Source of the DNA: an uncultured Planctomycetales bacterium
Lineage (GTDB): Bacteria; Omnitrophota; Gorgyraeia; Gygaellales; Profunditerraquicolaceae
Direction of reading: 5' to 3'
DNA length: 64,000 nucleotides
Assembly: GCA_964603585.1 (NCBI GenBank)
Contig: CAZRVK010000002.1
Coordinates: forward strand, 243,561 to 307,560
The translations under genes were made by a program, and so were the position numbers. This document shows, piece after piece, positions 1-64,000 of the stretch. Below the pieces are notes generated by a model. It saw only the letters and a program-made list of their open reading frames with translations. It was not told where the DNA came from and ran no database searches. Position 1 is the first letter of the stretch; the number at the start of each line of letters is the position of its first letter.

Positions 1-888
1 TCTTCCGGCACAGTCACCGGTTCGCGTTCAATTTTTTTCTTTAGTATTGCGATCCTGGTTTCAAAATCCGGAGGCTGTATATCTGTGCTTAACCCCCAGC
101 TGAATCTCGATACCAACCTATCCTGCAGGTTGGAGATTTCACGTGGCGGCCGGTCGGAACAAAGGATAATTTGTTTATGGGCATCATGCAGGGCGTTGAA
201 TGTGTGGAAGAATTCTTCTTGGGTTGATTCTTTGCCGGCAATAAAATGGATATCGTCGATCACTAAAACATCCATGTTCCGGTATCTTTGACGGAATTTG
301 GATGTGGAGTGGTGCTGGATGGCCTCGATTAACTCGGTAGTGAATCTTTCCGAAGGCATATAACAGATTTTGACCGGCTGATTGTGGCTCTTAATCTTAT
401 GGCAGATCGCCTGCATTAAATGGGTTTTCCCTAAACCCGCGGCGCCATAGATAAATAAAGGATTGTATGTTTTAGCCGGCGACTCCGCAACCGCCAGTGA
501 ATACGCATGTGCATGCCGGTTCGATGCACCAACAACAAAGTTTTCAAAAGTATACCGGGGGTTCAGATTAGAGCAAAAATTGGTTTCGGAAGCTGGCCCA
601 GGAAGATGCACGGAGGTATTTTCTATCGAAACGTTCTTATCCTGATCCGCGGACCCCAGGGTTACAATAACCGCCTTTTTAGTTAAATTTCTGACGGTTT
701 CCTGAATAAGCTGTTTATAATGTTTTTCTACCCAGTCTCTGAAGAAAGCATCCGGCGCTTCCACGATCAAGCTGGTTTCATTCTCCAGCGTAGGCTTTAA
801 AGGCAGAATCCAGGTCTCAAAGGGTGTTTTGCCGATATTTTCTTTTATCTGGGCACTGACTTTTTCCCATAAGGTATGTATGTCCACA
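1..888 (-). CDS. dnaA: chromosomal replication initiator DnaA (partial; C-terminus lies beyond window start)
   Basis: Minus-strand translation (absent from ORF track, no stop in window) reads VDIHTLWEKVSAQIKENIGKTPFETWILPL...YNPLFIYGAAGLGKTHLMQAICH...MDVLVIDDIHFIAGKESTQEEFFHTFNAL, matching the DnaA N-terminal domain, Walker A and AAA+ sensor region. Probable GTG start near 888. Confidence 0.85.
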
Positions 889-1310
889 AAATGTCCTTCC
901 CGGAAAGATATCCACAGATTATCTTACCCCGGTATAAAGGTTTTTCAAGTTGATTTTGCCACAAATTCCAGGTCTCGCCAAGACATATCCACAAATTATG
1001 CACATCGGGGATAACTCTGTGGAAACATTATAGCAGGCAATAAATTCCTTGCAAGCAAAAAAGTTAAGCGCCATTAATTATACAAGATTTTTGGTTAGAG
1101 TCAAGGAAAACCAGGGGCGGCTTAATTATTGCTATCGCATTGTCAGCCAGCCAGGACTCTTGAAGGAAAAAGTTAAATTGTTGTATTGACTATATTTAAG
1201 TTTGTGTTATAATTACAACCTATTATACATTAATGTCGCCAGAACTCTTTTTCTCTTCGACAATAGGGGTGTGTTTTTTTGGCGGACAAACAGATCAAGG
1301 AGCTAAAGAA
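889..1310. promoter_or_regulatory. dnaA-rpmH intergenic region with DnaA-box-like 9-mers and AT-rich segment (candidate oriC / dnaA and rpmH promoters)
   Basis: aTATCCACA at 908-916 and 985-993 (8/9 match to TTATCCACA); cTGTGGAAA at about 1017-1025 (reverse-complement box-like). AT-rich 1170-1240 containing TTGACT-16-TATAAT (1176-1203) upstream of rpmH. Confidence 0.5.
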
Positions 1311-1448
1311 ATGAAAAAGCATCTTACGACACCAACCAATATCGCTGGTAAACGCAAGCATGGATTCTTAGTCAAAATGGCCACTAAGGCGGGCCGGGCA
1401 ACTTTATCCCGCCGACGACAAAAGGGCAGAAAAAAACTTTGCGGTTAA
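1311..1448 (+). CDS. rpmH: 50S ribosomal protein L34
   Basis: MKKHLTTPTNIAGKRKHGFLVKMATKAGRATLSRRRQKGRKKL matches L34 consensus (KRTHGFR.RMAT..GR.VL..RR.KGR). AAGGAG RBS precedes the ATG at 1311. Confidence 0.9.
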   Translation: MKKHLTTPTNIAGKRKHGFLVKMATKAGRATLSRRRQKGRKKLCG

Positions 1449-1663
1449 TGTTGAAAAAAGCATCGATAAAGGCCATTTGTTTCTATCGAAAATATATTCG
1501 CCCGGTTATGCCTGATTGCTGCCGGTTTTCGCCCACCTGCTCGGAATACGCCATGGAGGCGCTATCCAGATATGGCTTTTTGAAAGGCTGGGGTAAGGCG
1601 TTGATGCGCCTGCTGAAATGCCATCCTTTTTCAGGCAAATCAGGGTATGATCCGGTGATATAG
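1439..1663 (+). CDS. yidD: membrane protein insertion efficiency factor YidD
   Basis: YRKYIRPVMPDCCRFSPTCSEYAMEALSRYGFLKGWGKALMRLLKCHPFSGKSGYDPV matches YidD/DUF37 signature (CRF.PSCS.Y...R..RC.P....G.DPV). Confidence 0.85.
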   Translation: MRLMLKKASIKAICFYRKYIRPVMPDCCRFSPTCSEYAMEALSRYGFLKGWGKALMRLLKCHPFSGKSGYDPVI

Positions 1664-1703
1664 CTGATAAGTATCTTAAACATCTTAGAACGGAGTAAAA
1701 ATC

Positions 1704-3209
1704 ATGGAAAAACGGTTAATTTTAGCCATAGCATTTTCAATGTTAATTCTGGTTATTTGGTCGGCTATGGTTCCTAAACCGCCAGCACCCACAATCAGTG
1801 TGCCTCAAGAATCCTTGGTAACGCCGAAGCCCGTTTTAGCAGATAGCGAGCTTGCGCCGGAGGAAACATCCCTGCCCACAGTTTCGTATTTGCAGAAGAA
1901 TTTCGAGGTTATTTTTGTCGCACCACGTGCCGCTATAAAAGAAATCATTTTCAAACCATATCTCTCGCATAGGTTTACACTAAAGAACGGCTATGGCTTA
2001 ATAGACAAAAGCCTTGTTTTTACGCCAGAAAATATAACTTCTAAAGGAATTAATTTTGTTTATAAAGATAAAACTAAAGAGATTAAGAAAGAGTTTATTT
2101 TTCATAACTCTAATTATTCCATAGACTTGAACATTTTAATCCGGAACGTATCATCTTCGCCGATAATTATCGACTATCCTTTGATTTTAGGGAGTGTCGA
2201 CTTTAAAAGTGATCCGGTTGAGGCGCGGTTTAAAGACATTGTGGTAGCTTCTGACGGCAAAACATCACGAATAGCTACAAATAAAGACGCCAAATATGTC
2301 CAAACTGAATATGTCGGATTGAGGGATCGATATTTCTGTAATATTGTCCAAACTGACTTAGACAATGCTACAGTAATGATTAGAAAAACAACGGATAAAG
2401 AAGCCGAAGTAATATTAAATATGGATAAAAGCACATTGGACCCCGGAGCAGTTTTACAGCATAAATTTCATATCTATCTGGGGCCACAAGATTTAAAGGT
2501 AATTCGTTCCGCTAATCCCGCCTGGGTGGGGATTATTAATTACGGTTTTTTTGATTTAATTTCCCAAATTCTTTTACAATTATTAGGTTTATTTTATAAT
2601 ATTGTACATAATTGGGGTGTAGCAATTATAATTCTTAGCATCGCTATTTATTTCCTACTCTTTCCATTAAGCCTTAAGCAGATGCGATCTATGAAAGAAA
2701 TGCAAGCTTTACAGCCCCGCATAGAAGCTTTGAAAAAAACCTATAAAGACAATCCGCAGAGAATGCACAAAGAAACACTCGCCCTTTATAAGGAACATAA
2801 AGTAAATCCTTTAGGAGGATGCTTGCCGCTGTTATTGCAAATGCCTGTATTTTTTGCGCTTTATCAAGCCTTGATGCGTTCCGTTGCCCTTAAAGGCGCC
2901 GATTTCCTTTGGATTAAGGATTTATCCGAACCAGATAGATTGATCGTTTTCTCCAAATCACTGCCTCTAATTGGCAATGCTTTTAATATTCTTCCTATAT
3001 TAATGGCCATTATTATGTTTTTACAGCAGAAATTTTCTATGGCTGCTACCAACAGTGAATATGCCGAACAACAAAAGATGATGTTGATTATTATGCCGAT
3101 AATGTTCGGGTTTATCTTTTATCAAATGCCATCAGGATTAGTTTTATATTGGATGGTTAATAGCTTATTGATGGCGATATTCCAAGTGCGAACCAATAAG
3201 GCAAAATGA
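1704..3209 (+). CDS. yidC: membrane protein insertase YidC
   Basis: 501 aa; N-terminal TM, periplasmic domain, then conserved 60 kDa inner-membrane core (PLGGCLPLLLQMPVFFALYQ; LVLYWMVNSLL). Conserved synteny rpmH-yidD-yidC. Confidence 0.9.
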   Translation: MEKRLILAIAFSMLILVIWSAMVPKPPAPTISVPQESLVTPKPVLADSELAPEETSLPTVSYLQKNFEVIFVAPRAAIKEIIFKPYLSHRFTLKNGYGLIDKSLVFTPENITSKGINFVYKDKTKEIKKEFIFHNSNYSIDLNILIRNVSSSPIIIDYPLILGSVDFKSDPVEARFKDIVVASDGKTSRIATNKDAKYVQTEYVGLRDRYFCNIVQTDLDNATVMIRKTTDKEAEVILNMDKSTLDPGAVLQHKFHIYLGPQDLKVIRSANPAWVGIINYGFFDLISQILLQLLGLFYNIVHNWGVAIIILSIAIYFLLFPLSLKQMRSMKEMQALQPRIEALKKTYKDNPQRMHKETLALYKEHKVNPLGGCLPLLLQMPVFFALYQALMRSVALKGADFLWIKDLSEPDRLIVFSKSLPLIGNAFNILPILMAIIMFLQQKFSMAATNSEYAEQQKMMLIIMPIMFGFIFYQMPSGLVLYWMVNSLLMAIFQVRTNKAK

Positions 3210-3388
3210 CAAAAAAAATACGGATCGAGGTCGAAGATAAAACAGTAGAGGCGGCTATTAAAAAAGCCCTCCATGAATTAAAGCTACCCAGAGAAAAGGT
3301 AAAAGTCGAAGTTCTTTCTGAAGAAGAAAAAGGGTTATTTGGAATGGCTGGGGCTAAGCCCGCAAAAATCAGGGTAAGCAGCTTGTAA
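3206..3388 (+). CDS. Jag/KhpB N-terminal domain protein (short; no KH/R3H domains)
   Basis: 60 aa MTKKIRIEVEDKTVEAAIKKALHELKLPREKVKVEVLSEEEKGLFG resembles the Jag_N domain; position after yidC matches conserved yidC-jag synteny. Confidence 0.45.
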   Translation: MTKKIRIEVEDKTVEAAIKKALHELKLPREKVKVEVLSEEEKGLFGMAGAKPAKIRVSSL

Positions 3389-3445
3389 TTCTTTTCTGCG
3401 GCCATTTTATATGGTATCATAGGCTTCAGGGATATAATTATACAA

Positions 3446-3461
3446 TGTTCCACGTGAAACA
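3446..3461. promoter_or_regulatory. parS: parS centromere-like site 1
   Basis: TGTTCCACGTGAAACA, exact match to the canonical Bacillus-type parS 16-mer, upstream of parA. Confidence 0.75.
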
Positions 3462-3484
3462 TGGTGAAAAAACATGACCAGCGA

Positions 3485-3500
3485 TGTTCCACGTGAAACA
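3485..3500. promoter_or_regulatory. parS: parS centromere-like site 2
   Basis: Second exact TGTTCCACGTGAAACA, 39 bp after site 1 and just upstream of the parA start. Confidence 0.75.
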
Positions 3501-3516
3501 TTATGTTAATAAAATA

Positions 3517-4347
3517 ATGGGTAAAACTATCGCAATTTGCAATCAAAAAGGCGGTACCGGTAAAACCACATCCGCAATTAACCTGGCATCGTATTTTGCG
3601 GCGGCAGGTAAAAAGTCTTTGCTAATAGATTTAGATCCCCAAGGGAATGCTACTAGCGGTTCTGGAATTAATAAGCATAATATTAAAAAAAGCACCTACC
3701 ATATACTCTTAGAAGACTTTGACGTTCGAGATACTTTACAACCTACCGATATAAAGGGTTTTTTTGTCTCTCCGGCTAATTTAGATCTCACTGGAGCAGA
3801 AGTAGAGTTAGTTAGTGTCATGGGTAGAGAATACCGATTGAAAAAGGCTTTAGCGAAGATAAAAGAAGAATTCGATTTTATAATAATTGACTCGCCGCCA
3901 TCATTGGGACTTTTAACCGTCAATGCTCTTTGTGCCGCGGATTCAGTGTTAGTCCCGGTTCAATGTGAGTATTATGCATTAGAAGGTGTTACTCAATTGA
4001 TGAATACAGTAAAGCTAATAAGAGATAATCTAAATGCGGGTTTAGAAATAGAAGGCGTATTGTTGACTATGGCCGATTTTCGTACGAATTTAACTAAAGA
4101 AGTTGTCCAAGAAGTAAGTAATTTTTTTAAAGAAAAAGTTTATAAAACTGTTATTCCTCGTAATATACGCCTGACAGAGGCTCCGAGTTATGGTAGGCCG
4201 ATATTGCTATATGATAAAGATTCTATCGGGGCAAAGAAGTATGAAGAATTGGTTGGAGAGATTCTTGGGATTAGTTTGGACATTTCCAGTTTGGACATTT
4301 TATCTAAGAGAAATCAGGAGATAGAACCTGGGTTAGGAGATAAATAA
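3517..4347 (+). CDS. parA: chromosome partitioning ATPase ParA/Soj
   Basis: MGKTIAICNQKGGTGKTT deviant Walker A (KGGxGKT). ORF track start 3484 probably over-extended into parS. Confidence 0.9.
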   Translation: MGKTIAICNQKGGTGKTTSAINLASYFAAAGKKSLLIDLDPQGNATSGSGINKHNIKKSTYHILLEDFDVRDTLQPTDIKGFFVSPANLDLTGAEVELVSVMGREYRLKKALAKIKEEFDFIIIDSPPSLGLLTVNALCAADSVLVPVQCEYYALEGVTQLMNTVKLIRDNLNAGLEIEGVLLTMADFRTNLTKEVVQEVSNFFKEKVYKTVIPRNIRLTEAPSYGRPILLYDKDSIGAKKYEELVGEILGISLDISSLDILSKRNQEIEPGLGDK

Positions 4348-5201
4348 TGGAGAGAAAAGCTTTGGGTAAAGGCATTAATGCTTTGATCCCAGAAAAAGGC
4401 GAAATTGTTGGAGAGAATATAGTGTTTCTCAAGATCAATCAGGTTAAACCAAATCCTTTCCAGCCCAGAGAAGATTTTGATCCACAAGGTTTAGAGGATC
4501 TAACCCAATCTATAAAGGAAAAAGGCGTAATTCAGCCAATATTAGTGCGAAGAAAAGGGGAAGATTATGAATTGATCGCTGGAGAGCGTAGGCTTCGCGC
4601 AGCCACAACCTTAAATATCGAGGAGATCCCGGCTATTGTAAAAAATGTAGAAGACCAAGATTCTCTAGAAATAGCTTTAATTGAGAATATTCAAAGGCAA
4701 GAGCTCAATGCCATTGAAGAAGCACGGGCGTATCAGTATTTGATCGATAAATTTAATTTAACCCAGGATAGAGTAAGCGAGGTATTAGGGAAGTCGCGTT
4801 CTTTGGTAGCAAATACATTGCGTCTGCTTAAACTTCCTCAGGAGATCCAAGATGATGTGCGCAGCGGCAGGATATCCTTTGGCCATGGTCGCGCTTTATT
4901 GGAAGTCGCCGACCCTAATGAGCAGAGAAGATTAGCACATGAAAGTGTGTCTAAAGGATTGTCGGTAAGAGAGTTAGAGAATTTAATCAAAATGCAAAGG
5001 CCAAAGGTCGTGAAGCATAGGGCATCTCAATCATCGGTGGATCCGTATGTTGCTGTTATCGAAGAGGAATTACAGCATATTTTGGCAACCAAGGTGCGTA
5101 TTAGTAAAAATAAAAAGCGGGGGAATATCCAGATCGAATTCTTTTCAAAAGAAGATTTAGAGAGAGTCTTAAATATACTTAGAGGAGGCGCAAAAACATG
5201 A
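4347..5201 (+). CDS. parB: chromosome partitioning protein ParB/Spo0J
   Basis: ParB box GERRLRAA, HTH region, 284 aa; translationally coupled to parA. Confidence 0.9.
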   Translation: MERKALGKGINALIPEKGEIVGENIVFLKINQVKPNPFQPREDFDPQGLEDLTQSIKEKGVIQPILVRRKGEDYELIAGERRLRAATTLNIEEIPAIVKNVEDQDSLEIALIENIQRQELNAIEEARAYQYLIDKFNLTQDRVSEVLGKSRSLVANTLRLLKLPQEIQDDVRSGRISFGHGRALLEVADPNEQRRLAHESVSKGLSVRELENLIKMQRPKVVKHRASQSSVDPYVAVIEEELQHILATKVRISKNKKRGNIQIEFFSKEDLERVLNILRGGAKT

Positions 5202-5701
5202 ACCAGGCAGTGTTGATTTTGATCAAGCCCGATGGATTAAAGAAATCTTTGACCGGCAATATCCTTACCAGGCTTTCGGAAACAAAACTGGAGATAGTAG
5301 CTGCAAGCATGAACCGGGTAAGCAGGGATTTGGCCGTGGAACATTACAAGCACCTTAAAGACAAGCCGTTTTTTGAAGATATTATAAAATATATTCGCGG
5401 AGAATTACACGACCGGCGTAAAGTAATGGCGTTAGTGTATTATGGAGAAGACGCGATTAAAAAGTGCCGAGAGCTTGCCGGAGCGACTAATCCCGAAGAA
5501 GCAGAATCAACAACTATCCGCGGGTCCTACGGCAGGATCACCACCGCAGGGGTTTATGAGAATGTGATCCATGTTTCTTCTGATCCAACAGAGGCGGAGC
5601 GGGAGATAAAATTATGGTTTACTCCCGAGGAGATCATCATTGATTTATATCCGCACAAAGATATCGTGGAAGAGAAAAGGAAAATCAAGGTTTGGGCGTA
5701 G
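5198..5701 (+). CDS. ndk: nucleoside-diphosphate kinase-like protein
   Basis: VLILIKPDG...NVIHVSSD pattern resembles NDK (IKPDG, NxxH.SD), but the sequence is divergent. Confidence 0.65.
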   Translation: MNQAVLILIKPDGLKKSLTGNILTRLSETKLEIVAASMNRVSRDLAVEHYKHLKDKPFFEDIIKYIRGELHDRRKVMALVYYGEDAIKKCRELAGATNPEEAESTTIRGSYGRITTAGVYENVIHVSSDPTEAEREIKLWFTPEEIIIDLYPHKDIVEEKRKIKVWA

Positions 5702-5714
5702 TGAAAGGATTTGT

Positions 5715-6542
5715 ATGATAAAAAGTATGACTGGGTTTGGCGGCAGGCATGAGAAAGATAGCCGTGCCGGCAAGATCAGTGTGGAGTTAAAGAGCACCAA
5801 CCATAAATTCTTAGAAGCGGTTTTACATTTGCCGGATGGATTTTTATCTATAGAGGATAAGATCCGTAAAGAGATCGAAGCGCGGCTGAAGAGAGGCAGG
5901 GTAACCTGCGTGGTGAATATTTCCGCCCCGCAAAAGGAAAATATTTCCATTAATGAATCGGTTTTAAGGAAGTATATTTTTTCTCTGAAGGGGGTGCAAA
6001 AGAAATTCCGTATGGAGAATACGGTTACGCTGGATACCTTGATTCGGCTGCCCGGAGTATTAATCGTTTCCGAGGCCGAGGCGGATAAAGCGGCTGTTTG
6101 GCCGCGGATAAAGAATTTATTGCTGGCGGCGTTAGATGATTTGGTAAAGATGCGGCAGAAAGAAGGCCGGGCGCTTGAAGTAATTTTAAAAAAGCGCGCG
6201 CAGGAGTTGAGTCGAGAGTTAACCGCGCTAAAGGCACGGTTTAAAAAGGTAATGCAGACAAAATCCGCGGAGATTATTTCGGACGAGGAACGAGCAAGCT
6301 TTTTAAAAAACGCCGATATTACAGAAGAGATCGATCGCCTGGAGTATCACATTAAAAATTTGTTGCATAAACTTTCGCAAAAAGCGCCGGTCGGCAAGGA
6401 GCTGGATTTTATTGCCCAGGAGATGCAGCGGGAGGCAAATACTATCGGGGCTAAGTCATGCGATACCCTAATCTCCGCTCGAGGGGTGCAAATGAAAAGC
6501 CATATTGAAAAGATCCGGGAACAGGCGCAGAACATAGAGTAG
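5715..6542 (+). CDS. yicC: YicC-family stress-induced protein
   Basis: N-terminal MIKSMTGFG typical of YicC/YloC family; about 276 aa coiled-coil rich. ORF track start 5640 likely over-extended. Confidence 0.75.
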   Translation: MIKSMTGFGGRHEKDSRAGKISVELKSTNHKFLEAVLHLPDGFLSIEDKIRKEIEARLKRGRVTCVVNISAPQKENISINESVLRKYIFSLKGVQKKFRMENTVTLDTLIRLPGVLIVSEAEADKAAVWPRIKNLLLAALDDLVKMRQKEGRALEVILKKRAQELSRELTALKARFKKVMQTKSAEIISDEERASFLKNADITEEIDRLEYHIKNLLHKLSQKAPVGKELDFIAQEMQREANTIGAKSCDTLISARGVQMKSHIEKIREQAQNIE

Positions 6543-6592
6543 CAGGCAGGCCAGTATTTATCGAGGGATTTTAGTTTAGCCGGGAGCAAAGG

Positions 6593-7246
6593 GTGACAGC
6601 CAAATGCCGAGATGGGAAAAAAGAGGTTTTGCCTGGGAAGATTTTTGTGATTTCCGGGCCTTCAGGGTCAGGAAAGACCACTTTGGTTAAACGCCTCTTA
6701 CGCGATAGATCTTTGCGCAAGATATTGGTGCATTCCATTTCATTGACCACCAGGCATAAAAGGTCGAAGGAGCGGAATAAAAAGGATTATTTTTTTATCA
6801 CCGAAAAACAGTTTAACGAAGAACGAAAAGCAAAAAAAATTCTTGAATGGACCAGGTATTTAGGGTATTATTACGCCACGCCCAAGGATTTTGTTGAGAA
6901 TCAACTAAAATACGGCGGGAATGTAATCCTGTGCCTGGATCTGGCGGGAGCCAGGAAGATAAAAAAGCTGTACCCCAGAAATACCCGGACGATTTTTGTC
7001 GAGCCGCCGTCTATAGATGTTTTGCATAGCCGTATCAGGAATCGTTGCCATAAGACCGCCCATGAAGAGATATCGCAGCGTTTAGGTTTAGCGCAGCAGG
7101 AAATTTCTTCTGCGCGGCAATATGATTATTCTCTAGTTAATCAGGATTTAGACTTAGGGGTGCAGGAACTCAAGCGTATCATCGTTGAAAATATCAAAAA
7201 GGAAGGTAAGCATGGGCTATGTGCCAATCGAAAAATTATTGGATAA
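6593..7246 (+). CDS. gmk: guanylate kinase
   Basis: ISGPSGSGKTTL P-loop and gmk-like body. Conserved yicC-gmk-rpoZ synteny. Confidence 0.85.
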   Translation: MTAKCRDGKKEVLPGKIFVISGPSGSGKTTLVKRLLRDRSLRKILVHSISLTTRHKRSKERNKKDYFFITEKQFNEERKAKKILEWTRYLGYYYATPKDFVENQLKYGGNVILCLDLAGARKIKKLYPRNTRTIFVEPPSIDVLHSRIRNRCHKTAHEEISQRLGLAQQEISSARQYDYSLVNQDLDLGVQELKRIIVENIKKEGKHGLCANRKIIG

Positions 7247-7418
7247 GAGCGGATACTCGGTTTATAAGTTAGTTATTTTGTCGTCTAAAAGGGCCCTGGA
7301 AATTGCCGAAGGCCAGCCTAAAATGGTTAATGTGGATGCATCGATGAAACCCTCAACCATAGCTCTTTATGAGATAGCCGCGGGTTTTGTGACGGCCAAA
7401 AAACTAAAGGCTTCTTAA
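7212..7418 (+). CDS. rpoZ: DNA-directed RNA polymerase subunit omega
   Basis: MGYVPIEKLLDKSGYSVYKLVILSSKRALEIAEG matches RpoZ N-terminus; follows gmk. Confidence 0.8.
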   Translation: MGYVPIEKLLDKSGYSVYKLVILSSKRALEIAEGQPKMVNVDASMKPSTIALYEIAAGFVTAKKLKAS

Positions 7419-7428
7419 AAGAGGATAG

Positions 7429-7968
7429 ATGGCGAAAGAAAAAACGGTTATTTTAGGTTTAACTGCAAGCATTGCGATTTACAAATCCTGCGATATTATC
7501 CGCAAGCTCCGGAAAGAAGGGGTTCAAGTGATCGCGGTTGAAACTGCTTCTGCCGAAGAGTTGATCCGTCCGATAGTTTTTCAGAGCCTTACAGGGAACA
7601 AGGTGTATCGGGGGATGTTCGATTCGCCGGATCCTTGGCAGATAGAGCATATTTCCTTGGCAGAAAAAGCCGATTTGGTTTTAGTGGCTCCGGCGACCGC
7701 TAATATTATCGGCAAAGTCGCTAACGGCATATGCGATGACCTTTTGACTTGCCTTATCAGTGCGACTACTGCGCCGGTTTTGTTTTGTCCGGCAATGAAT
7801 GCGAACATGTATAAAAATAAAATTACGCAGGCGAATATAAGAAAACTCGAAGGGGCAGGGTATAAATTTTGCGCTCCAGTGGAAGGCGCGCTTGTTTGTG
7901 GTAAGCAAGGAATAGGCTGCTTGGCTCCGATAGATGTGATTGTAAAAGAAGTAAAAAAGTATCTATAG
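7429..7968 (+). CDS. coaC: phosphopantothenoylcysteine decarboxylase-type flavoprotein (CoaC domain only)
   Basis: 179 aa flavoprotein fold (ILGLTASIAIYKS...PAMNANMYKN); no CoaB ligase domain follows. Confidence 0.75.
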   Translation: MAKEKTVILGLTASIAIYKSCDIIRKLRKEGVQVIAVETASAEELIRPIVFQSLTGNKVYRGMFDSPDPWQIEHISLAEKADLVLVAPATANIIGKVANGICDDLLTCLISATTAPVLFCPAMNANMYKNKITQANIRKLEGAGYKFCAPVEGALVCGKQGIGCLAPIDVIVKEVKKYL

Positions 7969-7979
7969 CTTATAGGTTT

Positions 7980-8051
7980 GGCGACGTAGCCAAGTGGCAA
8001 GGCAGTTGTCTGCAAAACAACTATACAGCGGTTCGAATCCGCTCGTCGCCT
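7980..8051 (+). tRNA. tRNA-Cys(GCA)
   Basis: Cloverleaf drawn by hand: acceptor GGCGACG/CGTCGCC, 3-bp D stem, anticodon stem GTTGT/ACAAC with loop CTGCAAA, T arm AGCGG-TTCGAAT-CCGCT. Confidence 0.8.
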
Positions 8052-8145
8052 TGAATATTTCACGCGCGATTTTCTGCCGCCTCTCAAATCGCCGGCGGCA
8101 GATTTTAAAATTGCGGTTTCGCCGGAGCAAGATCATTGTGCTCGA

Positions 8146-8228
8146 GGGCAAGTGGTGGAATGGCATACACGAAGGACTTAAAATCCTTTGGCCGTAAGGT
8201 CGTGAGGGTTCAACTCCCTCCTTGCCCA
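8146..8228 (+). tRNA. tRNA-Leu(TAA), class II with long variable arm
   Basis: Acceptor GGGCAAG/CTTGCCC, anticodon stem AAGGA/TCCTT with loop CTTAAAA, long extra arm, T arm GAGGG-TTCAACT-CCCTC; CCA not encoded. Confidence 0.75.
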
Positions 8229-8306
8229 TGAATTGGCTCATGGCTTATAGTAAAGTTTTTACTATGAGCTATGAGCTAAGAACCAAAACTCTATATTTTA
8301 AAGTTT

Positions 8307-8383
8307 GGGCTCATAGCTCAGTTGGTTAGAGCGTTGCGTTGACATCGCAAAGGTCTGAGGTTCAAGTCCTCATGGGCCCACCA
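8307..8383 (+). tRNA. tRNA-Val(GAC)
   Basis: GGGCTCATAGCTCAGTTGGTTAGAGC...TTGCG-TTGACAT-CGCAA...GAGGTTCAAGTCCTCATGGGCCCACCA; CCA encoded. Confidence 0.8.
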
Positions 8384-8405
8384 GAATATATGAAAGGCGT
8401 GCAGT

Positions 8406-9482
8406 ATGGATAAGGTGAACGATTTGGGGCCGTTACAAAAATTAATGGATGATCCGGAGATATCCGAGATCACGGTCAATGGCCCGAAAAAAGTTTTTGC
8501 CGAGAAAAACGGGAAAAAGGAGCTTACAGGCGTTTCTTTTTCCAGTGACGAAGAAATTATGAAAATGGTGGCAAAGATGTATGAGCCGCGCGGTAAAAGG
8601 ATAGATAAGGATGTTGCTTATGCCGATGTCTGCCTTGAAGACGGGACCCGTGTTAATACCATCATCCCCCCTATGTCAAGATTCGGGGTGTCGGTCACTT
8701 TCCGAAAATTCTCTAAGACGATCACGAGCCTGGAAGATCTGGTTAAATTGGGTACGCTTAATGCTAAGGCTGCCGAGTTGTTGATCGCCTGCATTAAAGG
8801 CAAGATAAATATTCTTTTTTCCGGAGGCACCGGTGTAGGTAAAACCACAGCCTTGCAAATGCTCTCTGCTTATTTCGCGCCGAATGAAAGAGTGATTACG
8901 GTAGAGGATGCCGCGGAATTAAAAATGCAACAGGAAAACGTGATATCCCTGGAGACCCGTACGGCTGACCGTGATGGCAAAGGAGGCGTTAGTTTGAGGG
9001 ATCTGATCCGCAACGCCTTGCGTATGGCCCCTGATCGCTTGGTCGTAGGGGAGGTTAGAGGCGCCGAGGCTATTGATATGATTCAGGCCATGGCGACCGG
9101 CCATACCGGGACCATTGGCATTATTCATGGCAATTCTCCCAGAGAGGTTATTTCTCGCCTGGAAACGATGATCCTTATGTCGGGGATAAATCTGCCGCTT
9201 TGGGATGTAAGAAAATTGATCGCTTCCACCATACATTTGATCGTCCATTTGGACCGTATGCAGGATGGTTCTCGCAAAATCACCTATATGACGGAGATTC
9301 GCGGATTGGACCGGGAAGAGATCGCCTTTAATGACCTGTTCCTTTTCCGGCTTGATAAAATCGATGAACAGGGTAAGGTAATCGGCCAGTTGAAACCATC
9401 TATCCGCTACTACCCGCTATTTTTTCATAAGTTACAAAAACAAAACCTTATTTCGGATAAGATCTTTGTGAGTGAGCTATGA
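8406..9482 (+). CDS. cpaF: CpaF/TadA-family secretion ATPase (type II/IV secretion NTPase)
   Basis: Walker A FSGGTGVGKTT plus GSP_E-type core (His box IHGNSP...). Stands alone, with no neighbouring tad/pilus genes. Confidence 0.7.
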   Translation: MDKVNDLGPLQKLMDDPEISEITVNGPKKVFAEKNGKKELTGVSFSSDEEIMKMVAKMYEPRGKRIDKDVAYADVCLEDGTRVNTIIPPMSRFGVSVTFRKFSKTITSLEDLVKLGTLNAKAAELLIACIKGKINILFSGGTGVGKTTALQMLSAYFAPNERVITVEDAAELKMQQENVISLETRTADRDGKGGVSLRDLIRNALRMAPDRLVVGEVRGAEAIDMIQAMATGHTGTIGIIHGNSPREVISRLETMILMSGINLPLWDVRKLIASTIHLIVHLDRMQDGSRKITYMTEIRGLDREEIAFNDLFLFRLDKIDEQGKVIGQLKPSIRYYPLFFHKLQKQNLISDKIFVSEL

Positions 9483-11200
9483 TGGATATGGAAACTTTAA
9501 GGCACTCGTGTTCGCACATCATGGCTAAGGCGGTAAAGGCGCTTTGGCCGGAGGTAAAACTCGGGATCGGTCCTTCTATAGAAGACGGTTTTTATTACGA
9601 TTTTGATAAGAAAGAGCCTTTTACGGATGCGGATCTGGCCAGAATTGAGCAGAAGATGCGCCAGATTATTGACCGCGACGAGATTTTTGTCCGTAAAGAA
9701 TTGAATAAAAAAGAGGCCCTGGCTTTGTTCGACGGCTTAAATGAAACATATAAAATAGATCTCATTAATTCACTGGCAGATGAGACCGTATCTATTTATA
9801 CGACCGGTTCTGATTTTACCGATCTCTGCCGGGGTCCGCATGTAAAATCCACATCCCAGATCAAGGCCTTTAAATTATTATCTGTTGCCGGGGCTTATTG
9901 GCATGGGATCGAAACTAACCCGATGCTGCAGAGGATATACGGAACATGTTTTGATACGCAAAAAGAGCTGGATGAGTATTTAAATAACCTGGAAGAAGCT
10001 AAAAAAAGGGATCATCGTAAATTAGGCCCTCAATTGGGACTTTTTGATATCTATCATGAAGAGGCAGGCGCCGGGCTTGTGTTTTATCAACCCAAGGGGG
10101 CGTTCTTGCGCACCTTGATCGAGGATTACGAAAAGCAAGAGCATCTAAAAAGGGGTTATCAGATAGTAGTCACTCCGCATATTATGCAGGCTGGGCTTTG
10201 GAAGACATCTGGGCATTACGATTATTATCGGGATAATATGTATACCTTGAAGATCGAGGAGAAAGAGTTTGTCTTGAAGCCGATGAATTGCCCGGGGCAT
10301 ATCTTGATCTATAAATCAAAAACCAGGAGCTACAAGGAATTTCCTTTAAGGTTCTTCGAGTTGGGCACGGTTTATCGCCATGAAAAAGCCGGGGTTTTAC
10401 ACGGGCTTTTGCGGGTAAGGGGCTTTACCCAGGATGACGCGCATATCTTTTGTCTTCCGGAACAACTTAAAGACGAGATTAAGGGGGTAATCGATTTTGT
10501 TTTTGATACGATGAAGGTGTTCGGCTTTACTGATGTTGGCATTGAATTAAGTACCCGCCCGGAAAAATATATTGGCTCGGATGATGATTGGCAAAAGGCC
10601 ACTTCAAGCCTGGAGGAAGCCCTTAATGAAAAAGGGCTTACTTATGAAATAAATGCCGGTGACGGCGCCTTTTACGGTCCCAAGATCGATATTAAATTAA
10701 AGGATGCCTTAAAAAGAAAATGGCAGTGCGCTACTATTCAATGCGATTTTGCCCTGCCTAAGCGTTTTAATCTGGAATATGTGGGGCCAGACGGACTTTC
10801 TAAACAGCCGATCATGTTACACCGTGTGATTTTTGGCAGTTTAGAGAGGTTTGTTGGGGCTTTAACCGAACATTATGCCGGGGCATTTCCCTTATGGCTT
10901 TCTCCGGTACAGGTTATGATTGTCCCGGTGAATGCTAATCTGAAAGAGTATGTAGAGTCGTTAAAAAATAAATTAATCGCACGATCTATCCGGACCGCGG
11001 TAGAAGATACGACAGAGACCCTGAATAAGCGTATCCGCCAGGCAGAAGTGGAAAAGACGCCATATATCCTGGTGGTGGGTGACCGTGAGGCCAAACAGAA
11101 TACCTTGTCGGTCAGGAAAAGGGGCAAAGGGGAGACAGGGGTAATTTCGGTCGAGGATTTTATAAAGCAAGTTCGAGAGGAAATAGATAATAAACAGTAA
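9479..11200 (+). CDS. thrS: threonine--tRNA ligase (short form lacking N-terminal TGS domain)
   Basis: 573 aa; class II aaRS motifs, HxxxH editing-domain remnant (RHSCSH), anticodon-binding C-terminus. Confidence 0.85.
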   Translation: MMDMETLRHSCSHIMAKAVKALWPEVKLGIGPSIEDGFYYDFDKKEPFTDADLARIEQKMRQIIDRDEIFVRKELNKKEALALFDGLNETYKIDLINSLADETVSIYTTGSDFTDLCRGPHVKSTSQIKAFKLLSVAGAYWHGIETNPMLQRIYGTCFDTQKELDEYLNNLEEAKKRDHRKLGPQLGLFDIYHEEAGAGLVFYQPKGAFLRTLIEDYEKQEHLKRGYQIVVTPHIMQAGLWKTSGHYDYYRDNMYTLKIEEKEFVLKPMNCPGHILIYKSKTRSYKEFPLRFFELGTVYRHEKAGVLHGLLRVRGFTQDDAHIFCLPEQLKDEIKGVIDFVFDTMKVFGFTDVGIELSTRPEKYIGSDDDWQKATSSLEEALNEKGLTYEINAGDGAFYGPKIDIKLKDALKRKWQCATIQCDFALPKRFNLEYVGPDGLSKQPIMLHRVIFGSLERFVGALTEHYAGAFPLWLSPVQVMIVPVNANLKEYVESLKNKLIARSIRTAVEDTTETLNKRIRQAEVEKTPYILVVGDREAKQNTLSVRKRGKGETGVISVEDFIKQVREEIDNKQ

Positions 11201-11243
11201 TTTTACGCAAAAAAAATGATTATTAATTTAAAAAGAAGAGGAG

Positions 11244-11759
11244 GTGGTTACGATAAACAAATTTATCCGAATTAACGAAAAGATCCGTGTTCCACAAGTA
11301 AGGTTGATCGGCCCTGATGGCAACCAGCTGGGAGTGATGGCGGTTTCCCGTGCGCAGGAACTGGCAATGCAGCACGATTTGGATCTGGTGGAGGTGGCTC
11401 CGACCGCAAACCCTCCGGTGTGCCGTATCATTGATTTCAGCAAGTTTAAATATGACCAGGAAAAAAAAGAACGCGAGGCAAAAAAGCACCAGAAGCTGAC
11501 GCATTTAAAAGAGATTCGCGTCAAGCCCAATATCGACGAGCATGACTATCAAACGAAATTGAAGCAGGTGCTGGCGTTTTTAGAGAAAAAAGATAAAGTA
11601 AAAATCAATCTTTTCTTCCGCGGCAGGCAAATGGAGCATTTGGATCTGGGCAGAAAGATCATTGATAAATTCATTTTAGATACACAAAGTTTTGGGCAGA
11701 TAGAAAAGAATCCCGTATTGGAAGGAAGGGTGATATCTTTAGTGGTCGGCCCGAAATAA
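11244..11759 (+). CDS. infC: translation initiation factor IF-3
   Basis: INEKIRVPQVRLIGPDGNQLGV... IF3 N and C domains; infC-rpmI-rplT operon order; probable non-ATG start. Confidence 0.85.
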   Translation: MVTINKFIRINEKIRVPQVRLIGPDGNQLGVMAVSRAQELAMQHDLDLVEVAPTANPPVCRIIDFSKFKYDQEKKEREAKKHQKLTHLKEIRVKPNIDEHDYQTKLKQVLAFLEKKDKVKINLFFRGRQMEHLDLGRKIIDKFILDTQSFGQIEKNPVLEGRVISLVVGPK

Positions 11760-11781
11760 AACATCCGGTTCAGGAGGAGAA

Positions 11782-11982
11782 ATGCCAAAACTAAAAACTA
11801 AAAAAGGCGTTGCAAAACGATTCAAGATAAGCAAAAAGGGTAAAATAAAATTCCATTCCGGAGGGAAAAGTCATCTTTCGACGAGCAAAAAGACCAAAAA
11901 GAACCGACGTTTAAGGCATTCCGGTATCCTTGGCGGCGCGAAAGAAATAAAATATTTAAAAAGGGTCATGCCTTACGGATAG
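11782..11982 (+). CDS. rpmI: 50S ribosomal protein L35
   Basis: MPKLKTKKGVAKRFKISKKGKIKFHSGGKSHL matches L35. Confidence 0.9.
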   Translation: MPKLKTKKGVAKRFKISKKGKIKFHSGGKSHLSTSKKTKKNRRLRHSGILGGAKEIKYLKRVMPYG

Positions 11983-12010
11983 GATGAAAGAATAACAATA
12001 AGGAGAAGAA

Positions 12011-12361
12011 ATGGCAAAGATTAAACATAGCGTAGCAACGCGCAGACGCAAGAAAAGGGTTTTAAAAAAAGCGAAAGGTTTCTGGGGAGATCGCAGTAAA
12101 CAGTTTCAGCAAGCCAAACGTGCATTGCAGCATGCTGAAGTATACGCCTATCGTGACCGCCGGGTCAAGAAACGCGATTTTCGCGCTCTCTGGATAGTCC
12201 GGATCAACGCTGCATGCCGCCAATTGGATATTACCTATAGCAAGTTCATGAGTGGTTTGAAAAAAGCCAAAGTAGAACTGGACCGAAAGGTATTAGCCGA
12301 TTTGGCAGTGAACAATATAAAGGCATTTGAAAAGTTAGTGGAAATAGCAAAGGGTAAATAG
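12011..12361 (+). CDS. rplT: 50S ribosomal protein L20
   Basis: [26 protein letters not shown]...[21 protein letters not shown] matches L20. Confidence 0.9.
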
Positions 12362-12393
12362 CCCGGATACCTGTAGATATAAAAGGACAATGT

Positions 12394-13044
12394 ATGTATG
12401 TAATAATTGTTGGATGCGGCAGGGTTGGTTCGGAGTTAGCCAAACTTTTATCCAATGAAGGGCATAATGTTGTGGTTGTGGATAAGAACCCGTCTTCTTT
12501 TGACCGATTAAGCGGTTCCTTTAACGGGATCACCTTGGTAGGAAATGGGTTCGGCCTGGAGTTATTAAAACAAGCCGGGATTGAAAAGGCAGATGCCTTT
12601 TGTGCTGTCACAAACGGGGATAATACGAACCTGATAGCCGCGCAGGTAGCAAAAAAGATCTTTAAGGTGCCTAAGGTTTTTGCCAGGGTCTATGACCCAC
12701 AGCGGGCGCATATTTATTCATCCTTGGGCCTGGATATTATAAGCGGTACTATTTTATTTGCGGCAATGCTTAGGGATAAGATCATCGAAAGGCGGTTTTC
12801 AAGTTACCTTATCGAAACCAAGGATCTTGGGGTGATCGAGATCGAAGCCAAAGGCAGCCTTATTGGCAAACAGATACGGCAGATAAATCTTGAGGGCGAG
12901 TTCTTAGTAGTGGCGATAAGGCGGATTGACGGGGTATTTATCCCGGAGCCGCACACGGTCCTTAAGCCCAAGGATGTTTTTATGGGAATATTAAAAGTAG
13001 AGAGTCTGAAGAAAATAAAAGATCGGTTTAGCTTGGAAGAATAA
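12394..13044 (+). CDS. trkA: Trk/Ktr potassium uptake NAD-binding regulatory subunit
   Basis: Rossmann GCGRVGSELAKLL, RCK_N and RCK_C domains. Confidence 0.8.
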   Translation: MYVIIVGCGRVGSELAKLLSNEGHNVVVVDKNPSSFDRLSGSFNGITLVGNGFGLELLKQAGIEKADAFCAVTNGDNTNLIAAQVAKKIFKVPKVFARVYDPQRAHIYSSLGLDIISGTILFAAMLRDKIIERRFSSYLIETKDLGVIEIEAKGSLIGKQIRQINLEGEFLVVAIRRIDGVFIPEPHTVLKPKDVFMGILKVESLKKIKDRFSLEE

Positions 13045-13055
13045 GGGAAGGCATT

Positions 13056-13718
13056 ATGTATGTAGTAATTGTAGGAGCCGGCAAGGTTGGGTATTTTTTG
13101 GCAAAGCGGTTACATGCCAATAAACATACGGTTAGTATAGTCGATAAGGATAAGGCGGTTTGCGAAGATCTTGCAAGGCAACAGGATATTTTGGTTATCC
13201 ACGGAGATGCCTGCGATCCGCATATCCTCGAGGAGGCCGGCCTTGCGCGCGCCGATGTAGTTGCTTCCGTGACCGGGGAAGATGAGGATAATTTAATCAT
13301 TTGTCAACTGGCCAAAGAAAAGTTTAATGTCGGGCGTACGGTGGCCAGGGTCAATAACCCGGACAATGAGCACACATTTTTTGAGCTGGGAATAGATATC
13401 CCGATTGATTCCACCAAAATTATCGCCAAAATCATAGAAGAAGAGGTTTCATTCTCCGATTTTGTTAATTTATTGAGTTTTAAGCGTGGCAAACTTTCTA
13501 TTGTGCGCGTTGACCTGCCAACGGATTCTCCTGTGATCAATAAACAGATCTTAGAGATCCATTTGCCGAAAGATTCGGTGCTGGTTTCCATTGTCAGAGG
13601 GGAAGAGGTGATTGTCCCTAAGGGGGACACCCGGCTTTTGCCCGGGGATGATATTATCGCCTTAACGCTTATTGGCAATGAACCCCAGCTTTTGAATTTA
13701 TTAGTCGGTAAACTATAA
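13056..13718 (+). CDS. trkA: Trk/Ktr potassium uptake NAD-binding regulatory subunit (second paralog)
   Basis: GAGKVGYFLAKRL Rossmann motif, RCK_N and RCK_C domains. Confidence 0.8.
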   Translation: MYVVIVGAGKVGYFLAKRLHANKHTVSIVDKDKAVCEDLARQQDILVIHGDACDPHILEEAGLARADVVASVTGEDEDNLIICQLAKEKFNVGRTVARVNNPDNEHTFFELGIDIPIDSTKIIAKIIEEEVSFSDFVNLLSFKRGKLSIVRVDLPTDSPVINKQILEIHLPKDSVLVSIVRGEEVIVPKGDTRLLPGDDIIALTLIGNEPQLLNLLVGKL

Positions 13719-13817
13719 TAACAAGAAGATGAAAACCAAAGTTTTTCTAAACGCGGTCTTAGGTATTGGCACAGAGATCCTTTATACCGGGCTGGTCATG
13801 CTGGCTGCTTTATTGGT

Positions 13818-15341
13818 TTGTATATTCTTCGACCTAAAATGATATTACGCCCCGTTAAAGAAGATTTTAAGAATATCGGTTATTATCTGGGCAAGATCAT
13901 TATTGGTTTGGGCTTAATGATGTTTCTCCCCGCGGTCGTCGGAGTGATCTTCGGGGAGACAAATCCGGCATTGGATTATCTAATCGGTGCAGAGACTGCG
14001 CTTATTTGCGGTTTGATTTTAATGAGGCTTTGTTATACCGAGCGCGATCTAAGCTGGATGCAGGGGATGATCGTGGTTTCTCTTGCCTGGTTAGGGGCAA
14101 CGTTATTTGGTTCGATCCCTCTTTATTTAAGCGGGCACTGGAATTCGTTTTTAGACGCCTGTTTTGACACGATGTCCGGTTTTACCACTACCGGATTGGC
14201 CTTAGTGCAAAACTTAGACCATATGGCGTATGCTCATAATTTTTGGCGCCACCTGACCATGTTCATTGGCGGCCAAGGTATTGTAATCGTTGCGCTTTCC
14301 TTCTTTGTCAAAGGGGCCAGCGGGGCGTTTAAAATGTATGTTGGCGAGGCGCGTGATGAAAAGATCATGCCCAACGTCATCAGTACCAGCAGGTTCATCT
14401 GGCTGGTCAGTTTCATATATTTGATCCTGGGTACCTTGTCCCTGGCCCTTACCGGCATCTTGAATGGAATGAAGCCGGAGAATGCTTTTTTTCATGGCGC
14501 ATGCATATTCATGACCGCCTTTGATACCGGAGGTTTTGCTCCCCAATCCCAAAGTATCCTGTATTACCACAGCCTGTGGTTTGAGGTCATAACAATTATC
14601 ATTATGTTCCTTGGTGCATTAAATTTTAAATTGCATTACCATCTTTGGATAGGTAAACGTAATGAGATACTTAAGAATATCGAAACCCAGACTTTTTTTA
14701 TCACCATTATGGTGCTTTTTACCATTACCGCTACCGGCTTATCCCAGGTAGGGGCTTATCCTAAAGCGATTATGCTGTTTAGAAAAGGTTTTTTTCAGTT
14801 AGTCTCCGGGCACACCGGGACGGGATTTCAGACGATTTATCCGGATCAATTCGTGGATGATTGGAATGCGCTGGCTTCTTTAGGCGTGATTTGCGCCATG
14901 ACTTTAGGTGGAGCGGTTTGCTCTACGACCGGCGCAATAAAGATGTTACGGATAGGGATTATCTTTAAGGCCATGGTAGAGGATATCAAGAGGATTATCC
15001 TTCCAGAGAACGCGATTATCGTACAGAGATTCCATCATATCAAAGAAATGTTCTTGGAGGATAAACAGGTCCGGTCTGCTTTATTGATCACTATGGCTTA
15101 TTTAATTCTCTATGCCATAGGCGCGGTTGCAGGTATGTTCTTTGGCTATCCTTTTTTAAGCGCTTTATTCGAATCCACCTCTGCTGCGGCCAATGTCGGG
15201 TTATCGTGCGGTCTGACCAGTCCCGAGATGCCGAATACCTTGAAGGTAATCTATATGTTCCAAATGTGGGCCGGCAGGTTAGAGTTTATGTCGGTATTCA
15301 CCTTGTTTGGGTTTTTACTGGCGGTAATGAAAGGAAAGTAA
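13818..15341 (+). CDS. trkH: TrkH/KtrB-family potassium transporter membrane subunit
   Basis: 507 aa polytopic protein with repeated GFxTTG / TGTGF selectivity-filter-like motifs; follows two trkA genes. Confidence 0.8.
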   Translation: MYILRPKMILRPVKEDFKNIGYYLGKIIIGLGLMMFLPAVVGVIFGETNPALDYLIGAETALICGLILMRLCYTERDLSWMQGMIVVSLAWLGATLFGSIPLYLSGHWNSFLDACFDTMSGFTTTGLALVQNLDHMAYAHNFWRHLTMFIGGQGIVIVALSFFVKGASGAFKMYVGEARDEKIMPNVISTSRFIWLVSFIYLILGTLSLALTGILNGMKPENAFFHGACIFMTAFDTGGFAPQSQSILYYHSLWFEVITIIIMFLGALNFKLHYHLWIGKRNEILKNIETQTFFITIMVLFTITATGLSQVGAYPKAIMLFRKGFFQLVSGHTGTGFQTIYPDQFVDDWNALASLGVICAMTLGGAVCSTTGAIKMLRIGIIFKAMVEDIKRIILPENAIIVQRFHHIKEMFLEDKQVRSALLITMAYLILYAIGAVAGMFFGYPFLSALFESTSAAANVGLSCGLTSPEMPNTLKVIYMFQMWAGRLEFMSVFTLFGFLLAVMKGK

Positions 15342-15342
15342 A

Positions 15343-15891
15343 TTGAAATACGATGTTTTTTGCGGCAAGGCCTTAAGCTTTTTTCTCAACCGTTCGTTTC
15401 GATTATCCGTATGCTGTTTTTTGGGGATGTTTATTGTGAGCTCATATGGTTTTGTCCAGGCCACCGATAGCCGCGAGCTTATTGACCATGCGGACCGATA
15501 TGACGGCACAACCCTTAGCTATACAGGAGAAATAGTTGGTGATATAATGAAACGCGGAGAGTTTGCCTGGATTAACGTCAGCGATGGCAAAAACAGTATC
15601 GGCGTTTGGCTTCATCAGGATTTGCTCAAAGGCGTAGTTTATACCGGCAGTTATAAGGTACAAGGAGCGGTAGTCGAGGTGTCTGGGGTTTTTCATCGTG
15701 CCTGCCCGGAACACGGCGGCGATTTGGACCTGCACGCACAGGATTTGCGCATATTGAGTAAAGGGTCGGTTTTACAACGGCCGGTTAATTTAGAAAAAAA
15801 GAAGTTAAGCCTGGGTCTATTAGGAGTGACATGTCTGGTATTACTATTGAATCGTTACAAGAGAGTATCAAAAAAGAATCGGAAGGGATAA
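15343..15891 (+). CDS. hypothetical secreted/membrane-anchored protein (possible OB-fold BOF/YgiW-like)
   Basis: N-terminal hydrophobic signal, central beta-rich segment, C-terminal TM plus basic tail; overlaps pheS start by about 60 nt. Confidence 0.35.
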   Translation: MKYDVFCGKALSFFLNRSFRLSVCCFLGMFIVSSYGFVQATDSRELIDHADRYDGTTLSYTGEIVGDIMKRGEFAWINVSDGKNSIGVWLHQDLLKGVVYTGSYKVQGAVVEVSGVFHRACPEHGGDLDLHAQDLRILSKGSVLQRPVNLEKKKLSLGLLGVTCLVLLLNRYKRVSKKNRKG

Positions 15892-16853
15892 TTTCCGCAC
15901 AGGATTTGGAATCGTTGCGCATTAAATACCTGGGTAGAAAAGGCTTATTGGCAGAATTGATGAGCGTGATCCCTTCTTTGCCCAAAGAAGAACGCGGGGT
16001 TTTTGGACAGAAAGCCAACGCCCTGAAAAATCAGATCCTGCTTATTTTATCGGCGAAAGAAAAGGAAATTAATGCCAAGCCCTGCGGATATTGCGAAAGC
16101 AGTTTTGATATCGGCATGCCCGGGATCGCGCAGGATTATGGCCGCCGGCATCCGATCACCCAGGTAGTCGAAGAAATTTGCCGGATTTTTGTCCGGATGG
16201 GATTTTCCCTGTTAGAGGGGCCGGAGATCGAGACCGAATATAATAATTTCAGCGGTTTGAACATTCCTCTGGACCATCCTTCCCGGGATGCCTTTGATAC
16301 CTTTTATTTGAAGGGCACTCCGCATTTATTACTGCGCAGCCATACATCGCCTATGCAGGTGCGTGCGATGAAAAAATATAAGCCTCCGCTTGCCATCGTC
16401 GTCCCGGGCAGGGTTTACCGGCCGGATGCCACAGATGCATCGCACTTATTCATGTTTCATCAGATCGAAGGGTTTTTGGTGGATGAAGAAGTGAGGTTCT
16501 CTGATTTAAAGGGGATGCTGGAGGTTTTTGCCAAGGAGGTGTTTGGCCCCACGATCAAGATGCGCCTTAGGCCGCATTTTTTCCCTTTTACCGAACCTTC
16601 CGCGGAAGTGGATATTTCATGCGTGATCTGTCAGGGCAAAGGTTGTTCTTCATGCGGGAAAAAAGGTTGGCTGGAGATCTTAGGGGCAGGGATGATTCAC
16701 CCCAATGTTTTTAAAAATGTGGGATATGATCCGTCAAGGGTTTCCGGGTTTGCTTTTGGCATGGGGATCGAACGTATTGCTATGCTCAAATACGGGATTA
16801 AGGATATCCGGATGTTTTGTGAGAATGATCTTAGGTTCTTGAAGCAGTTTTAA
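15831..16853 (+). CDS. pheS: phenylalanine--tRNA ligase alpha subunit
   Basis: N-terminal LRIKYLGRKGLL, class II core motifs (FPFTEPS, GAGMIHPNV, GMGIERIAM). Confidence 0.85.
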   Translation: MSGITIESLQESIKKESEGIISAQDLESLRIKYLGRKGLLAELMSVIPSLPKEERGVFGQKANALKNQILLILSAKEKEINAKPCGYCESSFDIGMPGIAQDYGRRHPITQVVEEICRIFVRMGFSLLEGPEIETEYNNFSGLNIPLDHPSRDAFDTFYLKGTPHLLLRSHTSPMQVRAMKKYKPPLAIVVPGRVYRPDATDASHLFMFHQIEGFLVDEEVRFSDLKGMLEVFAKEVFGPTIKMRLRPHFFPFTEPSAEVDISCVICQGKGCSSCGKKGWLEILGAGMIHPNVFKNVGYDPSRVSGFAFGMGIERIAMLKYGIKDIRMFCENDLRFLKQF

Positions 16854-16884
16854 GATTTTTTCCTATATGAGGAAAATGTAAAAA

Positions 16885-18972
16885 ATGAAATTTACTTATA
16901 ATTGGCTCAAGGATTTTGTAGAAATAAATATTCCTCCCTCTCGATTAGCGGATAAATTGACCATGGCCGGGATCGAGGTCGGCTCGATCCAAGAAAAGGA
17001 GGGGGATTTTGTTTTTGAAATAGAGATCACCTCTAACCGTCCGGACTGGTTGAGCGTGATCGGCATTGCCCGGGAAATCGCTGCACTCACGGGGAATAAA
17101 ATAAAAGTATCCGGGTCACAAAGCCAGAAGATCACAAAGGCTCAAGGGCCGAATGGCCGAATGGCAAAGAGCAACCACCTGTTAGAGATTAAAATAGAGG
17201 ATAAAGAAGATTGCCCTTTATATACCGCTAAGATCATTCGTGATGTAAAAATAGGGCCTTCTCCGGACTGGATGAGAAAAAGGCTGGAATTAGTTGACTG
17301 CCGCAGTATCAATAACGCGGTAGATATCACCAACTATATCCTGTTTACGTATGGTGAACCTTTGCATGCCTTTGATTTGGATAAATTATTTATGTGCCAG
17401 GGGGTTAGAGTTCCGCCGGATCAAGGGCAGATTATCGTCCGAAGAGCCAAGGGCGGAGAGAAAATAGTTACTATTGACGGGCAAGAAAAACAGTTAGACA
17501 AGGACATTTTAGTGATCGCTAATTCCTGCGGGCCGGTCGCGATTGCCGGGGTGATGGGGGGTAAAGACAGTGAAGTTACGGTCAATACAAGAAATATCCT
17601 TTTAGAAGCGGCCATATTCAATCCGGTAGTTATACGTCAGGGAAGGCAAAAATTAGGGATGCAATCGGATGCCTCTTACCGCTTTGAAAGGGGAGTAGAT
17701 ACCGAAACTGTCAGGGTATCATCGTATTTGGCGGCAAATCAGCTCGAAGAATTGGCCGGAGGAAAGATTATTTTATCCAAGGATGCCGGCGGCATAAAAG
17801 CGGGATCCAGGAGTATAAGATTAAATACGGACTCGGCGGCTAAAGTCCTGGGGGTAAATATCCCTTCGGCAAAAATCAGATCCATTTTGCACGGCCTGGG
17901 ATTTAAGGCGGTAAAGAAAGGGAAAACCGGTTTTATGGTTGGCGTGCCGGCTTACCGGCAGGATGTATCCGGTGAGATTGATTTGATCGAGGAGGTAGCC
18001 CGTATCTATGGATATGACCAGGTACCTTCTACTATCCCAGCGGTAAAACCGCAATTGAATATTTCCGGCAATAGCCACAAGATATCACTGATAAAAGATA
18101 TTCTTCTTGGTCTTGGTTTGAATGAAACGATCACTTATACCTTAATCGACCGGGGATCCCTCAAGGATTTTGCATTGTCGTTCCCGTCTCTTATTGAAGT
18201 GCAAAACCCGCAAAGCAAAGAACAGGAGGTTTTAAGGCCGAGTATAATCCCTTCTCTCGCCAGGTGTGTAGCTTTTAACCTTAACCAGAAACAGAATTAT
18301 ATTAATATTTTTGAGGTTGCCAAAATATTCAGAGGAGTTTCCGCTGGTGTTCCTGAAGAAACACTGGTTTTAGGGCTTGCTTTATGCGGAGAGAAAGATA
18401 CGCTTCTGGAAAACGGTTTGGTAAAAGATAAAATGGGCGTTTTGCATGTAAAAGGCATAATAGAAACACTTTTTTTGCGGCTGGGAATTAATGGGTTCTC
18501 CTTCTTGCTGGATAATCCTCAACAGGCAAGGTTGATTTTAGGAGGTGAGGACATGGGGGGTATCCTGAAATTAAATAAGAATATCCTCGCCTCTTTGGAT
18601 ATAAAGAACAAGGATGTAGTGGTAGCGGAGTTTTTCTTGGATAAAATAATACCCAAAATAAACTTAAATAAGAAGTTTATCCCTTTGCCGATTTACCCGG
18701 GAATAGCCAGGGATATTAGTTTGCTGCTTAAGAGCGAAGTTCAAGTGGAGGATGTGTTAAAGATAATCAAAGAAAACGCCGTATCATTATTGCAGCAGGT
18801 AAACGTGGTAGATATTTATAAGGGCAAGCAAATTCCTTCCGGGTTCAAGAATTTGACGGTTTCCTGCCTGTATCGTTCAGACGACCGCACTTTAACTGAA
18901 GAGGAGATAACTCCCGTACACGCCAAGGTCTCGGCTTCATTGGTCGAGAGATTAGGGGCTCAAATCCGGTAA
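16885..18972 (+). CDS. pheT: phenylalanine--tRNA ligase beta subunit (short form, 695 aa)
   Basis: tRNA-binding N-terminus, B3/4 and B5 domains, FDX-ACB C-terminus; follows pheS. Confidence 0.85.
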   Translation: MKFTYNWLKDFVEINIPPSRLADKLTMAGIEVGSIQEKEGDFVFEIEITSNRPDWLSVIGIAREIAALTGNKIKVSGSQSQKITKAQGPNGRMAKSNHLLEIKIEDKEDCPLYTAKIIRDVKIGPSPDWMRKRLELVDCRSINNAVDITNYILFTYGEPLHAFDLDKLFMCQGVRVPPDQGQIIVRRAKGGEKIVTIDGQEKQLDKDILVIANSCGPVAIAGVMGGKDSEVTVNTRNILLEAAIFNPVVIRQGRQKLGMQSDASYRFERGVDTETVRVSSYLAANQLEELAGGKIILSKDAGGIKAGSRSIRLNTDSAAKVLGVNIPSAKIRSILHGLGFKAVKKGKTGFMVGVPAYRQDVSGEIDLIEEVARIYGYDQVPSTIPAVKPQLNISGNSHKISLIKDILLGLGLNETITYTLIDRGSLKDFALSFPSLIEVQNPQSKEQEVLRPSIIPSLARCVAFNLNQKQNYINIFEVAKIFRGVSAGVPEETLVLGLALCGEKDTLLENGLVKDKMGVLHVKGIIETLFLRLGINGFSFLLDNPQQARLILGGEDMGGILKLNKNILASLDIKNKDVVVAEFFLDKIIPKINLNKKFIPLPIYPGIARDISLLLKSEVQVEDVLKIIKENAVSLLQQVNVVDIYKGKQIPSGFKNLTVSCLYRSDDRTLTEEEITPVHAKVSASLVERLGAQIR

Positions 18973-19022
18973 AGTATCTCCGGGTTGGTTGACAACCGTT
19001 TGAGATGTGCTATACTTTTTTA

Positions 19023-19210
19023 GCAAGGAAAAAGCACTTTGTAAAATATTCCCTGCCGTGTTCGTGAGGAGTTTGATGATTGGTGATCCAACACCAATAT
19101 CTTGGAAGCCCGACTTCCTCGGCGCTTCGGCGTCCTGGAGAAGCTTCCACCTGAAACCAAATCGGTTCAGCCAATCATCTCTAACGGCACAGCGCGGGGA
19201 ATTTTTTTTG
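19023..19210 (+). ncRNA. candidate structured small RNA (identity unresolved; 6S-like or other), non-coding
   Basis: Near-consensus promoter TTGACA(18989-18994)-16 nt-TATACT(19011-19016). About 185-nt GC-rich segment with a 5'/3' closing stem (CCCUGCCGUG / ACGGCA..GGGG), nested helix GGAAGC...GGCGC-UUCG-GCGUCC...GCUUCC, hairpins AUUGGUG/CACCAAU and CUGAACC/GGUUCAG, ending in a U8 tract at 19203-19210. The overlapping ORFs in the track have no recognisable domains. Confidence 0.4.
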
Positions 19211-19214
19211 TCCC

Positions 19215-20525
19215 ATGGACCTTTTTAGCGAAAAAAACAATCCCGGTAACAAATCATTTCCGCTTGCGGTGCGGATGCGTCCCGCCACTCTCGATGAGTA
19301 TGTTGGGCAGGAACATATTATCGGCAAAGGCAAACTTCTTCGCCGGGCAATTGATGCCGACCGGGTCAGCTCGCTTATTTTATTTGGTCCTCCGGGAGTA
19401 GGTAAGACCTCTTTGGCGGTTACCATAGCTCAAGTCAGCCAGGCCAATTACGTTTCTATCAATGCCACTACCTCCAACGTAGAAGAGATAAGAAAAGTTA
19501 TTGCCCAGGCAAAACATATTAAATCCTCCGCGAATACTAAAACCATACTTTTTATAGACGAAATCCATCGTTTTAATAAAGCCCAGCAGGATGTGCTCTT
19601 GCCGGATATAGAAGACGGAAACCCTGTTTTGATAGGGGCTACTGTACACAACCCGTATTTTGTCCTGGTATCTCCTTTATTGTCCCGGTCTTTGGTGTGT
19701 GAATTAAAAGCTTTGAAGGAAGAAGAAATACTTATTATCTTGAACAGGGCCTTAAAAGATAAAGATAGGGGTTTAGGCAATCTAAAGATAAAAGCGGATT
19801 ATCAGGCGCTTCTTTTCTTGGCAAAGACCTGTGAAGGAGATGCCCGCAGGGCGCTCAATGCCTTAGAGGTCGGGGTTTTGACTACCCAGGCCCAGGAAAA
19901 CGGGGTAATTAAATTCGATGTTAATGCCGCCGAGGAATCAATCCAGAAGAAGGCCGTGGTGTATGACAGGGATGAAGATGCGCATTATGATACGGCCTCT
20001 GCATTCATCAAGTCTATGCGCGGCTCGGATCCGGATGCTGCGGTATACTGGATGGCCAAGATGCTTTATGCCGGAGAAGATCCCCGTTTTATTGCCCGCA
20101 GGATTTGTATTTTAGCTGCCGAGGATGTAGGTAATGCCGATCCTTTGGCACTCGTTTTGGCTAATGCGGCTTTACAGGTTGCAGAATTTGTGGGGATGCC
20201 GGAAGCGCGCATTCCTTTGGCGCAGGCATGTATTTATGTGGCCTGTGCTCCTAAATCCAATGCGAGTTATCTGGCGATTGACAAGGCTTATGCGGATATT
20301 GAAAATGGCCGGGTCCAGGAAGTGCCGGATCATTTAAAGGATGCCAACTACTCTGGCGCAAAGAAATTAGGCCATGGCGAGGGGTATAAATACGCCCATG
20401 ATTTCCCCGGCCATTATGTAAAACAGAAATATACCCGTAAAGCCGTCCGTTACTATGAGCCTACAGATGTTGGCCATGAAGCAAAGATCAAACAACGATT
20501 AAGCGCCATACGCAAAACCCCCTGA
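19215..20525 (+). CDS. rarA: replication-associated recombination protein A (RarA/MgsA AAA+ ATPase)
   Basis: MRPATLDEYVGQEHIIGKGKLLRRAI...LFGPPGVGKTSLA, MgsA C-terminal domain. Confidence 0.85.
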   Translation: MDLFSEKNNPGNKSFPLAVRMRPATLDEYVGQEHIIGKGKLLRRAIDADRVSSLILFGPPGVGKTSLAVTIAQVSQANYVSINATTSNVEEIRKVIAQAKHIKSSANTKTILFIDEIHRFNKAQQDVLLPDIEDGNPVLIGATVHNPYFVLVSPLLSRSLVCELKALKEEEILIILNRALKDKDRGLGNLKIKADYQALLFLAKTCEGDARRALNALEVGVLTTQAQENGVIKFDVNAAEESIQKKAVVYDRDEDAHYDTASAFIKSMRGSDPDAAVYWMAKMLYAGEDPRFIARRICILAAEDVGNADPLALVLANAALQVAEFVGMPEARIPLAQACIYVACAPKSNASYLAIDKAYADIENGRVQEVPDHLKDANYSGAKKLGHGEGYKYAHDFPGHYVKQKYTRKAVRYYEPTDVGHEAKIKQRLSAIRKTP

Positions 20526-20615
20526 CCCCGCATTTTATATAAATACCTGCTATCCAGGCAATGGCAACATTGATGTTTAGGCGAAGAATTTTTCCCTTGA
20601 GCCCAACATTAAATC

Positions 20616-21290
20616 GTGTTAAAATTTATCATGATTATCACAGAGCAAAAAACCATTGGGGAAATTAAGGATAGCTTAAAAAACTATGCCAAAATATTTT
20701 TGGTGGGTTGCGGAGAATGTTCCACGGTTTGCAAGACCGGAGGCGAACCGGAATTAATTAAAATGCGCCAGGAGTTAGAGTCAGCCGGAAAACAGATTAT
20801 AGGCATATGCATTCCTGGAGCGCCTTGTTTAGCCAGCCAGGCGAAGATGGAATTAGCTAAAAATACCCGGTATTTACGCCAGGCGGAGGCGGTTTTGGTG
20901 TTGGCCTGCGGCTTAGGAGTTCAATCCGTAAAAAACAACAATCGCCTGGACTTGCCGGTCATTCCTGCCTGCAATACCCTTTTTGGCGCGACCATGGATG
21001 CCGAAGGCAATTTTTATGAGAAATGCTCCATGTGTGCGGAGTGTGTTTTGGCTTTAACCGGAGGTGTTTGTCCGGTAACCAGTTGTGCAAAAGGATTGAT
21101 GAATGGGCCTTGCGGGGGGATGAATAAAGGAAAATGCGAAGTGGACAACCAGAAAGATTGTGCCTGGGTTTTGATCTATAAGGAATTAGAGAGGAAAAAT
21201 AATATCGGTGAATTTCGGACAATACACGCGCCCAGGGATTTTAAGAAAAGTTTGAGGCCGCGTAAACTATTAGGAGCAAGCCGTGGGTGA
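20616..21290 (+). CDS. Cys-rich methylene-THF-reductase-associated (MetV-like, MTHFR_C zinc-ribbon) protein
   Basis: 224 aa with many Cys pairs (GCGECSTVC; CSMCAECV; CPVTSC; GPCGGMNKGKCE...C). Pattern resembles the MTHFR C-terminal/MetV family of acetogen-type metF clusters. Confidence 0.45.
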   Translation: MLKFIMIITEQKTIGEIKDSLKNYAKIFLVGCGECSTVCKTGGEPELIKMRQELESAGKQIIGICIPGAPCLASQAKMELAKNTRYLRQAEAVLVLACGLGVQSVKNNNRLDLPVIPACNTLFGATMDAEGNFYEKCSMCAECVLALTGGVCPVTSCAKGLMNGPCGGMNKGKCEVDNQKDCAWVLIYKELERKNNIGEFRTIHAPRDFKKSLRPRKLLGASRG

Positions 21291-21708
21291 TTTGAATTAC
21301 AGCGATAAGGTTATGGATCATTTCTTGCATCCGCGTAATGTCGGGGAAATATCGGATGCCAGCGGAGTAGGTACGGTGGGGAACCCCATTTGTGGCGATG
21401 TGATGAAAATGTACCTGAAAGTAGATAAAGATATTATTATAGACGCGAAGTTTAAAACTTTTGGCTGTGGCGCGGCAATCAGCACAAGTTCCATGGTTAC
21501 TGAAATGGTAAAGGGGAAAACCATTGAGGAAGCTTTGCAGATCACCAATAAAGCTGTGGCGGAAGCCTTAGGTGGTTTGCCGGCAGTCAAGCTGCATTGT
21601 TCTGTTCTGGCAGAGCAGGCATTACGTTCTGCCCTGGCAGATTTCTACAGGAAAACTGGACGTGACCCCAGTTTATTCGAACCCAAAAATGATGTTTGCG
21701 GGCATTAA
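21283..21708 (+). CDS. iscU: IscU/NifU-type Fe-S cluster assembly scaffold
   Basis: YSDKVMDHFLHPRNVGE...GNPICGDVMK...FGCGAAISTSS...LHCSVLA: three conserved Cys of NifU_N; GTG start. Confidence 0.8.
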   Translation: MGDLNYSDKVMDHFLHPRNVGEISDASGVGTVGNPICGDVMKMYLKVDKDIIIDAKFKTFGCGAAISTSSMVTEMVKGKTIEEALQITNKAVAEALGGLPAVKLHCSVLAEQALRSALADFYRKTGRDPSLFEPKNDVCGH

Positions 21709-22274
21709 AACATATGACTCAAGGTGCAGGATTGACAAAAGCCATGATTCGTAGTAAAATTTTGGAAAGGTTAAAATCACATAAGGAGGAAGACCGAAAG
21801 ACCAAAAGTAGAAATATTAAGAACAAGCTTTTCCGGACTTCGATTTTTAAAAAGGCCAAAAGAGTGATGTTTTATATCTCTTTTGGTGGCGAGGTTTATA
21901 CGCAAGAGATGATAAAAGCAGCAAGAAAATTAGGTAAGATTGTGACAGTTCCTGTTTGCCAGCACAATAGAATAATTATTAAACCCTGTATTTTCACCCC
22001 TGAAGGTAAGCTTATGAAAGGGCCTTATGGGGTATGTGAGCCTGCGGTAAAGAAATTTCTGGATCCGCGTGATCTGGATTTAGTGATCGTGCCCGGATTA
22101 GCTTTTGATAAAAAGGGCAACCGTCTTGGCCGAGGCAAGGGTTGTTATGACCGGTTCTTGAAAAATCTTGGCGAAAATGTTCATTCTATTGGGCTGGCTT
22201 ATGGTTTCCAGATCTTACCTTCTCTTCCCGTCACCAAAAACGATATAGGCGTGGATAAATTAATTTACGCTTAA
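21696..22274 (+). CDS. 5-formyltetrahydrofolate cyclo-ligase
   Basis: MTHFS-like: KKGNRLGRGKGCYDRFL, VPGLAFDKKG. Confidence 0.75.
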   Translation: MRALKHMTQGAGLTKAMIRSKILERLKSHKEEDRKTKSRNIKNKLFRTSIFKKAKRVMFYISFGGEVYTQEMIKAARKLGKIVTVPVCQHNRIIIKPCIFTPEGKLMKGPYGVCEPAVKKFLDPRDLDLVIVPGLAFDKKGNRLGRGKGCYDRFLKNLGENVHSIGLAYGFQILPSLPVTKNDIGVDKLIYA

Positions 22275-22390
22275 AAACTCCGCATTATCTTAGGCCCTTT
22301 AGCACTAAAAAATCCGTATTAACACTTTATTGGGATGAATATATTGTTATATTAACATCCCGATAATGTAAAAGGAGGGCTACTAATACC

Positions 22391-23947
22391 ATGTCAAGCT
22401 TAGTGATAATATCCATTGTAGTGGCTGTAATTTCGCTGGTTGCCGGGTATATTTTACGTAAATTCATCGCGGAAAAGAAACTGCAGGACGCGGACACACA
22501 AGCAAAGAATATTCTGGAGCAGGCAAAAAAAGAGGCTCAAGATAAACGCCGAGAGGCAGAATTGGAAGGAAAGGACCTTCTGTATCGTATGCGCCAGGAT
22601 TTTGAACGGCAAACCCAGGAGCGTAGGCAGGAGATTGCCAATTCCGAGAAAAGGTTGACTCAAAAAGAGGAGAATATTGACCGCAGGTTGGATCTTTTGG
22701 AACGCAAAGAGAAGGAAATAGAACAAAGGCAATCGGAGGCCAAAAGGCAGGAGGATGTTTTAAAATCCAAAGATGCCCAGATGAACGCGTTGTTAGCCGA
22801 AGAAAAGGAGAGGCTGCAGAAAATATCGTCTTTATCCGCAGAAGAGGCTAAACAAATCCTCTTGAATCGGTTAAATGAAGAGTTGAGCAACGAGAAGGCC
22901 GTGGTGATCAAGAAGCAGGAAGAGGATTTGCGCCTGACGTCCGAGAAAAAAGCCCGGGAGATCATTAGCCTGGCTATTCAAAGGTGTGCCGCCGATCATT
23001 CGGTGGAAACCACCGTCAGCGTAGTAATGCTGCCGAGTGATGAAATGAAAGGCCGGGTAATCGGCAGAGAAGGCAGGAATATCCGGGCTTTTGAAATGGC
23101 CACGGGGGTAGATGTTATTATTGACGATACCCCGGAGGCGGTTACGCTTTCATGTTTTGATACCGTGCGACGTGAGATCGCCCGCATGGCTTTAGAAAAA
23201 CTCATCTCTGACGGCAGGATCCACCCTGGGCGCATCGAAGAGGTGGTAGAAAAGGCTAAGAAGGAGATGGATGAGAAAATACGGGAAGAAGGTGAACGGG
23301 CGGCATTCGATTCCACAGTGAATGGATTGCACCCGGAGATCATTAAATTGTTAGGACGGCTTAAATATCGTACCAGTTTTGGACAAAATGCCTTACAGCA
23401 TTCAAAGGAAGTATCTTTTCTTATGGGGGTAATGGCTTCCGAGATGGGATTGGATTTTAAGCTTTCTCGGCGTATCGGGCTTTTGCATGACTTGGGCAAG
23501 GCAATCGATCATCAAGTCGAAGGTACCCATGCCAAGATCGGAGCAGAATTAGCGAAGAAATTCAATGAATCCGCTGAAGTGTTGGAGGCGATCGAGGCGC
23601 ATCACGAAGAGATCGAAGCCAAAACCTTTTATTCGGTTCTTACGGTTGCTGCTGACGCCATTAGTGCCGCCAGGCCCGGGGCTAGACGAGAAACACTGGA
23701 AACTTATATTAAAAGGCTGGAAAACCTGGAGTCAATTGCCAATCAGTTCAAAGGCGTAGAGAAAACTTACGCCATTCAGGCTGGCCGTGAGATCCGAGTG
23801 ATTGTCCAGCCAGAAAAGATCTCTGACCCAGACGCCATTAACCTGGCCAGGGATATCCGTAAGAAGATCGAAGAAGGGATGGAGTATCCGGGTCAGATCA
23901 AAGTCACCGTGATCAGGGAAACGCGGGCGATAGAGTACGCCAAATAA
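22391..23947 (+). CDS. rny: ribonuclease Y
   Basis: N-terminal TM, long coiled coil, KH domain (GRVIGREGRNIRAFE), HD domain (LLHDLGKAIDH). Confidence 0.9.
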   Translation: MSSLVIISIVVAVISLVAGYILRKFIAEKKLQDADTQAKNILEQAKKEAQDKRREAELEGKDLLYRMRQDFERQTQERRQEIANSEKRLTQKEENIDRRLDLLERKEKEIEQRQSEAKRQEDVLKSKDAQMNALLAEEKERLQKISSLSAEEAKQILLNRLNEELSNEKAVVIKKQEEDLRLTSEKKAREIISLAIQRCAADHSVETTVSVVMLPSDEMKGRVIGREGRNIRAFEMATGVDVIIDDTPEAVTLSCFDTVRREIARMALEKLISDGRIHPGRIEEVVEKAKKEMDEKIREEGERAAFDSTVNGLHPEIIKLLGRLKYRTSFGQNALQHSKEVSFLMGVMASEMGLDFKLSRRIGLLHDLGKAIDHQVEGTHAKIGAELAKKFNESAEVLEAIEAHHEEIEAKTFYSVLTVAADAISAARPGARRETLETYIKRLENLESIANQFKGVEKTYAIQAGREIRVIVQPEKISDPDAINLARDIRKKIEEGMEYPGQIKVTVIRETRAIEYAK

Positions 23948-24021
23948 ATCGACTATTACATAGTTGATATGTGAAGCCCGGAATATACCTGCACTTTTTT
24001 AGGAATGGGGGTTGTAAATAA

Positions 24022-24807
24022 ATGAAGGTCCTGTTTATTGGCGATATCGTGGGTACTCCCGGCCGCGAGGCGGTAAAGCATCTTGTGCCTCGGTTAAGGC
24101 AGGAGCATCATCTTGATTTTGTAGTCGCCAATGCCGAGAATGCTGCCGGCGGTTCAGGGATTGTCCCCCGCATAGCCGATGAACTTTTTGATTCAGGGGT
24201 GGATGTTTTGACCTCCGGAGACCATATTTGGAAGAAAAAAGATATTTTTGACAGGATCCAGTCAGACAATCGCATCCTCCGTCCGGTTAATTTTCCGCTG
24301 GGCGCACCTGGAAAAGGTTCCGGGGTTTTTAAATCCGATAGCGGCGTTAAAATCGCGGTATTAAACGTTCAGGGCAGGGTTTTTATGGAAGCATTAGAAT
24401 GCCCCTTTTTGTCTGCCCGTAAAGAGATCGAAGGTATCCTTGAAGAAACCAAGGTAGTCATTGTAGATATCCATGCTGAAGCGACCTCGGAAAAAGTAGC
24501 GTTGGGCTGGTATTTAGACGCAAAGGCAAGTGCGATTTTTGGCACGCATACCCATATTCAGACTGCCGATGAAAAGATACTGCCCGGCGGCACCGCATAT
24601 ATTACCGATGTAGGTATGACCGGTCCATACTGTTCAGTAATCGGGCGCAGAGTGGAGGATGTCCTGCAAAGGTTCATTACCGCTGTCCCGGTGCGTTTTG
24701 AAGTGGCATCTGCAGATATACAACTGCATGGCGCAATAGTCGATATAGATGAAGCGACGGGTAAAGCGCGTTCAATTACAAGAATACAAGAAAAATTCAA
24801 TGGATAA
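24022..24807 (+). CDS. ymdB: YmdB-family metallophosphoesterase (TIGR00282)
   Basis: MKVLFIGDIVG..GR...VVANAENAAGG...SGDH; conserved rny-ymdB pairing. Confidence 0.8.
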   Translation: MKVLFIGDIVGTPGREAVKHLVPRLRQEHHLDFVVANAENAAGGSGIVPRIADELFDSGVDVLTSGDHIWKKKDIFDRIQSDNRILRPVNFPLGAPGKGSGVFKSDSGVKIAVLNVQGRVFMEALECPFLSARKEIEGILEETKVVIVDIHAEATSEKVALGWYLDAKASAIFGTHTHIQTADEKILPGGTAYITDVGMTGPYCSVIGRRVEDVLQRFITAVPVRFEVASADIQLHGAIVDIDEATGKARSITRIQEKFNG

Positions 24808-26584
24808 AACCAAGATCCGTAATTTAGTAGTCGCTATTTTCTTCGTTTTCATTGTTTCTCCTGTTTTCGCCCAAGAGGGCGATATTGATTTTACGCTTGA
24901 TGTGAATTCTGCCAAAGTAAACCTGCCGAATATATTCAAGCCCAATATCGATCTTAGCGGCCGGGGATTTAATCCCCAGGCTTCATGGCCTCAATCTTTG
25001 GCCGGAGGCGAAACCATCGATTTTTGGCAAAAAGAGATGGGGTTATCCGGCATATATCGTATACAGTATAATCTTTGGGATATTTACGAGCTGGCGAAAG
25101 ACCCGGAATCCCAGGCGAAGCTACTGGCTAATTATGATGAAGTGATTCGGCGCGTATCTGATGCTGGAGGTACGGTAATTTTGAATTTGTTTGGTACCCC
25201 GGCTGGTTTAGGCAAGGTGCTGGATAAAAAAAGCCCCATGGTAGATGCCCGGGAATTTAAAGAGCTAGTTAAGAGTCATATTCGCAATTTAAGCTGTGAG
25301 AAAAGATATAATATCTGGTATGAGGTTTGGAGCGCTCCGGATTTAGACGACTTTTTCCTGGGGCGTAAACAGGAATACCTTAATCTTTATCGCGCAGTCG
25401 CTACTGCGGTAAAGGAGTTGGAAGCGGAAACCAAGATCCAAATCCCGATAGGAGGGCCGAGCGTCAGCTGGTGGTTTCAAAACCTGGAAGGTAATACAAT
25501 CGTGACACCGGAAAAAAGCCTGATCTATGAATTAATCAAGTTTTGTTATGGATACCGGCTGCCCTTGGATTTTATCAGTTGGCACGCTTATTCTTCGGAT
25601 CCCCGGGCCGAACAGGATACCACCCGTTATCATAAAAGTACAGTGGCGCTAATAAGAGATTGGTTGACCTATTTCCGGTTTGACCGGAATACGCCTTTAA
25701 TTATTGATGAGTGGAACTATGACTCCGGAGCCAATGTTATTCCGGAACGATCAGAAAAAGCTTTTATCGGAGCAAGTTATATCTTAAGCCGGATCAAAAA
25801 GATGTATGATGCCGGGCTTGATTATCAGCTTTATTTTTCAGCGGAGGATTTCTTTAATCAAAAAGATAATGTTGTGCGCAATGTAGGGATTTTTTCTTTT
25901 GATCCGTCATCTGCAAAGAATAAGCCCGCCCCCAAGTCCATATATAATGTCTTTAAAATCATGAGCGCGTTAGGCAAAAAGAAATTTATTAGCCTGAAGA
26001 ATGACGATGAGTTTGTGGGCATGATCGCCACCAAAAGCCAGGATGGTTTTGTCGTTGCCATTTATAATTATATTGATCCTGCGATCGCCGTCAATTATCT
26101 TTCCCGCAATATAGCTGGCCTTAATGAAAAGGAAAGAAGATGGCTGCTGGGCATGGTAAAATCGGACGTGTTGGGTAAGATATTGCGTTATGAAAAAGAA
26201 ATTACCCCTTTGCGTGTTACGCGCCGATTGAAATCTTTGCTAAGAAAGGCGCAGGTTTTGCATGACCGCGCAGAGAAATTCAAAAGTCTGCCGCGGAATA
26301 TCAAATTAAGCCTTAAAGGATTGAAAGGCACGTATGTCTATGAGCGATTTCTTGTCGATGATAGTTGTTTGGCGGAGTGCGGTTTTCTCCCGGTTGAGGT
26401 AAAAGAAATCCCGGCGAATGATATCTTCCAGGAAATATTGAAGGTTAAACCTTATTCGGTACAGATGCTTGTTTTAAAAAGAAAGGCCGATGAGCCAAAG
26501 AGCGCGGAGATCAAAACGATCCCTGTAATTCCGGTAGCGGTTGATGTTAATGATACTGTTCCGGCTCAAGAAAAACCCCAATAG
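24803..26584 (+). CDS. secreted TIM-barrel glycoside-hydrolase-like protein (family unassigned)
   Basis: N-terminal signal peptide (LVVAIFFVFIVSPVFAQ); central region with GH-like features (NEW..., IDEWNYD catalytic-Glu-like motifs); no clear family match by eye. Confidence 0.35.
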   Translation, partial: DKTKIRNLVVAIFFVFIVSPVFAQEGDIDFTLDVNSAKVNLPNIFKPNIDLSGRGFNPQASWPQSLAGGETIDFWQKEMGLSGIYRIQYNLWDIYELAKDPESQAKLLANYDEVIRRVSDAGGTVILNLFGTPAGLGKVLDKKSPMVDAREFKELVKSHIRNLSCEKRYNIWYEVWSAPDLDDFFLGRKQEYLNLYRAVATAVKELEAETKIQIPIGGPSVSWWFQNLEGNTIVTPEKSLIYELIKFCYGYRLPLDFISWHAYSSDPRAEQDTTRYHKSTVALIRDWLTYFRFDRNTPLIIDEWNYDSGANVIPERSEKAFIGASYILSRIKKMYDAGLDYQLYFSAEDFFNQKDNVVRNVGIFSFDPSSAKNKPAPKSIYNVFKIMSALGKKKFISLKNDDEFVGMIATKSQDGFVVAIYNYIDPAIAVNYLSRNIAGLNEKERRWLLGMVKSDVLGKILRYEKEITPLRVTRRLKSLLRKAQVLHDRAEKFKSLPRNIKLSLKGLKGTYVYERFLVDDSCLAECGFLPVEVKEIPANDIFQEILKVKPYSVQMLVLKRKADEPKSAEIKTIPVIPVAVDVNDTVPAQEKPQ

Positions 26585-26587
26585 AGT

Positions 26588-27850
26588 ATGCCTAAAGAAA
26601 CCCCGGATTTATTTGCCATGCTGTCCCCGGAGAATGATCCCCGGCACATTTTTACGGTATCGGAAATTACAGAGGGGATTAAATTGATCCTGGAAGATAA
26701 TTTCGCGCAGGTATGGGTGGAAGGGGAGATCTCCAATTTTAAAGCCGCTACGTCCGGGCATTTTTATTTTTCCCTAAAAGATAAGAATGCCATGCTTGCC
26801 GGGGCGATGTTTGCCCGGGCCAATAAAGAGCTTAAATTTAAACTGGAAGATGGTTTATCGGTCATTTGTTTCGGCAAGATAGATGTTTATGCTCCCCGAG
26901 GCCAGTATCAGTTAATTGTAGAAAAAATCGAACCCAAAGGGATCGGTGCCCAACAACTGGCTTTTGAACAGCTTAAAAATAAATTATTCAAAGAGGGTCT
27001 GTTCGATCCGGCCCATAAACGGCCACTTCCCTTTATGCCGTTTTGTATTGGCCTGGTTACTTCCAGCGCCGGGGCAGCGGTGAGGGATATCTTGCAAATA
27101 TTAAAGAAAGGCGCGCCTTGTATTGATATAGTGATCCGTTCGGTGCGGGTGCAGGGTGAGCAGGCACACGGAGAGATTGCCGCGGCGATCGAAGATTTGA
27201 ATCGATTTAACGGTATAGATTTAATTATTGTCAGCCGGGGAGGAGGAAGTATCGAAGATCTTTGGGCTTTCAATGAAGAGATAGTTGCCCGCGCCGTGTA
27301 TAACTCCCGGATACCAGTTATTTCTGCTGTAGGACACCAGATCAATACTACACTTTCAGATCTGGCAGCGGATGTTTTTGTAGAGACCCCTTCTGCTGCG
27401 GCTAAGATCCTGGTCGATAAGAAGAATGCCTTATTGGCCGAGCTGGATGGGGCAAGACATGAACTGGGATTTTCTATTTCGCAAACACTCGGCCAGTTAA
27501 AACATAATCTGATTGCCCTTAGCCATATGCTTAAGAGCCCCCTGGATCGTCTATTGGAAAAACAGCAGCAATTAGACGAGATACTCGGCAGTTTAAATAA
27601 CAATATTCAGCACGTTTTAAGTATATTGGGCGAAAGAATGTCGTCTTTAACCGAACACCTGGGTGCATTGAATCCGTTATCTGTTCTGGCGAGAGGTTAT
27701 AGTTTAAGCATGCTTATGCCCAAAGATATCTTGGTGCAAGACGCTTCAAAGCTTAAGCCCGGGGATAAAATAAAGACAATATTGGCAAACGGCGCTTTTA
27801 TCAGTCAAGTGCAGGAGGTATTACAAGATGAAGGAAAAGGTATCGTTTGA
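26588..27850 (+). CDS. xseA: exodeoxyribonuclease VII large subunit
   Basis: OB-fold N-terminus (VWVEGEISNFKAATSGHFYFSLKD), catalytic core, coiled-coil C-terminus. Confidence 0.85.
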   Translation: MPKETPDLFAMLSPENDPRHIFTVSEITEGIKLILEDNFAQVWVEGEISNFKAATSGHFYFSLKDKNAMLAGAMFARANKELKFKLEDGLSVICFGKIDVYAPRGQYQLIVEKIEPKGIGAQQLAFEQLKNKLFKEGLFDPAHKRPLPFMPFCIGLVTSSAGAAVRDILQILKKGAPCIDIVIRSVRVQGEQAHGEIAAAIEDLNRFNGIDLIIVSRGGGSIEDLWAFNEEIVARAVYNSRIPVISAVGHQINTTLSDLAADVFVETPSAAAKILVDKKNALLAELDGARHELGFSISQTLGQLKHNLIALSHMLKSPLDRLLEKQQQLDEILGSLNNNIQHVLSILGERMSSLTEHLGALNPLSVLARGYSLSMLMPKDILVQDASKLKPGDKIKTILANGAFISQVQEVLQDEGKGIV

Positions 27851-28070
27851 GGATGATATGAAACGTCTTCAAAAAATCGTTGAAGAATTGTCCAGCGGAA
27901 AGCTTACTTTAGGCGAGTCATTGAAAAAATACGAAGAAGGGGTAAAATTGGCGCAAAGTTGTTCGGCAGTTTTAAATGATTCCCAGCGCAAGGTGGAGTT
28001 GCTGATGAAGAAAGACGGCAAGTTCTCCCTTGAAGATTTTTCCGAAGGGCCAGAGGCGGAAGGCAAATAA
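27828..28070 (+). CDS. xseB: exodeoxyribonuclease VII small subunit
   Basis: FEDDMKRLQKIVEELSSGKLTLGESLKKYEEGVKLAQSC matches XseB. Confidence 0.85.
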   Translation: MKEKVSFEDDMKRLQKIVEELSSGKLTLGESLKKYEEGVKLAQSCSAVLNDSQRKVELLMKKDGKFSLEDFSEGPEAEGK

Positions 28071-29941
28071 TGATCTTAGACCGGATACATTCTCCCGAGG
28101 ATTTAAAAAAACTGACCCTTGAGCAATTAGTGGCATTGTCCGCTGAAGTACGCCAAAGGATCACCGAGGTAGTTTCGGTGACAGGCGGCCACTTGGCGTC
28201 TAGCCTGGGAGCGGTTGAGATAACGATTGCTTTACACTACTGTTTAAACACTCCGCAAGATAAGATTGTCTGGGATGTCGGACATCAGTGTTATACCCAT
28301 AAGATTTTGACCGGCAGAAACAAGGATTTTCCCTCCCTGCGCCAATATGGCGGATTGACAGGGTTTCCCTGTAAGGATGAATCGGTTTATGATATGTTCA
28401 CTACAGGGCATAGTTCAACCGCGGTGTCTTTGGCTTTGGGACTGGTTTGTGCCAGAGATTTATCTGTAGAAAAGAAATTCAAAGTTGCGGCAGTGATCGG
28501 AGATGGTTCCTTGAGCGGCGGGTTATGTTTTGAAGGATTGAATAACGCGGGGCATTTAAAAAAGGACCTTTTGGTGATCTTAAACACCAATGAGCTTAGT
28601 ATTGCCCCGAATGTCGGGGCGATCAGTACATATTTGAACAAGATCATCTCACTGCCGGTGTATAACCGGTTTCGCAGCTCCCTGGAGAGTTTTGTCAAGT
28701 CGCGTATGCCTAAAGGCAGCCATATTATTAAACTGGCTAATAAGTTCGAAGAGGGGCTCAAAGGCCTTTTTGTCCCGGGGATGTTATTTGAAGAGATGGG
28801 GTTCCGTTATTTTGGCCCATTTAATGGGCATGATTTAGGCCTTTTGATCCGGACATTAAAGAATATCCAAAGCTTTAAAGGCCCGATATTAATGCATGTG
28901 GTTACTAAAAAAGGAAAAGGTTATGCGCCGGCAGAAAATGATCCGGTAAGGTTCCACGGCACAGGGGCTTTTGATATCTCAACCGGCGGGATTGTATCTA
29001 AAAACAGTGATTCCACAGCTACTTATACAGAAGTTTTTGGCGAGAAACTGGTGGCATTGTCTCGAGAAGATGAGAAAATCGTCGCGATTACCGCAGCTAT
29101 GCCGGAAGGAACCGGTGTTGATAAATTCAGGGATGTCTTTAGAGACAGGTTCTTTGATGTAGGTATCGCTGAAGAACATGCGGTATGTTTTGCCGCCGGT
29201 TTGGCCCGAGAAGGGTTAAAGCCGGTTGTTGCGGTGTATTCTACTTTTGTTCAGCGTTCTTATGATCAGATCATGGAAACAGTGGCTTTACAGCATTTGC
29301 CGGTAATATTTGCTCTTGACCGTGCAGGTATTGTCGGGGAAGATGGAGCGACCCACCAGGGTATTTTTGATCTGGCTTTTTTAAGGAGTATCCCGGGGTT
29401 GGTGATGATGGCGCCAAAAGACGGCTGGGAATTGGAGGCAATGCTTGATTTTGCGGTTAATTTGCATCAGCCGGTGGTGATCCGTTATCCTCGCAGCAAA
29501 GTCCCGGTTCATGAGCGGCAAAGGTCTTTTTACGATATTAGTTTAGGAAAAGCCGAGGTGTTAAAAGGGACCAAGGGTAGCCGGGTGTTGATTATTGCCT
29601 TGGGTAGCATGGTCATTCCGTCTATTCAAGCGGCGGATATTCTGGAAAAAGAAGGCATTTCTGTCTGTCTGATAAACAGCCGTTTCTTAAAACCCTTGGA
29701 TACAGAATTATTTAAGCGTTTAAGCAGAGAATCGGAATTTATTTTTACTGTAGAAGAAGGTATCATAAGCGGAGGATTTGGCAGTGCGGTAATGGAAGTT
29801 TTGGGTGGGGATATTGAAGTGATCGGCTTACCGGATGAATTCATCCCATGCGGCAGGAGGGATTTTCTGTTAGAAAAGTATGGTCTCAATGCCCAGGGTA
29901 TTGCCATGCAGGTCAAGCAAAAAATCTCCAGGGTTAAATAA
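28070..29941 (+). CDS. dxs: 1-deoxy-D-xylulose-5-phosphate synthase
   Basis: 623 aa; GGHLASSLG, GDGSLSGG TPP motif, transketolase-like domains. Confidence 0.9.
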   Translation: MILDRIHSPEDLKKLTLEQLVALSAEVRQRITEVVSVTGGHLASSLGAVEITIALHYCLNTPQDKIVWDVGHQCYTHKILTGRNKDFPSLRQYGGLTGFPCKDESVYDMFTTGHSSTAVSLALGLVCARDLSVEKKFKVAAVIGDGSLSGGLCFEGLNNAGHLKKDLLVILNTNELSIAPNVGAISTYLNKIISLPVYNRFRSSLESFVKSRMPKGSHIIKLANKFEEGLKGLFVPGMLFEEMGFRYFGPFNGHDLGLLIRTLKNIQSFKGPILMHVVTKKGKGYAPAENDPVRFHGTGAFDISTGGIVSKNSDSTATYTEVFGEKLVALSREDEKIVAITAAMPEGTGVDKFRDVFRDRFFDVGIAEEHAVCFAAGLAREGLKPVVAVYSTFVQRSYDQIMETVALQHLPVIFALDRAGIVGEDGATHQGIFDLAFLRSIPGLVMMAPKDGWELEAMLDFAVNLHQPVVIRYPRSKVPVHERQRSFYDISLGKAEVLKGTKGSRVLIIALGSMVIPSIQAADILEKEGISVCLINSRFLKPLDTELFKRLSRESEFIFTVEEGIISGGFGSAVMEVLGGDIEVIGLPDEFIPCGRRDFLLEKYGLNAQGIAMQVKQKISRVK

Positions 29942-29943
29942 AG

Positions 29944-30147
29944 ATGGCAAAAATAACTATTTCTCGGCAAAGGTGTAAAGGGTGTCTTTTATGCATCAGT
30001 GTTTGCCCGAAAAAACTGATCGGTTTAGAGATGAAATTAAACCGATACGGAGTTAAGCCGGCAGTTTTTACAGATAATGCGGAATGCCTGGGGTGCAAGA
30101 TGTGTGCGTTGGTCTGTCCGGATTGTTGTATCGAGGTTTATAAATAA
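29944..30147 (+). CDS. korD: 2-oxoacid:ferredoxin oxidoreductase delta subunit (2x[4Fe-4S] ferredoxin)
   Basis: CKGCLLCISVCP and CLGCKMCALVCP. Confidence 0.8.
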   Translation: MAKITISRQRCKGCLLCISVCPKKLIGLEMKLNRYGVKPAVFTDNAECLGCKMCALVCPDCCIEVYK

Positions 30148-30148
30148 T

Positions 30149-31207
30149 ATGGCCGTTAAAAAGGTATTAATGAGCGGGAACGAGGCAATTGCCGAAGGCG
30201 CGATCCGCGCCGGGTGCAGTTTTTATGCCGGATATCCGATTACTCCGCAAAATGAACTTACCGCATATATGTCGGTGCATCTGCCGCTGGCACACGGTGT
30301 TTTTATACAGGCCGAGTCGGAGATCGCCGCGATAAATATGGTTTACGGTGCATCTGCCGCCGGAGTGCGGGCATTGACTTCATCTTCTAGCCCCGGGATC
30401 AGCCTTAAGCAAGAAGGGATTTCTTATCTTGCCGGAGCGGAATTGCCGGCAGTGATAGTTAATATGATGCGCGGCGGTCCGGGTTTAGGAAACATTGCTC
30501 CTGCCCAGTCGGATTATTTTCAAGCTACCCGAGGTGGAGGGCATGGAGATTATCATTCTGTCGTTTTAGCTCCGGCGTCCGTACAGGAGGCGTTTGATTT
30601 GATGCCGTTAGCTTTTGATTTAGCCGATGATTACCGAAACCCGGTCATGATCTTGGGCGATGGGATGCTTGGCCAAATGATGGAGCCAATAAAGGTCACA
30701 AAGTCACAAGTCCACAAGGCCAGAGGTAAAAAGCCGTGGGCGCTCACCGGTTGCAAAGGCAGGGCGCCGAATGTAGTGAAATCTTTTTATCTCCATGAAG
30801 GGGAGCTTGAAATTGCCAATTTAGCTTTACAGAAGAAATATCAGATTATTCAACGCAATGAACAGCGCTGGGAGAGCTTATTTTTAGATGGCGCAGAAGT
30901 TGTTATTGTTGCGTATGGCGCAATGGCAAGGATTGCCCGAGGGGTAGTAAAGGCAATGCGCGAAACAGGGGAGAATATCGGACTTATCAGGCCGGTAACC
31001 CTTTGGCCTTTTCCGAAAAAATGTTTTCAGCGTTTGGCTAAAGCCAGTCCCCGGGCCAAGATCCTGGTTCTGGAGATGTCTTATGGCCAGATGATCGAGG
31101 ATGTAAAATTGGCTTTGGAATGCAAGCTGGAGATTGAATTCCTGGGCCGTTCCGGTGGAGGGATTTTAAGCCAAGAAGAGATCATACATAAACTGCATAA
31201 ACTATAA
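30149..31207 (+). CDS. korA: 2-oxoacid:ferredoxin oxidoreductase alpha subunit
   Basis: MAVKKVLMSGNEAIAEGAIRAGCSFYAGYPITPQNE typical KorA/PorA N-terminus. Confidence 0.85.
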   Translation: MAVKKVLMSGNEAIAEGAIRAGCSFYAGYPITPQNELTAYMSVHLPLAHGVFIQAESEIAAINMVYGASAAGVRALTSSSSPGISLKQEGISYLAGAELPAVIVNMMRGGPGLGNIAPAQSDYFQATRGGGHGDYHSVVLAPASVQEAFDLMPLAFDLADDYRNPVMILGDGMLGQMMEPIKVTKSQVHKARGKKPWALTGCKGRAPNVVKSFYLHEGELEIANLALQKKYQIIQRNEQRWESLFLDGAEVVIVAYGAMARIARGVVKAMRETGENIGLIRPVTLWPFPKKCFQRLAKASPRAKILVLEMSYGQMIEDVKLALECKLEIEFLGRSGGGILSQEEIIHKLHKL

Positions 31208-31936
31208 ATGAAGAAAATATATAAACACCCGGATTCACTAAGGCAGGTCTCGACTCACTATTGCCCAGGCTGTGGGCATGGTATTGCGCATCGGATAGTC
31301 GCGGAGGTGGTCGATGAATTAAAGATTCGCCAGGAGGTTATCGCCGTTGCTCCGGTTGGTTGTGCTGTTGTAGCCTACGACTATTGGGATTTTGATTGTT
31401 CTGAAGCGGCGCATGGCCGGGCTTTGGCTGTGGCAACCGCAATAAAACGTGTGCGGCCAGACAAGGTCGTATTTACTTATCAGGGGGATGGAGATTTGGC
31501 GGCGATAGGCGGCAATGAAACTATCCATGCCGCTAACCGGGGAGAGAACCTGACCGTGATTTTTATCAATAACGCCATTTATGGTATGACCGGAGGCCAG
31601 TTAGCACCGACTACCTTGATAGGACAAAAGACCGCGACAACCCCTCTTGGCCGGCAGGCAAAGCTGCAAGGGTATCCTTTGAAAATATCGGAAATGCTGG
31701 CGATTTTGCCCGCGGTCAAATATATCGAAAGAGTTTCTTTGCATTCTCCGCAGGAGATCATAAAAACAAAACAGGCAATCCGGCAGGCTTTTCAAAATCA
31801 GATTGACCATATTGGGTTTTCTTTGGTAGAGGTTTTGTCGTCTTGTCCTACTTACTGGGGGCTATCTCCGCAAAAGTCCTTGGAATGGATAAAAGAAGTT
31901 CTTTCCAGGGAATTCCCATTAGGGAGAATTAAATAA
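31208..31936 (+). CDS. korB: 2-oxoacid:ferredoxin oxidoreductase beta subunit (TPP-binding)
   Basis: CPGCGHG, GDGD..AIGGNE TPP motif. Confidence 0.85.
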   Translation: MKKIYKHPDSLRQVSTHYCPGCGHGIAHRIVAEVVDELKIRQEVIAVAPVGCAVVAYDYWDFDCSEAAHGRALAVATAIKRVRPDKVVFTYQGDGDLAAIGGNETIHAANRGENLTVIFINNAIYGMTGGQLAPTTLIGQKTATTPLGRQAKLQGYPLKISEMLAILPAVKYIERVSLHSPQEIIKTKQAIRQAFQNQIDHIGFSLVEVLSSCPTYWGLSPQKSLEWIKEVLSREFPLGRIK

Positions 31937-32472
31937 TGGTCGAAAAAATTATTATTGCCGGGGCTGGGGGGCAGGGGATCATGCTTTTAGGCAAGATCCT
32001 TTCGGCGGCGGCGATGGAAGAAGGCAAATATGTGACCTGGTTGCCGGCTTATGGGGCAGAGGTGCGCGGAGGCGCGGCTTATTGTATGGTGGTAGTTTCG
32101 GATGAAGAGGTCGGTTCCCCGTATATCGATAAAGCCGATACTTTGATAATTATGAATGCCCCGTCTTTTGTCAAGTTCAAGAACAGGATAAAACATAACG
32201 GCCTTTTACTTTTAAATAGCTCATTAATAGATATACAAAACAAAAAAAATGTTTTAGAATATCCGTTTACCGACATTGCCGAAAGCCTGGGTAATGGCAA
32301 GATCGCCAATATGATAGCCTTGGGCTGTTATTTATCCGGGCGCGGAACGGTCAAAGTCAAAAGTGCGCTTGCAGCAATCAAAGAAAACGCCCCTGCCGAT
32401 AAAAAAGGTTTGGTAGGTATTAATCAGCAGGCGCTTATGAGAGGAGTGGGTTTAACGAATGGTAAGAGTTAG
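31936..32472 (+). CDS. korC: 2-oxoacid:ferredoxin oxidoreductase gamma subunit
   Basis: IIAGAGGQGIMLLGKIL POR_gamma motif. Confidence 0.8.
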   Translation: MVEKIIIAGAGGQGIMLLGKILSAAAMEEGKYVTWLPAYGAEVRGGAAYCMVVVSDEEVGSPYIDKADTLIIMNAPSFVKFKNRIKHNGLLLLNSSLIDIQNKKNVLEYPFTDIAESLGNGKIANMIALGCYLSGRGTVKVKSALAAIKENAPADKKGLVGINQQALMRGVGLTNGKS

Positions 32473-33754
32473 ATTTGCCCCCAGCCCTACGGGGTATTTG
32501 CATATCGGGGGCGGCCGTACCGCGCTTTTTAATTGGCTGTATGCCCAATCCAAGCAGGGGAAAATGATCCTAAGGATCGAGGATACGGATCAGCAGCGTT
32601 CCAGGCAGGAATATGTCGACGAAATTTTGTATAGTTTAAAATGGCTGGGGTTTAATTGGGACGAGATCTATTATCAAAGCCAGCGTTTTAAGATTTACCG
32701 GGAATACGCGGATAAGCTGCTTAAAGAAGGCAAGGCCTATATTGAAAAATCACCCGAAGGCAAAGAGGCGGTGATCTTTAAGGTTACGCCGCAGAAGATT
32801 TTAGTTCAAGATCTGATCCGCGGGGAGATCGCGTTTGACTCTTCGGTGATCAAAGACCAGGTTTTGATTAAATCCGACGGCACCGCAACTTACAATTTTG
32901 CCTGTGTCGTAGATGATGCGACCATGGATATTACGCATATTATCCGCGGGGATGACCATATTTCCAATACTCCAAAACAAGTGCTTTTATATGAGGCGAT
33001 GGGTTTTAAGCTTCCGGAGTTTGCTCACCTGCCGCTTATTATGGGGGTTGACGGAGGGCGCCTTTCCAAGAGGACAGGGGCTACGGCGATATCCGATTAC
33101 CGAAAGATGGGTTTTCTTGCAGAGGCATTAGTGAACTATTTATTGCTTTTAAGCTGGGCCCCGGGTGGCAACCGGGAGGTAATTGATATCCAGGAGGCAA
33201 TCAAGATCTTCGATATTAAGAATATCAATAAAACCTCCGCGGCATTTGATCTGAAGAAATTAGAATGGATGAATAACCAGTATTTAAAGAAAACCGATGC
33301 GGAAAAATTACTCGAAGAAGTTATCCCTTTGTTAGAGGCGAAGCAATATATCGCGCGGGATAATTTTGATAGAGATTATTTAATTTCTCTGGTAAAATTA
33401 TTCCAAGGCAGGCTGACGACCATAAACGATTTCCCGGATTGGGCAGATTTCTTTTTCTTAAAGGATATTTCCATAGACCCGGCGGCTGCGCAGAAACATT
33501 TAAGCGGAGATCTCTCTAAAGAATTCGGACTTTTTATTCAAAGGCTGGAGCAATTGGAAAAATTCGATATTGTAACTATTGAAGAAGCCTTTAGGGAAAT
33601 GGTAAAACAGCTGAATTTAGAAGCCAAGGTCTTGATCCATCCTATCCGTGTGGCTTTAACCGGTAAAACCATTGGCCCGGGCCTGTTTGAGGTGATATAC
33701 TATTTAGGAAAAGAACGCACCATTGAGAGGTTAAGGAAGGTCATTAAAAACTAA
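32459..33754 (+). CDS. gltX: glutamate--tRNA ligase (short form, 431 aa)
   Basis: RFAPSPTGYLHIGGGRTALFNW HIGH region, LSKR (KMSKS-like) motif. Confidence 0.85.
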   Translation: MVRVRFAPSPTGYLHIGGGRTALFNWLYAQSKQGKMILRIEDTDQQRSRQEYVDEILYSLKWLGFNWDEIYYQSQRFKIYREYADKLLKEGKAYIEKSPEGKEAVIFKVTPQKILVQDLIRGEIAFDSSVIKDQVLIKSDGTATYNFACVVDDATMDITHIIRGDDHISNTPKQVLLYEAMGFKLPEFAHLPLIMGVDGGRLSKRTGATAISDYRKMGFLAEALVNYLLLLSWAPGGNREVIDIQEAIKIFDIKNINKTSAAFDLKKLEWMNNQYLKKTDAEKLLEEVIPLLEAKQYIARDNFDRDYLISLVKLFQGRLTTINDFPDWADFFFLKDISIDPAAAQKHLSGDLSKEFGLFIQRLEQLEKFDIVTIEEAFREMVKQLNLEAKVLIHPIRVALTGKTIGPGLFEVIYYLGKERTIERLRKVIKN

Positions 33755-33763
33755 GGAGCAGAC

Positions 33764-33946
33764 ATGGTAAAAACAGTTGTGTTATGCGTTATGCTGGGTT
33801 TTTTAGTCTGTTTATCCGGTTGTGAAACTACAGCTGGCGCCGCCTCCGGCCTGGCCTATACAATTGAAGGCGCAGGGAAAGACACAGTCAACATTTTCGG
33901 GGCTCTCTCTGGGATAGATAGCTGGATGCGCAAGAACCTCTGGTAA
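33764..33946 (+). CDS. small lipoprotein (entericidin-like?)
   Basis: 60 aa; signal plus lipobox LSGC, Gly/Ala-rich mature part. Confidence 0.5.
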   Translation: MVKTVVLCVMLGFLVCLSGCETTAGAASGLAYTIEGAGKDTVNIFGALSGIDSWMRKNLW

Positions 33947-33960
33947 ATCAATTACTTTAT

Positions 33961-34363
33961 TGCCCTGTCGTCTAATCGGTAGGACTTCAGATTCTGCCGT
34001 GAACCAAACAAACCACTTCGTTGTTGGTTCACGGCAGCCATGAACCGAACGAGCAGGCGAAAAAGGCAAAGCGAGTTCTGGTTCATGGCTGGACTACCAA
34101 GCAAGATGTATTTCACATACATTTTATGGAGTAAGCAGAGTAAGAAGTTTTATATTGGATTTACAGCGGACCTGATAAGAAGAGTTGATGAACATAAGAG
34201 AGGATGTGTATATTCTACTCAACGGGTGATTAATCCGGAACTTGTTTTTTACGAAGCGTTTCTTTCGGAAAGCGATGCGAGAAGGCGCGAAGGATATTTT
34301 AAGACAAGCAAGGGAAAGAAGGCGTTGAGAATAATGTTACGGGATACCCTATTTGAATAATTT
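33961..34363 (+). repeat. tandem repeat unit 1: tRNA-Gln 5' half (nt 1-36) + two hairpins + GIY-YIG gene
   Basis: 403-bp unit identical to 34364-34766 by eye, ORFs identical per track. First 36 nt equal positions 1-36 of the downstream intact tRNA-Gln and diverge exactly after anticodon CTG. Confidence 0.85.
34106..34360 (+). CDS. GIY-YIG nuclease-family protein (YhbQ/UPF0213-like), copy 1
   Basis: MYFTYILWSKQSKKFYIGFTADLIRRVDEHKRG...ELVFYEAF...RRREGYFKTSKGKKALRIML: GIY..YIG, Arg and Glu motif order. Start ambiguous; ORF track start is 34040. Confidence 0.7.
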   Translation: MYFTYILWSKQSKKFYIGFTADLIRRVDEHKRGCVYSTQRVINPELVFYEAFLSESDARRREGYFKTSKGKKALRIMLRDTLFE

Positions 34364-34766
34364 TGCCCTGTCGTCTAATCGGTAGGACTTCAGATTCTGC
34401 CGTGAACCAAACAAACCACTTCGTTGTTGGTTCACGGCAGCCATGAACCGAACGAGCAGGCGAAAAAGGCAAAGCGAGTTCTGGTTCATGGCTGGACTAC
34501 CAAGCAAGATGTATTTCACATACATTTTATGGAGTAAGCAGAGTAAGAAGTTTTATATTGGATTTACAGCGGACCTGATAAGAAGAGTTGATGAACATAA
34601 GAGAGGATGTGTATATTCTACTCAACGGGTGATTAATCCGGAACTTGTTTTTTACGAAGCGTTTCTTTCGGAAAGCGATGCGAGAAGGCGCGAAGGATAT
34701 TTTAAGACAAGCAAGGGAAAGAAGGCGTTGAGAATAATGTTACGGGATACCCTATTTGAATAATTT
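34364..34766 (+). repeat. tandem repeat unit 2 (identical copy)
   Basis: Same as unit 1; directly abuts position 1 of the intact tRNA-Gln. Confidence 0.85.
34509..34763 (+). CDS. GIY-YIG nuclease-family protein, copy 2 (identical)
   Basis: Identical protein to copy 1. Confidence 0.7.
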   Translation: MYFTYILWSKQSKKFYIGFTADLIRRVDEHKRGCVYSTQRVINPELVFYEAFLSESDARRREGYFKTSKGKKALRIMLRDTLFE

Positions 34767-36497
34767 TGCCCTGTCGTCTAATCGGTAGGACTTCAGATTC
34801 TGGATCTGACTATCATGGTTCGAGTCCATGCGGGGCAGCCATTGTTGACAACTATCCGAAACTCCGGATAGTGATGCAGTGGGAACAAGCGCCTTACAGT
34901 CTTCTGTAGGGCGCTTTTCCTTTGTAGAGGCTATTTCGCTAGGGAGGATGCCTTCAAGCGGCTCTTCGATATACATATTGATTACCAGCCTGTCGCTATA
35001 GACGTAAATGTCCTTGATCAGGGCATGTATAAGGCTTTTCTGGGCTTCCGGAGGGGCGTCTTCAAGGTGCTGTATGGCAAAGTTCATGCTGCGGTATACG
35101 AGCTCGCCGGAACAGGCGTTTATGCTGGCAACTCTCTTTTGCGCCTGCAGCTTGTCTATTTCGTCTTCCAGTTTTGCAATCTCCATTTCCAACTCATTCA
35201 TTTTGTCTTTATAAGTGGAGCCTTTGGTGACTGTGTTGCCCATGGCTAATTCCAGCAGTTTATTGGCTTGGAAGCGGAAGCCGTTTAGCTTTGTCTCTCT
35301 TTCTTTTAAGTCGGTCTCTATCTTTTCAAGCTTTGCCTGCGACTCAAGCATGGCGTCTCCCAGGGCCTTTATGATAATGCCCTTGTCCTCAGATGCCCGC
35401 CTAAAATAGTCGATTATAGCTTTGTCAAAAGTAGTTGCGGAGATGCGTGTTGCTTTGCATCCCAGAGCCTGCTTGGAGCGGCTGCACTCATAATAAAAAA
35501 ACTTTCTTCTGTCTCTACCGCCTGAAAAATTGCAGACCATATGGCTTCCGCAGTCGCCGCATCGGAGAATACCGGCGAGGAGGTATTCATAGAATCTTTC
35601 TTTCTGCACAAAGTTGTGGCCGGGAAGCTTGGCGCTCAATATTTTGTTGGCCCGCTCCCAGAGCTTCTCATCGACAATCGCCGGGTGATTGCCTTTGTGG
35701 TATTCTCCGCTGTATTGAATATAGCCTTTGTAAAAAGGATTTTTTAATATCCTTGAAATAACCTGCCTGCGCCATTCCTTGCCGTTTAGAGTTTTTAGCC
35801 CGCGCCTGTGAAGCTCAAGGCCTACCTGCGTAAGCGACCGGTTATCCGCGGCCATCTCCCAGATGATTTTAAGATGCGTAGTTATTTTTTCATCAGGAAC
35901 AATTTTATGCGGCTGGCGGCCGTTAGGAAGCGGCTCTCCGTCTGGTATAAGCTTATATCCATAAGGCAGCATCCCGCCGACCCATTTGCCCTGGCGCACT
36001 CTGGCAATAGCGGATGCTTTCACGCGCTCGCCGGTGAGCTCCCGCTCAAAGGCTGACAAAATCCCAAGTATGCCAATTACTACTCTACCTATGGCGGTTG
36101 AGCTGTCCAAGTTTTCTCTTACCGAGACGAAATCGATTTCCTTTTCTCTGAATAGATCAATAAGCCAGTAGAGGTCCCGGGTATTGCGGGTCAAGCGGTC
36201 AAGGCGGAAGAAGATTATTCCGTCAAATGGGGCGGTTTCTCTACGCACGCGGTCGATAATCATCTGGATGCCGGGCCGGTTGAGATCCTTGCCGGAATAT
36301 CCGTCATCGTCTATTCGGCCTTTTTTGCCTATCTTGGCAAGGTCATATCCAAAAGCGTCCAGCAGATTCTTGCAGTGATAGGCCTGGGAATCCAGGGTGG
36401 TAAAATCTCCCTGGGCCTGGTCATCAGTAGAGCAGCGGGTATAGATTACATAGCGTTTTTTGTTATTTGCATTATTTGTTTTGGCATTCATAATCAT
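34752..36497 (-). CDS. large serine recombinase (phage integrase)
   Basis: N-terminal resolvase catalytic domain (YVIYTRCSTDDQ), recombinase domain, zinc ribbon (CGDCGSHMVC...YYECSRS), coiled coil. Likely start MIMNAK at 36497; the track ORF extends to 36620. C-terminal codons overlap tRNA-Gln antisense. Confidence 0.8.
   Translation of the reverse strand: MIMNAKTNNANNKKRYVIYTRCSTDDQAQGDFTTLDSQAYHCKNLLDAFGYDLAKIGKKGRIDDDGYSGKDLNRPGIQMIIDRVRRETAPFDGIIFFRLDRLTRNTRDLYWLIDLFREKEIDFVSVRENLDSSTAIGRVVIGILGILSAFERELTGERVKASAIARVRQGKWVGGMLPYGYKLIPDGEPLPNGRQPHKIVPDEKITTHLKIIWEMAADNRSLTQVGLELHRRGLKTLNGKEWRRQVISRILKNPFYKGYIQYSGEYHKGNHPAIVDEKLWERANKILSAKLPGHNFVQKERFYEYLLAGILRCGDCGSHMVCNFSGGRDRRKFFYYECSRSKQALGCKATRISATTFDKAIIDYFRRASEDKGIIIKALGDAMLESQAKLEKIETDLKERETKLNGFRFQANKLLELAMGNTVTKGSTYKDKMNELEMEIAKLEDEIDKLQAQKRVASINACSGELVYRSMNFAIQHLEDAPPEAQKSLIHALIKDIYVYSDRLVINMYIEEPLEGILPSEIASTKEKRPTEDCKALVPTASLSGVSDSCQQWLPRMDSNHDSQIQNLKSYRLDDRAKLFK
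34767..34841 (+). tRNA. tRNA-Gln(CTG)
   Basis: U1-A72 acceptor TGCCCTG/CGGGGCA, D arm GTCT-AATCGGTAG-GGAC, anticodon stem TCAGA/TCTGA with loop TTCTGGA, T arm CATGG-TTCGAGT-CCATG, then GCCA. Confidence 0.8.
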
Positions 36498-36571
36498 AGA
36501 ATTCCTACCACATTTTAATGCAGGCATACGCCAGGCAGAAGATCTCCTTCTGCCTGGCGGCGCTAAAACAG

Positions 36572-36915
36572 TTATGCCTGGGCCTTCTGCTTTTTGCCTT
36601 TTCCCCAGCCAGCCTTCCATCTGGCCACTGCCCCGGAGACGATCTCGTTGATGCGCTCCTGGGTTGTGCCTTCCTTGAGGATCTCAACAAGCTCTTCTTT
36701 GTTGATTACCCGGAAGTTTTTGATGCCGCGCTCTTTGGCTTTAAGCATCAGCTCATGGCGCGACGACTCTTTGGCGGCTGATTTGCCGGCTTCAGGCTCT
36801 TTTGTAGCTTCTACCGGCGCGCTGGCTTTTTGAGTTTTTGATTTTTTCTTGCCGTAATGCTTGGCGTGGAGCTTGCTCAAAAACTCTCTGTCTTTCTTTT
36901 TCTGCTCAGCAGTCA
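36572..36915 (-). CDS. hypothetical phage protein with Rho_N/SAP-like motif
   Basis: Basic Lys-rich protein; LKAKERGIKNFRVINKEELVEIL resembles Rho N-terminal/SAP motif. AAGGAGG RBS supports a start at 36915. Confidence 0.4.
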
Positions 36916-37034
36916 TGTGGTAGTCACCCCCTTTCAGTTTTTTGGACACCCCAACCCTATAACAAAACCCCTACAAGTCAAGAGGAATCGACGATAAGAA
37001 CTCCTATATGTGTATATCGGATTTTCTCGTCTTT

Positions 37035-37079
37035 TGTCGCATCGCTCTGCGACATTTTGCAGAAAAAACCGATATACAT
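37035..37079 (+). promoter_or_regulatory. phage promoter/operator element copy 1
   Basis: Inverted repeat TGTCGCA-N6-TGCGACA, followed by a conserved 31-mer GCGACATTTTGCAGAAAAAACCGATATACAT (-10-like TATACA), 15 nt upstream of the RBS and ATG at 37095. Confidence 0.5.
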
Positions 37080-37094
37080 CTGTAGGGAGCAGAT

Positions 37095-37310
37095 ATGGCA
37101 CGCGGGATAAAAGGAGATTTTAATAAACGATTTGGAGACCGGATTCAGGTGGTTTATGCGCAGAAGCTTTCGCCCTCAGAAAGAGAGCTGCGCAATAAAA
37201 GACTCTGCGAGGCAGTGATAAAAGTCTTAACCGGCATCCTGGGCAGGGAGCCTACGCAAAGGGAATTGTTCGGCATCGACGAGCTTGTAAAGCCAAAAAG
37301 ACATAAATAG
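37095..37310 (+). CDS. hypothetical phage protein (71 aa)
   Basis: ORF with GGGAG RBS; no recognisable domain. Confidence 0.4.
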   Translation: MARGIKGDFNKRFGDRIQVVYAQKLSPSERELRNKRLCEAVIKVLTGILGREPTQRELFGIDELVKPKRHK

Positions 37311-37424
37311 CGATATCTCCATAAATATTTATGAGCCCTCCGTGATTTACTTCATATTTTTAAAGGCATATCGTTAGTTGGGACGCATTTGAGACACCTC
37401 AAGAAATAAAAAAGGAGGTGTCTC

Positions 37425-37997
37425 ATGAGTTCCAATTACGGAGGCTTATTTGAGAGCTGGGAGATCGCAGTTGCCAAGAAGATTGTCAGTGATTACCGAA
37501 AAGAGCACGCATACCTGGCGCGGGAGGGATTAGATGATTTATTGCAGGAATGTCTCATACGCTGGCTTGAGGTCCGCGACCGCTATGATCCTGCACGCGG
37601 CGCTTCAGAAAAGACCTATATGGCAAAGGTTATCGCAAGCGTGCTTCGCAAGCTTATTGAGAAAGCAAATACTGATAAGCGCAAGGCGATTTATGAAAGC
37701 TCGTCTTTGGAAGAACCGCTTAATGATGATGAAGATGAGCTTACCCTAAAAGGCAAGCTCGCAAAAGACGAAGATATTCCTCCGCAAACTAAGGCAGAAT
37801 TAAAAATAGATATTTCCCGGGTATTGCAAAAACTTACGCCGGAAGAGCAAAAGCTGTGCAAGCTTTTAGGCGAAGAGGGATTAAGCATAAATGAGGCCTG
37901 CAAATATTTCAATAAGCATAGAAGCGTTGTGTATCGGGATGTGCTTCGCATCAGGAAGCTTTTTGAGGAAGAGGGGCTCAAAGATTATTTGAAATGA
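37425..37997 (+). CDS. sigma-70 family (ECF-like) RNA polymerase sigma factor, phage-encoded
   Basis: Region-2-like DLLQECLIRWLEVRDRYDP and region-4 HTH LTPEEQKLCKLLGEEGLSINEACKYFNKHRSVVYRDVLRIRKL. Confidence 0.55.
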   Translation: MSSNYGGLFESWEIAVAKKIVSDYRKEHAYLAREGLDDLLQECLIRWLEVRDRYDPARGASEKTYMAKVIASVLRKLIEKANTDKRKAIYESSSLEEPLNDDEDELTLKGKLAKDEDIPPQTKAELKIDISRVLQKLTPEEQKLCKLLGEEGLSINEACKYFNKHRSVVYRDVLRIRKLFEEEGLKDYLK

Positions 37998-38010
37998 TTT
38001 TTTAAGGGAT

Positions 38011-38041
38011 GCGACATTTTGCATAAAAAACTGATATACAT
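38011..38041 (+). promoter_or_regulatory. phage promoter/operator element copy 2
   Basis: GCGACATTTTGCATAAAAAACTGATATACAT, 28/31 identical to copy 1, upstream of the ATG at 38060. Confidence 0.5.
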
Positions 38042-38059
38042 ACAGTGGAGGCAGGAAAG

Positions 38060-38335
38060 ATGACTGACGTATGCAAGTTTAAATTTCGCGAAAAAGTAGG
38101 CAAGAAAATCATTGAGAAAGAGATTGCCCGCGCTATTGAGACTGCTGAATACGCCTTTGGCCAGGCCAAGGTAAGACTTCATGCAGCATATCTGGCTACC
38201 CACGACAAAGTGGTCATTGATGCCTCGAGCGAAGTCGGCGAATATATCGCCCAGATATTTATTGGGATAATGACCCGCAAGCTCGGCGAGGATAAATTCA
38301 CTGTGGAAAGGATAAAAAGGAGCGAAGAGCTATGA
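38060..38335 (+). CDS. hypothetical phage protein
   Basis: GGAGGCAGGAAAG RBS then ATG; no recognised domain. Confidence 0.4.
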   Translation: MTDVCKFKFREKVGKKIIEKEIARAIETAEYAFGQAKVRLHAAYLATHDKVVIDASSEVGEYIAQIFIGIMTRKLGEDKFTVERIKRSEEL

Positions 38336-38448
38336 AAGTTACAAAAGGCTTAAAGAAAGTTTACAAAGGGCTTAGCTGGTATAACCGGCAGAAGCTTATT
38401 GAAGCAAACCGTCCTTGCGGGAAAAAGAAAAGAAAGCCCAAAAAGTAA
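38332..38448 (+). CDS. small basic hypothetical protein (38 aa)
   Basis: MKVTKGLKKVYKGLSWYNRQKLIEANRPCGKKKRKPKK; ATG overlaps upstream stop (ATGA coupling); below ORF-track size cutoff. Confidence 0.25.
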   Translation: MKVTKGLKKVYKGLSWYNRQKLIEANRPCGKKKRKPKK

Positions 38449-38463
38449 TAAGCAGGTTTTTCC

Positions 38464-38907
38464 ATGGGCAATGAAAAGATTGATATCAGGGATCTGCGTG
38501 ATGGCAAATTCCTTTGGATAGATAAGGCAGCATTAAGGCTTATCAGCGAAAGCGCTGGTACGATGGGTGTCGCTGTTTATTCCTGGCTTTGTTATTACGC
38601 TAATTTTAAGGCACAGGACTGCTTTCCGTCTATTACTACACTTGCGTATCATTGCGGAGTATCCCGACGCACAATTATGCGCGCTATTAAACAGCTTGAG
38701 CAGTTGAGATCTATTTCTATTGAAAGAAAGAAGGGCAAGCCGAATATTTATAAGCTGCTTAACATGCCCGGGCCGAGAAGTTATCCACAGCCAAGTAGTG
38801 ACACTGATGTCACCGGTGACAGGGCTGTCACTGGAGTGGTGACACCTGTGTCACTAGAAGTAGTGACGCCCTTGTCACCCGAACAAGAGATATTAAACAA
38901 GAGATAA
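38464..38907 (+). CDS. HTH_36-type replication-initiator-like protein
   Basis: Winged HTH (SITTLAYHCGVSRRTIMRAIKQLEQL) resembling DnaD/phage replisome-organiser N-termini; 3' end encodes the VTGDRAVTGVVTPVSLEVVTP iteron array. Confidence 0.5.
   Translation: MGNEKIDIRDLRDGKFLWIDKAALRLISESAGTMGVAVYSWLCYYANFKAQDCFPSITTLAYHCGVSRRTIMRAIKQLEQLRSISIERKKGKPNIYKLLNMPGPRSYPQPSSDTDVTGDRAVTGVVTPVSLEVVTPLSPEQEILNKR
38798..38878. repeat. iteron array: four 16-bp palindromes GTGACA-N4-TGTCAC (candidate phage replication origin)
   Basis: gtgacaCTGAtgtcac (38798-38813), gtgacaGGGCtgtcac (38816-38831), gtgacaCCTGtgtcac (38839-38854), gtgacgCCCTtgtcac (38863-38878). Followed by a GC-rich block (about 38985-39030) and an AT-rich block (about 39060-39165). 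Confidence 0.6.
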
Positions 38908-39171
38908 CTAACAAAAGATAGTAGTAAAGGCTGTGAATTTTGTGAATAACTGTGATTAGTTCTTAAAAGAAAGTCATGGGTCCTTCCATGGGCGGTTTGG
39001 GCGCGGGTCGGGCGAGGCGCGGGGAGGGAGTGATACAAATTTGAAAAAGGGATGTCGTGGTCATTTTAGGGTATTTTTGGGGAGTTTTGGCAGAGGAAGT
39101 TTAGCAAACGATAAGTAATTTAACTTATTACAGATTATTAAGTTATAACAAAAAACGAAAGGAGTTTTTGC

Positions 39172-40512
39172 ATGCCGAAGATTAACGTAAAACCGGACAT
39201 CCGCGACATCGCCATGTCCGAGATAAAGCCTGCGCCTTATAACCCAAGAGAGATTTCTGAGCAGGCGCTGATGGGCCTAAGGCACTCTCTGGAAAAGTTC
39301 GGGCTGGTGGATTTATTAGTGGTCAATAAGCGCACGATGCATATCATTTCAGGACATCAGCGCTATAAGGTCCTGCAGGCTGACGGCGCAAAGACTGTAA
39401 CTGCGATTATGGTTGACTTAGATGAGGCTTCGGAAATGGCCATGAATGTGACTCTAAACTCCCAGCAGATAGTAGGAGCCTGGACAGCTGCCCTAATTCC
39501 TATTTTAGAAAAGCTGCGCAAGGATATGCCGGAGGATTATTTGTCTTTAAGGCTTAAGGAGCTGCGGGAAGAGGTTTCTAAACTTGAGATGGAAAGCTTA
39601 GGAGCTGGCAAAACCCTGCCGGATGATCTGCCTGAACCGCCTCCTGAAACAATTACTAAAAAAGGCGACCTTTGGATCTTGGGCGAGCATAGGCTTTTGT
39701 GCGGAGATTCAACCAAGGAAGAGGATGTTTCAAGATTAATGGACGGTAAAACTGCCAAGCTCTTTGCGACTGATCCGCCGTATCTAGTGGACTACACCGG
39801 AACCGGCAGGCCGAAAGGCGACCACGGCCAAGGAGGCAAAGACTGGTCCGGGGTTTATCATGAGATTGACATTGAGGATGCAGAAAGCTTTTTAAGGGAT
39901 TTCCTAACCCGCGGCTTAAAGGTCATTGAAGCCAACACGCCGATTTATCTTTGGCACGCTTCAGCACGTATAGTTCTAATCAGAAAAATCTGCGACGAAT
40001 TAAATATCCTGGTGCATCAGCAGGTGATCTGGGTCAAGCCCTGCGCAGTCCTATCTTTTGCCTATTATCCCTGGAGGCATGAGCCGTGTTTACTATGCTG
40101 GCAGAAAGGCCATAAGCCGAATTACCGGCCTCTTGATAAGGCAATAGGCACGGTCTGGACAATAGATTTCCTAAGAACAGGAGATCCTTCAAATCCCGAA
40201 TACCACTCGGATGTCTGGGAGCTGGACTGGGAAGGCAAAAAAAGAAACACCGGGCTTTATCATCCCACAGTCAAGCCTACTGAAGTTTTTGCTATCCCAA
40301 TGCGCGTGCATACTTCAGTGGGTGATATTTGCTTTGAGCCATTTTCAGGATCAGGTTCTCAAATTATCGCAGCTGAACGCTTAAACCGTAGGTGCTTTGC
40401 TATGGAGATTGAGCCGGTGTTTGTTGACGTAGCCATACAAAGATGGACAGATTTTAGCGGCAAGGAAGCGGTCCGGGAAAGCGACGGTAAAACTTGGAGC
40501 GAACTTAAATGA
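39172..40512 (+). CDS. ParB-like nuclease domain / DNA methyltransferase fusion (beta-class N6A/N4C MTase)
   Basis: N-terminal ParBc motif (IISGHQRYKV); MTase motif IV DPPY (KLFATDPPYLVDY) precedes motif I (CFEPFSGSGSQ). Confidence 0.75.
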   Translation: MPKINVKPDIRDIAMSEIKPAPYNPREISEQALMGLRHSLEKFGLVDLLVVNKRTMHIISGHQRYKVLQADGAKTVTAIMVDLDEASEMAMNVTLNSQQIVGAWTAALIPILEKLRKDMPEDYLSLRLKELREEVSKLEMESLGAGKTLPDDLPEPPPETITKKGDLWILGEHRLLCGDSTKEEDVSRLMDGKTAKLFATDPPYLVDYTGTGRPKGDHGQGGKDWSGVYHEIDIEDAESFLRDFLTRGLKVIEANTPIYLWHASARIVLIRKICDELNILVHQQVIWVKPCAVLSFAYYPWRHEPCLLCWQKGHKPNYRPLDKAIGTVWTIDFLRTGDPSNPEYHSDVWELDWEGKKRNTGLYHPTVKPTEVFAIPMRVHTSVGDICFEPFSGSGSQIIAAERLNRRCFAMEIEPVFVDVAIQRWTDFSGKEAVRESDGKTWSELK

Positions 40513-41123
40513 CCGAACAAAGCCAGAACTTAGCCGAGCTTGCCCGCAAGAAACGCCACCTGCATTTGATTGAGAAGATTCAGGCAGGCAAGGCCTTAAC
40601 CAAGCAGGAGATTAGCGAGCTTGAGCAGTTTGAGGCAGAGCCTCTTCCGGCTACCATTGTTAAAACAATTGAAGAGGTAGCTAAGGTTATGGGCGTTACC
40701 TACCGAACTGTGCAGCGCTGGAAATTAGACGGCATGCCATCAACCAAGGAAGGTTTTTATGATCTTGAAGAAGTTAAAAGCTGGCATGTGCAAAAAAGCC
40801 AGCGTTTTAAGGAGCAGGACGGCCGGGCCTACTGGGATGAGAAGATCAGCCAGTATAAGGCAGAGCTTTTAAGGCTGGAAGTTAAAAAGGCAACCAGCGA
40901 AGTCATTCCTTACCGCGAGCATGTGGAAGTCGTGAGAGAGCAGGTAAGAGGAATTAAGATGGGTTTTTTAAGGCTTCCGCGCTACATCGCGCCAAAGTTA
41001 TACCAGCAGGAGCCCAAGGTTATCTGCGAAATCTTAGACAATGAAATCAGGTCTATCATTAATCAATTTGCCGGAGCTTACAATGCCGATAAGATTGACA
41101 AAGGAAAATCTAAAGACCATTAA
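40509..41123 (+). CDS. putative terminase small subunit (HTH)
   Basis: HTH (VAKVMGVTYRTVQRWKLDGMP); immediately upstream of and overlapping the terminase large subunit. Confidence 0.5.
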   Translation: MTEQSQNLAELARKKRHLHLIEKIQAGKALTKQEISELEQFEAEPLPATIVKTIEEVAKVMGVTYRTVQRWKLDGMPSTKEGFYDLEEVKSWHVQKSQRFKEQDGRAYWDEKISQYKAELLRLEVKKATSEVIPYREHVEVVREQVRGIKMGFLRLPRYIAPKLYQQEPKVICEILDNEIRSIINQFAGAYNADKIDKGKSKDH

Positions 41124-42936
41124 GCCCTACGCAGCTACAGAGTGGGCTTTGCCGGATAAGATAACTGTGAGCACCTGGGCAGACAGGTTCAGGCGCCTGG
41201 ATCCCAAGACTTCAGCTGAACCCGGGCAGTGGTCAACAAACAGAACGCCGTATCTAAAGGGGATTATGGATGCCTTTACGGATCCGCTGGTGGATGAAAT
41301 AACGGTCATGTCTGCTTCACAAGTGGGCAAAACCGAGGCAATTCTTAATATGCTGGGTTATATCATTGACCAGGACCCGGGGCCGACACTGATGGTCCTG
41401 CCAAGGGCAGATGATGCCAAGAGTGTATCCTCAAACCGCATAAAACCTATGATTGAAGCTTCTCCTGCGCTTTCCAGATATATCCCGCAAAATGCGGATG
41501 AGATTACCAAGCTTGAATACCACTTTGACCGGATGATTCTTTATTTTGCCGGATCCAACTCGCCGGCTGATTTAGCATCACGGCCTATCCGGTATTTATT
41601 CATGGATGAGGTGGATAAATATCCTAAGTTTTCAGGCAGGGAAGCAGATCCGATAAAGCTTGCTTCCGAGCGCCAAAAGACCTTCTGGAATAAAAAGACA
41701 GTCAAGGTCTCAACACCGACAACCCGCGAAGGTTATATTTCCCGCGAATACGAGAAATCAGACCAAAGGAGATTTTTTGTGCCCTGCCCGCACTGCGGAA
41801 AAATGCAGATTTTAGTCTTCGGCCAGATCCGCTGGCCCGCAGGAGAATCATCTCCTGAAAAAATCAAGAATGACCGGCTTGCCTGGTATGAATGCCTGCA
41901 TTGCAAGCAGCACATTGAAGATTCCCAGAAGCCTAAGATGATGCTGGGAGGGGAGTGGGTGCCTGACAGGAAAGAGCCGAATAAGAACCGAGGTTTTTGC
42001 ATCAGTTCTCTATACTCGCCTTGGCTTACCTGGAGCGATATCGCTTCAGAGTTCTTAAAGTCAAAGGATTACATTGAGCTTTTGATGAACTTTGTTAATT
42101 CCTGGCTGGCGCAGGTCTGGGAGGAAAAAATTGAGGAAACCACAGTTGATAAGGTGAGGAATCTTGCCCGGGATTATGACGAAGGGTTTGTGCCGGATGA
42201 GGTTTTGGTTTTAACTGCCGGAGTGGATGTGCAAAAGGATCACTTCAATTTTGTTATCCGCGGCTGGGGTTATTACGAAGAGTCCTGGCTTATCCGCGCA
42301 GCAGAAGTTGAATATTGGGAAGATATAATTGATGTCCTCTTCAAAACCGAATATAAACGCTTAACCTCGGCAGAAACCCTTCCGGTTTATATGTCCTGCA
42401 TAGACTCAGGATTTAAGACTGATGAAGTGTACCGCTTTTGCCGGCAGTGGCAGGATAAAACAAAGGCAATCAAAGGTGTTGAGGAGATAACCGGAGGCAG
42501 GTTTTACCGGGCAAATAAAATTGACATTAATTCCCGCACAGGCGCGGTTATCCCGCAAGGCTTAGTCCTTTGGCATTTAAATGTTTCGCAGTATAAAGAC
42601 AAAATCAACCGGTTGATTCATTCCAAGGATCCGGTCAAATGGCATATCTTTAAGAACCCAAGCGATGACTACCTGAATCAATTTGCCTCAGAGCATAAAG
42701 TCCTGCACAGAAACCGCACCACAGGAAAAGCAAAAGAAGTCTGGGAGAAGAAAAAAGAAGCAGCAGCGAATCATTTCCTGGATGCGGAGGTTTATGCCCT
42801 GGCAGCAGCGGATATCATCCGCGCCTTAAATATGCGCAAAGACGAAACAGCTGCGAAAGTTTATCAGCCTAAGGCCGAACCTTTTCTGCATTCAAGAGCG
42901 GGCTGGCTGCGGAAAAGGGAAAGGTCCTGGCTGTAA
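41084..42936 (+). CDS. terminase large subunit, lambda gpA family
   Basis: VMSASQVGKTE Walker A, RYLFMDEVDKYP Walker B, CPHCG...CLHCKQH zinc motif. Confidence 0.85.
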
Positions 42937-43184
42937 TGGGAAGATGGCTGGAGAGAAGACCAAATTGGCTGAACAATGAATACAATTCAGAAAACATTAC
43001 GCTTAACAAAAAAGGAGCAGGCCGGCCCGAGAACACGGGAAGCGACTATGCGGTTAAGTTTATTCCGCTTCGCTGCCCCAGGTGCGGGTCAAAGAAAATC
43101 CGCTGGTATGTGAGCAATCCGCCGGTGCGCTACCACCGCTGCAAAATGTGCGGGCATAATTTTAAGTCTATTGAAGAGGAATGA
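42936..43184 (+). CDS. zinc-ribbon hypothetical protein
   Basis: CPRCGSKK...CKMCGHNF four-Cys ribbon. Confidence 0.4.
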   Translation: MGRWLERRPNWLNNEYNSENITLNKKGAGRPENTGSDYAVKFIPLRCPRCGSKKIRWYVSNPPVRYHRCKMCGHNFKSIEEE

Positions 43185-43223
43185 GTGAAAAATAATTATT
43201 ACTATAACAGCATAACGACCCTA

Positions 43224-43252
43224 TTGCCAAAAATCTAATTCTTTTATAGTAT
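43224..43252 (+). promoter_or_regulatory. promoter-like element TTGCCA-N15/17-TATAGT
   Basis: Hexamers at 43224-43229 and 43245-43250. Confidence 0.3.
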
Positions 43253-43316
43253 TGGGTTAGAAAATAACAGCGGGAGCAGCTGATCACTGTTTTCTCGCGC
43301 CCAATAGCAGCAAAAA

Positions 43317-43352
43317 CCCGATTCCGATGCATCGGTTGGAATCGGGTTTTTT
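43317..43352 (+). terminator. rho-independent terminator-like hairpin
   Basis: CCCGATTCC-GATGCATCGGTT-GGAATCGGG (9-bp stem, with an inner palindrome CCGATGCATCGG also pairing) followed by TTTTTT. Confidence 0.6.
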
Positions 43353-43377
43353 ATTGGGATAGCCGAAAGGGGATTTT

Positions 43378-43587
43378 ATGAGCGCGCCTACAAAACAGGA
43401 GATGCTTGATACTATCGAGACTGCTATCAACGGATTATCTTCAGGCGTGAAGTCATACACCATAGGCGCCAGGACTGTGACATACCGCGATATCGCAGAG
43501 CTCAGGCAAATGCGCGAGCAGCTTAAAAAAGAATTGTCGCCGCATACTGACAGAACGACATTTGCTAAATTCGGGAATCCGTTATGA
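43378..43587 (+). CDS. head-tail joining protein, gpW-like
   Basis: 69 aa at the lambda W position between terminase and portal. Confidence 0.5.
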   Translation: MSAPTKQEMLDTIETAINGLSSGVKSYTIGARTVTYRDIAELRQMREQLKKELSPHTDRTTFAKFGNPL

Positions 43588-45191
43588 AGAATAATTTAGC
43601 GGAAAAAATAGCCGATGGTTTAGACGGCATTATTTCGTTCTTTTCTCCTAGACGAGGCTTTAGGCGCAGGATCTACCGCCAGGCGATAAAGATTTCGCAG
43701 AGCTTTACTGCGTATAAGGGCGCATCGCGCGATAGATTACGCTCATCCTGGCTGCCGGGAGGCGGTTCTGCTGATGAAAACATCCTGCCGGAGTTAAAGG
43801 ACATCCGCGAGCGCAGCCGGGATTTAAACCGCAACGACGCGCATGCCTCAGGCATTACCGGTACCATGACCTGCAATGTGGTTGGCTCAGGTATCCGTCC
43901 GCAGTCCAGGATTGACCGGGATGTCCTGGGTATCACCGAAGAACAGGCAAATACTTTTCAAAAAGACGCAGAGCGGGCATGGAAACAGTGGCTGCCTTCT
44001 GCAGATATAGGCAACCGCATGGACTTTTATGAGATCCAGCAGCTCATTGACCGCCAGATCTTAGAAAACGGCGAAGCAATCATCATTCCGAGAATGATTA
44101 AAGAAAGGCTGCCTTACGGACTCTGTCTGCAAGTAGTTGAGTCTGACCGTTTGGATACGCCGTCGGACAAGCGCGGGGATAAATCAATAAGGTCAGGCGT
44201 AAGAATAGGAGAAAACGGCGAGCCGGTTTCCTACTTTATTCAAAAGACGCATCCAGGAGATATTCGCTATGCTGAAAACAAAGAAAAGAAATTTATTGAA
44301 ATACCGGCAGTTAACGATTACGGCCGGCCGGGCATATTCCATCTCTATTTTGTGCAGCGCTCAGGCCAGACAAGGGGAGTGCCGTTTTTTGCTCCGGTTT
44401 TAAATTACTTTAAGGACCTTTCCGAATACGCAGAAGCAGAGCTGGTGGCAGCGCGTATTGCTGCCTGTTTTGCGCTCTTTATAACTAGCGAGGCCTCAAT
44501 GGATGTTTCAGCAAACGGAGGATATGAACGCAATCCTGCAGGGCAGCTGATTGAGAGCTTAGAGCCGGGAATGATTAAGCATCTTCTGCCCGGGGAAGAT
44601 ATCACTACCTTTAATCCGCAAAGGCCGGGAGCAACCTTTGAGCCGTTTGTGGAGAGGATCTTAAAGGCAATATCCGCGGCATTAGGCCTGCCGTATGAGC
44701 TGGTGGCCAAGGATTTTTCAAAGACGAATTATTCCAGCGCCCGGGCAGCGCTTTTAGAGGCACGGCGGTATTTTAAGATGCGCCAGGAGTGGCTTTCAAA
44801 TAAACTCTGCCAGCCGGTCTGGGAGATGCTTTTAGAAGAGGCTTATTTAAAGCGGGAGCTGAAGGCAGAAACATTCTTAGAGGCCAAGCGCTACTGGACA
44901 ACTGCTTCCTGGCTTGCTCCCGGCTGGGAGTGGGTGGATCCGCTGAAAGAGGCTCAAGCAGTTGAAATAGGCTTACGAACTGGCACTTTAACTTATGCGG
45001 ACATCTTCGCAGACAAGGGCAAAGACTGGGAAGAGGAATTTGAGCAGGCCAAGCGCGAGAAAACAAAACTAAAAGAACTAGGGCTTGAGGTGAGCTATGG
45101 AGCAGGCGCAAAACCAGGGCAGGAACCAGCCGGAGAAGAAACGCCGCAGGATCAGGCTGCAGGTAAAACAGCAGATGTCAATGCCGGTTGA
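43584..45191 (+). CDS. portal protein, lambda gpB family
   Basis: 535 aa at the gpB position and size, downstream of gpA-like terminase. Confidence 0.75.
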   Translation: MKNNLAEKIADGLDGIISFFSPRRGFRRRIYRQAIKISQSFTAYKGASRDRLRSSWLPGGGSADENILPELKDIRERSRDLNRNDAHASGITGTMTCNVVGSGIRPQSRIDRDVLGITEEQANTFQKDAERAWKQWLPSADIGNRMDFYEIQQLIDRQILENGEAIIIPRMIKERLPYGLCLQVVESDRLDTPSDKRGDKSIRSGVRIGENGEPVSYFIQKTHPGDIRYAENKEKKFIEIPAVNDYGRPGIFHLYFVQRSGQTRGVPFFAPVLNYFKDLSEYAEAELVAARIAACFALFITSEASMDVSANGGYERNPAGQLIESLEPGMIKHLLPGEDITTFNPQRPGATFEPFVERILKAISAALGLPYELVAKDFSKTNYSSARAALLEARRYFKMRQEWLSNKLCQPVWEMLLEEAYLKRELKAETFLEAKRYWTTASWLAPGWEWVDPLKEAQAVEIGLRTGTLTYADIFADKGKDWEEEFEQAKREKTKLKELGLEVSYGAGAKPGQEPAGEETPQDQAAGKTADVNAG

Positions 45192-45220
45192 GGCAGATAT
45201 TGCTGTAGAAAAGGTGAAAG

Positions 45221-46312
45221 ATGGCAAATAAGGACATTCTTTTTCGCACGGATGTAGTGAGGGCCGGGGGTGTGCGGGTAAGCCGGGCTAACGAAGTTAT
45301 CGAAGGTTTTGCAGTGGTCACCAAAGGTGTCACGCATGACGAAAGGGGGGAATTCGATGATCAGGCATTAGACAAAATCGTTGAATTGGGCAGAAAGGCG
45401 AAACTTGGGATTAAGTCAAGGTTCGGGCATCCGAATATGTCAAATACTGCTCTCGGCACATTTTTAGGGAGGGTTAAGAATTTTAGGCGGGAGGCAGATA
45501 TAGTGCGGGCGGATCTGCACATTGACCCTACTGCGCACCAGACGCCTGACGGCGATTTAGCCAGTTATGTTATGGATCTTGCGCAAAGCGACCCGGCGGC
45601 ATTCGGCTCATCTATGGTTATTCATTGGGATGAGGAGTACCGGCAGGAAAAAGACGGCTCATTAACCAAAGATGAAAAAGGCAATGTCTTACCGCCTCTT
45701 ATCCGGGTGAAGAAGCTGCAGTCAGTGGATATTGTTGATGACCCTGCAGCAAACAACGGGCTTTTCGGAGAAACGTTCTTTTCGGAAAGCGTTAAGCCGT
45801 CTGCTGAGATGACGGCTTTTTTGGATAGATTCTTGAATCAGCCGGAAGCTGTTGAGAAGGTGATCGCCTTTTTGGAGCGATACAGCTTTAACAAAAAAAC
45901 AGAAAGGGAGGATAGAACAATGTTTGAAGATCTGACATTGGAGAAACTAAAAGCAGAAAGAAGCGACCTTTACAACTCTGTTCACGCGCTCGGGGTTGAA
46001 GAGGGAACGAAGAAGGAGCGCGAGAGGGCAGTATTGATCCTGAAAAAATCCAAAGCCTTCAAGGATATGGCGGATCTGGCAGTTGAATCAATAGAGACCG
46101 GCGCATCTTTTGATCAGGCAGTGATTAAGTTTCAGGACAAGCAGCTGGAGGGACTGCAGAAAGCTTCAGCTCCAGGAGTCGGGCCGGATAAGGATGAGGA
46201 TCCGGCAAAGAAACAAAAGACGCACTTAGAGCGCGCCAGGGCTTATAAGCAGGAGCACAACTGCTCTATGACCGAGGCACTAAGAGCAACAGCAGAAAAA
46301 AAGCAGCAATAA
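45221..46312 (+). CDS. head maturation protease/scaffold protein (gpC/Nu3-like)
   Basis: Position between portal and decoration/capsid genes; coiled-coil acidic C-terminus. Confidence 0.45.
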   Translation: MANKDILFRTDVVRAGGVRVSRANEVIEGFAVVTKGVTHDERGEFDDQALDKIVELGRKAKLGIKSRFGHPNMSNTALGTFLGRVKNFRREADIVRADLHIDPTAHQTPDGDLASYVMDLAQSDPAAFGSSMVIHWDEEYRQEKDGSLTKDEKGNVLPPLIRVKKLQSVDIVDDPAANNGLFGETFFSESVKPSAEMTAFLDRFLNQPEAVEKVIAFLERYSFNKKTEREDRTMFEDLTLEKLKAERSDLYNSVHALGVEEGTKKERERAVLILKKSKAFKDMADLAVESIETGASFDQAVIKFQDKQLEGLQKASAPGVGPDKDEDPAKKQKTHLERARAYKQEHNCSMTEALRATAEKKQQ

Positions 46313-46333
46313 ACTTACGAGAGGAGGACGAAA

Positions 46334-46687
46334 ATGTCACAGTTTAATATCGGCTCAAAGGCATTTACCGCAGGAGAGGATTTAGAGGCTTACCGCAGGG
46401 TAAAGCTTGCAGCAGGAAGCGGAACGCAGGTCGTTTACGCGGATGCAGGCGAGGCCTTTATCGGCTTTACCGCTGCCAAGGCAGTTGCAGGCGAGATGGT
46501 CAGCGTAGATTTAAAGTTTACCGGCAGGACCTTTAAGGTTACAGCAGCCGGCGCAATCGCTGTAGGCGGGAGTTTCTACGGCGCAGCTGACGGAAAAGTT
46601 TCAGCCACAGTCAGCGGCTCGATTCAGGGAACGGTCCTTGAGCAGGCAGCTTCAGACGGGGAAATCATCGAAGGGTTGTTAGTGTAA
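46334..46687 (+). CDS. head decoration protein (gpD-like / DUF2190-like)
   Basis: 117 aa Gly/Ala-rich beta protein immediately upstream of the major capsid gene. Confidence 0.5.
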   Translation: MSQFNIGSKAFTAGEDLEAYRRVKLAAGSGTQVVYADAGEAFIGFTAAKAVAGEMVSVDLKFTGRTFKVTAAGAIAVGGSFYGAADGKVSATVSGSIQGTVLEQAASDGEIIEGLLV

Positions 46688-46717
46688 TTAACTTTTTCTA
46701 AAAGAGGAGGAAATCAA

Positions 46718-47677
46718 ATGGGAGTTGATTATCAGGGTTCACGAGCAGTGCCAAGGATGGAGTTAGGCGAGGCTGCCCTGGAATTTATCCAGCAGCAGAA
46801 CGAATTTATCGGCACGCAGGTTCTGCCGATATTCTCCACCAAGAAGAAGGCAAGTATCTTTCCGGCCATCACCCGGGAAAGCATTACCAGAGAAGCGGAC
46901 ACAAAGCGCGCGCCAAGAGGCAACTACAACCGGGACGGCTTCTCTGCCAAGGACAGGCAGTATAACTGCGAGGAGTTCGGTTTGGAAGGGCCTTTAGATG
47001 ACGGAGAGAGGGCTCTTTACGCTTCAGACTTCGACGCTGAGCTGACCACAGTTCAGATCGTCACCCGCAGAGTCCTGCAGGCGCAGGAAAGGCGCGTCGC
47101 CGGTATTGCGTTCAACACAACGACCTTTTCCGGAGCAGCGCTTTTTACCGATTATTCAGCTGCGCCCTGGGACAACGCCTCAACTGATGTTGTGGCGCAG
47201 GTTCGGGCAGCCAGGGAAAAGGTGCGCCAGAACAGCGGACTTGAGCCGAACACCCTGGTTATCAGCAAGGCCAACATTGACCGGCTGCTGATGAATACCG
47301 GGATAAAGGACGCGATTAAATATGTGGCGCGTCTTACCGAGGCAGAGATTTTAAACGCCTTGGCAGATATCCTGGGCATCCGCAGGATTATCGTCGGCAG
47401 GGGCATTTACAATTCCGCCAAAGAGGGAAAGCCGTTTGTCTCAGCGGACATCTGGAGCGATGATTTTGCGCTTGTGGCGGTAATCGACGCCTCAGAAAGG
47501 CTCTCTATTCCCAGCGTGGGCAGGACTTTCTTGTGGACTGCGGACAGTCCTGAGAATGCTACGGTTGAACAGTACCGCGATGACGCTGCAAGAAGCGACA
47601 TCTTCCGGGTCAGGCAGCATGTGGATGAGATGATTATTGACCCGTATTTTGCGCATCTATTGAAGGTCGACGCTTAA
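46718..47677 (+). CDS. major capsid protein, lambda gpE family
   Basis: 319 aa at the gpE position; strong AGGAGG RBS. Confidence 0.7.
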   Translation: MGVDYQGSRAVPRMELGEAALEFIQQQNEFIGTQVLPIFSTKKKASIFPAITRESITREADTKRAPRGNYNRDGFSAKDRQYNCEEFGLEGPLDDGERALYASDFDAELTTVQIVTRRVLQAQERRVAGIAFNTTTFSGAALFTDYSAAPWDNASTDVVAQVRAAREKVRQNSGLEPNTLVISKANIDRLLMNTGIKDAIKYVARLTEAEILNALADILGIRRIIVGRGIYNSAKEGKPFVSADIWSDDFALVAVIDASERLSIPSVGRTFLWTADSPENATVEQYRDDAARSDIFRVRQHVDEMIIDPYFAHLLKVDA

Positions 47678-47752
47678 GGTTTAGAACTTTAAGCAAAGCA
47701 AATAATCCGGGAGGCCTTTTTGGGCCTCCCGGAAACAAAAAAAGGAATGACT

Positions 47753-48097
47753 ATGACCTTCAAGAGCCGAATAAAAGAAGATGCCCTTAACTGTTTATTA
47801 AACACAGATGAATTCGCCGAAGAAATAACCTACACTCCCGCAGGAGGCCAAAGCCGGATTATCAAAGCCCTTGTCGACAGGGACCGGAAAACTCCTGACA
47901 GGCAGGACGATTCCCGCACCCTCCAAAATCAGGCAGAGATTTTTGTCTTAAACGACGAGACTCTGGGTATCTCCCAAATCAACGAAATAGACGACAGGAT
48001 TATTTTATCTGACTCTGGAGGTAGCTCTAAAGTTTGCCGTATTGTCGAGGTCTTAGCCAAAGACGACGCTTTATGGCATTTGTTAGCACAGTGGTAA
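47753..48097 (+). CDS. hypothetical head-tail connector protein
   Basis: Position after capsid gene. Confidence 0.35.
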   Translation: MTFKSRIKEDALNCLLNTDEFAEEITYTPAGGQSRIIKALVDRDRKTPDRQDDSRTLQNQAEIFVLNDETLGISQINEIDDRIILSDSGGSSKVCRIVEVLAKDDALWHLLAQW

Positions 48098-48109
48098 AAA
48101 TGAGCGATT

Positions 48110-48708
48110 TTATTGACGTAAAAATTGACAAGGAAAAATTAGACCGGGCAATCAGGATTATCCCGCAGGCCTTAAAGTTTGAATTAGGGGATGCCTTTGA
48201 CCATATCGGCAGGAGTTTCTTAGGCACATTTAGAAAGGAACGCCTGCAGGGTCCGCCTGGAGTTTACGGCGACGGTAGATATGGGCTTTATGGAACATTC
48301 AGAAGGGCAAGCCTTGTGTCAAAGACGATTGAAGGCATGGGATTGGAGATCTTCTCGGAGTCAAAGGTTTCTAAAAGGCATGAGTTCGGGGAAAGGGTTC
48401 TGCCTGCGGAAAATGCCCTGGCAGTGCCGATTAAGTCATTAAGCGGGGATGTGATGTATACCGCAGGCCACCGCTTAAAAAAGCAGTATAAATATCCGGC
48501 ACAGCTGAAGAAAACTTTTGTGATTACCTCGCGCGGAAAGTCTTTTTTAGCCAAATGGATGGCAGACAGGTTAAGGTTCTTGTATGTGTTTAAACCTTTT
48601 GTGGATATCCGAGAGCGTCTGGAATTTTATCACACTTGGGATGCGATGCAGGGAAAGATTTTTACATACATTAATCAGGGAGTGGATAAGGCCTTGGCCA
48701 AGGTTTAA
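48110..48708 (+). CDS. hypothetical virion protein
   Basis: ORF in head-tail joining region. Confidence 0.35.
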
Positions 48709-48710
48709 AG

Positions 48711-49178
48711 ATGGAAACAGTCAGAGAAAGAATTTTAGCCGATATTAAAACTACTCTTGAAGGCATTACCCAGGCCAACGGATACAACTTTGATTTTACG
48801 CCCCAAACCGTGCAGCGCTGGTCAATGCACGGCAATACACCCGTTGACATTCCGATGATTATTATTACTCCCGGCGATGAAACAGAAGAGTCGTCTGTGC
48901 ATCCGTTTACCGAATGTTCTTTAAGCGTTTTCTTAAGCGTCTTTTATATCAATGACAAAAATGACACCACGCCGACGGATATCTACTTAAACCGCCTGCA
49001 GGCAGATATCAAAAAGGCAGTGCTTTTGGATCACACAAGAGGAGGCGAGGCAGTTGATACTGAGATTGTTTCTACCAGTCCTTTTGTCACAACCGAAGGA
49101 CAGCACTATGCAGGCTTAGTTATAGAATTGAAAATTAAATACCGGCATTTAAGGAATGATCCTACAAGGAGGTCATAA
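48711..49178 (+). CDS. putative tail terminator / head-tail adaptor
   Basis: 155 aa; position before major tail gene. Confidence 0.4.
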   Translation: METVRERILADIKTTLEGITQANGYNFDFTPQTVQRWSMHGNTPVDIPMIIITPGDETEESSVHPFTECSLSVFLSVFYINDKNDTTPTDIYLNRLQADIKKAVLLDHTRGGEAVDTEIVSTSPFVTTEGQHYAGLVIELKIKYRHLRNDPTRRS

Positions 49179-49180
49179 AG

Positions 49181-50329
49181 ATGAGCAAGCTATCGAGGAT
49201 TAGGCAGTTAGTAGCCAGGCCTGAGGCGCAGGAAGGCGTGGCGGAAAATTTAGCGTCTAGCGATGCAGGGTTTTTGGTGGATTATGTCCCCAAGGTCAGT
49301 TTTGAGCCGGAGATGTACCAGCGGGATCCGGTGCGGGAAAGCTTAACCAAGCTGGGCAAAATAACCGGCAAGCGTCCGGCAGGTTTTGATTTCAGCATCA
49401 AGTTAAGAGGCTGGGGAATAGGTTTTATGCCCCGGGAAACTCCTCTGCTTCTTGCCTGCGGCCATCAAGTCAATACTTTAAAGAAAATCTCAATCGGCGC
49501 AGTTACAGCAGGGCCTTTTAAGCACGGCGAAACAATCACCGGTGCAACATCCAGCGCGCAAGGCAGGGTGGTAATTGATACCCCCAACGGCATAACTACG
49601 CTTTATTACGTTGCCATAAGCGGAGTGTTTCAAAGCGGAGAGGATATTGACGGCCAGACTTCAGACGCAAGCGCTCAAGCTTCTTCCGCGCCTGTAAACG
49701 CAGGATATGAAATCAAGCCCTTGAGCAGAAACGCGCCGTCCTTAACCATGGCCTCTTATGAAGACGGAGTGCGCAAACTCTTACGAGGCTGCCGGGGTTC
49801 GGTAAAGTTCAATATGAAGCTGGGTCAGCCTCTTAGCATGGACTTTAAGTTCATGGGGGTTGAGGCAGGGGTAATTGACGCGGCTGTGTTAACCGGCATT
49901 GATTACGGCACTACGGTTGAGCCGGTTATACTCGGGGCAGGCTTTTCTGTTGCCGGAGTTTCGCTGAATGTCGGCTCAATTGATATCGATCTTGCCAATA
50001 AGCTTTCGCCCAGGGACAAGATTGACGACCCCAGCGGCATTCTTTCTTACATGATCACCGACCGCCAGCCCGCAGGGAATATGGATCCTGAAATGCTTTC
50101 AGTTGCCGAGCATGATTTCCACGGCAATTGGCTGAATAACGCAAAGCTGCCTCTAGATTTTTCCTACGGCACAGCCGAGGGCAACAAGTTCCGCTTCTAC
50201 TGCCCGGCAATCCAATACACAAAGGTTGAGGACACGGACAAAGAAGGCATCCAGATTGCCCAGGTTGCTTTTGATTTAACCGGATCGTTCAGTCCGGGTG
50301 ATGATGAGTATTGTATTTTGTGTCTTTAA
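49181..50329 (+). CDS. putative major tail protein (gpV-like)
   Basis: 382 aa immediately upstream of the G/T chaperone pair. Confidence 0.45.
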   Translation: MSKLSRIRQLVARPEAQEGVAENLASSDAGFLVDYVPKVSFEPEMYQRDPVRESLTKLGKITGKRPAGFDFSIKLRGWGIGFMPRETPLLLACGHQVNTLKKISIGAVTAGPFKHGETITGATSSAQGRVVIDTPNGITTLYYVAISGVFQSGEDIDGQTSDASAQASSAPVNAGYEIKPLSRNAPSLTMASYEDGVRKLLRGCRGSVKFNMKLGQPLSMDFKFMGVEAGVIDAAVLTGIDYGTTVEPVILGAGFSVAGVSLNVGSIDIDLANKLSPRDKIDDPSGILSYMITDRQPAGNMDPEMLSVAEHDFHGNWLNNAKLPLDFSYGTAEGNKFRFYCPAIQYTKVEDTDKEGIQIAQVAFDLTGSFSPGDDEYCILCL

Positions 50330-50350
50330 CCTTTATCCAGGAGGAGGACT

Positions 50351-50776
50351 ATGTTTACCGGAATTGATATTAACGCAACGCGAAAATTTATCTCAAAGCT
50401 TGACCCAGATCCGAATAATCCCACGGTATTTCATATTGGAGTATTGGATCCGGTACTGCGCGCCGAGGTCGATGATGAAAGCTCGACTTTTAAAGTAAGC
50501 TCTCCACGGCCGAATGACAAAGGAGACATCCAGTTTAAATGGAGCAGACGCCAGCTGGCTGCTATAAAGTTCGGACTGAAAGGTCTTGAGAACTTCCTTG
50601 ATCCGCAGACAAATAAGCCGGTGGAGTTAGCATTTGACACCATTCAATATGCCGGGAAAATGCGCCAGGCTGTGCCTGACAGAATTATTGCTATGCTGCC
50701 GAGCGAGCTGCGTCAGGAGCTGGCTGAGGCGATTCTAAATGAGTCAAAGCTGTCCGAGGAAGAAGCAAAAAACTGA
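50351..50776 (+). CDS. tail assembly chaperone, gpG-like
   Basis: 141 aa ORF ending at the A_AAA_AAC slippery heptamer, followed by a -1 frame ORF. Confidence 0.65.
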   Translation: MFTGIDINATRKFISKLDPDPNNPTVFHIGVLDPVLRAEVDDESSTFKVSSPRPNDKGDIQFKWSRRQLAAIKFGLKGLENFLDPQTNKPVELAFDTIQYAGKMRQAVPDRIIAMLPSELRQELAEAILNESKLSEEEAKN

Positions 50777-51102
50777 TCCTGGCGGTCCGCATACTTGAGT
50801 TAACGGCGGGCTGCCACGGCTGTTTGGCAGGCAGGAAGACGTCTTGTGAGTTTGAGGTTATAGGGCAGGAGTTTTGGAAGTTTGAAGGAAAGCAGTACCA
50901 GGGCTGCCCCTTTAAGCAGATAACGGAGTTATCCGCCAATTTTATAAGGGCCTACAATTTCTATAAGAGCGGATTCCTGCCGAATCAGGGCAGCTGGCTG
51001 GAACAGCCGGCAAAGTTTATTGAGGCAGTTGAGGTAATAGAAAATGAGCTTGCGCAGATGCGCCAGGAACAGATGAGGAAATACAGGAATGCCTACAAAT
51101 AG
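50767..51102 (+). CDS. tail assembly chaperone gpT-like segment, expressed as G-T fusion by programmed -1 frameshift
   Basis: Slippery A AAA AAC at 50767-50773 is 1 nt before the gpG stop. The -1 frame is open from 50773 into the ORF 50824..51102. Confidence 0.55.
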   Translation, partial: KKLILAVRILELTAGCHGCLAGRKTSCEFEVIGQEFWKFEGKQYQGCPFKQITELSANFIRAYNFYKSGFLPNQGSWLEQPAKFIEAVEVIENELAQMRQEQMRKYRNAYK

Positions 51103-52633
51103 GGAACTCTCCATAATCATGCGCCTCAAGGATGAGGTGACAAAAAAGCTTCAGGGTGTTGAAGCCGGCATCCAGAAATTCGCCAACTCAACGCATAAGC
51201 TGGGCATGAATATGCGCCAGGTCGGAAGAGAGATTACGCAGGTAGGATCAACCTTGACCTTTATGGGCGCTGCCTTAACCGGTCCTTTGGCTTTGGCCTT
51301 TAAATCTTCGGAGAAATATTCTCAATCCGTATCAAACGAGCTCAAACGTCTGGACAATGCTTTTATTGCTTTGCGCGTGAGCATTGCCGAGGCCTTGGTT
51401 CCTGTAGTGCATAAGCTGGCCAATGTCTTTGGAAATCTTCTTGCCCTCTGGAACAGCATCCCGCCGGCAACCCAGCAGATGATTATTCAGGGTATTGCTA
51501 TAACCGGAATATTTCTAACCTTAAGCGGAGTGGTAGTTAATCTCGGAGGCAGGCTAATTAGATTAGGCGGGATAATCCTGGATTTAGTGAGCAAGTTTGC
51601 CTTATTTGCCCTGGCCAACCCCTGGCTGGTAGGCATAGCTGCGGTTGTGACAGGACTGATTATTGTTTTTCTTAAATTCCGGGATGTGGCTGTGCCGGTT
51701 TTAAACGCAATTGAGATCGCTGCGCAAATGGTCTATATCGGCTTTGTCAAGCTTATCAAGTATCTCTTAGTTGGCTTTGACCAGCTGAGCTTAGGCCTGC
51801 AGAAGTTCTACGAGCTTTTAGGCAAGATCCCGGGCAAATTAGGCGAGCCTTACAGAGAAGCATCAGAGCATATCAAAAAATTCAGGGAGAATTTAGACGG
51901 ATTAATCAAAGCCTCAGATATGGAGATGGACCGTGTCGGCAGTAAGATTTCAAATATTCTGGTAACCGGCGAGGGCAGCTTAGTCAAAGGTTATGACAAA
52001 GCCAGAGCTGCAATAGAAAATTTTATCAACTCGCTTAAGAATTTAGGCAAGGATATAAAAATTGACGAGGTGGCGCAGAAGTTTGACGCCATAAAGTCAA
52101 TAGGCGAAGGAACGGCCAAGTCCTTGGGCAGCGTGTTTAAACATTTCTTTACTGATTTATTCAAAGGCCAGATTGATGATGTCAGGGATTATTTTGCGGA
52201 ATTCGGCAATATGATGCTGGAGGTCTTAGCCGAGGTCCTGGCTAAGATGATCCTGGTTAAGACCATAGGCGCAGTATTTCCCGGGATGATTCCGTTCTTT
52301 CATAGAGGAGGCATGGTTTATCACGCAGGAGGGCCGGTTCATGCAGTATACGCGCATGCAGGCCTTGAGCCCGATGAGGTGCCGATTATTGCGCAGAGCG
52401 GAGAAGGGGTTTTATCCAGGCGGGGAATACGGGCTTTAGGCGGAGCAGCCAGCCTGCGCAGGCTGAATGAAGGAGAATCCTTAAAGCCCGGCATCACCAT
52501 AAATGTAAACCAGGTAATCCAGGCCTGGGACGCGCAGGATGTCTGGCGTAACCGCAAGATGTTATCTAATGCCATTGCCGATGACATTTATAACAACGGC
52601 AAGATCCGTTCGGTAATCAGGAGCTATACATGA
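51089..52633 (+). CDS. tail tape measure protein
   Basis: 514 aa, coiled-coil N-terminus, central hydrophobic segments (QMIIQGIAITGIFLTLSGVVVNLGG). Confidence 0.7.
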   Translation: MPTNRELSIIMRLKDEVTKKLQGVEAGIQKFANSTHKLGMNMRQVGREITQVGSTLTFMGAALTGPLALAFKSSEKYSQSVSNELKRLDNAFIALRVSIAEALVPVVHKLANVFGNLLALWNSIPPATQQMIIQGIAITGIFLTLSGVVVNLGGRLIRLGGIILDLVSKFALFALANPWLVGIAAVVTGLIIVFLKFRDVAVPVLNAIEIAAQMVYIGFVKLIKYLLVGFDQLSLGLQKFYELLGKIPGKLGEPYREASEHIKKFRENLDGLIKASDMEMDRVGSKISNILVTGEGSLVKGYDKARAAIENFINSLKNLGKDIKIDEVAQKFDAIKSIGEGTAKSLGSVFKHFFTDLFKGQIDDVRDYFAEFGNMMLEVLAEVLAKMILVKTIGAVFPGMIPFFHRGGMVYHAGGPVHAVYAHAGLEPDEVPIIAQSGEGVLSRRGIRALGGAASLRRLNEGESLKPGITINVNQVIQAWDAQDVWRNRKMLSNAIADDIYNNGKIRSVIRSYT

Positions 52634-52968
52634 GCGACTTTACTTATCTGCCGGATTTTTTAATTGATGAGACAGTGGAATATAAGACGCTTGTATCCGA
52701 GTTTGAAAACGGCGCAGAGCAGAGACGGCGCAAGTGGCAGAATCCTTTAAGTAAATGGACGCTCAGGTTTAATAACCGCGCGCTTGCAGAAATGGAAGCG
52801 GTGCGGGATTTCTTTAAGAATAAGTTCGGCGCCTTTATGAGCTTTACTTGGACAAACCCGAATGATTCAGTGGAATACCCTGTTAGGTTTGTCGAGGACA
52901 GTTTTCAATTCAGCCGTAAGGCATACGGAGTGTATGACTTTGAGTTTGAATTTATCGAGGTGAAGTAA
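52630..52968 (+). CDS. minor tail protein, gpM-like
   Basis: 112 aa, position and size after tape measure. Confidence 0.6.
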   Translation: MSDFTYLPDFLIDETVEYKTLVSEFENGAEQRRRKWQNPLSKWTLRFNNRALAEMEAVRDFFKNKFGAFMSFTWTNPNDSVEYPVRFVEDSFQFSRKAYGVYDFEFEFIEVK

Positions 52969-53579
52969 TGCCGCGCGAAACAGACAGCACATTTAAGCAG
53001 GAGAAGGCAAGGCGCGAAAATGCGCCTATATTTTTATATACCCTTGAGAAATACGACGGCATTAATGATCTTCGCTTAGCGGGTTTTGACGAAGATATCG
53101 TATACAATGGCGTTACTTATTCGCGCTTTCCTATAACTCATGAGTTTGTCGGCGAGAATAACCAAGGTCAGATTGACCAGGTCAAAATTAGGCTGAGTAA
53201 TGTCTCAAGGCTGATTCAGCTTTATTTAGAGCAGTTTGATTTTAGGGGCAAAAAGGTCACGATACGCATGGTCTGGCTGGATCAGCTGTCTGATCCGGAT
53301 GCCTTTATGGATGACATTTTCTATATTGATAACTACAGCGCAGACCAGAACAATGTGGAGTTTACTCTGACAGGCAAGTTTGATGTCTTGGGAGTGGATC
53401 TTCCGGCAAGGAGATATTCCCGGAATTACTGCAGCTGGAAATTTAAGTCTCTTGAGTGCGGGTATGCAGGGGTTGAGACAACGTGCAATAAGACAAAACA
53501 AAGATGCAAACAATTGAACAATTATCAGAGGTTCGGGGCTTTCCCTTCGGTGCCGACACGGCGCATCTACGTGATGTAG
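52968..53579 (+). CDS. minor tail protein, gpL-like
   Basis: 203 aa with C-terminal Cys cluster (CSWKFKSLECGYAGVETTCNKTKQRCKQL), as in gpL Fe-S-binding proteins. Confidence 0.6.
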   Translation: MPRETDSTFKQEKARRENAPIFLYTLEKYDGINDLRLAGFDEDIVYNGVTYSRFPITHEFVGENNQGQIDQVKIRLSNVSRLIQLYLEQFDFRGKKVTIRMVWLDQLSDPDAFMDDIFYIDNYSADQNNVEFTLTGKFDVLGVDLPARRYSRNYCSWKFKSLECGYAGVETTCNKTKQRCKQLNNYQRFGAFPSVPTRRIYVM

Positions 53580-53980
53580 AAAGACGCATTATCGGGAAAT
53601 ATCTCGGCATCCCTTATCAGCACAGGGCCCGGTCCTTAGCAGGTCTTGACTGCTGGGGATTTTTAAAGTTTGTCTATGCTGATCTAGGCGTACGGCTGTT
53701 TGATATTGAGGACTTAGAATACTCAAAGGTCTGGGGCATGGAAGGCAGAGATTATTTTAAGGAACATTACTTTCATGACTGGTTTCAGGTTAAAGAGCCG
53801 CAAGTTTTAGATGGGATATTGTTTGTGAATTCGAGAAGAATCGCCAATCACGCAGGCATTGTTTTAAGCAACAAAAGATTTATTCACTGCTGCAGGCAGG
53901 GAGTGATTATTTCTAGGATAAACGATCCTTCCTGGCTGCCAAGGATAGAGGGTTTTTACCGGCTAAAGGCGAAAGTATGA
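53504..53980 (+). CDS. tail assembly protein gpK-like (NlpC/P60-type)
   Basis: LDCWGFLKFVYADLGVRL with downstream His: NlpC/P60 Cys-His pattern. Confidence 0.55.
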   Translation: MQTIEQLSEVRGFPFGADTAHLRDVERRIIGKYLGIPYQHRARSLAGLDCWGFLKFVYADLGVRLFDIEDLEYSKVWGMEGRDYFKEHYFHDWFQVKEPQVLDGILFVNSRRIANHAGIVLSNKRFIHCCRQGVIISRINDPSWLPRIEGFYRLKAKV

Positions 53981-56900
53981 TTATCATACGCAATATAACC
54001 AATCCTTTTAAACCAGAAGACGCAGAGCTTAAAAGGATAGATTATTCCCGGCATAAGACTCTGCAGGAAGTTTTAATTGAATCCGGATTTGATTACCAAG
54101 ATAAGCGCGTTATTGTCAGCGGCAAGCGTATTGAGAACCTGTCTGCTTATCTTGATAACGAAGATGAGATTACCATTATCCCTGAAGTCAAAGCGCCGGT
54201 AGTGGCAATTATCTCTGCCATAGTGTCAGCAGTCTGGGCTGTGGCCGTAGCGCATCCGTTCTTATTTGCCTTCTTTGTGCTCTCCATGGGCTATGCCATT
54301 TACCAGAATATGAACCAGCCTAAGATGCCGGATTTTAACCTCGGAGGCGCAGCCGGACTTGATGAGGGCTCGCCTACCTACGGCTGGGACGGTGTGCAAA
54401 CTATCCAGGAAGTAGGAGTGCCGGTAGCAATTGTTTACGGCGAGCATAGAATCGGCGGCAATATTATTAATCAATTCCTTTGGGAAGACGGAGATAACCA
54501 TTATTTAAATGTCCTGCTTGCGCTTTGCGAAGGAGAGATTGAGTCAATAGAAGCAATAGAGATTAACAATAACCCCATTGATAACTTCGGCGGAGTGACG
54601 GTTTCAAAGCGCTTTGGCACAAACTATCAGAACCTTATCAGCAATTTTGAGGATCTGCATAATCTTTATCCGGTTAACGCCAATCTGGTTAAAAATAATC
54701 CTTATGTCTACACCACAGTGGATTCGGATGTGGAAGGCTTTGAGATCCACTTAAGGCTGAATAACGGCCTTTACCAGCAAAGCTCTGGCTCAGGTGATAT
54801 CCAGAGCTGGAGTGTGACTTATAAGGTTGAATACAAACTGCATTCAGAAGGTGCCTATATTGATTTAGGCGAAACTACCATTTCGGAAAAATCCCGCTCA
54901 ACCGTGCGCCGGGTGTTTCGCAAAGCTGGGTTAACTCCTGGACAATACGATATCAGGATCACCCGCACCTCAGATGACAGTTCGCTTTCGCCTTTAAAGC
55001 AGGGCGATTTAACCTTATTTCAGATAGATGAGCTGAAGACTGACGACTTAAGTTATCCAAATACTGCGCTTTTGGGCCTGCAGCTTTTAGCCACAGACCA
55101 GCTTAACGGCGGAACGCCGAATATTACCGCGGTTGTAAAGGGCAAAAAAGTGTTAGTCCCGGATATCCGTAACAGCGGAGTGCCGGTTAACTGGGAAAAC
55201 TACTACTGGGACGGCAGTAATTATCGGCTCTTATCTGATGATACCTTACTTGAATGGGACGGCTCAACTTATGTTGAGGCATACTCGGCTAATCCGGTTT
55301 GGTGCCTAAGGGACTTTATTGTTAATCACCGTTACGGGCTGGGTGAGTTTATTTTAACGCAGCATCTGGACAACGCCTCACTCTTGGAGATGTCGCAGTA
55401 TTGCGAGGAAAAGGTTGCCGACGGAAAAGGCGGTTTTGAGAAACGCTTTAGATTAGATGTAGTTATCGACTCCAATCATAAGGCCCTGGATATCCTCATT
55501 CAGTTAAGCGCTGTATTTAATGCTATGCCTGTATACAGCGCAGGAGGGATTACCTTTAAGATAGACAAACAGACTTTGCCTACTCAGCTTTTCGGCATGG
55601 GTAATATCATCAAGGACAGTTTTGTGCAAAGCTGGAAGACGATTAAGGAAGTGCCGAATGTGATTGAGGTGCAGTTTACAGATAAAGAGAAAAACTACCG
55701 CCAGGAGACCATTGCTTATATTGATGAGCAAGCCTTAGCTAACGGCGAGCCGATGCGCAAAAGCCAGGTGCGTCTATTTACTACCGGCGCAAGTTATGCA
55801 ATACGGGCAGCGCGCTATGCCTTAAAAGTAGCAAAGTATATCAACCGTTCAATTGTTTTTAAGGCAGGCATTGACGCGGTTGCCTGCCAGGCAGGAGATA
55901 TTATTTCTCTTTCGCATGATGTGCCGCAGTGGGGTTTCTCAGGCAGGGTAAAAGCAGGTTCTACTGCGACCTTAGTTAAGCTGGATCGTGCAATGACCAT
56001 TGAGGACGGTAAGTCCTACAAGATACAAATCAGATTTTCCGACGACTCCATTGAGGAAAGCACGATTACCTCGCCAGCCGGAACCTATACCGAGCTTGAA
56101 TGTTTGGCATTTAGTAAAGCACCGCAGGATTTTGATGTTTATGCCATAGGCGAGACAAATAAAGTCAAAAAGGATTTTCGGGTGGTAGCCATTCAACGAG
56201 AAGGCAAGAACGAGGTGCAGATTCAGGCTCTGGAGTATAACGAGGCAGCTTACGATGATTCTGATATTATCCTGCCTCAGAATAATTATTCGGCGCTTTC
56301 CGGCGAGATTCCGCTGGTGACAAATCTTACCTTAACCGAATCCCTGGTGAAGAAAACCGACGGCACCATTGAGAATGCCATTGATGTCTGGTTTGACCGG
56401 CCGGTATTTGTTGATCACTATGTCAAATCATTTGCCAAGGCAAAGATCTATTTGAGCGATGATAACGGTTTAAGCTGGGGAGCCAGGGGTGAAACTGCCG
56501 GCTCTTATTTTAGAATTATCGGCGATATCGTAGACAGACACACCTATAAGGTCAAGGTTACATCATTGACCGATATGGATGAGGAAAGCTCTTTAGCTGC
56601 AGCGCCCGAAGCCTCAATCACAGTCGTGGGCAAGTCTGCGCCTCCAAGCGATGTCTCGACCTTCCTGGTTAACCAGAACAGGGATCAGCTTTATTTCGGC
56701 TGGAGCGAGATTCCGGATGTGGATGTCTGGGGATATGAAATCAGACGCGGGGTAGACTGGGAAAGCGGGGAGGTAATAACATTCCAGCAGGGGACGCATT
56801 ACCTGGCCACCGGCCTTAAAAAAGGCATTGACCAGAAGTTCTGGATTAAGGCCATTGATACCTCAGGCAACTATTCTGCAAACCCCATAGAGTCGGTCCT

Positions 56901-57597
56901 TACTGTAGGGGAAATCCCCTTTAGGAATGTTATCGCCGAGTTTCAGGAGCACCCCTTATGGCAGGGTATAAAGACGAATCTTGAAATCAGTGTTGAAACA
57001 TTGATAATTTCCGACGGGTTTTTATCCGGCGAATACGAAATGCTGGTGCGGGACTTAGGCTATGTGGCAGCAGCTTTCATTGAGATAGAGGCAATTGTTT
57101 CCTTGTCAACCGGCAGAAGATTTGACAGCGATCCCAATGCCAGGTTTAACGACAGTTTGTCTTACCGCTTTACCGGCCAGGAAACCCAGCGTCAGGCAAG
57201 TTTTAAGATTCGCCTCTCAGAAGACAATATCAACTGGTCAGAGTGGCTGGATTATCAGCCCGGAGATTATTACTGCAGATACTTCCAACTAAAGATGATC
57301 TTAGCCAGAGAAAACTTAGGCGATTATGTGACCTGCTCAACCCTGCAGTACCTGGCTGACCTTCCGGACGTGGATGACTTCGGCAGGGATGAAGTCACAG
57401 ATGCAAACGAGGGCAAAGAGGTATTTTTTACCAAGACGTTTCATGAGGAGCCGAATGTGCATATTGAGATAACTTCCGGAGCAGGCGTTTATATACAGTT
57501 TGTGCATAAGACCACAACCAGCTTTAAGGCCAAATTATTTAATGCTCAAGGCGCTGCGCAGACCGGCCATTTTGACTGGCACGGCCATGGAGTATAG
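53977..57597 (+). CDS. host specificity protein gpJ-like with N-terminal gpI-like domain (I-J fusion)
   Basis: 1206 aa; N-terminal ubiquitin-like/TM segment resembles gpI; GEHRIGGNIINQF...LALCEGEIESI resembles the phage-tail_3 domain of J proteins. Confidence 0.7.
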   Translation: MIIIRNITNPFKPEDAELKRIDYSRHKTLQEVLIESGFDYQDKRVIVSGKRIENLSAYLDNEDEITIIPEVKAPVVAIISAIVSAVWAVAVAHPFLFAFFVLSMGYAIYQNMNQPKMPDFNLGGAAGLDEGSPTYGWDGVQTIQEVGVPVAIVYGEHRIGGNIINQFLWEDGDNHYLNVLLALCEGEIESIEAIEINNNPIDNFGGVTVSKRFGTNYQNLISNFEDLHNLYPVNANLVKNNPYVYTTVDSDVEGFEIHLRLNNGLYQQSSGSGDIQSWSVTYKVEYKLHSEGAYIDLGETTISEKSRSTVRRVFRKAGLTPGQYDIRITRTSDDSSLSPLKQGDLTLFQIDELKTDDLSYPNTALLGLQLLATDQLNGGTPNITAVVKGKKVLVPDIRNSGVPVNWENYYWDGSNYRLLSDDTLLEWDGSTYVEAYSANPVWCLRDFIVNHRYGLGEFILTQHLDNASLLEMSQYCEEKVADGKGGFEKRFRLDVVIDSNHKALDILIQLSAVFNAMPVYSAGGITFKIDKQTLPTQLFGMGNIIKDSFVQSWKTIKEVPNVIEVQFTDKEKNYRQETIAYIDEQALANGEPMRKSQVRLFTTGASYAIRAARYALKVAKYINRSIVFKAGIDAVACQAGDIISLSHDVPQWGFSGRVKAGSTATLVKLDRAMTIEDGKSYKIQIRFSDDSIEESTITSPAGTYTELECLAFSKAPQDFDVYAIGETNKVKKDFRVVAIQREGKNEVQIQALEYNEAAYDDSDIILPQNNYSALSGEIPLVTNLTLTESLVKKTDGTIENAIDVWFDRPVFVDHYVKSFAKAKIYLSDDNGLSWGARGETAGSYFRIIGDIVDRHTYKVKVTSLTDMDEESSLAAAPEASITVVGKSAPPSDVSTFLVNQNRDQLYFGWSEIPDVDVWGYEIRRGVDWESGEVITFQQGTHYLATGLKKGIDQKFWIKAIDTSGNYSANPIESVLTVGEIPFRNVIAEFQEHPLWQGIKTNLEISVETLIISDGFLSGEYEMLVRDLGYVAAAFIEIEAIVSLSTGRRFDSDPNARFNDSLSYRFTGQETQRQASFKIRLSEDNINWSEWLDYQPGDYYCRYFQLKMILARENLGDYVTCSTLQYLADLPDVDDFGRDEVTDANEGKEVFFTKTFHEEPNVHIEITSGAGVYIQFVHKTTTSFKAKLFNAQGAAQTGHFDWHGHGV

Positions 57598-57600
57598 CAA

Positions 57601-57816
57601 ATGGGAAAGAATCTTATACCGGCAAAGGTAATTATTGAATTCGATAACGGCGCTTTTTCAAGCGGCGTTATTATTTATAAAGTCAATGACAACGGCGCCA
57701 TAAGCCGGGTTAAAACTATTGGCATAAAGAATGCTGATTTCAGCAGACCGATGCTGAACGGCCTGCTGCAGAAATTTATTCAGCATGCGCAAAGCGCAGA
57801 AGGAATTCAAGAATGA
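57601..57816 (+). CDS. hypothetical protein (71 aa)
   Basis: ORF only. Confidence 0.3.
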   Translation: MGKNLIPAKVIIEFDNGAFSSGVIIYKVNDNGAISRVKTIGIKNADFSRPMLNGLLQKFIQHAQSAEGIQE

Positions 57817-58091
57817 TCTGCTCAAGATGCAAGCAGGAGATTCCTAAAGACATGGCTTATGTGTTGATAAAGGGAAACATTATTCTGCGCGCTCCTAAAA
57901 AGCGGCCTTTGGTGTTTACCTGTATTGAGCAGGCATTTAATTACGCGCAGGCTCTTTTTATGCACGATGTCTGCTGGATTGAAACCTTAAGAGAGCACGG
58001 CGTTGAGCTTTACGATATGAATAAGGTAGCAGAGCAATACAAGAACAAGGAGGTTTCCGATGGCTTGGGACAAGACAAAGCCGGAAAATGA
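57813..58091 (+). CDS. hypothetical protein (92 aa, CxxC N-terminus)
   Basis: ORF only; MICSRCKQEI. Confidence 0.3.
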   Translation: MICSRCKQEIPKDMAYVLIKGNIILRAPKKRPLVFTCIEQAFNYAQALFMHDVCWIETLREHGVELYDMNKVAEQYKNKEVSDGLGQDKAGK

Positions 58092-58560
58092 CATGCTTTT
58101 GATTAACTTCCCGGCTGCCTGCAGGGCAAACTGGGAAGCCTTGGAGCTAGGCACAGATCCGAATCTTTTAATAACGAATGCTAAAGTAGCGCCCGGTGCC
58201 GGCATAGAAGACACTAAACTTGCGCAGATAGTTACGCCGAATAAGGTAAGCGGCGCAGCTTTAACCGGCCTGGCAAATATTCCTTCTGCAGCAGGGGTCC
58301 TGCCGGAGGTAAACTCGCCGAATAAACTCAAGGCTGATGTCAGCGATACAACCCCGGAGTATTTAGAATCTCTTGTTGATGCAGGGGTATTTCAAATATC
58401 AGCCGGCGACCAGCTGCAGTTAAAAGACGGCGGCGTTCAGACCCAGAAATTAGAAGGCGGAGCTGCTTCGCCCGGCAATAAAAAATACTACGGCACAAAC
58501 GCTTCCGGCACAAAAGGTTTTTTTGATATCGGAGGAGGCACAGCAGTTTACGCGCCTTAA
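58060..58560 (+). CDS. hypothetical tail-fibre-region protein (166 aa)
   Basis: Gly/Ala-rich; position distal to J. Confidence 0.35.
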   Translation: MAWDKTKPENDMLLINFPAACRANWEALELGTDPNLLITNAKVAPGAGIEDTKLAQIVTPNKVSGAALTGLANIPSAAGVLPEVNSPNKLKADVSDTTPEYLESLVDAGVFQISAGDQLQLKDGGVQTQKLEGGAASPGNKKYYGTNASGTKGFFDIGGGTAVYAP

Positions 58561-58563
58561 ATT

Positions 58564-59301
58564 ATGGCACATTTATTACCGCCAAAACAATGCTCGTCAA
58601 ATTTACCCAGTTGGACTGATCCTACGCTTACGGACTTGACCACTGAGATCCGTAAAGTCCACATGGATGAGCTGCGCTCATTTTTAAATAATGAATTTAC
58701 GCGCAGAGGCAAATCTCAGGGCAGTTACACAGACCCTGCGATTACCGCCCTGGTCACTGAAATCCGTAAAGTCCACATGGATGAGCTAAGGTCGGAATTG
58801 TCAGCCTGTAAATCCGGCAGGGGCGAGTCAGGCTACTGCCCGCAGGATAATTCCGGCTGCATGGATTTTACAGACCCGGTAATTACTGCTCTCGTAACAG
58901 AAATTAGAGGAGTGCATTTCCGCCAGGCAAGAAGCAAGGTTGAGGTTTTAATGACCAGCTGCATCTGCGAGACCGAACAGTGCCAGTACTGCGCAGACTG
59001 CGGCTATTACTACCAGACCTGCTCGCATGCAGGCGTAGCCTGCGATAACCATAAATACAACGAATGCATGCATTCTATAAATAATTATTGGATCTGCGCC
59101 AGTATCAATCTGCCCTCGGGGGCAGCGCATCCTTACAAGGCAGCTTCAGGGGATCCGCTTTCAACAACGCCCTGGGACGGCTACGTGCCCTGGGATTGGT
59201 GCGTATATGCTCCGCCCGGGTCTAACTGGGGATCCTGCGAATATCAGGGCGGGCATGACCATACTGCCTGGAACTGCAAATGCAACCCATACACATGGTA
59301 A
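58564..59301 (+). CDS. Cys-rich protein with three tandem about 22-aa repeats (candidate radical-SAM substrate)
   Basis: Repeats TDPTLTDLTTEIRKVHMDELRS / TDPAITALVTEIRKVHMDELRS / TDPVITALVTEIRGVHFRQARS; 17 Cys, 13 of them in the C-terminal about 120 aa, with many Trp/Tyr. Confidence 0.6.
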   Translation: MAHLLPPKQCSSNLPSWTDPTLTDLTTEIRKVHMDELRSFLNNEFTRRGKSQGSYTDPAITALVTEIRKVHMDELRSELSACKSGRGESGYCPQDNSGCMDFTDPVITALVTEIRGVHFRQARSKVEVLMTSCICETEQCQYCADCGYYYQTCSHAGVACDNHKYNECMHSINNYWICASINLPSGAAHPYKAASGDPLSTTPWDGYVPWDWCVYAPPGSNWGSCEYQGGHDHTAWNCKCNPYTW

Positions 59302-59663
59302 ACGACAAATTTTTAACGAAGAAGATTTCAGAACAGGAAAAAGAAAGCAGCGTCAGCGAGCTGCTCCACTGGGTTAAAGACAATCTTAAAGATGAAGATG
59401 CAGCTGAGTTTACCCGGAATAAGTTTAGTACTCTCAGAGCGTTTACAGCAGCGGTGCAGGAAACCTATCAGGCATTAGGGGTAAGGGGAGAAAAAGGCCT
59501 TGAGTCTGATTTTATGCTCGTTATTGCCGGAGGCCGTAAAGCTAAGATTTACGTTTCCTGCTGCATTCCGCTTACCCGGGCGCACAAAGATATATTCCTG
59601 CAGAAGCTGGGCGCCGAGCTGGAAGAGATAGACCAGAATTTAAGCAAATTGACTTGGAGGTAA
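59280..59663 (+). CDS. hypothetical protein (127 aa) between Cys-rich protein and rSAM genes
   Basis: ORF only; overlaps upstream stop. Confidence 0.35.
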   Translation: MQPIHMVNDKFLTKKISEQEKESSVSELLHWVKDNLKDEDAAEFTRNKFSTLRAFTAAVQETYQALGVRGEKGLESDFMLVIAGGRKAKIYVSCCIPLTRAHKDIFLQKLGAELEEIDQNLSKLTWR

Positions 59664-59664
59664 G

Positions 59665-60879
59665 ATGGCGGTATTTGAATTGGCCAGGACAAATATAACA
59701 GGCAGTCTTCCGGAGCAGTGCCGGGATGTAATTAAGAAATACAAATCAGACGGCATGTTTGATATCTGCTCGATTACCAGCGGCAGGCAGGACTATACCA
59801 CAGTCTATTTTTTGATGACCCAGGACTGCAATTTAAACTGCGCATACTGCTATCAGCCGAAGGAATTCCGCAGCAAAGAAGCAGTGATTACTAAACAAAT
59901 TATTGACGATACCATGACTTGGGCTCTAAAGACATTTGATGAGGCTAAGATTAAATTCAGTATCTTTGGCGGCGAGCCGTTTCTAAATACCACGATGATT
60001 AAATATCTCTGTGGTACTTACTGCATGTACCGCTATGTGGTTACTACTAACGGCCTTGTGCTGCTAAAGGACGCTGCCTTGCGCGAATGGGTCTTAAAAC
60101 ATAAATATCATCTGAATTTAAGCGTGAGCATTACCGCGCTTCGCCAGGTCCTTGGCCAAAGATATTTAGATGAGGCAGGGCCGGTGCTGGATCTGATAAA
60201 AGCTAACGGCGGAGATGCGCATTATGTGATTGACGATCCTGACCGCCCGGGCATTTATGAAGAGATTGTCCGACTCTATGAATACGGCATTCCTGTGGTA
60301 AGGGTTTCCTCAGCCAGGCATTGGGATCTGATCAAAGAGAAGAATGAGGCATACAAGTCATTATTCAAAAGAATAGCAGACTACATTTATTTTACCGGAG
60401 AGCCTAAGTTTGGAAGGAGCCAGTGGGATATTGCCTTAAAGAATAACCTTTATAGAAAACTCAAAGGCGTGCCTTTAAAGCAGGTACCGCCCACGTTCTG
60501 CGGTTGCGGTTATTTGTATCTGGCGGTTAATCATAAAGGCGAGATTTATCCCTGCGACTTCTTTGCCAATTTCCCGGAGTTTAAGATCGGCGATATCTAC
60601 TCAGGATTTAACGAGACAGCTTATTTCTTCAAGAAGATGGGCGACTGGATAGATGAGCTTTATGAGGACTGCCGGAACTGCACGGTATGCGAAGGCTGCG
60701 ATATCCGGCTCTGCCCGCGGGCAATGTGCCTGGCAGAAAATTATATCGTAAACGGCAGCCCTTTAAAGCCGGCAGCAAACCACTGCTGGGCGAATAAGGC
60801 TGAGTACGCCAACTTTGAATACATTGCTAAGAAGGCAATTGCTCTGGGCATCGATGAGCTTTATTACAGGGGAAAATGA
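59665..60879 (+). CDS. radical SAM / SPASM-domain protein 1
   Basis: CNLNCAYC (CX3CX2C) at about 59827; C-terminal CGCGYLYLAVNHKGEIYPCD and CRNCTVCEGCDIRLCPRAMC auxiliary-cluster motifs. Confidence 0.75.
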   Translation: MAVFELARTNITGSLPEQCRDVIKKYKSDGMFDICSITSGRQDYTTVYFLMTQDCNLNCAYCYQPKEFRSKEAVITKQIIDDTMTWALKTFDEAKIKFSIFGGEPFLNTTMIKYLCGTYCMYRYVVTTNGLVLLKDAALREWVLKHKYHLNLSVSITALRQVLGQRYLDEAGPVLDLIKANGGDAHYVIDDPDRPGIYEEIVRLYEYGIPVVRVSSARHWDLIKEKNEAYKSLFKRIADYIYFTGEPKFGRSQWDIALKNNLYRKLKGVPLKQVPPTFCGCGYLYLAVNHKGEIYPCDFFANFPEFKIGDIYSGFNETAYFFKKMGDWIDELYEDCRNCTVCEGCDIRLCPRAMCLAENYIVNGSPLKPAANHCWANKAEYANFEYIAKKAIALGIDELYYRGK

Positions 60880-61955
60880 AGATACCGTTTTATAAAACAG
60901 TTTACCTTTATCTTACACATGCCTGCAATTCAGGGTGCAGCTTCTGCTACCGCCGGGGATTATTTACCCGAAACAAACCCGAAAGCCTTGGCCCCCGGTT
61001 TATGAGCGAGGAGACAGCTTTCAGGATCCTGGAGTTTGTATTCTCAGAGCTTAAGCTGGATCCTAAATTTGCCGTCTACTTCTGGGGAGGGGAGCCGTTA
61101 TTAAACTTTACGGTGATAAAAGCTGTGGTTGAAAAACTTCCGCAGTTTTTATACCACACCAACACTAACGGCGCGCCCATAAATCAGGGTATGTATGACT
61201 GGCTGAGCAGGCACAAGAATTTAAGCTTTACCTGGTCCCTGGGCAATGCCTATGAAAAATACGGAAGCTTAAAAGCAAAAGTTTATGCAGAGCCCTGGGG
61301 CTTAAAGCTGGTAAAAGAAAACCCGCAGCATAATGTCAACTTCATGGTCACGCAGTACGGCAGGCTGGCTGAGGATTTTGATTTTTTAATTAATAACGTG
61401 ACCCGCAATGTCACCATAGACCTGGCTACAAGGTTTGAGCATAAAGAGGAGGATCTGGAAGAGTTTGCTGAGCAGTATCTTAAGCTGCTTTTGAAATACA
61501 GAGATGATAAAGAGCTGTATCGGGAAATTAATCCGGCAATACACTCCAACCTTTATTTTAAGGAGTTCGGGTTTAAGGCGCAGGTAGAGGATTTTCATTA
61601 CTGCCGGTCTGGCTTAGAAAGGATTTTTATTGATACCCAGGGCGGTATCTGGCAGTGCGACAACATGTATATCTGCCAGCATAATAAATTAGGGGATATC
61701 GAGAAAGGCATTGATTATTCAAAGCTTGACCTTGCCTGGGAGATCGACGCCAACAGGGAAAAGTATCTTGGGCAGTACTGCCGGGATTGCGAGCTTTACC
61801 GCTTGTGCCCGCGTAATAAATGCTTAGGTCTAAACCTGGAATGGATGGGGGATATGTTTAAGCCGGAGCCGTCATTCTGTAAGATGTGCAAAGTCTTATT
61901 CAAAATAACCAAACGCTACATTGAGCTTGAAAAGGAGGCGAGATTATGCAGCTGA
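60876..61955 (+). CDS. radical SAM / SPASM-domain protein 2
   Basis: CNSGCSFC at about 60924; C-terminal CRDCELYRLCPRNKC and FCKMC. Confidence 0.75.
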   Translation: MKIPFYKTVYLYLTHACNSGCSFCYRRGLFTRNKPESLGPRFMSEETAFRILEFVFSELKLDPKFAVYFWGGEPLLNFTVIKAVVEKLPQFLYHTNTNGAPINQGMYDWLSRHKNLSFTWSLGNAYEKYGSLKAKVYAEPWGLKLVKENPQHNVNFMVTQYGRLAEDFDFLINNVTRNVTIDLATRFEHKEEDLEEFAEQYLKLLLKYRDDKELYREINPAIHSNLYFKEFGFKAQVEDFHYCRSGLERIFIDTQGGIWQCDNMYICQHNKLGDIEKGIDYSKLDLAWEIDANREKYLGQYCRDCELYRLCPRNKCLGLNLEWMGDMFKPEPSFCKMCKVLFKITKRYIELEKEARLCS

Positions 61956-63097
61956 AGGAAAACGAAATCAAAAGCATCGATTTATTCATTACCGAGCAGT
62001 GCAACATGAAATGTGACTACTGCTTTCATAATCAAACTGATGCGGTGTTGTCAGTTGAGCAGGGCAGGAAGATCCTGGAGCGAATGAAGGCATTAAGCCC
62101 GGGTAATCTGCAGATTACCTTTTTTGGCGGCGAGCCACTGTTGTATCCGCAGACCGTATTGCAGCTGGCTGAATACGCCAGAACGCTTTGGCAGCCCGAC
62201 AAAGAAGGAAGGCATACATCGACATTTTCTATTTCAACGAACGGCATGTTCTTTGATGAGGACGTCTTTAAGAAATTTGCCGAGCTTGGCATGGCCATTC
62301 AGGTCAGCTGCGACGGAGATAAAATTACCCAGGAAGAATACCGGCACGGAGACCACGCGCTTATCATTGAAAATATGAAGAAGATTTTAAAGCTAAAGCC
62401 GGATATGAGCGTGCGCATGACTTTCACACCTAAGACAGTAGGCAGGCTGGCTATTAATATCCAGTATCTTCATGAGCTTGGCGTTGCCAAGATTACACAC
62501 CATGCGGTGATGGAAGAGGACTGGACAGAAGAAGCAGTCCAGCAGTACCAGTATCAATTAGCTCAGGTTTATCATTACCGCAGGTACTGCAAAAGGCAGG
62601 ATATCCCTCTTGAGATCGCTTTCATTGATAAGCCCCTCAAAGTCCTTAACGATGAAATCCCTGCAGAGAAGGAATACTGCCAGGCAGGCAAAAGCTACAT
62701 TGCCGTATTAGACAACGGAGATGTTTACCCCTGCCACCGTGCAGCAAGCGCCAGGCTCTTTAAGCTGGGAAGTATCTTTGACGAGATTCCTTTTATCAGG
62801 GGAATCTTTTTAAATATAGACAAGGAATACACCGGCTGCTGGAAAAACTGCAGGCACTCCAGAACCTGCCACAGCTGCATTATTACGCACTTTAAGGTCA
62901 ACCAGGAATTAAACGCGCCTTTAGCAAAATACTGCAAGCTCTGCGCTGTGGAAAACAATCAGGCATTAGGATATCTGCCGGTTGAGTTAGCTGACCGCAG
63001 GGAGCGGATGCTTTATAAAATAGGCAATGTCCTGGTGGATGTTGCCAGGCAGAATGAGGAAATCTTAAGACTGCTCAAGATAAAAGGAGGGGTTTAA
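61946..63097 (+). CDS. radical SAM / SPASM-domain protein 3
   Basis: CNMKCDYC at about 62000; C-terminal CQAGKSYIAVLDNGDVYPCH and CWKNCRHSRTCHSC. Confidence 0.75.
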   Translation: MQLKENEIKSIDLFITEQCNMKCDYCFHNQTDAVLSVEQGRKILERMKALSPGNLQITFFGGEPLLYPQTVLQLAEYARTLWQPDKEGRHTSTFSISTNGMFFDEDVFKKFAELGMAIQVSCDGDKITQEEYRHGDHALIIENMKKILKLKPDMSVRMTFTPKTVGRLAINIQYLHELGVAKITHHAVMEEDWTEEAVQQYQYQLAQVYHYRRYCKRQDIPLEIAFIDKPLKVLNDEIPAEKEYCQAGKSYIAVLDNGDVYPCHRAASARLFKLGSIFDEIPFIRGIFLNIDKEYTGCWKNCRHSRTCHSCIITHFKVNQELNAPLAKYCKLCAVENNQALGYLPVELADRRERMLYKIGNVLVDVARQNEEILRLLKIKGGV

Positions 63098-63099
63098 CC

Positions 63100-63390
63100 A
63101 TGGGCAAAGTTATAAATCACGAGGAGATAACGGTTGAGGATATAGTAAAGAGCTTAAATCCGGCAGTATACAATCCGGGCAGCGGCGAGTCAGCTTCTTT
63201 TGCGCTTATCCATGCCGAAGGCGGGCCGATGAGATATTTTGTCAACGGCCAAAACCCTACGCCGTCATCCGGAGCGCTTTTAGAAGATGGAGACATTGTG
63301 GAGCTGCCGTCAATTTATCATATTAAGGATTTTAGGGTGGTTAAGTCAGGAGACGACCCGGGCAAACTCACCGTAACTTACGAGGCTTGA
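63100..63390 (+). CDS. hypothetical protein (96 aa)
   Basis: ORF with GGAGG RBS. Confidence 0.35.
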   Translation: MGKVINHEEITVEDIVKSLNPAVYNPGSGESASFALIHAEGGPMRYFVNGQNPTPSSGALLEDGDIVELPSIYHIKDFRVVKSGDDPGKLTVTYEA

Positions 63391-63405
63391 AAGGAGGCGT
63401 TAAAT

Positions 63406-63960
63406 ATGCAGCTGCATCTTAAACACAGAAAGGCAAGCAGAATACTTAAAAGGGTCTATGAGATAAATTCCGACGGAGGCCTTCCTAAGACCGGCCAGAG
63501 CATGATTTATCAGCCCGGAGACGACGGCTCATACCAGATGGGCTATCCTCTCGGCGGAGAAGCAAGGTTTATTGACAACGCAGATGGTACGGTAGTCGAT
63601 TTGGCCACGGGTCTTATGTGGATAAAAAATCCGCAGGAGGCAGGATTAGGTTCTCCTATGTACTGGTATGACGCAATCAATGCCTGCGAGAATCTTGACT
63701 TTGCCGGACACAACGACTGGAGGCTTCCGAATATAAACGAGCTGATGTCTATTGTGGATCACTCCAGATATGACCCGGCATTTGACCCGCTCTTTTTTAC
63801 GCCGTTTTCGGATACCTGGACTCCTTGCTGGTCCTCAACTTCAAGCGCGTCTTGGATAGACGGCGCGTGGGCAATGTATCCCTATGACGGCTATAAGACT
63901 ACCTGGGGAAAACCCTGGGATATGTGTTATGTCAGACCTGTAAGAGGCGGGCAGGCTTAA
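63406..63960 (+). CDS. DUF1566 (Lcl C-terminal-like) domain protein
   Basis: GLMWIKNP...NDWRLPNINELMSIVD matches the DUF1566 signature. Confidence 0.6.
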   Translation: MQLHLKHRKASRILKRVYEINSDGGLPKTGQSMIYQPGDDGSYQMGYPLGGEARFIDNADGTVVDLATGLMWIKNPQEAGLGSPMYWYDAINACENLDFAGHNDWRLPNINELMSIVDHSRYDPAFDPLFFTPFSDTWTPCWSSTSSASWIDGAWAMYPYDGYKTTWGKPWDMCYVRPVRGGQA

Positions 63961-64000
63961 GAAACGGAGGATATAAAAATGGCAGGCGAAAAAATTACTG

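Follow-up and report, generated by a model that had tools for sequence, protein, structure and literature searches.

Placing a replication origin inside the gene for its own initiator is textbook biology for phages λ and SPP1, so this basic architecture is not new. In oriλ, the A+T-rich region that opens adjoins the initiator sites in gene O (PMC5043065), while SPP1 oriL, with its repeats and AT-rich unwinding element, lies inside gene 38 (G38P) (PMC6316719). In R6K γ and P1, DnaA sites bound the origin, and DnaA held at these boxes helps recruit DnaB-DnaC (PMC5043065; PMC4980987). The basal unwinding system, as defined in the literature, has a DnaA box that departs from the consensus at no more than 2 positions, optionally a tandem second box with up to 4 mismatches, then a spacer not exceeding 16 bp (mode, 13) and three or more trios with A in the middle (3'-GAT-5' type), on the correct strand (PMC8287927).

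We analyzed a 64,000-nucleotide stretch of DNA, here called the window, in which four palindromes lie inside an HTH_36 gene. We put the probability that these palindromes are the initiator-binding sites of a prophage replication origin at roughly three in four; the origin would be a 169-bp unit (38781-38949) straddling the 3' end of the initiator gene. Judged from the sequence, it would be a λ-type origin inside its initiator gene, combined with DnaA elements. A preliminary description of this DNA had proposed a λ-like arrangement (O/oriλ) with the origin lying within the initiator gene, and every comparative test that we ran supported that proposal.

The palindrome array and the gene that contains it

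The array and its gene have the following parts.

38464-38907, + strand: HTH_36 winged-helix gene, short form, encoding a putative origin-binding initiator of 147 aa (Pfam E=1e-13)
38798-38813, no strand: palindrome 1, GTGACACTGATGTCAC (GTGACA-CTGA-TGTCAC), a putative initiator-dimer site
38816-38831, no strand: palindrome 2, GTGACAGGGCTGTCAC (GTGACA-GGGC-TGTCAC), whose right half-site is TGGCAC in some clades
38839-38854, no strand: palindrome 3, GTGACACCTGTGTCAC (GTGACA-CCTG-TGTCAC), in a codon phase unlike that of palindromes 1 and 2
38863-38878, no strand: palindrome 4, GTGACGCCCTTGTCAC (GTGACG-CCCT-TGTCAC), with one mismatch

The preliminary description had reported four GTGACA-N4-TGTCAC palindromes at 38798-38878, separated by gaps of 2, 7, and 8 bp, within the 3' end of the HTH_36 gene and encoding a repetitive peptide. 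Coordinates and sequences proved exact, the open reading frame (ORF) contains all four sites, and its translation reads ...DVTGDRAVTGVVTPVSLEVVTPLSP... across the array. With at most one mismatch allowed, the motif has four matches in the 64 kb, all of them in the array, where shuffled sequence predicts 0.02 and never reached four. Site-to-site spacing is 18, 23, and 24 bp, with no clean helical repeat. Within the 147-aa ORF the sites span codons 112-139, adjoining the winged-helix domain on its C-terminal side, and the codon phase of palindromes 1 and 2 differs from that of palindromes 3 and 4. A structured RNA was also considered and is not supported, as an Rfam scan of 38300-39300 on both strands gave no match at E<=1.

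The window protein has an N-terminal HTH_36/DnaD_N-like winged helix. It matched PHROG replication-initiation and O-like families at 3e-11 to 1e-9 through this N-terminal part only, and had no Pfam match to Phage_rep_O at E<=0.01. Most relatives are 250-275 aa long and carry a second, C-terminal domain after the repeats; in these long forms the array sits between the two domains. The window protein is a truncated family member consisting of the winged-helix domain only. A tblastn search with eight long-form C-terminal domains against the whole window and all short-form loci returned only noise; the domain is deleted, not relocated. In the long relatives, the C-terminal domain matched no known replication domain, DnaB_2 included, and its hhalign comparison with the DnaB_2 region of a Parageobacillus phage protein gave a probability of 2.9%. 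By analogy with λ O, a lone N-terminal fragment would be expected to bind the origin but not to initiate.

The preliminary description also took the palindromes to be sites for the protein encoded around them. Recognition-helix variants follow half-site variants among the relatives, with SRRT accompanying GTGACA, SGRT accompanying CTGACA, and AKRT accompanying GTGACT. Together with the other comparative tests, this supports the encoded winged-helix protein as the candidate cognate binder of the palindromes.

The array lies in an Omnitrophota prophage and is most likely the core of its replication origin. The neighbors of the HTH_36 gene are a sigma-like factor, small ORFs, and a ParB_N-methylase, and the same synteny is found in all 46 related loci. 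No helicase, loader, primase, or polymerase gene was recognizable in the 25 kb of prophage within the window. When the integrase end was compared with 57-64 kb for exact 14-mers, no att-like direct repeats were found, as is expected for a serine integrase.

DnaA boxes and a putative unwinding module

Around the palindromes we found a set of DnaA-related and A-rich elements.

38781-38789, + strand: upstream DnaA box TTATCCACA, perfect consensus, 8 bp 5' of palindrome 1, encoding SYPQ
38882-38920, + strand: three tandem 14-bp A-rich repeats (AACAAGAGATA, AACAAGAGATA, and AACAAAAGATA), a putative DNA unwinding element
38919-38927, + strand: three DnaA-trio-like trinucleotides, TAG TAG TAA (3'-GAT-5' type), reading TTA CTA CTA on the opposite strand
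38931-38928, - strand: 4-bp spacer GCCT between the tandem DnaA boxes and the trios
38932-38949, - strand: tandem DnaA boxes, namely TTATTCACA (38949-38941), which has 1 mismatch and fits TTATNCACA, fused to AAATTCACA (38940-38932), which has 3 mismatches

The order within the conserved unit is thus the perfect DnaA box, the four palindromes, the three A-rich repeats, the trios, the 4-bp spacer, and the minus-strand tandem boxes, and the left and right box sets face each other. Boxes occupy fixed positions in about 38 of 44 loci; the most divergent of the unique relatives, about 6 of 40, have no recognizable DnaA box. One group of loci conserves the upstream box at -17/-19 from palindrome 1, and another has an inverted box, TGTGGATAA, at -14 instead, encoding PVDK. 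Long and short forms alike retain the downstream box, at +137 to +147 relative to palindrome 1; it codes for LWI(T/S) in the long forms and is kept in noncoding DNA in the short ones. Elsewhere in 413 kb of flanking DNA there are only 2 perfect DnaA boxes.

Tandem Repeats Finder assigned the A-rich repeats a period of 14 and 2.8 copies. The stop codon of the HTH_36 gene (38905-38907) falls in the second repeat. The repeats are conserved in the 139-aa forms too, where they are untranslated, and their AACAA-A---A is invariant in 38 sequences, third codon positions included. The region that holds them and adjoins the palindromes, 38880-38950, is 70-78% A+T and reaches the 99th percentile of instability. 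Within the prophage, of roughly 25 kb, only two 40-mers are less stable than the one at 38890 (99.9th percentile). On the other strand the repeats read TATCTCTTGTT, which resembles the E. coli oriC 13-mers (GATCTnTTnTTTT). We dropped this likeness, as the strand relation to the nearest DnaA box is opposite to that in the E. coli layout.

The orientation and strand of the trios were deduced from PMC8235120. The tandem boxes, the 13-bp spacer, and the three trios fit the basal unwinding system as defined in PMC8287927. CTACTACTA or a close variant occurs 12-13 bp from the DnaA box in 14/14 short forms examined, and in other short forms the trios read CTA CTA CTA on the box strand. The pattern TTATNCACA-N10-16-YTACTA has a single site in the window, with 0.00 expected, and occurs in 15 of the related loci, exclusively short forms; when we checked beside the downstream DnaA box of the long forms, no trio module was present. 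As the short forms are close relatives of one another, truncation and the trio module may be associated through one evolutionary event only. The module in the prophage is 34 kb from the host dnaA gene, which lies in the same window with its own cluster of (T/A)TATCCACA boxes.

These surroundings bear on whether the palindromes could instead form an operator array, with the short HTH_36 protein as a transcription regulator that binds within the 3' end of its own gene and so controls its own expression or keeps transcripts of the early region from reading into the late packaging operon. Palindromes of 16 bp spaced 2-8 bp apart do resemble phage operators such as λ OR/OL, the window protein is a DNA-binding domain only, and the late genes follow closely downstream of the array. 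We nevertheless consider an operator unlikely. In all relatives the sites lie in the coding sequence of the interdomain linker rather than at a promoter, and a promoter and terminator scan gave nothing above chance at the array, where T-runs after the palindromes are also absent. Conserved DnaA boxes, A-rich tandem repeats, and DnaA-trio-like triplets flank the sites. In addition, most family members have a second domain, and the same layout recurs in the Parageobacillus phage protein, which carries a DnaB_2 domain and is encoded next to a helicase loader.

The G-rich block and the packaging genes

The array is followed on its 3' side by an A-rich tract (38880-38970), a G-rich block (38978-39030), and a second AT-rich tract (39090-39165). 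The preliminary description had placed a GC-rich block and then an AT-rich tract after the array and had included both in the origin. Both exist, but the A-rich tract precedes them. Its 14-bp repeats, directly after palindrome 4, are the likely unwinding region. Neither the G-rich block nor the distal AT-rich tract is part of the proposed origin, and the G-rich block is a separate element that stays with the terminase genes.

Among the related loci, the G-rich block is always directly upstream of the ParB-methylase, TerS, and TerL genes. Its core, GGGTCGGGCGAGGCG, is identical in 36/40 listed loci; the remaining four depart from it at one to three bases. Short tandem repeats (7-mers) just after the block covary with TerS clusters, and the TerL is of the λ type (GpA_ATPase+GpA_nuclease). 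Based on these features, the block is probably cos. It may be similar to the cohesive ends of P2 and λ, a likeness that serves as a lead only.

The palindromes themselves might be thought to belong to this packaging region, as cos accessory sites or TerS recognition sites, given that the array is about 100-300 bp upstream of the conserved G-rich block that precedes the ParB-methylase, TerS, and λ-type (GpA) TerL. We regard this as very improbable. In four loci (L028, L009, L042, and L025), inserted ORFs of 350-700 bp split the HTH_36 gene from the block, and the block stays with the terminase. The palindromes are also constant across TerS types only about 40% identical, and it is the repeats after the G-rich block that covary with TerS instead.

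The gene with the ParB_N domain lies 265 bp downstream, and palindromes of 16 bp are similar in size to parS, but parS-like sites for this adjacent ParB_N-methyltransferase are hard to credit, as we detected no HTH or centromere-binding domain in the ParB_N-methylase fusion and an integrated element needs no partition system. An attP for the serine integrase is just as hard to credit: integration would have split such a site and left it beside int, whereas int is 2 kb away and the array is intact in all integrated copies.

Conservation of the array as DNA

The 18/23/24-bp register of the four sites is kept in 46 related prophage loci. The preliminary description had named a lack of the repeats in related phages with a conserved initiator as grounds for rejecting its reading; virtually every relative in which the initiator is retained has them. 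In palindrome 1, 11 of the 12 half-site positions never vary among 38 unique sequences, and at the twelfth a single sequence departs (37/38 identical); the entropy of its spacer in the same sequences is 0.9-1.8 bits. At third codon positions, entropy is 0.27 bits in the half-sites versus 1.24 bits in the winged-helix domain (p=3e-7), and the N4 spacers, at 1.25 bits, also exceed these half-site positions. In the short forms, the palindrome-coding segment has a dS of 0.25 and a dN/dS of 0.61, and the winged-helix domain has a dS of 1.0 and a dN/dS of 0.05. The sigma factor, a 96-aa protein, and TerS fall to 25-40% identity among loci, while the palindromes remain constant.

In one locus, L044, the ORF ends 5' of the array, yet three palindromes remain, untranslated, and one of them carries a symmetric change in both arms (GTGACT...AGTCAC). 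AlphaFold predicts disorder in the array-encoded segment, with a pLDDT below 50 at residues 103-155 of a long homologue.

The half-sites are almost invariant where the N4 spacers and the peptide are not, and thus selection acts on the DNA; these comparisons indicate that the array is constrained as DNA rather than as a peptide. The peptide does look repetitive (VTGD, VTGV, VTPVS, and VTPLS), but that the palindromes are a by-product of selection for a VT/SP-rich protein tail is scarcely believable when the constraint is on synonymous sites and dN/dS is as high as 0.61, amino acids and spacers vary where half-sites do not, the palindromes fall in two different codon phases, and the segment is predicted to be disordered and in L044 is untranslated with its palindromes kept. 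The locus is an unusually clean natural case of a DNA-level constraint overriding a coding constraint. The DnaA box is likewise kept in either orientation by way of different amino acids and outlives the deletion of the domain whose coding sequence once contained it.

A model for origin function

With the palindromes read as initiator-binding sites, the following sequence of events can be proposed. After induction, the early transcript would give rise to the 147-aa winged-helix protein, and its dimers would fill the four dyad-symmetric sites. The flanking boxes would be bound by host DnaA. From the right tandem boxes, DnaA would spread over the three TAG/TAA trios into the A-rich 14-mers, where opening would occur, and the host helicase would be loaded next.

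In most relatives, the C-terminal helical domain presumably serves as an effector in recruiting the replication proteins of the host. In the clade of the window, this domain was lost, probably through a frameshift and a deletion ending just past the right-hand DnaA box. The clade keeps the whole DNA unit despite this loss, and it has the tandem boxes and trios at that position. In these short forms, DnaA probably opens the origin and recruits the helicase, and the truncated protein would only mark or shape the origin. Alternatively, the last step may depend on the full-length initiator of a co-resident related prophage acting in trans.

We tentatively suggest, as a possibility at less than even odds, that this temperate phage lineage built a chromosomal DnaA unwinding module into its own origin, after which its initiator shed the effector domain. 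The origin would then be opened, and the helicase recruited, by host DnaA, leaving the 140-aa winged-helix protein with no more than an origin-specific licensing or architectural part. If this is true, the locus would be a hybrid of a phage origin and oriC, with a natural initiator reduced to its DNA-binding domain.

One new result here is an origin prediction, made at the sequence level, for a widespread Omnitrophota prophage family. The Omnitrophota are an uncultivated phylum without genetic tools, and a defined 170-bp origin with a small initiator is a starting point for an Omnitrophota replicon. To our knowledge, descriptions of the DnaA-box/DnaA-trio module have until now concerned chromosomal origins, and we found no report of it in a phage origin in the literature searched. 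Here the module lies beside phage initiator sites, only in the lineage whose initiator is without the C-terminal domain. If confirmed, this would show a mobile element shifting from its own initiator to that of its host, a shift that can be tested experimentally.

Comparison with known origins

As in oriλ within gene O, there are four dyad-symmetric sites in the initiator's own gene, at the linker between N- and C-terminal domains, with an A+T-rich putative opening region directly beside them. The origin is also transcribed through, as in λ, and the prophage has a GpA-type TerL, a portal, and a J-like tail protein. Unlike λ O, the window protein is of the HTH_36 family, not Pfam Phage_rep_O, and is without a C-terminal domain, and the prophage is without a P-like helicase loader gene. 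The built-in DnaA boxes and DnaA-trio-like triplets are a further difference; we know of neither as part of oriλ.

The oriL of Bacillus phage SPP1 is similar in that the origin lies within the gene for the origin-binding protein. It differs in using direct repeats, and SPP1 encodes a loader (gp39) and a helicase (gp40) for which we found no counterpart here.

In Parageobacillus phage JGon-2020a (L047), the HTH_36 N-terminal domain is 35% identical, and in the linker, at the place that corresponds to the array, the winged helix is followed by four 21-22-bp palindromic repeats, two 14-bp direct repeats, and an A-rich stretch, together a candidate origin. The repeat sequences differ from those in the window, the protein has a DnaB_2 C-terminal domain, and its gene lies between RecT and a DnaC/IstB-like loader; no DnaA box was seen on reading 1260-1500 of this locus. 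With HTH_36/DnaD-like phage replication organizers in general, the winged helix is common ground, and their DnaB_2 domain and neighboring loader or helicase gene are absent here.

Iteron plasmid origins (P1 oriR, R6K γ, RK2 oriV, and pSC101) likewise combine sites for their own winged-helix initiator with DnaA boxes and an AT-rich element. Plasmid iterons, however, are helix-phased direct repeats bound by monomers, whereas the prophage sites are palindromes 18, 23, and 24 bp apart, and the window protein is not of the Rep_3 or RepA type.

Compared with Bacillus subtilis and Helicobacter pylori oriC, the prophage module differs in adjoining putative phage initiator sites rather than lying in oriC and in having only three trios. 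It is like them in having a better upstream box fused to a degenerate second box (PMC8287927; PMC8235120), a 4-bp spacer that places the trios 13 bp from the first box, and at least three 3'-GAT-5' trios followed by AT-rich DNA, all in the same orientation.

Palindromic sites in the initiator gene

The computational comparisons described here support a predicted λ-type origin inside the initiator gene of a new phage family. This origin is unusual in its DnaA-box/trio module, and the initiator is truncated. The gene is a 147-aa ORF encoding a winged-helix protein (Pfam HTH_36, E=1e-13), and its final third contains the palindrome array, which encodes the peptide DVTGDRAVTGVVTPVSLEVVTPLSP. The origin unit and the block beyond it comprise the following features:

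38464-38907, plus strand: 147-aa HTH_36 ORF
38781-38789: upstream DnaA box TTATCCACA, perfect, 8 bp before palindrome 1
38798-38813: palindrome 1, perfect GTGACA-N4-TGTCAC
38816-38831: palindrome 2, perfect GTGACA-N4-TGTCAC
38839-38854: palindrome 3, perfect GTGACA-N4-TGTCAC
38863-38878: palindrome 4, GTGACG...TGTCAC
38882-38920: three A-rich repeats of 14 bp in tandem, lying after palindrome 4 and before the second DnaA box
38949-38941, minus strand: second DnaA box TTATTCACA
38978-39030: G-rich block, GGGTCCTTCC...GGGTCGGGCGAGGCGCGGGG, outside the origin unit

The preliminary description had the four palindromes exactly right, including the gaps of 2, 7 and 8 bp between them. Allowing one mismatch, the pattern has four matches in 64 kb, all in the array, where shuffles predict 0.02. 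Its proposal of an origin inside the initiator gene is also supported, with corrections, and the array is kept in nearly all related loci.

Genomic setting

The HTH_36 gene lies inside a prophage. PHROG replication initiator, O-like and DnaD-like families match its product (3e-11 to 1e-9), with the matches confined to the N-terminal winged-helix part of those families. From tRNA-Gln (34767-34841, plus strand), the gene order runs serine integrase, Rho_N-domain protein, 71-aa ORF, sigma-70-like factor, 96-aa ORF, 38-aa ORF and HTH_36 gene, followed by ParB_N-methyltransferase, TerS, λ-type TerL (GpA_ATPase+GpA_nuclease), portal, major head, tail tape measure and J-like tail proteins. We recognised no helicase, loader, primase or polymerase gene within the prophage part of the window.

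Three further observations concern this neighborhood. The minus-strand serine integrase ORF continues at its 3' end (34752-34841) through tRNA-Gln in antisense, and integration seems to have occurred in or at the tRNA gene, with the integrase C terminus partly tRNA encoded; to our knowledge, tRNA targets are unusual for serine integrases. The sigma-70-like factor (37425-37997; Sigma70_r2; PHROG RNA polymerase sigma factor) belongs to a very short early region and is likely an activator of the late operon; it shows 32-93% identity among relatives and is far less conserved than the winged-helix domain of the initiator. Directly past the tail genes and three unknown ORFs are three radical-SAM genes in a row (59665-63097), which may be phage cargo or may belong to the host.

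The left end of the window is the neighborhood of the host origin, beginning within dnaA:

3-887, minus strand: dnaA (Bac_DnaA, 1e-71)
1311-1445: rpmH, then yidC, parA and parB

DnaA-box-like 9-mers are clustered more densely in the dnaA-rpmH spacer (880-1026) than anywhere else in the window and include ATATCCACA twice, TTATGCACA and others. Thus, the host has DnaA and TTATCCACA-type boxes, and the prophage is integrated only ~34 kb from the chromosomal origin region.

Selection acts on the DNA of the array

We recovered 73 homologous proteins and 46 loci, of which 25 are on viral contigs and 21 on genome contigs. The close protein relatives are encoded by Candidatus Omnitrophota, and the complete Ca. 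Velamenicoccus archaeovorus genome is among the sources. All loci long enough to show neighbors have the order int, sigma, HTH_36, ParB-methylase, TerS, TerL, and nearly all keep the 18/23/24-bp start-to-start register of the array, down to ~57% protein identity.

Among 38 unique sequences, mean entropy was 0.25 bits at the 48 half-site positions, 1.25 at the 16 spacer positions and 0.83 in the inter-site linkers. At third codon positions, the half-sites had 0.27 bits versus 1.24 for the winged-helix domain, itself strongly conserved (Mann-Whitney p=3e-7). The short forms, which end without a C-terminal domain, had a dN/dS of 0.05 in the winged-helix domain, with dS near 1.0, and a dN/dS of 0.61 in the palindrome-coding stretch, with dS of 0.25. 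The codon phase of palindromes 1-2 is not the one used by palindromes 3-4, and the encoded segment is disordered in an AlphaFold prediction. In one relative, L044, the ORF ends upstream of the array, yet three palindromes are still there, one altered symmetrically on both arms (GTGACT...AGTCAC). Together, these observations place the constraint on DNA rather than on the peptide, and a protein-level repeat is disfavored. The constrained DNA is therefore a set of dyad-symmetric, putative protein-binding sites.

Even where identity drops to 25-40% in the sigma factor, the 96-aa protein and TerS, the palindromes are constant, and the recognition region of the winged-helix domain is invariant. The recognition helix has few variants, and these accompany variant half-sites: most loci combine SRRT with GTGACA, L022 and L025 combine SGRT with CTGACA, and L044 combines AKRT with GTGACT. 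Because there are few independent events, this pairing is suggestive of the HTH_36 protein as the candidate binder rather than proof. An operator or roadblock is disfavored as a reading of the array, as is a parS or attP site.

The G-rich block is probably a cos site

The preliminary description had included the GC-rich block in the origin. Instead, the block travels with the terminase genes and is separable from the HTH_36 gene: its position is invariably just upstream of the ParB-methylase/TerS/TerL genes, and in four loci ORFs of 350-700 bp are inserted between it and the HTH_36 gene (L028 1355-1964; L009 4919-5629; L042 6022-6620; L025 4214-5028), marking the junction as a gene-insertion hotspot. 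Almost every locus has an identical core, GGGTCGGGCGAGGCG. The block is followed by a CAGTGAT-like sequence, an A-run and tandem 7-mers GATGTCGTGGTC (39051-39062; whole region 38978-39062), and the 7-mers are constant within TerS clusters and different between them. This conservation and TerS covariation, together with the GpA-type TerL, make cos the best reading, in which the block is probably the conserved cleavage region and the 7-mers putative TerS-specific binding repeats. The palindrome array itself is disfavored as a packaging signal.

A DnaA-box/trio module accompanies a truncated initiator

Across loci, the upstream DnaA box has either of two placements relative to palindrome 1: at -17/-19, where it codes SYPQ, or inverted at -14, where it codes PVDK. 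The downstream box lies at +137 to +147. The remaining 413 kb of flanking DNA has only 2 perfect boxes versus 3.2 expected; some divergent relatives have no recognisable DnaA boxes. The core of the A-rich repeats, AACAA-A---A, is invariant, third codon positions included, and the third least stable 40-mer of the ~25-kb prophage lies within these repeats.

On the minus strand, the window reads TTATTCACA / AAATTCACA / GCCT / TTA CTA CTA, then T-rich DNA. In the other short forms, TTAT(T/C)CACA is followed by a second, degenerate box, then by (A/G)CCT and CTA CTA CTA, and 12-13 bp separate the first box from the trios in short forms. The short-form module conforms to the published definition of the chromosomal basal unwinding system (PMC8287927), which allows no more than 2 mismatches in the box and 4 in an optional tandem one, limits the spacer to 16 bp (mode 13) and requires three or more trios of 3'-GAT-5' type. 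From the footprinting description in PMC8235120, we deduce the same strand arrangement as in H. pylori and B. subtilis. In the window, the pattern TTATNCACA-N10-16-YTACTA is confined to this site (0.00 expected); 15 of the loci have it, every one a short form and none a long form. Since the short forms are one related group, this link between truncation and trio module may rest on one event. We found no description of a DnaA-box/trio module in a phage origin in the literature searched.

Most family members are 250-275 aa, with a winged helix, a disordered linker encoded by the palindromes and A-rich repeats, and a helical C-terminal domain assigned to no known family. The second DnaA box codes for LWI(T/S), the residues at which conservation of this domain begins. 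The clade of the window (139-148 aa) lacks this domain, and no remnant of it was found in the window. Two differences separate the clade from its close long-form relatives L032 and L008: a repeat spacing of 14 rather than 15, a single-base change that puts a stop codon in frame, and a deletion starting just past the second DnaA box. The whole DNA unit is kept, now partly noncoding. It is near-invariant across the short forms, in which synonymous sites elsewhere are saturated. Strong purifying selection on their winged-helix domain indicates that the truncated protein is in use.

Proposed mechanism

We propose that winged-helix protein dimers would occupy the four sites and DnaA the convergent flanking boxes. 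DnaA would then spread from the tandem boxes across the trios into the A-rich repeats, opening them, and host helicase loading would follow. In long forms, the C-terminal domain presumably touches host replication proteins; in short forms, DnaA may have assumed this role.

Alternatively, a full-length initiator from a co-resident long-form prophage might act on the short-form origin, which is conceivable because short- and long-form sites are the same. Truncated- and full-length-initiator prophages share a genome in two cases: L026 (short) and L038 (long), ~48 kb apart in Ca. Velamenicoccus archaeovorus LiM (NZ_CP019384.1), and a short and long pair, L029 and L039, in one metagenome-assembled genome (JAMWCB01). 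The palindromes are nearly identical between such co-resident prophages. Such co-residence might allow trans-complementation, or might lead to cross-talk between origins and incompatibility.

Comparison with other phage origins

Among sequenced phages, the best match is Parageobacillus phage JGon-2020a (35% identity), whose homologue is a 309-aa HTH_36+DnaB_2 protein flanked by RecT and a DnaC/IstB-like loader, a standard replication module. Directly after its winged-helix domain are four palindromic repeats 21-22 bp apart (GGTTCTCACAGAACC and variants), then two 14-bp direct repeats and an A-rich stretch. A Salinibacter phage homologue has an inverted repeat, then AACAAAGAGAGA twice. Distant family members thus share one arrangement: a winged helix, then palindromic sites, short AT-rich tandem repeats and a second domain.

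Bacillus phage 268TH002 encodes a short, 111-aa HTH_36-only protein (2498-2922 of its locus) with two copies of CTATACTCATTTA downstream. This 13-14-mer is the same as the tandem repeat following the palindromes in the Parageobacillus phage initiator gene (1408-1435 of that locus). Truncated initiators that keep origin repeats may therefore recur beyond Omnitrophota phages. The layout of this initiator family agrees with the established design of oriλ, which lies in gene O (PMC5043065), and of SPP1 oriL, which lies in gene 38 (PMC6316719).

Follow-up and report, generated by a model that had tools for sequence, protein, structure and literature searches.

A gene for a cysteine-rich protein, termed CysR here, lies at the heart of a mobile module that recurs among the tail and baseplate genes of unrelated phages. 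The module comprises a tail-fibre-like protein ending in ..Y-x-x, CysR itself, and PapB-like radical SAM/SPASM enzymes. In the window, by which we mean the whole 64,000-nucleotide stretch of DNA analysed, the module lies among the tail genes of an Omnitrophota prophage, and its genes are arranged as follows.

58060–58560, forward strand: orf166, a short tail-fibre-like protein of 166 residues that ends ...GGGTAVYAP; the conserved upstream partner of the CysR gene.
58564–59301, forward strand: CysR, the Cys-rich triple-repeat protein and proposed substrate; ATG start, 245 residues, 17 cysteines.
59295–59663, forward strand: orf127, a small accessory protein; the listed open reading frame starts at 59280, and the likely ATG at 59295 overlaps the CysR stop codon.
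59665–60879, forward strand: rSAM1, radical SAM/SPASM enzyme of 404 residues; CNLNCAYC at residue 55; PapB is the best NCBIfam match (3e-30); orthologue clade 1.
60876–61955, forward strand: rSAM2, radical SAM/SPASM enzyme of 359 residues; CNSGCSFC at residue 17; PapB 3.8e-26; clade 2.
61946–63097, forward strand: rSAM3, radical SAM/SPASM enzyme of 383 residues; CNMKCDYC at residue 19; PapB 8.8e-51; clade 3.

Because the Cys-rich protein is always accompanied by two or three radical SAM enzymes of a peptide-cross-linking type, a virion protein may be chemically stapled in these phages in the manner of a peptide natural product, and we give an even chance to the proposal that CysR is a fibre-tip protein whose C-terminal domain is cross-linked by phage-encoded maturases, probably via thioethers. 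Full-text literature searches returned no published description of this cassette.

The sequence-only reading of this DNA had described a 17-cysteine protein with three repeats and a C terminus rich in Cys, Trp and Tyr. Both features are confirmed at 58564–59301, with the repeats delimited here as 26 residues and the last 115 residues holding 13 Cys, 7 Trp and 11 Tyr. The cysteines are residues 10, 82, 92, 99, 133, 135, 140, 143, 146, 153, 160, 168, 178, 213, 225, 238 and 240. The recovery of 48 homologues (32–89% identity), together with a dN/dS of 0.042 against the closest relative, L049, establishes CysR as a real gene. Ten cysteines and the motifs CICExEQCxYCxDCG and WxCKCNP are invariant across the homologues, and constraint covers the entire 245 residues, the "leader" part included. 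Few genes of the module are better conserved than CysR, and a tip that determines host range would not usually show such conservation. It has zero matches in Pfam, PHROG, NCBIfam and PDB sequence-profile searches, PHROGs and other searches linked it by homology to none of the known families of tail proteins, and GenBank phages yielded neither a DNA match nor a CysR homologue.

The N-terminal domain is predicted to fold into three strand-plus-helix repeats packed as a compact three-helix bundle, an arrangement that can be likened to single-chain three-repeat domains with internal pseudo-threefold symmetry, such as the BARA domain of Vps30/Beclin 1 and SLH domains.

58612–58689, forward strand: repeat 1, WTDPTLTDLTTEIRKVHMDELRSFLN (residues 17–42), an extended segment and then the start of helix 31–47.
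58726–58803, forward strand: repeat 2, YTDPAITALVTEIRKVHMDELRSELS (residues 55–80), which includes the 26-nucleotide tract 58762–58787.
58867–58944, forward strand: repeat 3, FTDPVITALVTEIRGVHFRQARSKVE (residues 102–127), 26 residues.

The near-identity of the first two repeats at the DNA level, noted in the earlier reading, holds: 58608–58673 and 58722–58787 are 82% identical and share an exact 26-nucleotide run (58648–58673 in repeat 1, 58762–58787 in repeat 2), a length reached in 0 of 200 codon shuffles; the third copy shows weaker DNA similarity. The recent duplication to which this identity had been attributed is ruled out, as three repeats are present in every CysR homologue and must therefore be ancient, and the tract is peculiar to this lineage. 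In L049, a 96%-identical relative, 4 of the 26 tract positions carry a different nucleotide in repeat 2, which indicates a recent, lineage-specific gene conversion from repeat 1 to repeat 2. Repeats within one protein are 52% alike, compared with 44% for the same repeat between orthologues, a difference reached by none of 5,000 permutations; the repeats are thus homogenised within each protein, not specialised.

The N-terminal domain is also a widespread module without annotation. The triple repeat turned up in 3,461 protein clusters, for the most part of longer proteins with several domains, and often sits at the C terminus of large secreted proteins; radical SAM genes are absent from both of the contexts examined. 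A homologue search with the CysR repeat domain alone was uninformative (5 matches).

The proposed site of modification follows the repeats.

58960–59298, forward strand: the Cys/aromatic-rich C-terminal domain of CysR (residues 133–245; 113 residues, 13 cysteines), which opens C-I-C-E-T-E-Q-C-Q-Y-C-A-D-C-G.

Its invariant residues are C133, C135, E136, E138, C140, Y142, C143, D145, C146, G147, C160, C178, W210, W222, W236, C238 and C240, with the invariant acidic residues E136, E138 and D145 interleaved with the invariant cysteines. The AlphaFold2 pLDDT of 30–54 provides no confident fold for this domain. The opening follows the pattern CxC[E/D/N]x[E/D/N]..C..C..C, of which CxC[E/D/N] is common to CysR and to a set of short-tail relatives that combine a long leader-like part with a Cys-rich core of 20–45 residues, rich in Cys, His, Asn and Asp. 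Searches of viral contigs, with an alignment or a single-protein query, did not recover these short-tail relatives.

All three enzymes carry the CxxxCxxC motif for the SAM-binding cluster, and Pfam gave matches to Radical_SAM and Fer4_12. The SPASM model TIGR04085 scores 35.1 bits for rSAM1 and 29.5 bits for rSAM2 (cutoff 27), whereas rSAM3 matches Pfam SPASM with an E-value of 0.0013 at 19.4 bits, under the 21.5-bit cutoff, and aligns to positions 2–328 of the 330 in the PapB model; GxxxxC and CxxCx5C-type SPASM cysteines are found in each of the three. Scores against the PapB model NF047865 are 105.6, 92.1 and 173.1 bits for rSAM1, rSAM2 and rSAM3, respectively, all below the 340-bit equivalog cutoff, so that by sequence PapB is the closest family, yet none of the enzymes is a member. 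The next-best families are SCIFF, CXXX-repeat, QhpD and CcpM, which are maturases of Cys-rich peptides, and as judged from these matches all three enzymes are nearest to Cys-directed, thioether-forming peptide maturases. The QhpD model TIGR03906 scores 52–70 bits, below its 453-bit cutoff, and the neighbouring genes are phage tail genes. Because all three enzymes score far under the equivalog cutoffs for PapB, QhpD and SCIFF, family similarity does not settle their chemistry, which may instead give C–C or ether links or formylglycine.

The enzymes are under strong purifying selection (dN/dS 0.06–0.11 for rSAM1–3), with rSAM3 the most conserved of the three and clade 3 present in every cassette examined. 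A check for an RRE-like fold had been suggested earlier for 59280–59663 and for the enzyme N termini: the former gave no such match, from a low-confidence model, and in the latter there is no room for the domain. Alignments of rSAM1–3 to the SCIFF model begin at position 92–102 while CxxxCxxC lies at residue 17–55, which indicates that the RRE is absent. In GenBank phages, distant matches to rSAM3 are unannotated faecal contigs; the best of these is an ordinary SCIFF maturase beside SecDF and was set aside as irrelevant.

The occurrence of Cys-rich ORFs beside radical SAM genes in other phages, which had been proposed as a check, was found on several unrelated backbones. rSAM1, rSAM2 and rSAM3 lie downstream of the Cys-rich gene in the same order in 31 of the 32 loci with enough downstream DNA, and orthologous enzymes are 33–90% identical position by position, compared with merely 18–28% for paralogues. 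The backbones include the lambda-J-like siphovirus of the window, a second siphovirus (L001), a myovirus baseplate (L002), and L003 and L042 at 32–34% identity. Flanking genes show no conservation between backbones. In the window CysR is encoded 3′ of the J-like gene and of orf166, inside the tail module; in L048 the cassette is flanked by gpV and PAAR/gp25, in L002 it comes after baseplate genes, and in contig P0138 after a sheath-initiator-like gene. Hosts are represented by the closed genome of Ca. Velamenicoccus archaeovorus, whose strain LiM (locus L050) lives in a limonene-degrading methanogenic enrichment, and by other Omnitrophota MAGs.

Clade 2 is missing from L043, L045 and L048 and occurs only alongside the long C-terminal domain. 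The L043 variant has three repeats, two radical SAM genes and a shortened C-terminal domain, and lacks the rSAM2 clade; enzyme content would accordingly seem to follow the Cys-rich core, the link of rSAM2 to the distal core coming from this one variant lineage. The short-tail relatives likewise adjoin runs of radical SAM genes within baseplate gene sets, and the neighbours of those with three repeats vary (three SPASM enzymes, two SPASM enzymes and one B12-binding enzyme, or three radical SAM enzymes among five similar-sized genes). PapB is also the best family for the SPASM enzymes of these related cassettes.

The gene for orf166 comes after a lambda-J-like gene at 53977–57597 (phrog_31, 1.8e-152), and its counterparts in L048, L001, L029 and L043 match tail-fibre or tail PHROGs. 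The gene directly upstream of the Cys-rich gene ends Y[AGSKY][PSAE] in 10 distinct loci; this ending occurs in 8 of 179 ORFs of at least 80 residues, and all 8 are those upstream partner genes. orf127, on the other side of CysR, evolves fast and may be an assembly factor or adaptor. Start and stop codons overlap or abut all through the cassette, in which no internal promoter or terminator signals rose above shuffles. Apart from the fibre C terminus, the cassette holds no other conserved candidate substrate, and leader-cleavage and export genes (protease, transporter) are conserved in none of the cassettes examined. An apparent similarity between orf92 and a 103-residue ORF of L001 amounts to a short CxxC stretch (pairwise E 0.006) and was not counted as part of the module.

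Among known systems, PapB/PapA (freyrasin) offers a radical SAM/SPASM enzyme of the family that ranks top for all three enzymes here. PapB joins Cys to Asp/Glu side chains (PMC9413430), and CysR has invariant Glu and Asp interleaved with Cys. In contrast to that system, the window enzymes reach 92–173 bits against the 340-bit cutoff, CysR is a 245-residue two-domain protein and not a short peptide, three distinct paralogues take the place of one enzyme, and the genes belong to a phage tail module in which nothing points to cleavage of a leader or to export. QhpD, which is among the better family matches of the window enzymes, works in the cytoplasm, giving the QhpC protein three Cys-to-Asp/Glu thioethers "instead of six disulfide bonds" (PMC7876137), and its substrate, the gamma subunit of quinohemoprotein amine dehydrogenase, is likewise a protein subunit and not a natural product. 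Unlike the present case, however, a single QhpD makes all three links, the 28-residue leader of QhpC is cleaved by QhpE with export by QhpF, and qhpA, qhpB, qhpE, qhpF and qhpG are all absent at the window locus. The SCIFF/CteB, CXXX-repeat and CcpM maturases share the enzyme superfamily and Cys-rich substrates, but they carry an N-terminal RRE of about 90 residues that is absent here.

On the structural side, gp38-type adhesins of T2 and S16 and Tfa are separate tail-fibre tip proteins encoded just downstream of the fibre gene. The CysR gene is similarly just 3′ of a fibre gene, its small product might occupy the end of the fibre, and another small, fast-evolving gene (orf127) is next. CysR differs from these adhesins in lacking sequence or fold similarity to them and in being highly conserved, not hypervariable, and we know of no adhesin that requires dedicated radical SAM enzymes.

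We therefore propose that the three enzymes act in the anoxic cytoplasm of the host while late genes are being expressed, and that they would introduce intrachain cross-links into the Cys-rich domain of CysR. By similarity of the enzymes to QhpD, acting on QhpC, and PapB, acting on a peptide, the best guess for the bonds is thioethers from Cys to Asp, Glu or Asn side chains. Each paralogue would have its own sites, rSAM1 and rSAM3 acting on the Cys cluster common to all relatives and rSAM2 on the distal part found only in the long C-terminal domain. CysR would be neither cleaved nor exported; it would form the tip of the short fibre, where the triple repeat would serve as a structural or, more conjecturally, docking part. 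The outcome would be a knotted tip domain independent of disulfides, which would suit a virion that is put together in reducing cytoplasm and enters anoxic habitats on release. The earlier suggestion that CysR is the likely substrate of the radical SAM triad gains indirect but strong support from the order-conserved orthologous neighbours, the unconserved flanks and the thioether-type enzymes, the substrate relation itself being drawn from gene neighbourhood; its alternative, a receptor-binding domain stabilised by thioethers, comes close to the reading favoured here, in which the tip is the probable location. A fuller version, in which a tail-tip protein of phages of anaerobes is matured by the phages' own radical SAM enzymes, thioether or other radical staples replace disulfides, and the single-chain triple repeat caps the three identical C-terminal ..Y-x-x tails of a trimeric fibre, maybe covalently, is put forward tentatively, at somewhat under an even chance.

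The layout of the cassette also resembles that of a precursor followed by radical SAM maturases, and the modified C-terminal part might instead be released to act outside the virion as a bacteriocin, signal or exclusion factor, making the cassette a phage-borne RiPP or toxin moron. Sites downstream of tail-fibre genes commonly hold accessory phage genes, and CysR has no PHROG tail-family match. We nevertheless consider such a moron unlikely, because a protease or exporter gene is conserved in no cassette, the junction ...EVLMTS|CICE... has no cleavage motif of the Gly-Gly type, the cassette lies inside baseplate gene sets in L048 and contig P0138 and is always accompanied by the fibre-like partner gene, and strong constraint extends over the whole of CysR, "leader" part too. 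Repeat-directed recognition, in which each N-terminal repeat is a leader-like docking element for one maturase, was the arrangement suggested in the sequence-only reading. Most cassettes do have three repeats and three enzymes, the short-tail relatives resemble a long leader with a 20–45-residue Cys-rich core, large leader domains borrowed from ordinary proteins occur in RiPPs (NHLP and Nif11 leaders), and enzymes without an RRE need some other recognition element. The comparisons do not support this arrangement: L043 has three repeats and two enzymes, its loss tracking the C-terminal core; three-repeat relatives adjoin differing enzyme sets; 3,461 clusters contain the repeat module, and both checked contexts are free of radical SAM genes; and homogenised repeats are the opposite of what is expected if they discriminate among enzymes of about 20% identity. 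One repeat per enzyme was rejected on these grounds and on the tracking of the core by enzyme content, and recognition through the repeats is in our estimate more unlikely still than release of the C-terminal part.

Least probable of the readings weighed is that the Cys or Cys/His cluster binds Zn or an Fe-S centre in the tip, with the radical SAM enzymes acting elsewhere or using CysR as their Fe-S electron carrier. The C140-x2-C143-x2-C146-x6-C153 spacing is ferredoxin-like, the Cys/His/Asn/Asp-rich short-tail relatives resemble metal-binding tails, and metal sites occur in phage tail tips (some spike tips, lambda gpL). However, the short-tail relatives do not keep the CxxCxxC spacing and share only CxCx(1-4)CxxC, and metal binding does not account for why two or three different SPASM maturases are strictly linked to CysR or why rSAM2 tracks the distal core.

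The module pairs two or three maturases with a tail-module protein of 150–250 residues, and the analysis also brings to light a three-repeat module that is very common, in more than 3,000 protein clusters, yet unannotated. If the fuller version is correct, CysR would be the first virus structural protein matured by RiPP-style radical chemistry, and a new, widespread class of tail-tip module would be defined. For RiPP enzymologists, the system would offer an RRE-less enzyme family acting on a folded protein. Radical SAM/SPASM chemistry, known for small peptides and one enzyme subunit (QhpC), would extend to virus particles, and disulfide-free cross-linked extracellular domains in phages of strict anaerobes would be explained.

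The window holds a prophage, and the Cys-rich triple-repeat protein CysR is encoded in its tail module. In addition to the genes listed here, the prophage includes genes for a large terminase, portal, major head protein, tape measure and minor tail proteins. One end of the prophage is probably marked by the large serine integrase gene, which precedes the structural genes and is encoded on the opposite strand.

34752..36620, minus strand, serine integrase (phrog_95, 1e-107)
39172..40512, plus strand, ParB-like/DNA methyltransferase fusion, ahead of the terminase (phrog_498, 2.3e-101)
53977..57597, lambda-J-like central fibre
58060..58560, plus strand, fibre-like 166-aa protein
58564..59301, plus strand, CysR
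59280/59295..59663, plus strand, small ORF (orf127)
59665..60879, 60876..61955 and 61946..63097, plus strand, radical SAM/SPASM enzymes rSAM1, rSAM2 and rSAM3
63100..63390, 96-aa ORF, conserved only among close relatives
63406..63960, plus strand, Lcl_C/DUF1566 protein (Pfam, 8.8e-28), conserved only among close relatives

The gene order 3′ of J is two small ORFs, the 166-aa fibre-like protein, CysR, a 122–127-aa ORF, the three rSAM genes, the 96-aa ORF and the Lcl_C/DUF1566 protein. The module genes overlap or abut, and no promoter or terminator signal inside the module rose above shuffles. A small CxxC protein (57813..58091, plus strand) overlaps the start of the fibre-like gene, as is likewise seen in L001, a second siphovirus (9244..9555); the likeness of the two is limited to ~17 residues (ICSRCKQEIPK/ICPHCKEVIEK; pairwise E 0.006). 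The window ends 40 nt beyond the Lcl_C gene, which is under the weakest constraint among the larger genes (dN/dS 0.14; relatives share 43–82% identity). Since diversity-generating retroelements are known to target DUF1566 domains, the variable receptor binder may be the Lcl_C protein and not CysR.

The CysR gene is real and under constraint. As the sequence-only reading had described, the protein (245 aa) combines 17 cysteines with three repeats and is followed by three radical SAM genes; 13 of the cysteines lie within the last 115 aa, alongside 7 Trp and 11 Tyr. Compared with its closest relative, L049 (96% aa identity in CysR; the region as a whole is ~84–86% identical at the nt level), CysR has a dN/dS of 0.042 and is among the most constrained genes of the module. 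A word-indexed search returned 48 homologues of 32–89% identity, every one from metagenomes or MAGs, with none among 50,697 GenBank phage records. Ten cysteines are invariant among 25 aligned members (C92, C133, C135, C140, C143, C146, C160, C178, C238, C240), as are E136, E138, Y142, D145, G147, W210, W222, W236, N241 and P242. Searches with CysR itself against Pfam, PHROGs, NCBIfam and PDB sequences gave no match. Part of it may fall under a recent Pfam entry, since one homologue, P0007 (65% identity), carries a precomputed match to PF27469.1, whereas the 25 aligned members, P0007 included, match no model in the Pfam copy searched; no mention of this accession was found in the literature searched. 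Extra N-terminal domains precede the conserved H-x-L-P-P-x-Q-C start in P0009 (~175 aa; 421 aa in total) and P0044 (~70 aa; 331 aa in total).

Gene linkage was assessed in 39 viral contigs, 11 genome contigs and several metagenome contigs. Homologous Cys-rich genes do stand beside rSAM genes elsewhere: orthologues of rSAM1, rSAM2 and rSAM3 follow the Cys-rich gene in the same order in 31 of the 32 loci with enough downstream DNA, a count that includes many loci of one prophage lineage, and truncated contigs agree as far as their sequence goes. The same four genes occur on different backbones, namely L001, which has another tape measure, and L002, a myovirus baseplate set with gpV, PAAR and gp25, and in two distant loci at 32–34% identity (L003, L042); conservation between backbones does not extend to the other flanking genes. 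In L003, an 81-aa acyl-carrier-like (PP-binding) protein is encoded a few genes upstream of CysR (5779..6024). Orthologous enzymes are 33–90% identical versus 18–28% for paralogues, and a neighbour-joining tree resolves three clean clades. The cassette is both mobile and conserved. When one genome was scanned for each species, the window-like arrangement turned up in 11 loci; 8 of them are labelled Candidatus Omnitrophota, and one of these 8 lies in a closed genome, that of Ca. Velamenicoccus archaeovorus LiM (NZ_CP019384.1 1855632-1868366; L050). The tail region of the window's prophage recurs in LiM and many Omnitrophota MAGs (L049, L050, L051–L059) at 75–96% protein identity; a few such contigs sit in Planctomycetales, Saccharibacteria or Dehalococcoidales bins, perhaps through binning errors.

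The gene directly upstream of the CysR-type gene ends in Y[AGSKY][PSAE] in 10 distinct loci (AVYAP, AVYAS, VTYGA, HAYYA, AIYAP, AKYKA, PKYAP, AVYAP, ATYAE, PTYSA); the ending is absent in L046 and L047, two very short contigs with short-tail relatives. These partner proteins have no BLAST similarity to one another, and several match tail-fibre PHROGs. These loci contain 179 plus-strand ORFs of 80 aa or more; eight carry the ending, and all eight are CysR-upstream genes. Because the terminal motif marks exactly these genes, the mobile unit consists of a fibre-like protein followed by CysR and the enzymes. Since the fibre is presumably a trimer whose terminal tail is conserved, and the three repeats after it form a domain within a single chain, the two may dock 3:1.

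Each enzyme has a CxxxCxxC motif near its N-terminus (residue 55 in rSAM1, 17 in rSAM2, 19 in rSAM3) and SPASM-type cysteines, and all three are under purifying selection (dN/dS 0.06–0.11). The PapB ranthipeptide maturase is the top NCBIfam family for each (3e-30, 3.8e-26 and 8.8e-51, respectively). Next come families that include the maturases SCIFF, CXXX-repeat, QhpD and CcpM, which have Cys-rich peptide substrates or form thioethers; every family score is far below the equivalog cutoff. PapB is again the best match for the rSAM/SPASM genes of the related cassettes L043, L045 and L048. An RRE, which the sequence-only reading had suggested looking for at the rSAM N-termini and in the small ORF, was not recovered. 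The alignments begin at about position 90–100 of the SCIFF and QhpD models, so the N-terminal RRE of those enzymes appears to be absent from rSAM1–3. In orf127, with a likely start at ATG 59295 overlapping the CysR stop codon, no RRE-like fold was found (AlphaFold model poor, pLDDT 59), nor any Pfam or PDB-sequence match. This ORF is conserved only in lambda-J-like relatives, at 30–46% identity versus 62–84% for its neighbours, and evolves five to eight times faster (dN 0.259 versus 0.03–0.11); a weak homologue lies at a different position in L001, 3′ of rSAM3 (14216..14593).

The enzyme content follows the Cys-rich core. In a sub-family of proteins of ~140–166 aa, the three repeats are followed by only a 20–45-aa Cys/His/Asn/Asp-rich tail that opens, as in CysR, with a CxC[D/N]C motif. 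Flanking DNA was sufficient in three contexts of this sub-family: L045 carries three SPASM enzymes; L048, between gpV and PAAR/gp25, has two plus a 513-aa B12-binding radical SAM enzyme (5034..6575), probably a methyltransferase; and the 176-kb contig of P0138 has three rSAM genes among five similar-sized genes after a sheath-initiator-like gene. L043, which retains three repeats and a shortened C-domain without the P-W...P-P-G...C225 stretch, encodes just two enzymes, one each from clades 1 and 3. Clade 2 (rSAM2) is found only together with the long C-domain. The simplest reading, drawn from few lineages, is that the shared Cys cluster would be the target of rSAM1 and rSAM3, and the distal part that of rSAM2.

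The repeats themselves were considered as a possible basis for enzyme recognition, one repeat recruiting one enzyme.

CysR aa 17-42, repeat unit 1 (26 aa)
CysR aa 55-80, repeat unit 2 (26 aa)
CysR aa 102-127, repeat unit 3 (26 aa)

The units share W/Y/F-T-D-P-x-[IL]-T-x-L-x-T-E-I-R-x-V-H, and AlphaFold2 models aa 10–133 with confidence (pLDDT 65–93 per ten-residue block) as helices 31–47, 69–84 and 116–131, each after an extended segment. Units 1 and 2 are 82% identical across 66 nt and share an exact 26-nt run (58648-58673 = 58762-58787), a length reached by 0 of 200 codon shuffles. Rather than the recent duplication proposed earlier, this identity is a recent conversion of repeat 2 by repeat 1, as repeat 2 of L049 retains a different sequence, including Ile where the window has Met. 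Within the CysR family, repeats of one protein are 52% identical versus 44% for the same repeat across proteins (reached by 0 of 5,000 permutations); the repeats evolve in concert, which is not expected if each recruits its own enzyme. An exhaustive profile search matched 3,461 clusters (50% identity) at E up to 1e-3, of which only 13, essentially full-length, score 1e-30 or better. Nearly all the others match the repeat region alone, often C-terminally, in proteins of 92–2263 aa such as RHS, invasin/fn3, Ig/PKD/CARDB and beta-propeller-like secreted proteins. The wider consensus (P0046–P0194) is W-T-D-x-x-I-T-A-x-x-T-x-I-R-K-V-H-I-x-E-L-R, nearly always in 2 or 3 copies, and the Pfam copy searched has no model for the three-repeat unit (58612..58944). 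Two signal-peptide proteins join three such repeats to unrelated Cys-rich C-termini, with no rSAM neighbour among the flanking genes inspected; a thioredoxin/GILT-like gene adjoins one of them. The triple repeat thus appears to be a general, very common module and not a triple leader.

Of the earlier proposal, the pairing of repeats with enzymes finds no support; the substrate role has strong but indirect support. Four features together point to CysR as the rSAM substrate: the strict, order-conserved linkage; enzymes of a Cys-directed class; invariant cysteines alternating with acidic and amide residues; and the tracking of core content by the enzymes. Its position among tail and baseplate genes and its fibre partner favour a structural protein that stays uncleaved over a secreted peptide, as do the lack of protease or exporter genes, the missing cleavage motif and the strong constraint along the entire protein. 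The rival readings, namely repeat-directed recognition, a released RiPP and a metal-binding tip, are each less likely. The closest functional precedent is QhpC/QhpD, in which a protein subunit is cross-linked in the cytoplasm, with Cys-to-Asp/Glu thioethers in place of disulfides (PMC7876137).

No description of such a cassette was found in the full-text literature searched, and DNA and CysR homologue searches found it in no deposited GenBank phage. An rSAM/SPASM maturase with a Cys-rich substrate is a kind of system already known; within the sources searched, what looks new is its location in a phage tail module, a substrate of protein size that carries a generic three-repeat domain, the fixed complement of paralogous enzymes, and the fibre partner.

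Follow-up and report, generated by a model that had tools for sequence, protein, structure and literature searches.

The closest functional analogy to the locus described here is the QhpD/QhpC pair. QhpD is a radical-SAM/SPASM enzyme that installs several intraprotein Cys-to-Asp/Glu thioethers in a small Cys-rich protein, QhpC, the γ-subunit of quinohemoprotein amine dehydrogenase, which stays a structural subunit of a larger assembly rather than being released as a peptide. CteB, the SCIFF maturase (PDB ID code 5WGG; TIGR03974), also forms thioethers in a Cys-rich substrate and binds its leader through an N-terminal RRE. PapB of the PapB/PapA (freyrasin) system (NF047865) carries a radical-SAM cluster and two auxiliary clusters and modifies a short leader–core peptide; hydrogen is abstracted next to the Asp/Glu carboxylate, and the Asp/Glu must lie C-terminal to the Cys (PMC12373016). 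PapB acts as one enzyme, and its product carries an S-to-Cβ/γ thioether. QhpD is likewise a single, nonviral enzyme, whose substrate QhpC, an enzyme subunit, goes on to be exported to the periplasm.

In virions, the HK97 capsid is stabilized by covalent isopeptide bonds that form autocatalytically between capsid subunits. Phage adhesion proteins include S74 fibers and spikes (K1F endosialidase, T5 pb1) and the T2/T6-type gp38 distal adhesins, which are ∼250 aa long, have a rigid conserved scaffold, and are encoded after a fiber gene. We know of none among these that uses enzymatic covalent cross-linking.

Here, we compare these systems with a prophage locus of an anaerobic Omnitrophota bacterium, in a stretch of DNA of 64,000 nt (the window). 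Unlike the PapB system, the phage cassette holds three divergent enzymes within a tail module, without protease or exporter, and its putative target is longer, a protein of 245 aa whose N-terminal domain is folded. Whereas HK97 cross-links its own capsid, the cassette would use dedicated radical enzymes on a tail protein in the cytoplasm. An initial annotation of this DNA had judged the context to be undescribed, and our searches of the literature and of GenBank phages likewise returned no prior account of a radical-SAM–cross-linked phage tail protein. Our results suggest that in some phages a tail protein is chemically cross-linked within the cell, a process for which we found no earlier description.

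A Radical-SAM Cassette in a Prophage Tail Module

The features of the locus, all on the forward strand, are as follows.

53977 to 57597, +: gpJ-like central tail fiber/tip protein (phrog_31 "central tail fiber J," E = 1.8e-152)
58060 to 58560, +: 166-aa fiber-like protein, directly upstream of the Cys-rich gene, ending in ...GFFDIGGGTAVYAP
58564 to 59301, +: 245-aa Cys-rich protein, the proposed substrate, with 17 Cys and 48 homolog clusters
58612 to 58938, +: its three N-terminal repeats, (W)TDPxxTxLxTEIRKVH(M/I)DELR, at residues ∼17–40, 55–78, and 102–125
58960 to 59298, +: its C-terminal Cys-rich domain, residues 133–245
59280 to 59663, +: 127-aa putative accessory protein (o127), between the Cys-rich gene and rSAM1, with probable start M6 at nt 59295
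59665 to 60879, +: rSAM1, 404 aa, CX3CX2C at residues 55–62 (C55–C62), nt 59827–59850
60876 to 61955, +: rSAM2, 359 aa, CX3CX2C at residues 17–24 (C17–C24), nt 60924–60947
61946 to 63097, +: rSAM3, 383 aa, CX3CX2C at residues 19–26 (C19–C26), nt 62000–62023
63100 to 63390, +: 96-aa conserved ORF (o96), between rSAM3 and the DUF1566 gene
63406 to 63960, +: Lcl_C (DUF1566) domain protein (PF07603, E = 8.8e-28)

The gpJ-like gene ends a lambda-like tail module, with TerL, portal, MCP, TMP, gpL-like, and gpK-like genes upstream, in agreement with the original placement of the cassette after gpJ in a lambda-like prophage. The prophage serine integrase is located at a tRNA-Gln gene. The three consecutive radical-SAM ORFs exist exactly as first called, each with its single N-terminal CX3CX2C motif. 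They are separated by a 1-nt gap before rSAM1, a 4-nt overlap between rSAM1 and rSAM2, and a 10-nt overlap between rSAM2 and rSAM3, which makes the suggested translational coupling plausible, and we found no intergenic terminator-like site on the + strand. The flanks needed amendment. The initial annotation had set the triad directly downstream of a 17-Cys repeat protein and upstream of a DUF1566 protein; the former does contain 17 Cys and three repeats, and the latter is an Lcl_C/DUF1566 protein, but o127 and o96, respectively, intervene.

Integrated relatives of the prophage occur in genomes of Candidatus Omnitrophota, among them the complete Ca. Velamenicoccus archaeovorus genome. The Velamenicoccia are predicted to be obligate anaerobes (PMC10066038), and a 2026 paper describes phage associations as unreported to date for Omnitrophota (PMC13452462). 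o96 is a companion of the cassette in one clade only, the lambda-like phages of Omnitrophota. The Lcl_C gene, whose product is probably a lectin-like adhesin, is also clade-specific and lies outside the universal cassette, being absent beside it in loci L001, L002, L053, L055, L056, and L058.

Three Divergent Enzymes Related to PapB

All three ORFs encode radical-SAM/SPASM enzymes. Each contains one CX3CX2C motif, the site of the SAM-cleaving [4Fe-4S] cluster in radical-SAM enzymes, and one GGEP motif, the GGE-type SAM-binding motif that together with the cluster motif marks the radical-SAM superfamily. Scores against Pfam Radical_SAM (PF04055) were 31.8, 27.3, and 60.2 bits for rSAM1, rSAM2, and rSAM3, placing rSAM2 marginally under the cut-off of 29.5 bits. 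A C-terminal Cys cluster of the form CX9-15GX4C ... CX2-3CX5CX2-4C ... C follows in each; rSAM3 has eight C-terminal Cys in the pattern CX17C ... CX3CX5CX2C ... CX2C. The canonical SPASM motif has seven Cys, CX9-15GX4C ... CX2CX5CX3C ... C, for two auxiliary [4Fe-4S] clusters, and all three enzymes belong to this subfamily with a core spacing that departs slightly from the canonical one. rSAM1 and rSAM2 exceeded the 27-bit cut-off of the NCBIfam SPASM domain (TIGR04085; 35.1 and 29.5 bits). rSAM3 scored 19.4 bits against Pfam SPASM (PF13186), under the cut-off of 21.5, and its alignment spans the SPASM region of PapB and CteB. Of the proposed "SPASM/twitch-type" C-terminal segment, the SPASM part is thus borne out, by at least seven Cys and, for rSAM1 and rSAM2, by TIGR04085, and the twitch part is dropped.

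No HMM matched the three enzymes better over their full length than the PapB model NF047865, which aligned end to end (E = 3e-30, 4e-26, and 9e-51 for rSAM1, rSAM2, and rSAM3), but the scores of 105.6, 92.1, and 173.1 bits are well under its equivalog cut-off of 340 bits. By these profile scores, the enzymes are related to the PapB family, yet are not members of it, and like PapB, they have motifs for a radical-SAM cluster and two auxiliary clusters. Conservation is highest in rSAM3, which is also nearest to the PapB family; PapB-family proteins are its closest named relatives (30–35% identity). The CXXX-repeat, SCIFF, QhpD, and CcpM models also matched, as did phrog_1802 for all three enzymes. 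The best score against the SCIFF maturase model (TIGR03974) was 114.7 bits, vs. a cut-off of 425, and against QhpD (TIGR03906), it was 70 bits, vs. 453 (E = 4e-14 to 1.5e-19). Because the scores lie far under every equivalog cut-off, the chemistry could differ from thioether formation, and C–C cyclophane formation, epimerization, or other SPASM chemistry is possible.

Among solved structures, CteB (5WGG) was the best match for rSAM1–3 (E = 1.7e-21, 2.6e-11, and 6.2e-10). The alignment begins only at CteB residue 93, indicating that the phage enzymes, in contrast to CteB, have no RRE; the N-terminal extension of rSAM1, at 45 aa, is too short for one, and none was detectable in o127 by Pfam. Matches to QueE and NrdG are confined to the generic N-terminal core (approximately the first 90–140 residues), which rejects these nonmaturase identities. 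Viperin and pVip were rejected as well, since only profile positions ∼2–105 of 257 or residues 9–124 align and SPASM domains are present. The full-length matches are peptide maturases with SPASM domains, and the Pfam, NCBIfam, and PDB matches agree on the maturase assignment made at the outset.

A Cys-Rich Protein as Candidate Substrate

The 245-aa protein lacks a signal peptide, and searches of Pfam, PHROG, and NCBIfam assigned it to no family; by the NCBIfam result, it is unrelated to SCIFF or QhpC. An AF2 model (mean pLDDT 72) has confident N-terminal helices and did not fold the C-terminal domain with confidence, and PDB and BFVD fold searches gave no match that would support a fiber-tip fold. 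Each N-terminal repeat carries one predicted helix (residues 31–47, 69–83, and 116–131). The repeats are visible in the DNA (D1, 58608–58673 and 58722–58787, 82% identical) and in protein alignments A1 and A3. This repeat module is present in 3542 protein clusters, mostly extracellular multidomain proteins, and is found in RHS, fn3, cadherin, BACON, and PKD surface proteins.

The C-terminal part is a conserved, globular-sized core of 113 residues. Its most conserved stretch is CICExExCxxCxDCGY (residues 133–148, nt 58960–59007), and it ends in an invariant WxCKCNPxxW. Invariant residues are C133, C135, E136, E138, C140, C143, D145, C146, C160, C168, C178, C238, and C240; C92 and D95 are likewise conserved, and conserved Trp, Tyr, and His are also abundant. 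The invariant donor/acceptor-like pairs C92-x2-D95, C133-x2-E136, C135-x2-E138, and C143-x-D145 give the CxxE, CxxD, and CxD order in which PapB substrates present Cys and a C-terminal Asp/Glu, and thus, they would be compatible with PapB/QhpD-type thioether chemistry. The C-terminal domain is not the more variable part (mean entropy 0.77 vs. 0.94 for the N-terminal part). Such low variability is unlike the usual host range-determining tip and counts against reading the protein as one.

The Cassette Recurs in Unrelated Phages

We examined every related locus with at least 3.6 kb of DNA downstream of a full-length Cys-rich homolog (n = 35). In all 35, the Cys-rich gene is followed immediately by two or three orthologous radical-SAM genes, and in 33, rSAM1, rSAM2, and rSAM3 occur in identical order. 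rSAM2 is missing in the two-enzyme variant L055 and displaced in L056. The linkage persists down to 32% identity (L053, L056, and L058, at 32–38%) and across at least six unrelated tail or baseplate contexts, including another siphovirus (L001), myovirus baseplates (L002 and L055), a collagen-fiber phage (L056), and a tail-collar phage (L053). The Cys-rich protein is the sole invariable neighbor of the enzymes; o96, Lcl_C, o127, and the upstream fiber genes all vary. o127 (14 close homologs; no Pfam match; AF2 pLDDT 47) is a frequent cassette member that shifts position: an iterative HMM search placed it between the Cys-rich gene and rSAM1 in the window clade and after rSAM3 in L001 and L056, matched it weakly in L055, and did not find it in L002 and L053.

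Co-occurrence with the enzymes is tied to the C-terminal Cys-rich domain and not to the N-terminal repeats alone. Relatives with only the repeats (P0046–P0048) have signal peptides, and the one such locus examined, that of P0046, has an adjoining thioredoxin/GILT-like gene and no radical-SAM gene nearby. Short relatives of 147–158 aa have CxC/CxxC-rich tails, and both with informative loci (L057 and L060) are radical-SAM linked. On these comparisons, the Cys-rich protein and its radical-SAM genes travel as a unit among unrelated tail and baseplate modules.

Probable Association with Tail Fibers

A fiber-like gene always precedes the cassette. In the window, this is the 166-aa gene, which has only a weak PHROG match (phrog_36859, E = 0.0018); its position and C-terminal motif point to a fiber role. 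The motif, W/F-x(n)-Y-A/G-x, ends the upstream gene in nine contexts, including unrelated cassette-carrying phages (NAVYAS in L001, NAVYGS in L056, HAYYA in L053, DVTYGA in L002, DPRYA in L055, NATYAE in L028 and L036, and ...LPSQSGATSKILTSDGTNVTWEYPKYAP in L060). One homolog, P0185, consists of the Cys-rich protein with a C-terminal Peptidase_S74 (PF13884) intramolecular chaperone (52 bits vs. a cut-off of 22), as in S74 fibers and spikes, and its gene is followed by three radical-SAM genes. Cleavage of P0185 at its Ser would leave ...CSPFSW, the C terminus of the 245-aa window protein, which itself has no Peptidase_S74 domain. The position of the Cys-rich gene after a fiber gene recalls gp38, as does its product when read as a small distal protein of ∼250 aa on a rigid conserved scaffold; we found no similarity to gp38 in sequence or fold.

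The S74 fusion, the W-x(n)-Y-A motif, and the extracellular repeat module argue for a tail-fiber structural protein over a bacteriocin precursor, as does the absence of a signal peptide, protease, and exporter from the cassette. Both readings had been put forward in the initial annotation, and comparative genomics favors the structural one. Under the other, a phage-borne RiPP/bacteriocin-type moron, the repeats would serve as a leader, the enzymes would mature the C-terminal core, and lysis would release a toxin or signal to the advantage of the lysogen or the phage. Prophage-encoded modified peptides do exist (e.g., sublancin on SPβ), and RiPP pathways are where these enzyme families are otherwise found. 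In the window, the cassette is close to the prophage end, a typical moron position; the short radical-SAM–linked relatives resemble RiPP precursors, and the N-terminal repeats are what long and short families share. Nevertheless, we consider a released product unlikely. In the loci examined, neither the cassette nor its flanks contain a leader peptidase, ABC exporter, or immunity gene; the enzymes lack an RRE, and the cassette follows fiber or baseplate genes in unrelated phages, to be followed in L001 by an unannotated 790-aa protein without a Pfam match. Moreover, what would be the leader is an extracellular structural module of wide occurrence, one homolog is fused to a tail-fiber chaperone domain, and the core is both conserved and of globular size. 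A 245-aa precursor with a confidently folded N-terminal domain also departs from a classical RiPP cluster.

The enzymes might instead act elsewhere, on another tail protein, a nucleotide, a cofactor, or a host molecule, with the Cys-rich protein serving as a metal-binding (Zn or Fe–S) tail component or scaffold. Metal binding would suit the closely spaced CxC/CxxC motifs, viperin and pVip models too match the enzymes in their N-terminal cores, and we infer the enzyme–substrate link; this reading is improbable, however, given that the viperin, QueE, and NrdG matches stop within the N-terminal core and the full-length ones are SPASM peptide maturases. No gene but the Cys-rich one always adjoins the enzymes, the upstream fiber proteins hold just zero to three Cys, and invariant acidic residues follow invariant Cys as in PapB/QhpD substrates. 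That the Cys-rich protein is a fiber assembly chaperone not kept in the virion, its activity tuned by the radical-SAM enzymes, is very improbable: its gene does occupy the usual chaperone position directly after the fiber gene (as with Tfa/T4 gp38), and the C-terminal motif common to the upstream proteins could be its binding target, but three dedicated maturases and 13–14 conserved Cys for a transient chaperone would be unprecedented, P0185 makes the protein itself the client of an intramolecular chaperone, and the repeat module is typical of extracellular proteins.

Discussion

The reading that we prefer, and hold to be rather probable from gene and sequence comparison, is that the 245-aa protein is a fiber-associated structural protein whose C-terminal domain is cross-linked by the three radical-SAM/SPASM enzymes. 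It would be made in the cytoplasm without a signal peptide and probably forms a small, trimeric distal knob, docked on the upstream fiber protein at the conserved C terminus of the latter. The three co-transcribed enzymes would modify its C-terminal domain before or during tail assembly, with o127 as a possible accessory factor; as their mutual identity is only 21–25%, each probably acts at different sites. The likeliest chemistry would be a thioether from Cys sulfur to a side-chain carbon, with the Asp/Glu just C-terminal to the donor Cys, as for PapB, CteB, and QhpD. We find it doubtful, although conceivable, that the three N-terminal repeats are built-in docking sites, one per enzyme, in place of a leader and RRE.

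The product of such cross-linking would be a covalently stapled, redox-insensitive knob, in which the staples would replace the disulfides of secreted relatives, bonds precluded in the cytoplasm and not durable where the hosts live, in anoxic, reducing habitats. The fuller proposal is that, in phages of strict anaerobes, a RiPP-like pathway operates on a part of the virion, with three radical-SAM/SPASM enzymes from a mobile "substrate plus maturases" cassette installing thioether or other radical cross-links in a Cys-rich fiber knob; we would believe and doubt it in equal measure.

If true, this would give phage structural proteins their first case of enzymatic covalent maturation by radical chemistry, and radical-SAM peptide maturation would extend beyond small secreted natural products into virus particle construction. 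It would add a new route to covalently robust virion parts, beside disulfides and HK97-type isopeptides. For protein engineers, the cassette would offer a natural set of three RRE-less maturases with a folded domain of ∼110 residues as their putative target. A conserved prophage family in Omnitrophota is documented here; for phages of strict anaerobes, the reading would mean a redox-proof, disulfide-free adhesin, and it would help to explain how phages of obligate anaerobes have stable Cys-rich extracellular domains without an oxidizing compartment.

Results

From ~34.7 kb onward, which is the right half, the window is occupied by a lambda-like siphovirus prophage whose own right end falls beyond it. 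After the recombinase, the plus strand encodes, in order, a ParB-methyltransferase, TerL, the portal, the major head protein, the tape measure, gpL-like and gpK-like proteins, and gpJ, followed by the genes considered here:

34752-36620, minus strand: large serine recombinase (phrog_95, E 1e-107)
34767-34841, plus strand: tRNA-Gln(CTG), abutted by the recombinase
53977-57597, plus strand: gpJ, 1206 aa (phrog_31, E 1.8e-152)
between gpJ and the 166-aa ORF, plus strand: two small ORFs
58060-58560, plus strand: 166-aa ORF
58564-59301, plus strand: Cys-rich 245-aa ORF, the proposed substrate
59280-59663, plus strand: 127-aa ORF
59665-60879, plus strand: rSAM1
60876-61955, plus strand: rSAM2
61946-63097, plus strand: rSAM3
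after rSAM3: 96-aa ORF (o96), then the Lcl_C/DUF1566 protein

At its 3′ end, the recombinase ORF runs antisense through the entire tRNA-Gln(CTG) gene, and this overlap may mark the attachment site. The host portion of the window has a separate three-tRNA cluster (Cys-GCA, Leu-TAA, Val-GAC) at 7980-8383. Small zinc-ribbon-like ORFs (CxxC...CxxC) between gpJ and the fibre gene are common to both Omnitrophota phage clades (57813-58091 in the window, 6806-6943 in the related locus L028). Ca. Velamenicoccus archaeovorus carries a related prophage; there, two small membrane proteins are all that come after these genes ahead of a host TetR gene, which places the cassette (the Cys-rich and rSAM genes) at the extreme end of the late operon. 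The 166-aa and Cys-rich ORFs share a reading frame in the window, with one stop codon and one further codon between them. Read-through fusing the two was rejected since their frames differ in L004, and the common frame was treated as coincidence.

The initial annotation had proposed three translationally coupled radical-SAM/SPASM genes, and the enzyme type was borne out. Each ORF contains one CX3CX2C motif, one GGEP and, towards the C-terminus, Cys residues clustered at SPASM-type spacing; Pfam Radical_SAM and Fer4_12 match all three, and the NCBIfam SPASM model exceeds its cut-off for rSAM1 and rSAM2. The junctions measure +1, -4, and -10 nt, and the plus strand is free of intergenic terminator-like sites; these features fit a single late transcript and make translational coupling plausible. 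For all three enzymes, the full-length NCBIfam matches are led by PapB, a ranthipeptide maturase (E 3e-30, 4e-26, and 9e-51), followed by CXXX-repeat, SCIFF, nif11, CcpM, and QhpD maturases, but each enzyme misses every equivalog cut-off by far. The top solved structure is in each case CteB (5WGG); the alignment starts only at CteB residue 93, and the phage enzymes therefore lack the leader-recognition element (RRE) of RiPP enzymes. Non-maturase families, raised at the outset as the alternative, matched the generic N-terminal core only (viperin, pVip, QueE, NrdG), and with coverage so confined the viperin, QueE, and NrdG identities were rejected. Mutual identity of just 21-25% marks the three enzymes as old paralogues and not the product of a recent triplication.

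We fetched loci carrying homologues from IMG/VR (37) and from genomes (11), along with 10 further contigs, and scored each of their ORFs against the window proteins. Of the loci that extend at least 3.6 kb downstream of a full-length Cys-rich homologue, all 35 have rSAM genes directly 3′ of it, and 33 have orthologues of rSAM1, rSAM2, and rSAM3 in this order; contigs with shorter downstream DNA all show the start of the same gene series up to the contig end. The presence of o96, Lcl_C, the 127-aa ORF, and the upstream gene varies between loci, and the Cys-rich protein is the sole invariable partner of the rSAM genes. This linkage is kept where substrate identity falls to 32-38% (L053, L056, L058) and in tail machines of unrelated kinds: another siphovirus (L001), myovirus baseplates that include gpV, PAAR, gp25, and P2-I genes (L002, L055), a collagen-fibre phage (L056), and a tail-collar-fibre phage (L053).

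Two loci carry variant cassettes. L055 has rSAM1 and rSAM3 only, and L056 has three extra SPASM-only proteins and a methyltransferase. In the divergent L056 cassette (added genes at 10498-12893 and 13378-14352), the trio consists of tandem 258-285-aa proteins that Pfam flags for SPASM only, with an N-terminal CPLxxxHxxCPI in place of CX3CX2C; the methyltransferase and a displaced rSAM2-like gene follow. In L026 and L028, rSAM2 is 89-90% identical to that of the window, rSAM1 74%, and the substrate 64%, a mosaicism that points to recombination between cassettes.

The 127-aa ORF evolves fast (~41% identity where the substrate has ~78%). It lies between substrate and rSAM1 in the window clade and after rSAM3 in L001 and L056, is weakly detected in L055, and is absent from L002 and L053. 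Its product may be a chaperone or recognition factor; as a discrete RRE/PqqD-like factor it has no Pfam match, and its AF2 model reaches a pLDDT of 47 with only ~15 close homologues.

The Cys-rich protein has 48 homologue clusters and, like the 127-aa and 96-aa ORFs, no family in Pfam, NCBIfam, PHROGs, or PADLOC. Three copies of (W)TDPxxTAxxTxIRKVHIDELR span residues 17-125 (nt 58612-58938), each with one confident helix predicted by AF2. When 1.84 billion representative proteins were searched by profile, this module turned up, in two or three copies of one helix each, in 3542 clusters (50% identity), most often as the C-terminal end of surface proteins of the RHS, fn3, cadherin, BACON, or PKD type. 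Pfam has no model for the module, which on these matches is a candidate new extracellular domain family (e.g., clusters P0198-P0328). Proteins with the full-length architecture are scarce, at 13 clusters with E < 1e-30. Shorter proteins of 147-158 aa make up a sister family (L057 191-634, L060 161-616, P0192, P0194, P0205, P0230, P0254), which joins the same three repeats to a short tail rich in CxC/CxxC, for example ECICNCNYCACDCNCTCHCCTCNCDHYHSW. Three rSAM genes follow the sister gene in L060 and two in L057; upstream of it in L060 is a fibre gene with the ending ...WEYPKYAP.

The Cys-rich domain, in which 13-14 Cys are conserved, covers residues 133-245. Conservation of the whole protein peaks at CICExExCxxCxDCGY, and the C-terminal end is WxCKCNPxxW. 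All invariant acidic residues of the domain follow an invariant Cys, 1-2 residues further towards the C-terminus (C133/E136, C135/E138, C143/D145), and the linker pair C92/D95 obeys the same rule. AF2 confidence for the C-terminal domain is low (pLDDT 50-70), and its Cys geometry was therefore not interpreted; Foldseek of the model against PDB and BFVD returned nothing below E 0.5. A hypervariable receptor-binding tip is unsupported, the Cys-rich domain being no more variable than the N-terminal part.

Fusions and neighbors of the Cys-rich protein bear on two readings, a tail structural protein or the precursor of a phage-borne RiPP/bacteriocin matured by the rSAM enzymes. The precursor reading draws on the position of the cassette at the prophage end in the window and on the sister proteins, both of whose informative loci (L057, L060) are rSAM-linked. 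However, homologue P0185 extends beyond the conserved C-terminus, where Peptidase_S74 ("chaperone of endosialidase") scores 52 bits against a cut-off of 22; tail fibres and spikes use this self-cleaving domain as their trimerisation chaperone. If P0185 were cut at the S74 Ser, its new end, ...CSPFSW, would match the CNPYTW at which the window protein ends. Three rSAM genes also follow P0185. Homologue P0009 has an additional 175-aa N-terminal domain with no Pfam match, which likewise speaks against a precursor. The gene 5′ of the cassette varies between phages in sequence and size (69-348 aa), yet in nine contexts its product ends in a common short motif, W/F-x(2-7)-[AVT]-x-Y-[AG]-x. These proteins are otherwise unrelated and several are fibre-like in sequence; the shared end may serve the Cys-rich protein as a docking peptide.

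C-terminal ends of proteins encoded 5′ of the cassette
window, 58510-58560 (motif), plus strand: TAVYAP
L001, 9545-9991: NAVYAS
L002, 9147-9986: DVTYGA
L028, 6946-7986: NATYAE
L053, 6181-6390: HAYYA
L055, 6084-6974: DPRYA
L056, 6621-7025: NAVYGS
L060, 3-125: ...LPSQSGATSKILTSDGTNVTWEYPKYAP

No signal peptide, protease, exporter, or immunity gene was found in any cassette locus, and the defining accessories of a RiPP cluster are missing from the cassette. Signal peptides do occur on the repeat relatives P0046-P0048, which have a different Cys-rich C-terminus; P0046, the only one with a locus examined, has a thioredoxin/GILT-like neighbor and no rSAM genes. Export presumably allows those relatives to use disulfides; the phage versions, assembled in the cytoplasm, are accompanied by radical enzymes instead. 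We consider the RiPP/bacteriocin precursor unlikely and the Cys-rich protein probably a tail-associated structural protein.

Discussion

By analogy, the cassette most probably works like PapB, CteB, or QhpD, although the phage enzymes fall outside all three equivalog families. In PapB substrates the acceptor, a carboxylate residue, must come after the donor Cys in the chain (PMC12373016). The invariant pairs of the Cys-rich protein have this same geometry. QhpD acts on QhpC with the same Cys-then-acid arrangement, and this pair is the nearest functional analogy: QhpC is a small Cys-rich subunit that is stapled by an rSAM/SPASM enzyme and stays in a larger assembly. That the Cys-rich protein is the rSAM substrate is very likely, and the balance tips slightly toward thioethers as the bonds made. 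The whole proposal of a thioether-bearing tail structural protein as substrate we hold to be reasonably likely; multiplying its parts would make it doubtful, but we treated the three components as strongly correlated.

The cassette loci closest to the window are on long contigs of Omnitrophota MAGs and in Ca. Velamenicoccus archaeovorus LiM, whose genome is complete (NZ_CP019384, ~1.853-1.870 Mb; substrate 80% identical). Many Candidatus Omnitrophota MAGs, like this genome, have a prophage of the family integrated (L041-L051). For a few matches the bin is labelled Planctomycetales, Saccharibacteria, or Dehalococcoidales, and mis-binning may explain this. Velamenicoccia are predicted obligate anaerobes (PMC10066038), a host that would suit oxygen-sensitive rSAM enzymes and fit a rationale of thioether instead of disulfide. 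According to a 2026 paper, phage associations of Omnitrophota have not been reported to date (PMC13452462).

The cassette is missing from 50,697 GenBank phage records, with no match to blastn of 58000-64000 or to tblastn of the Cys-rich protein; rSAM3 matches there only below 30% identity, in unannotated gut phages and jumbo-phage rSAM genes. The initial annotation knew of no description of this context, and full-text literature searches found no account that links rSAM maturases to a protein of the phage tail. A lone rSAM maturase in a cyanophage, labelled an "antibiotic synthesis gene" (PMC12801897), was judged not comparable as a precedent. What is new here would be a known enzyme chemistry on a new target class and in a new biological setting.
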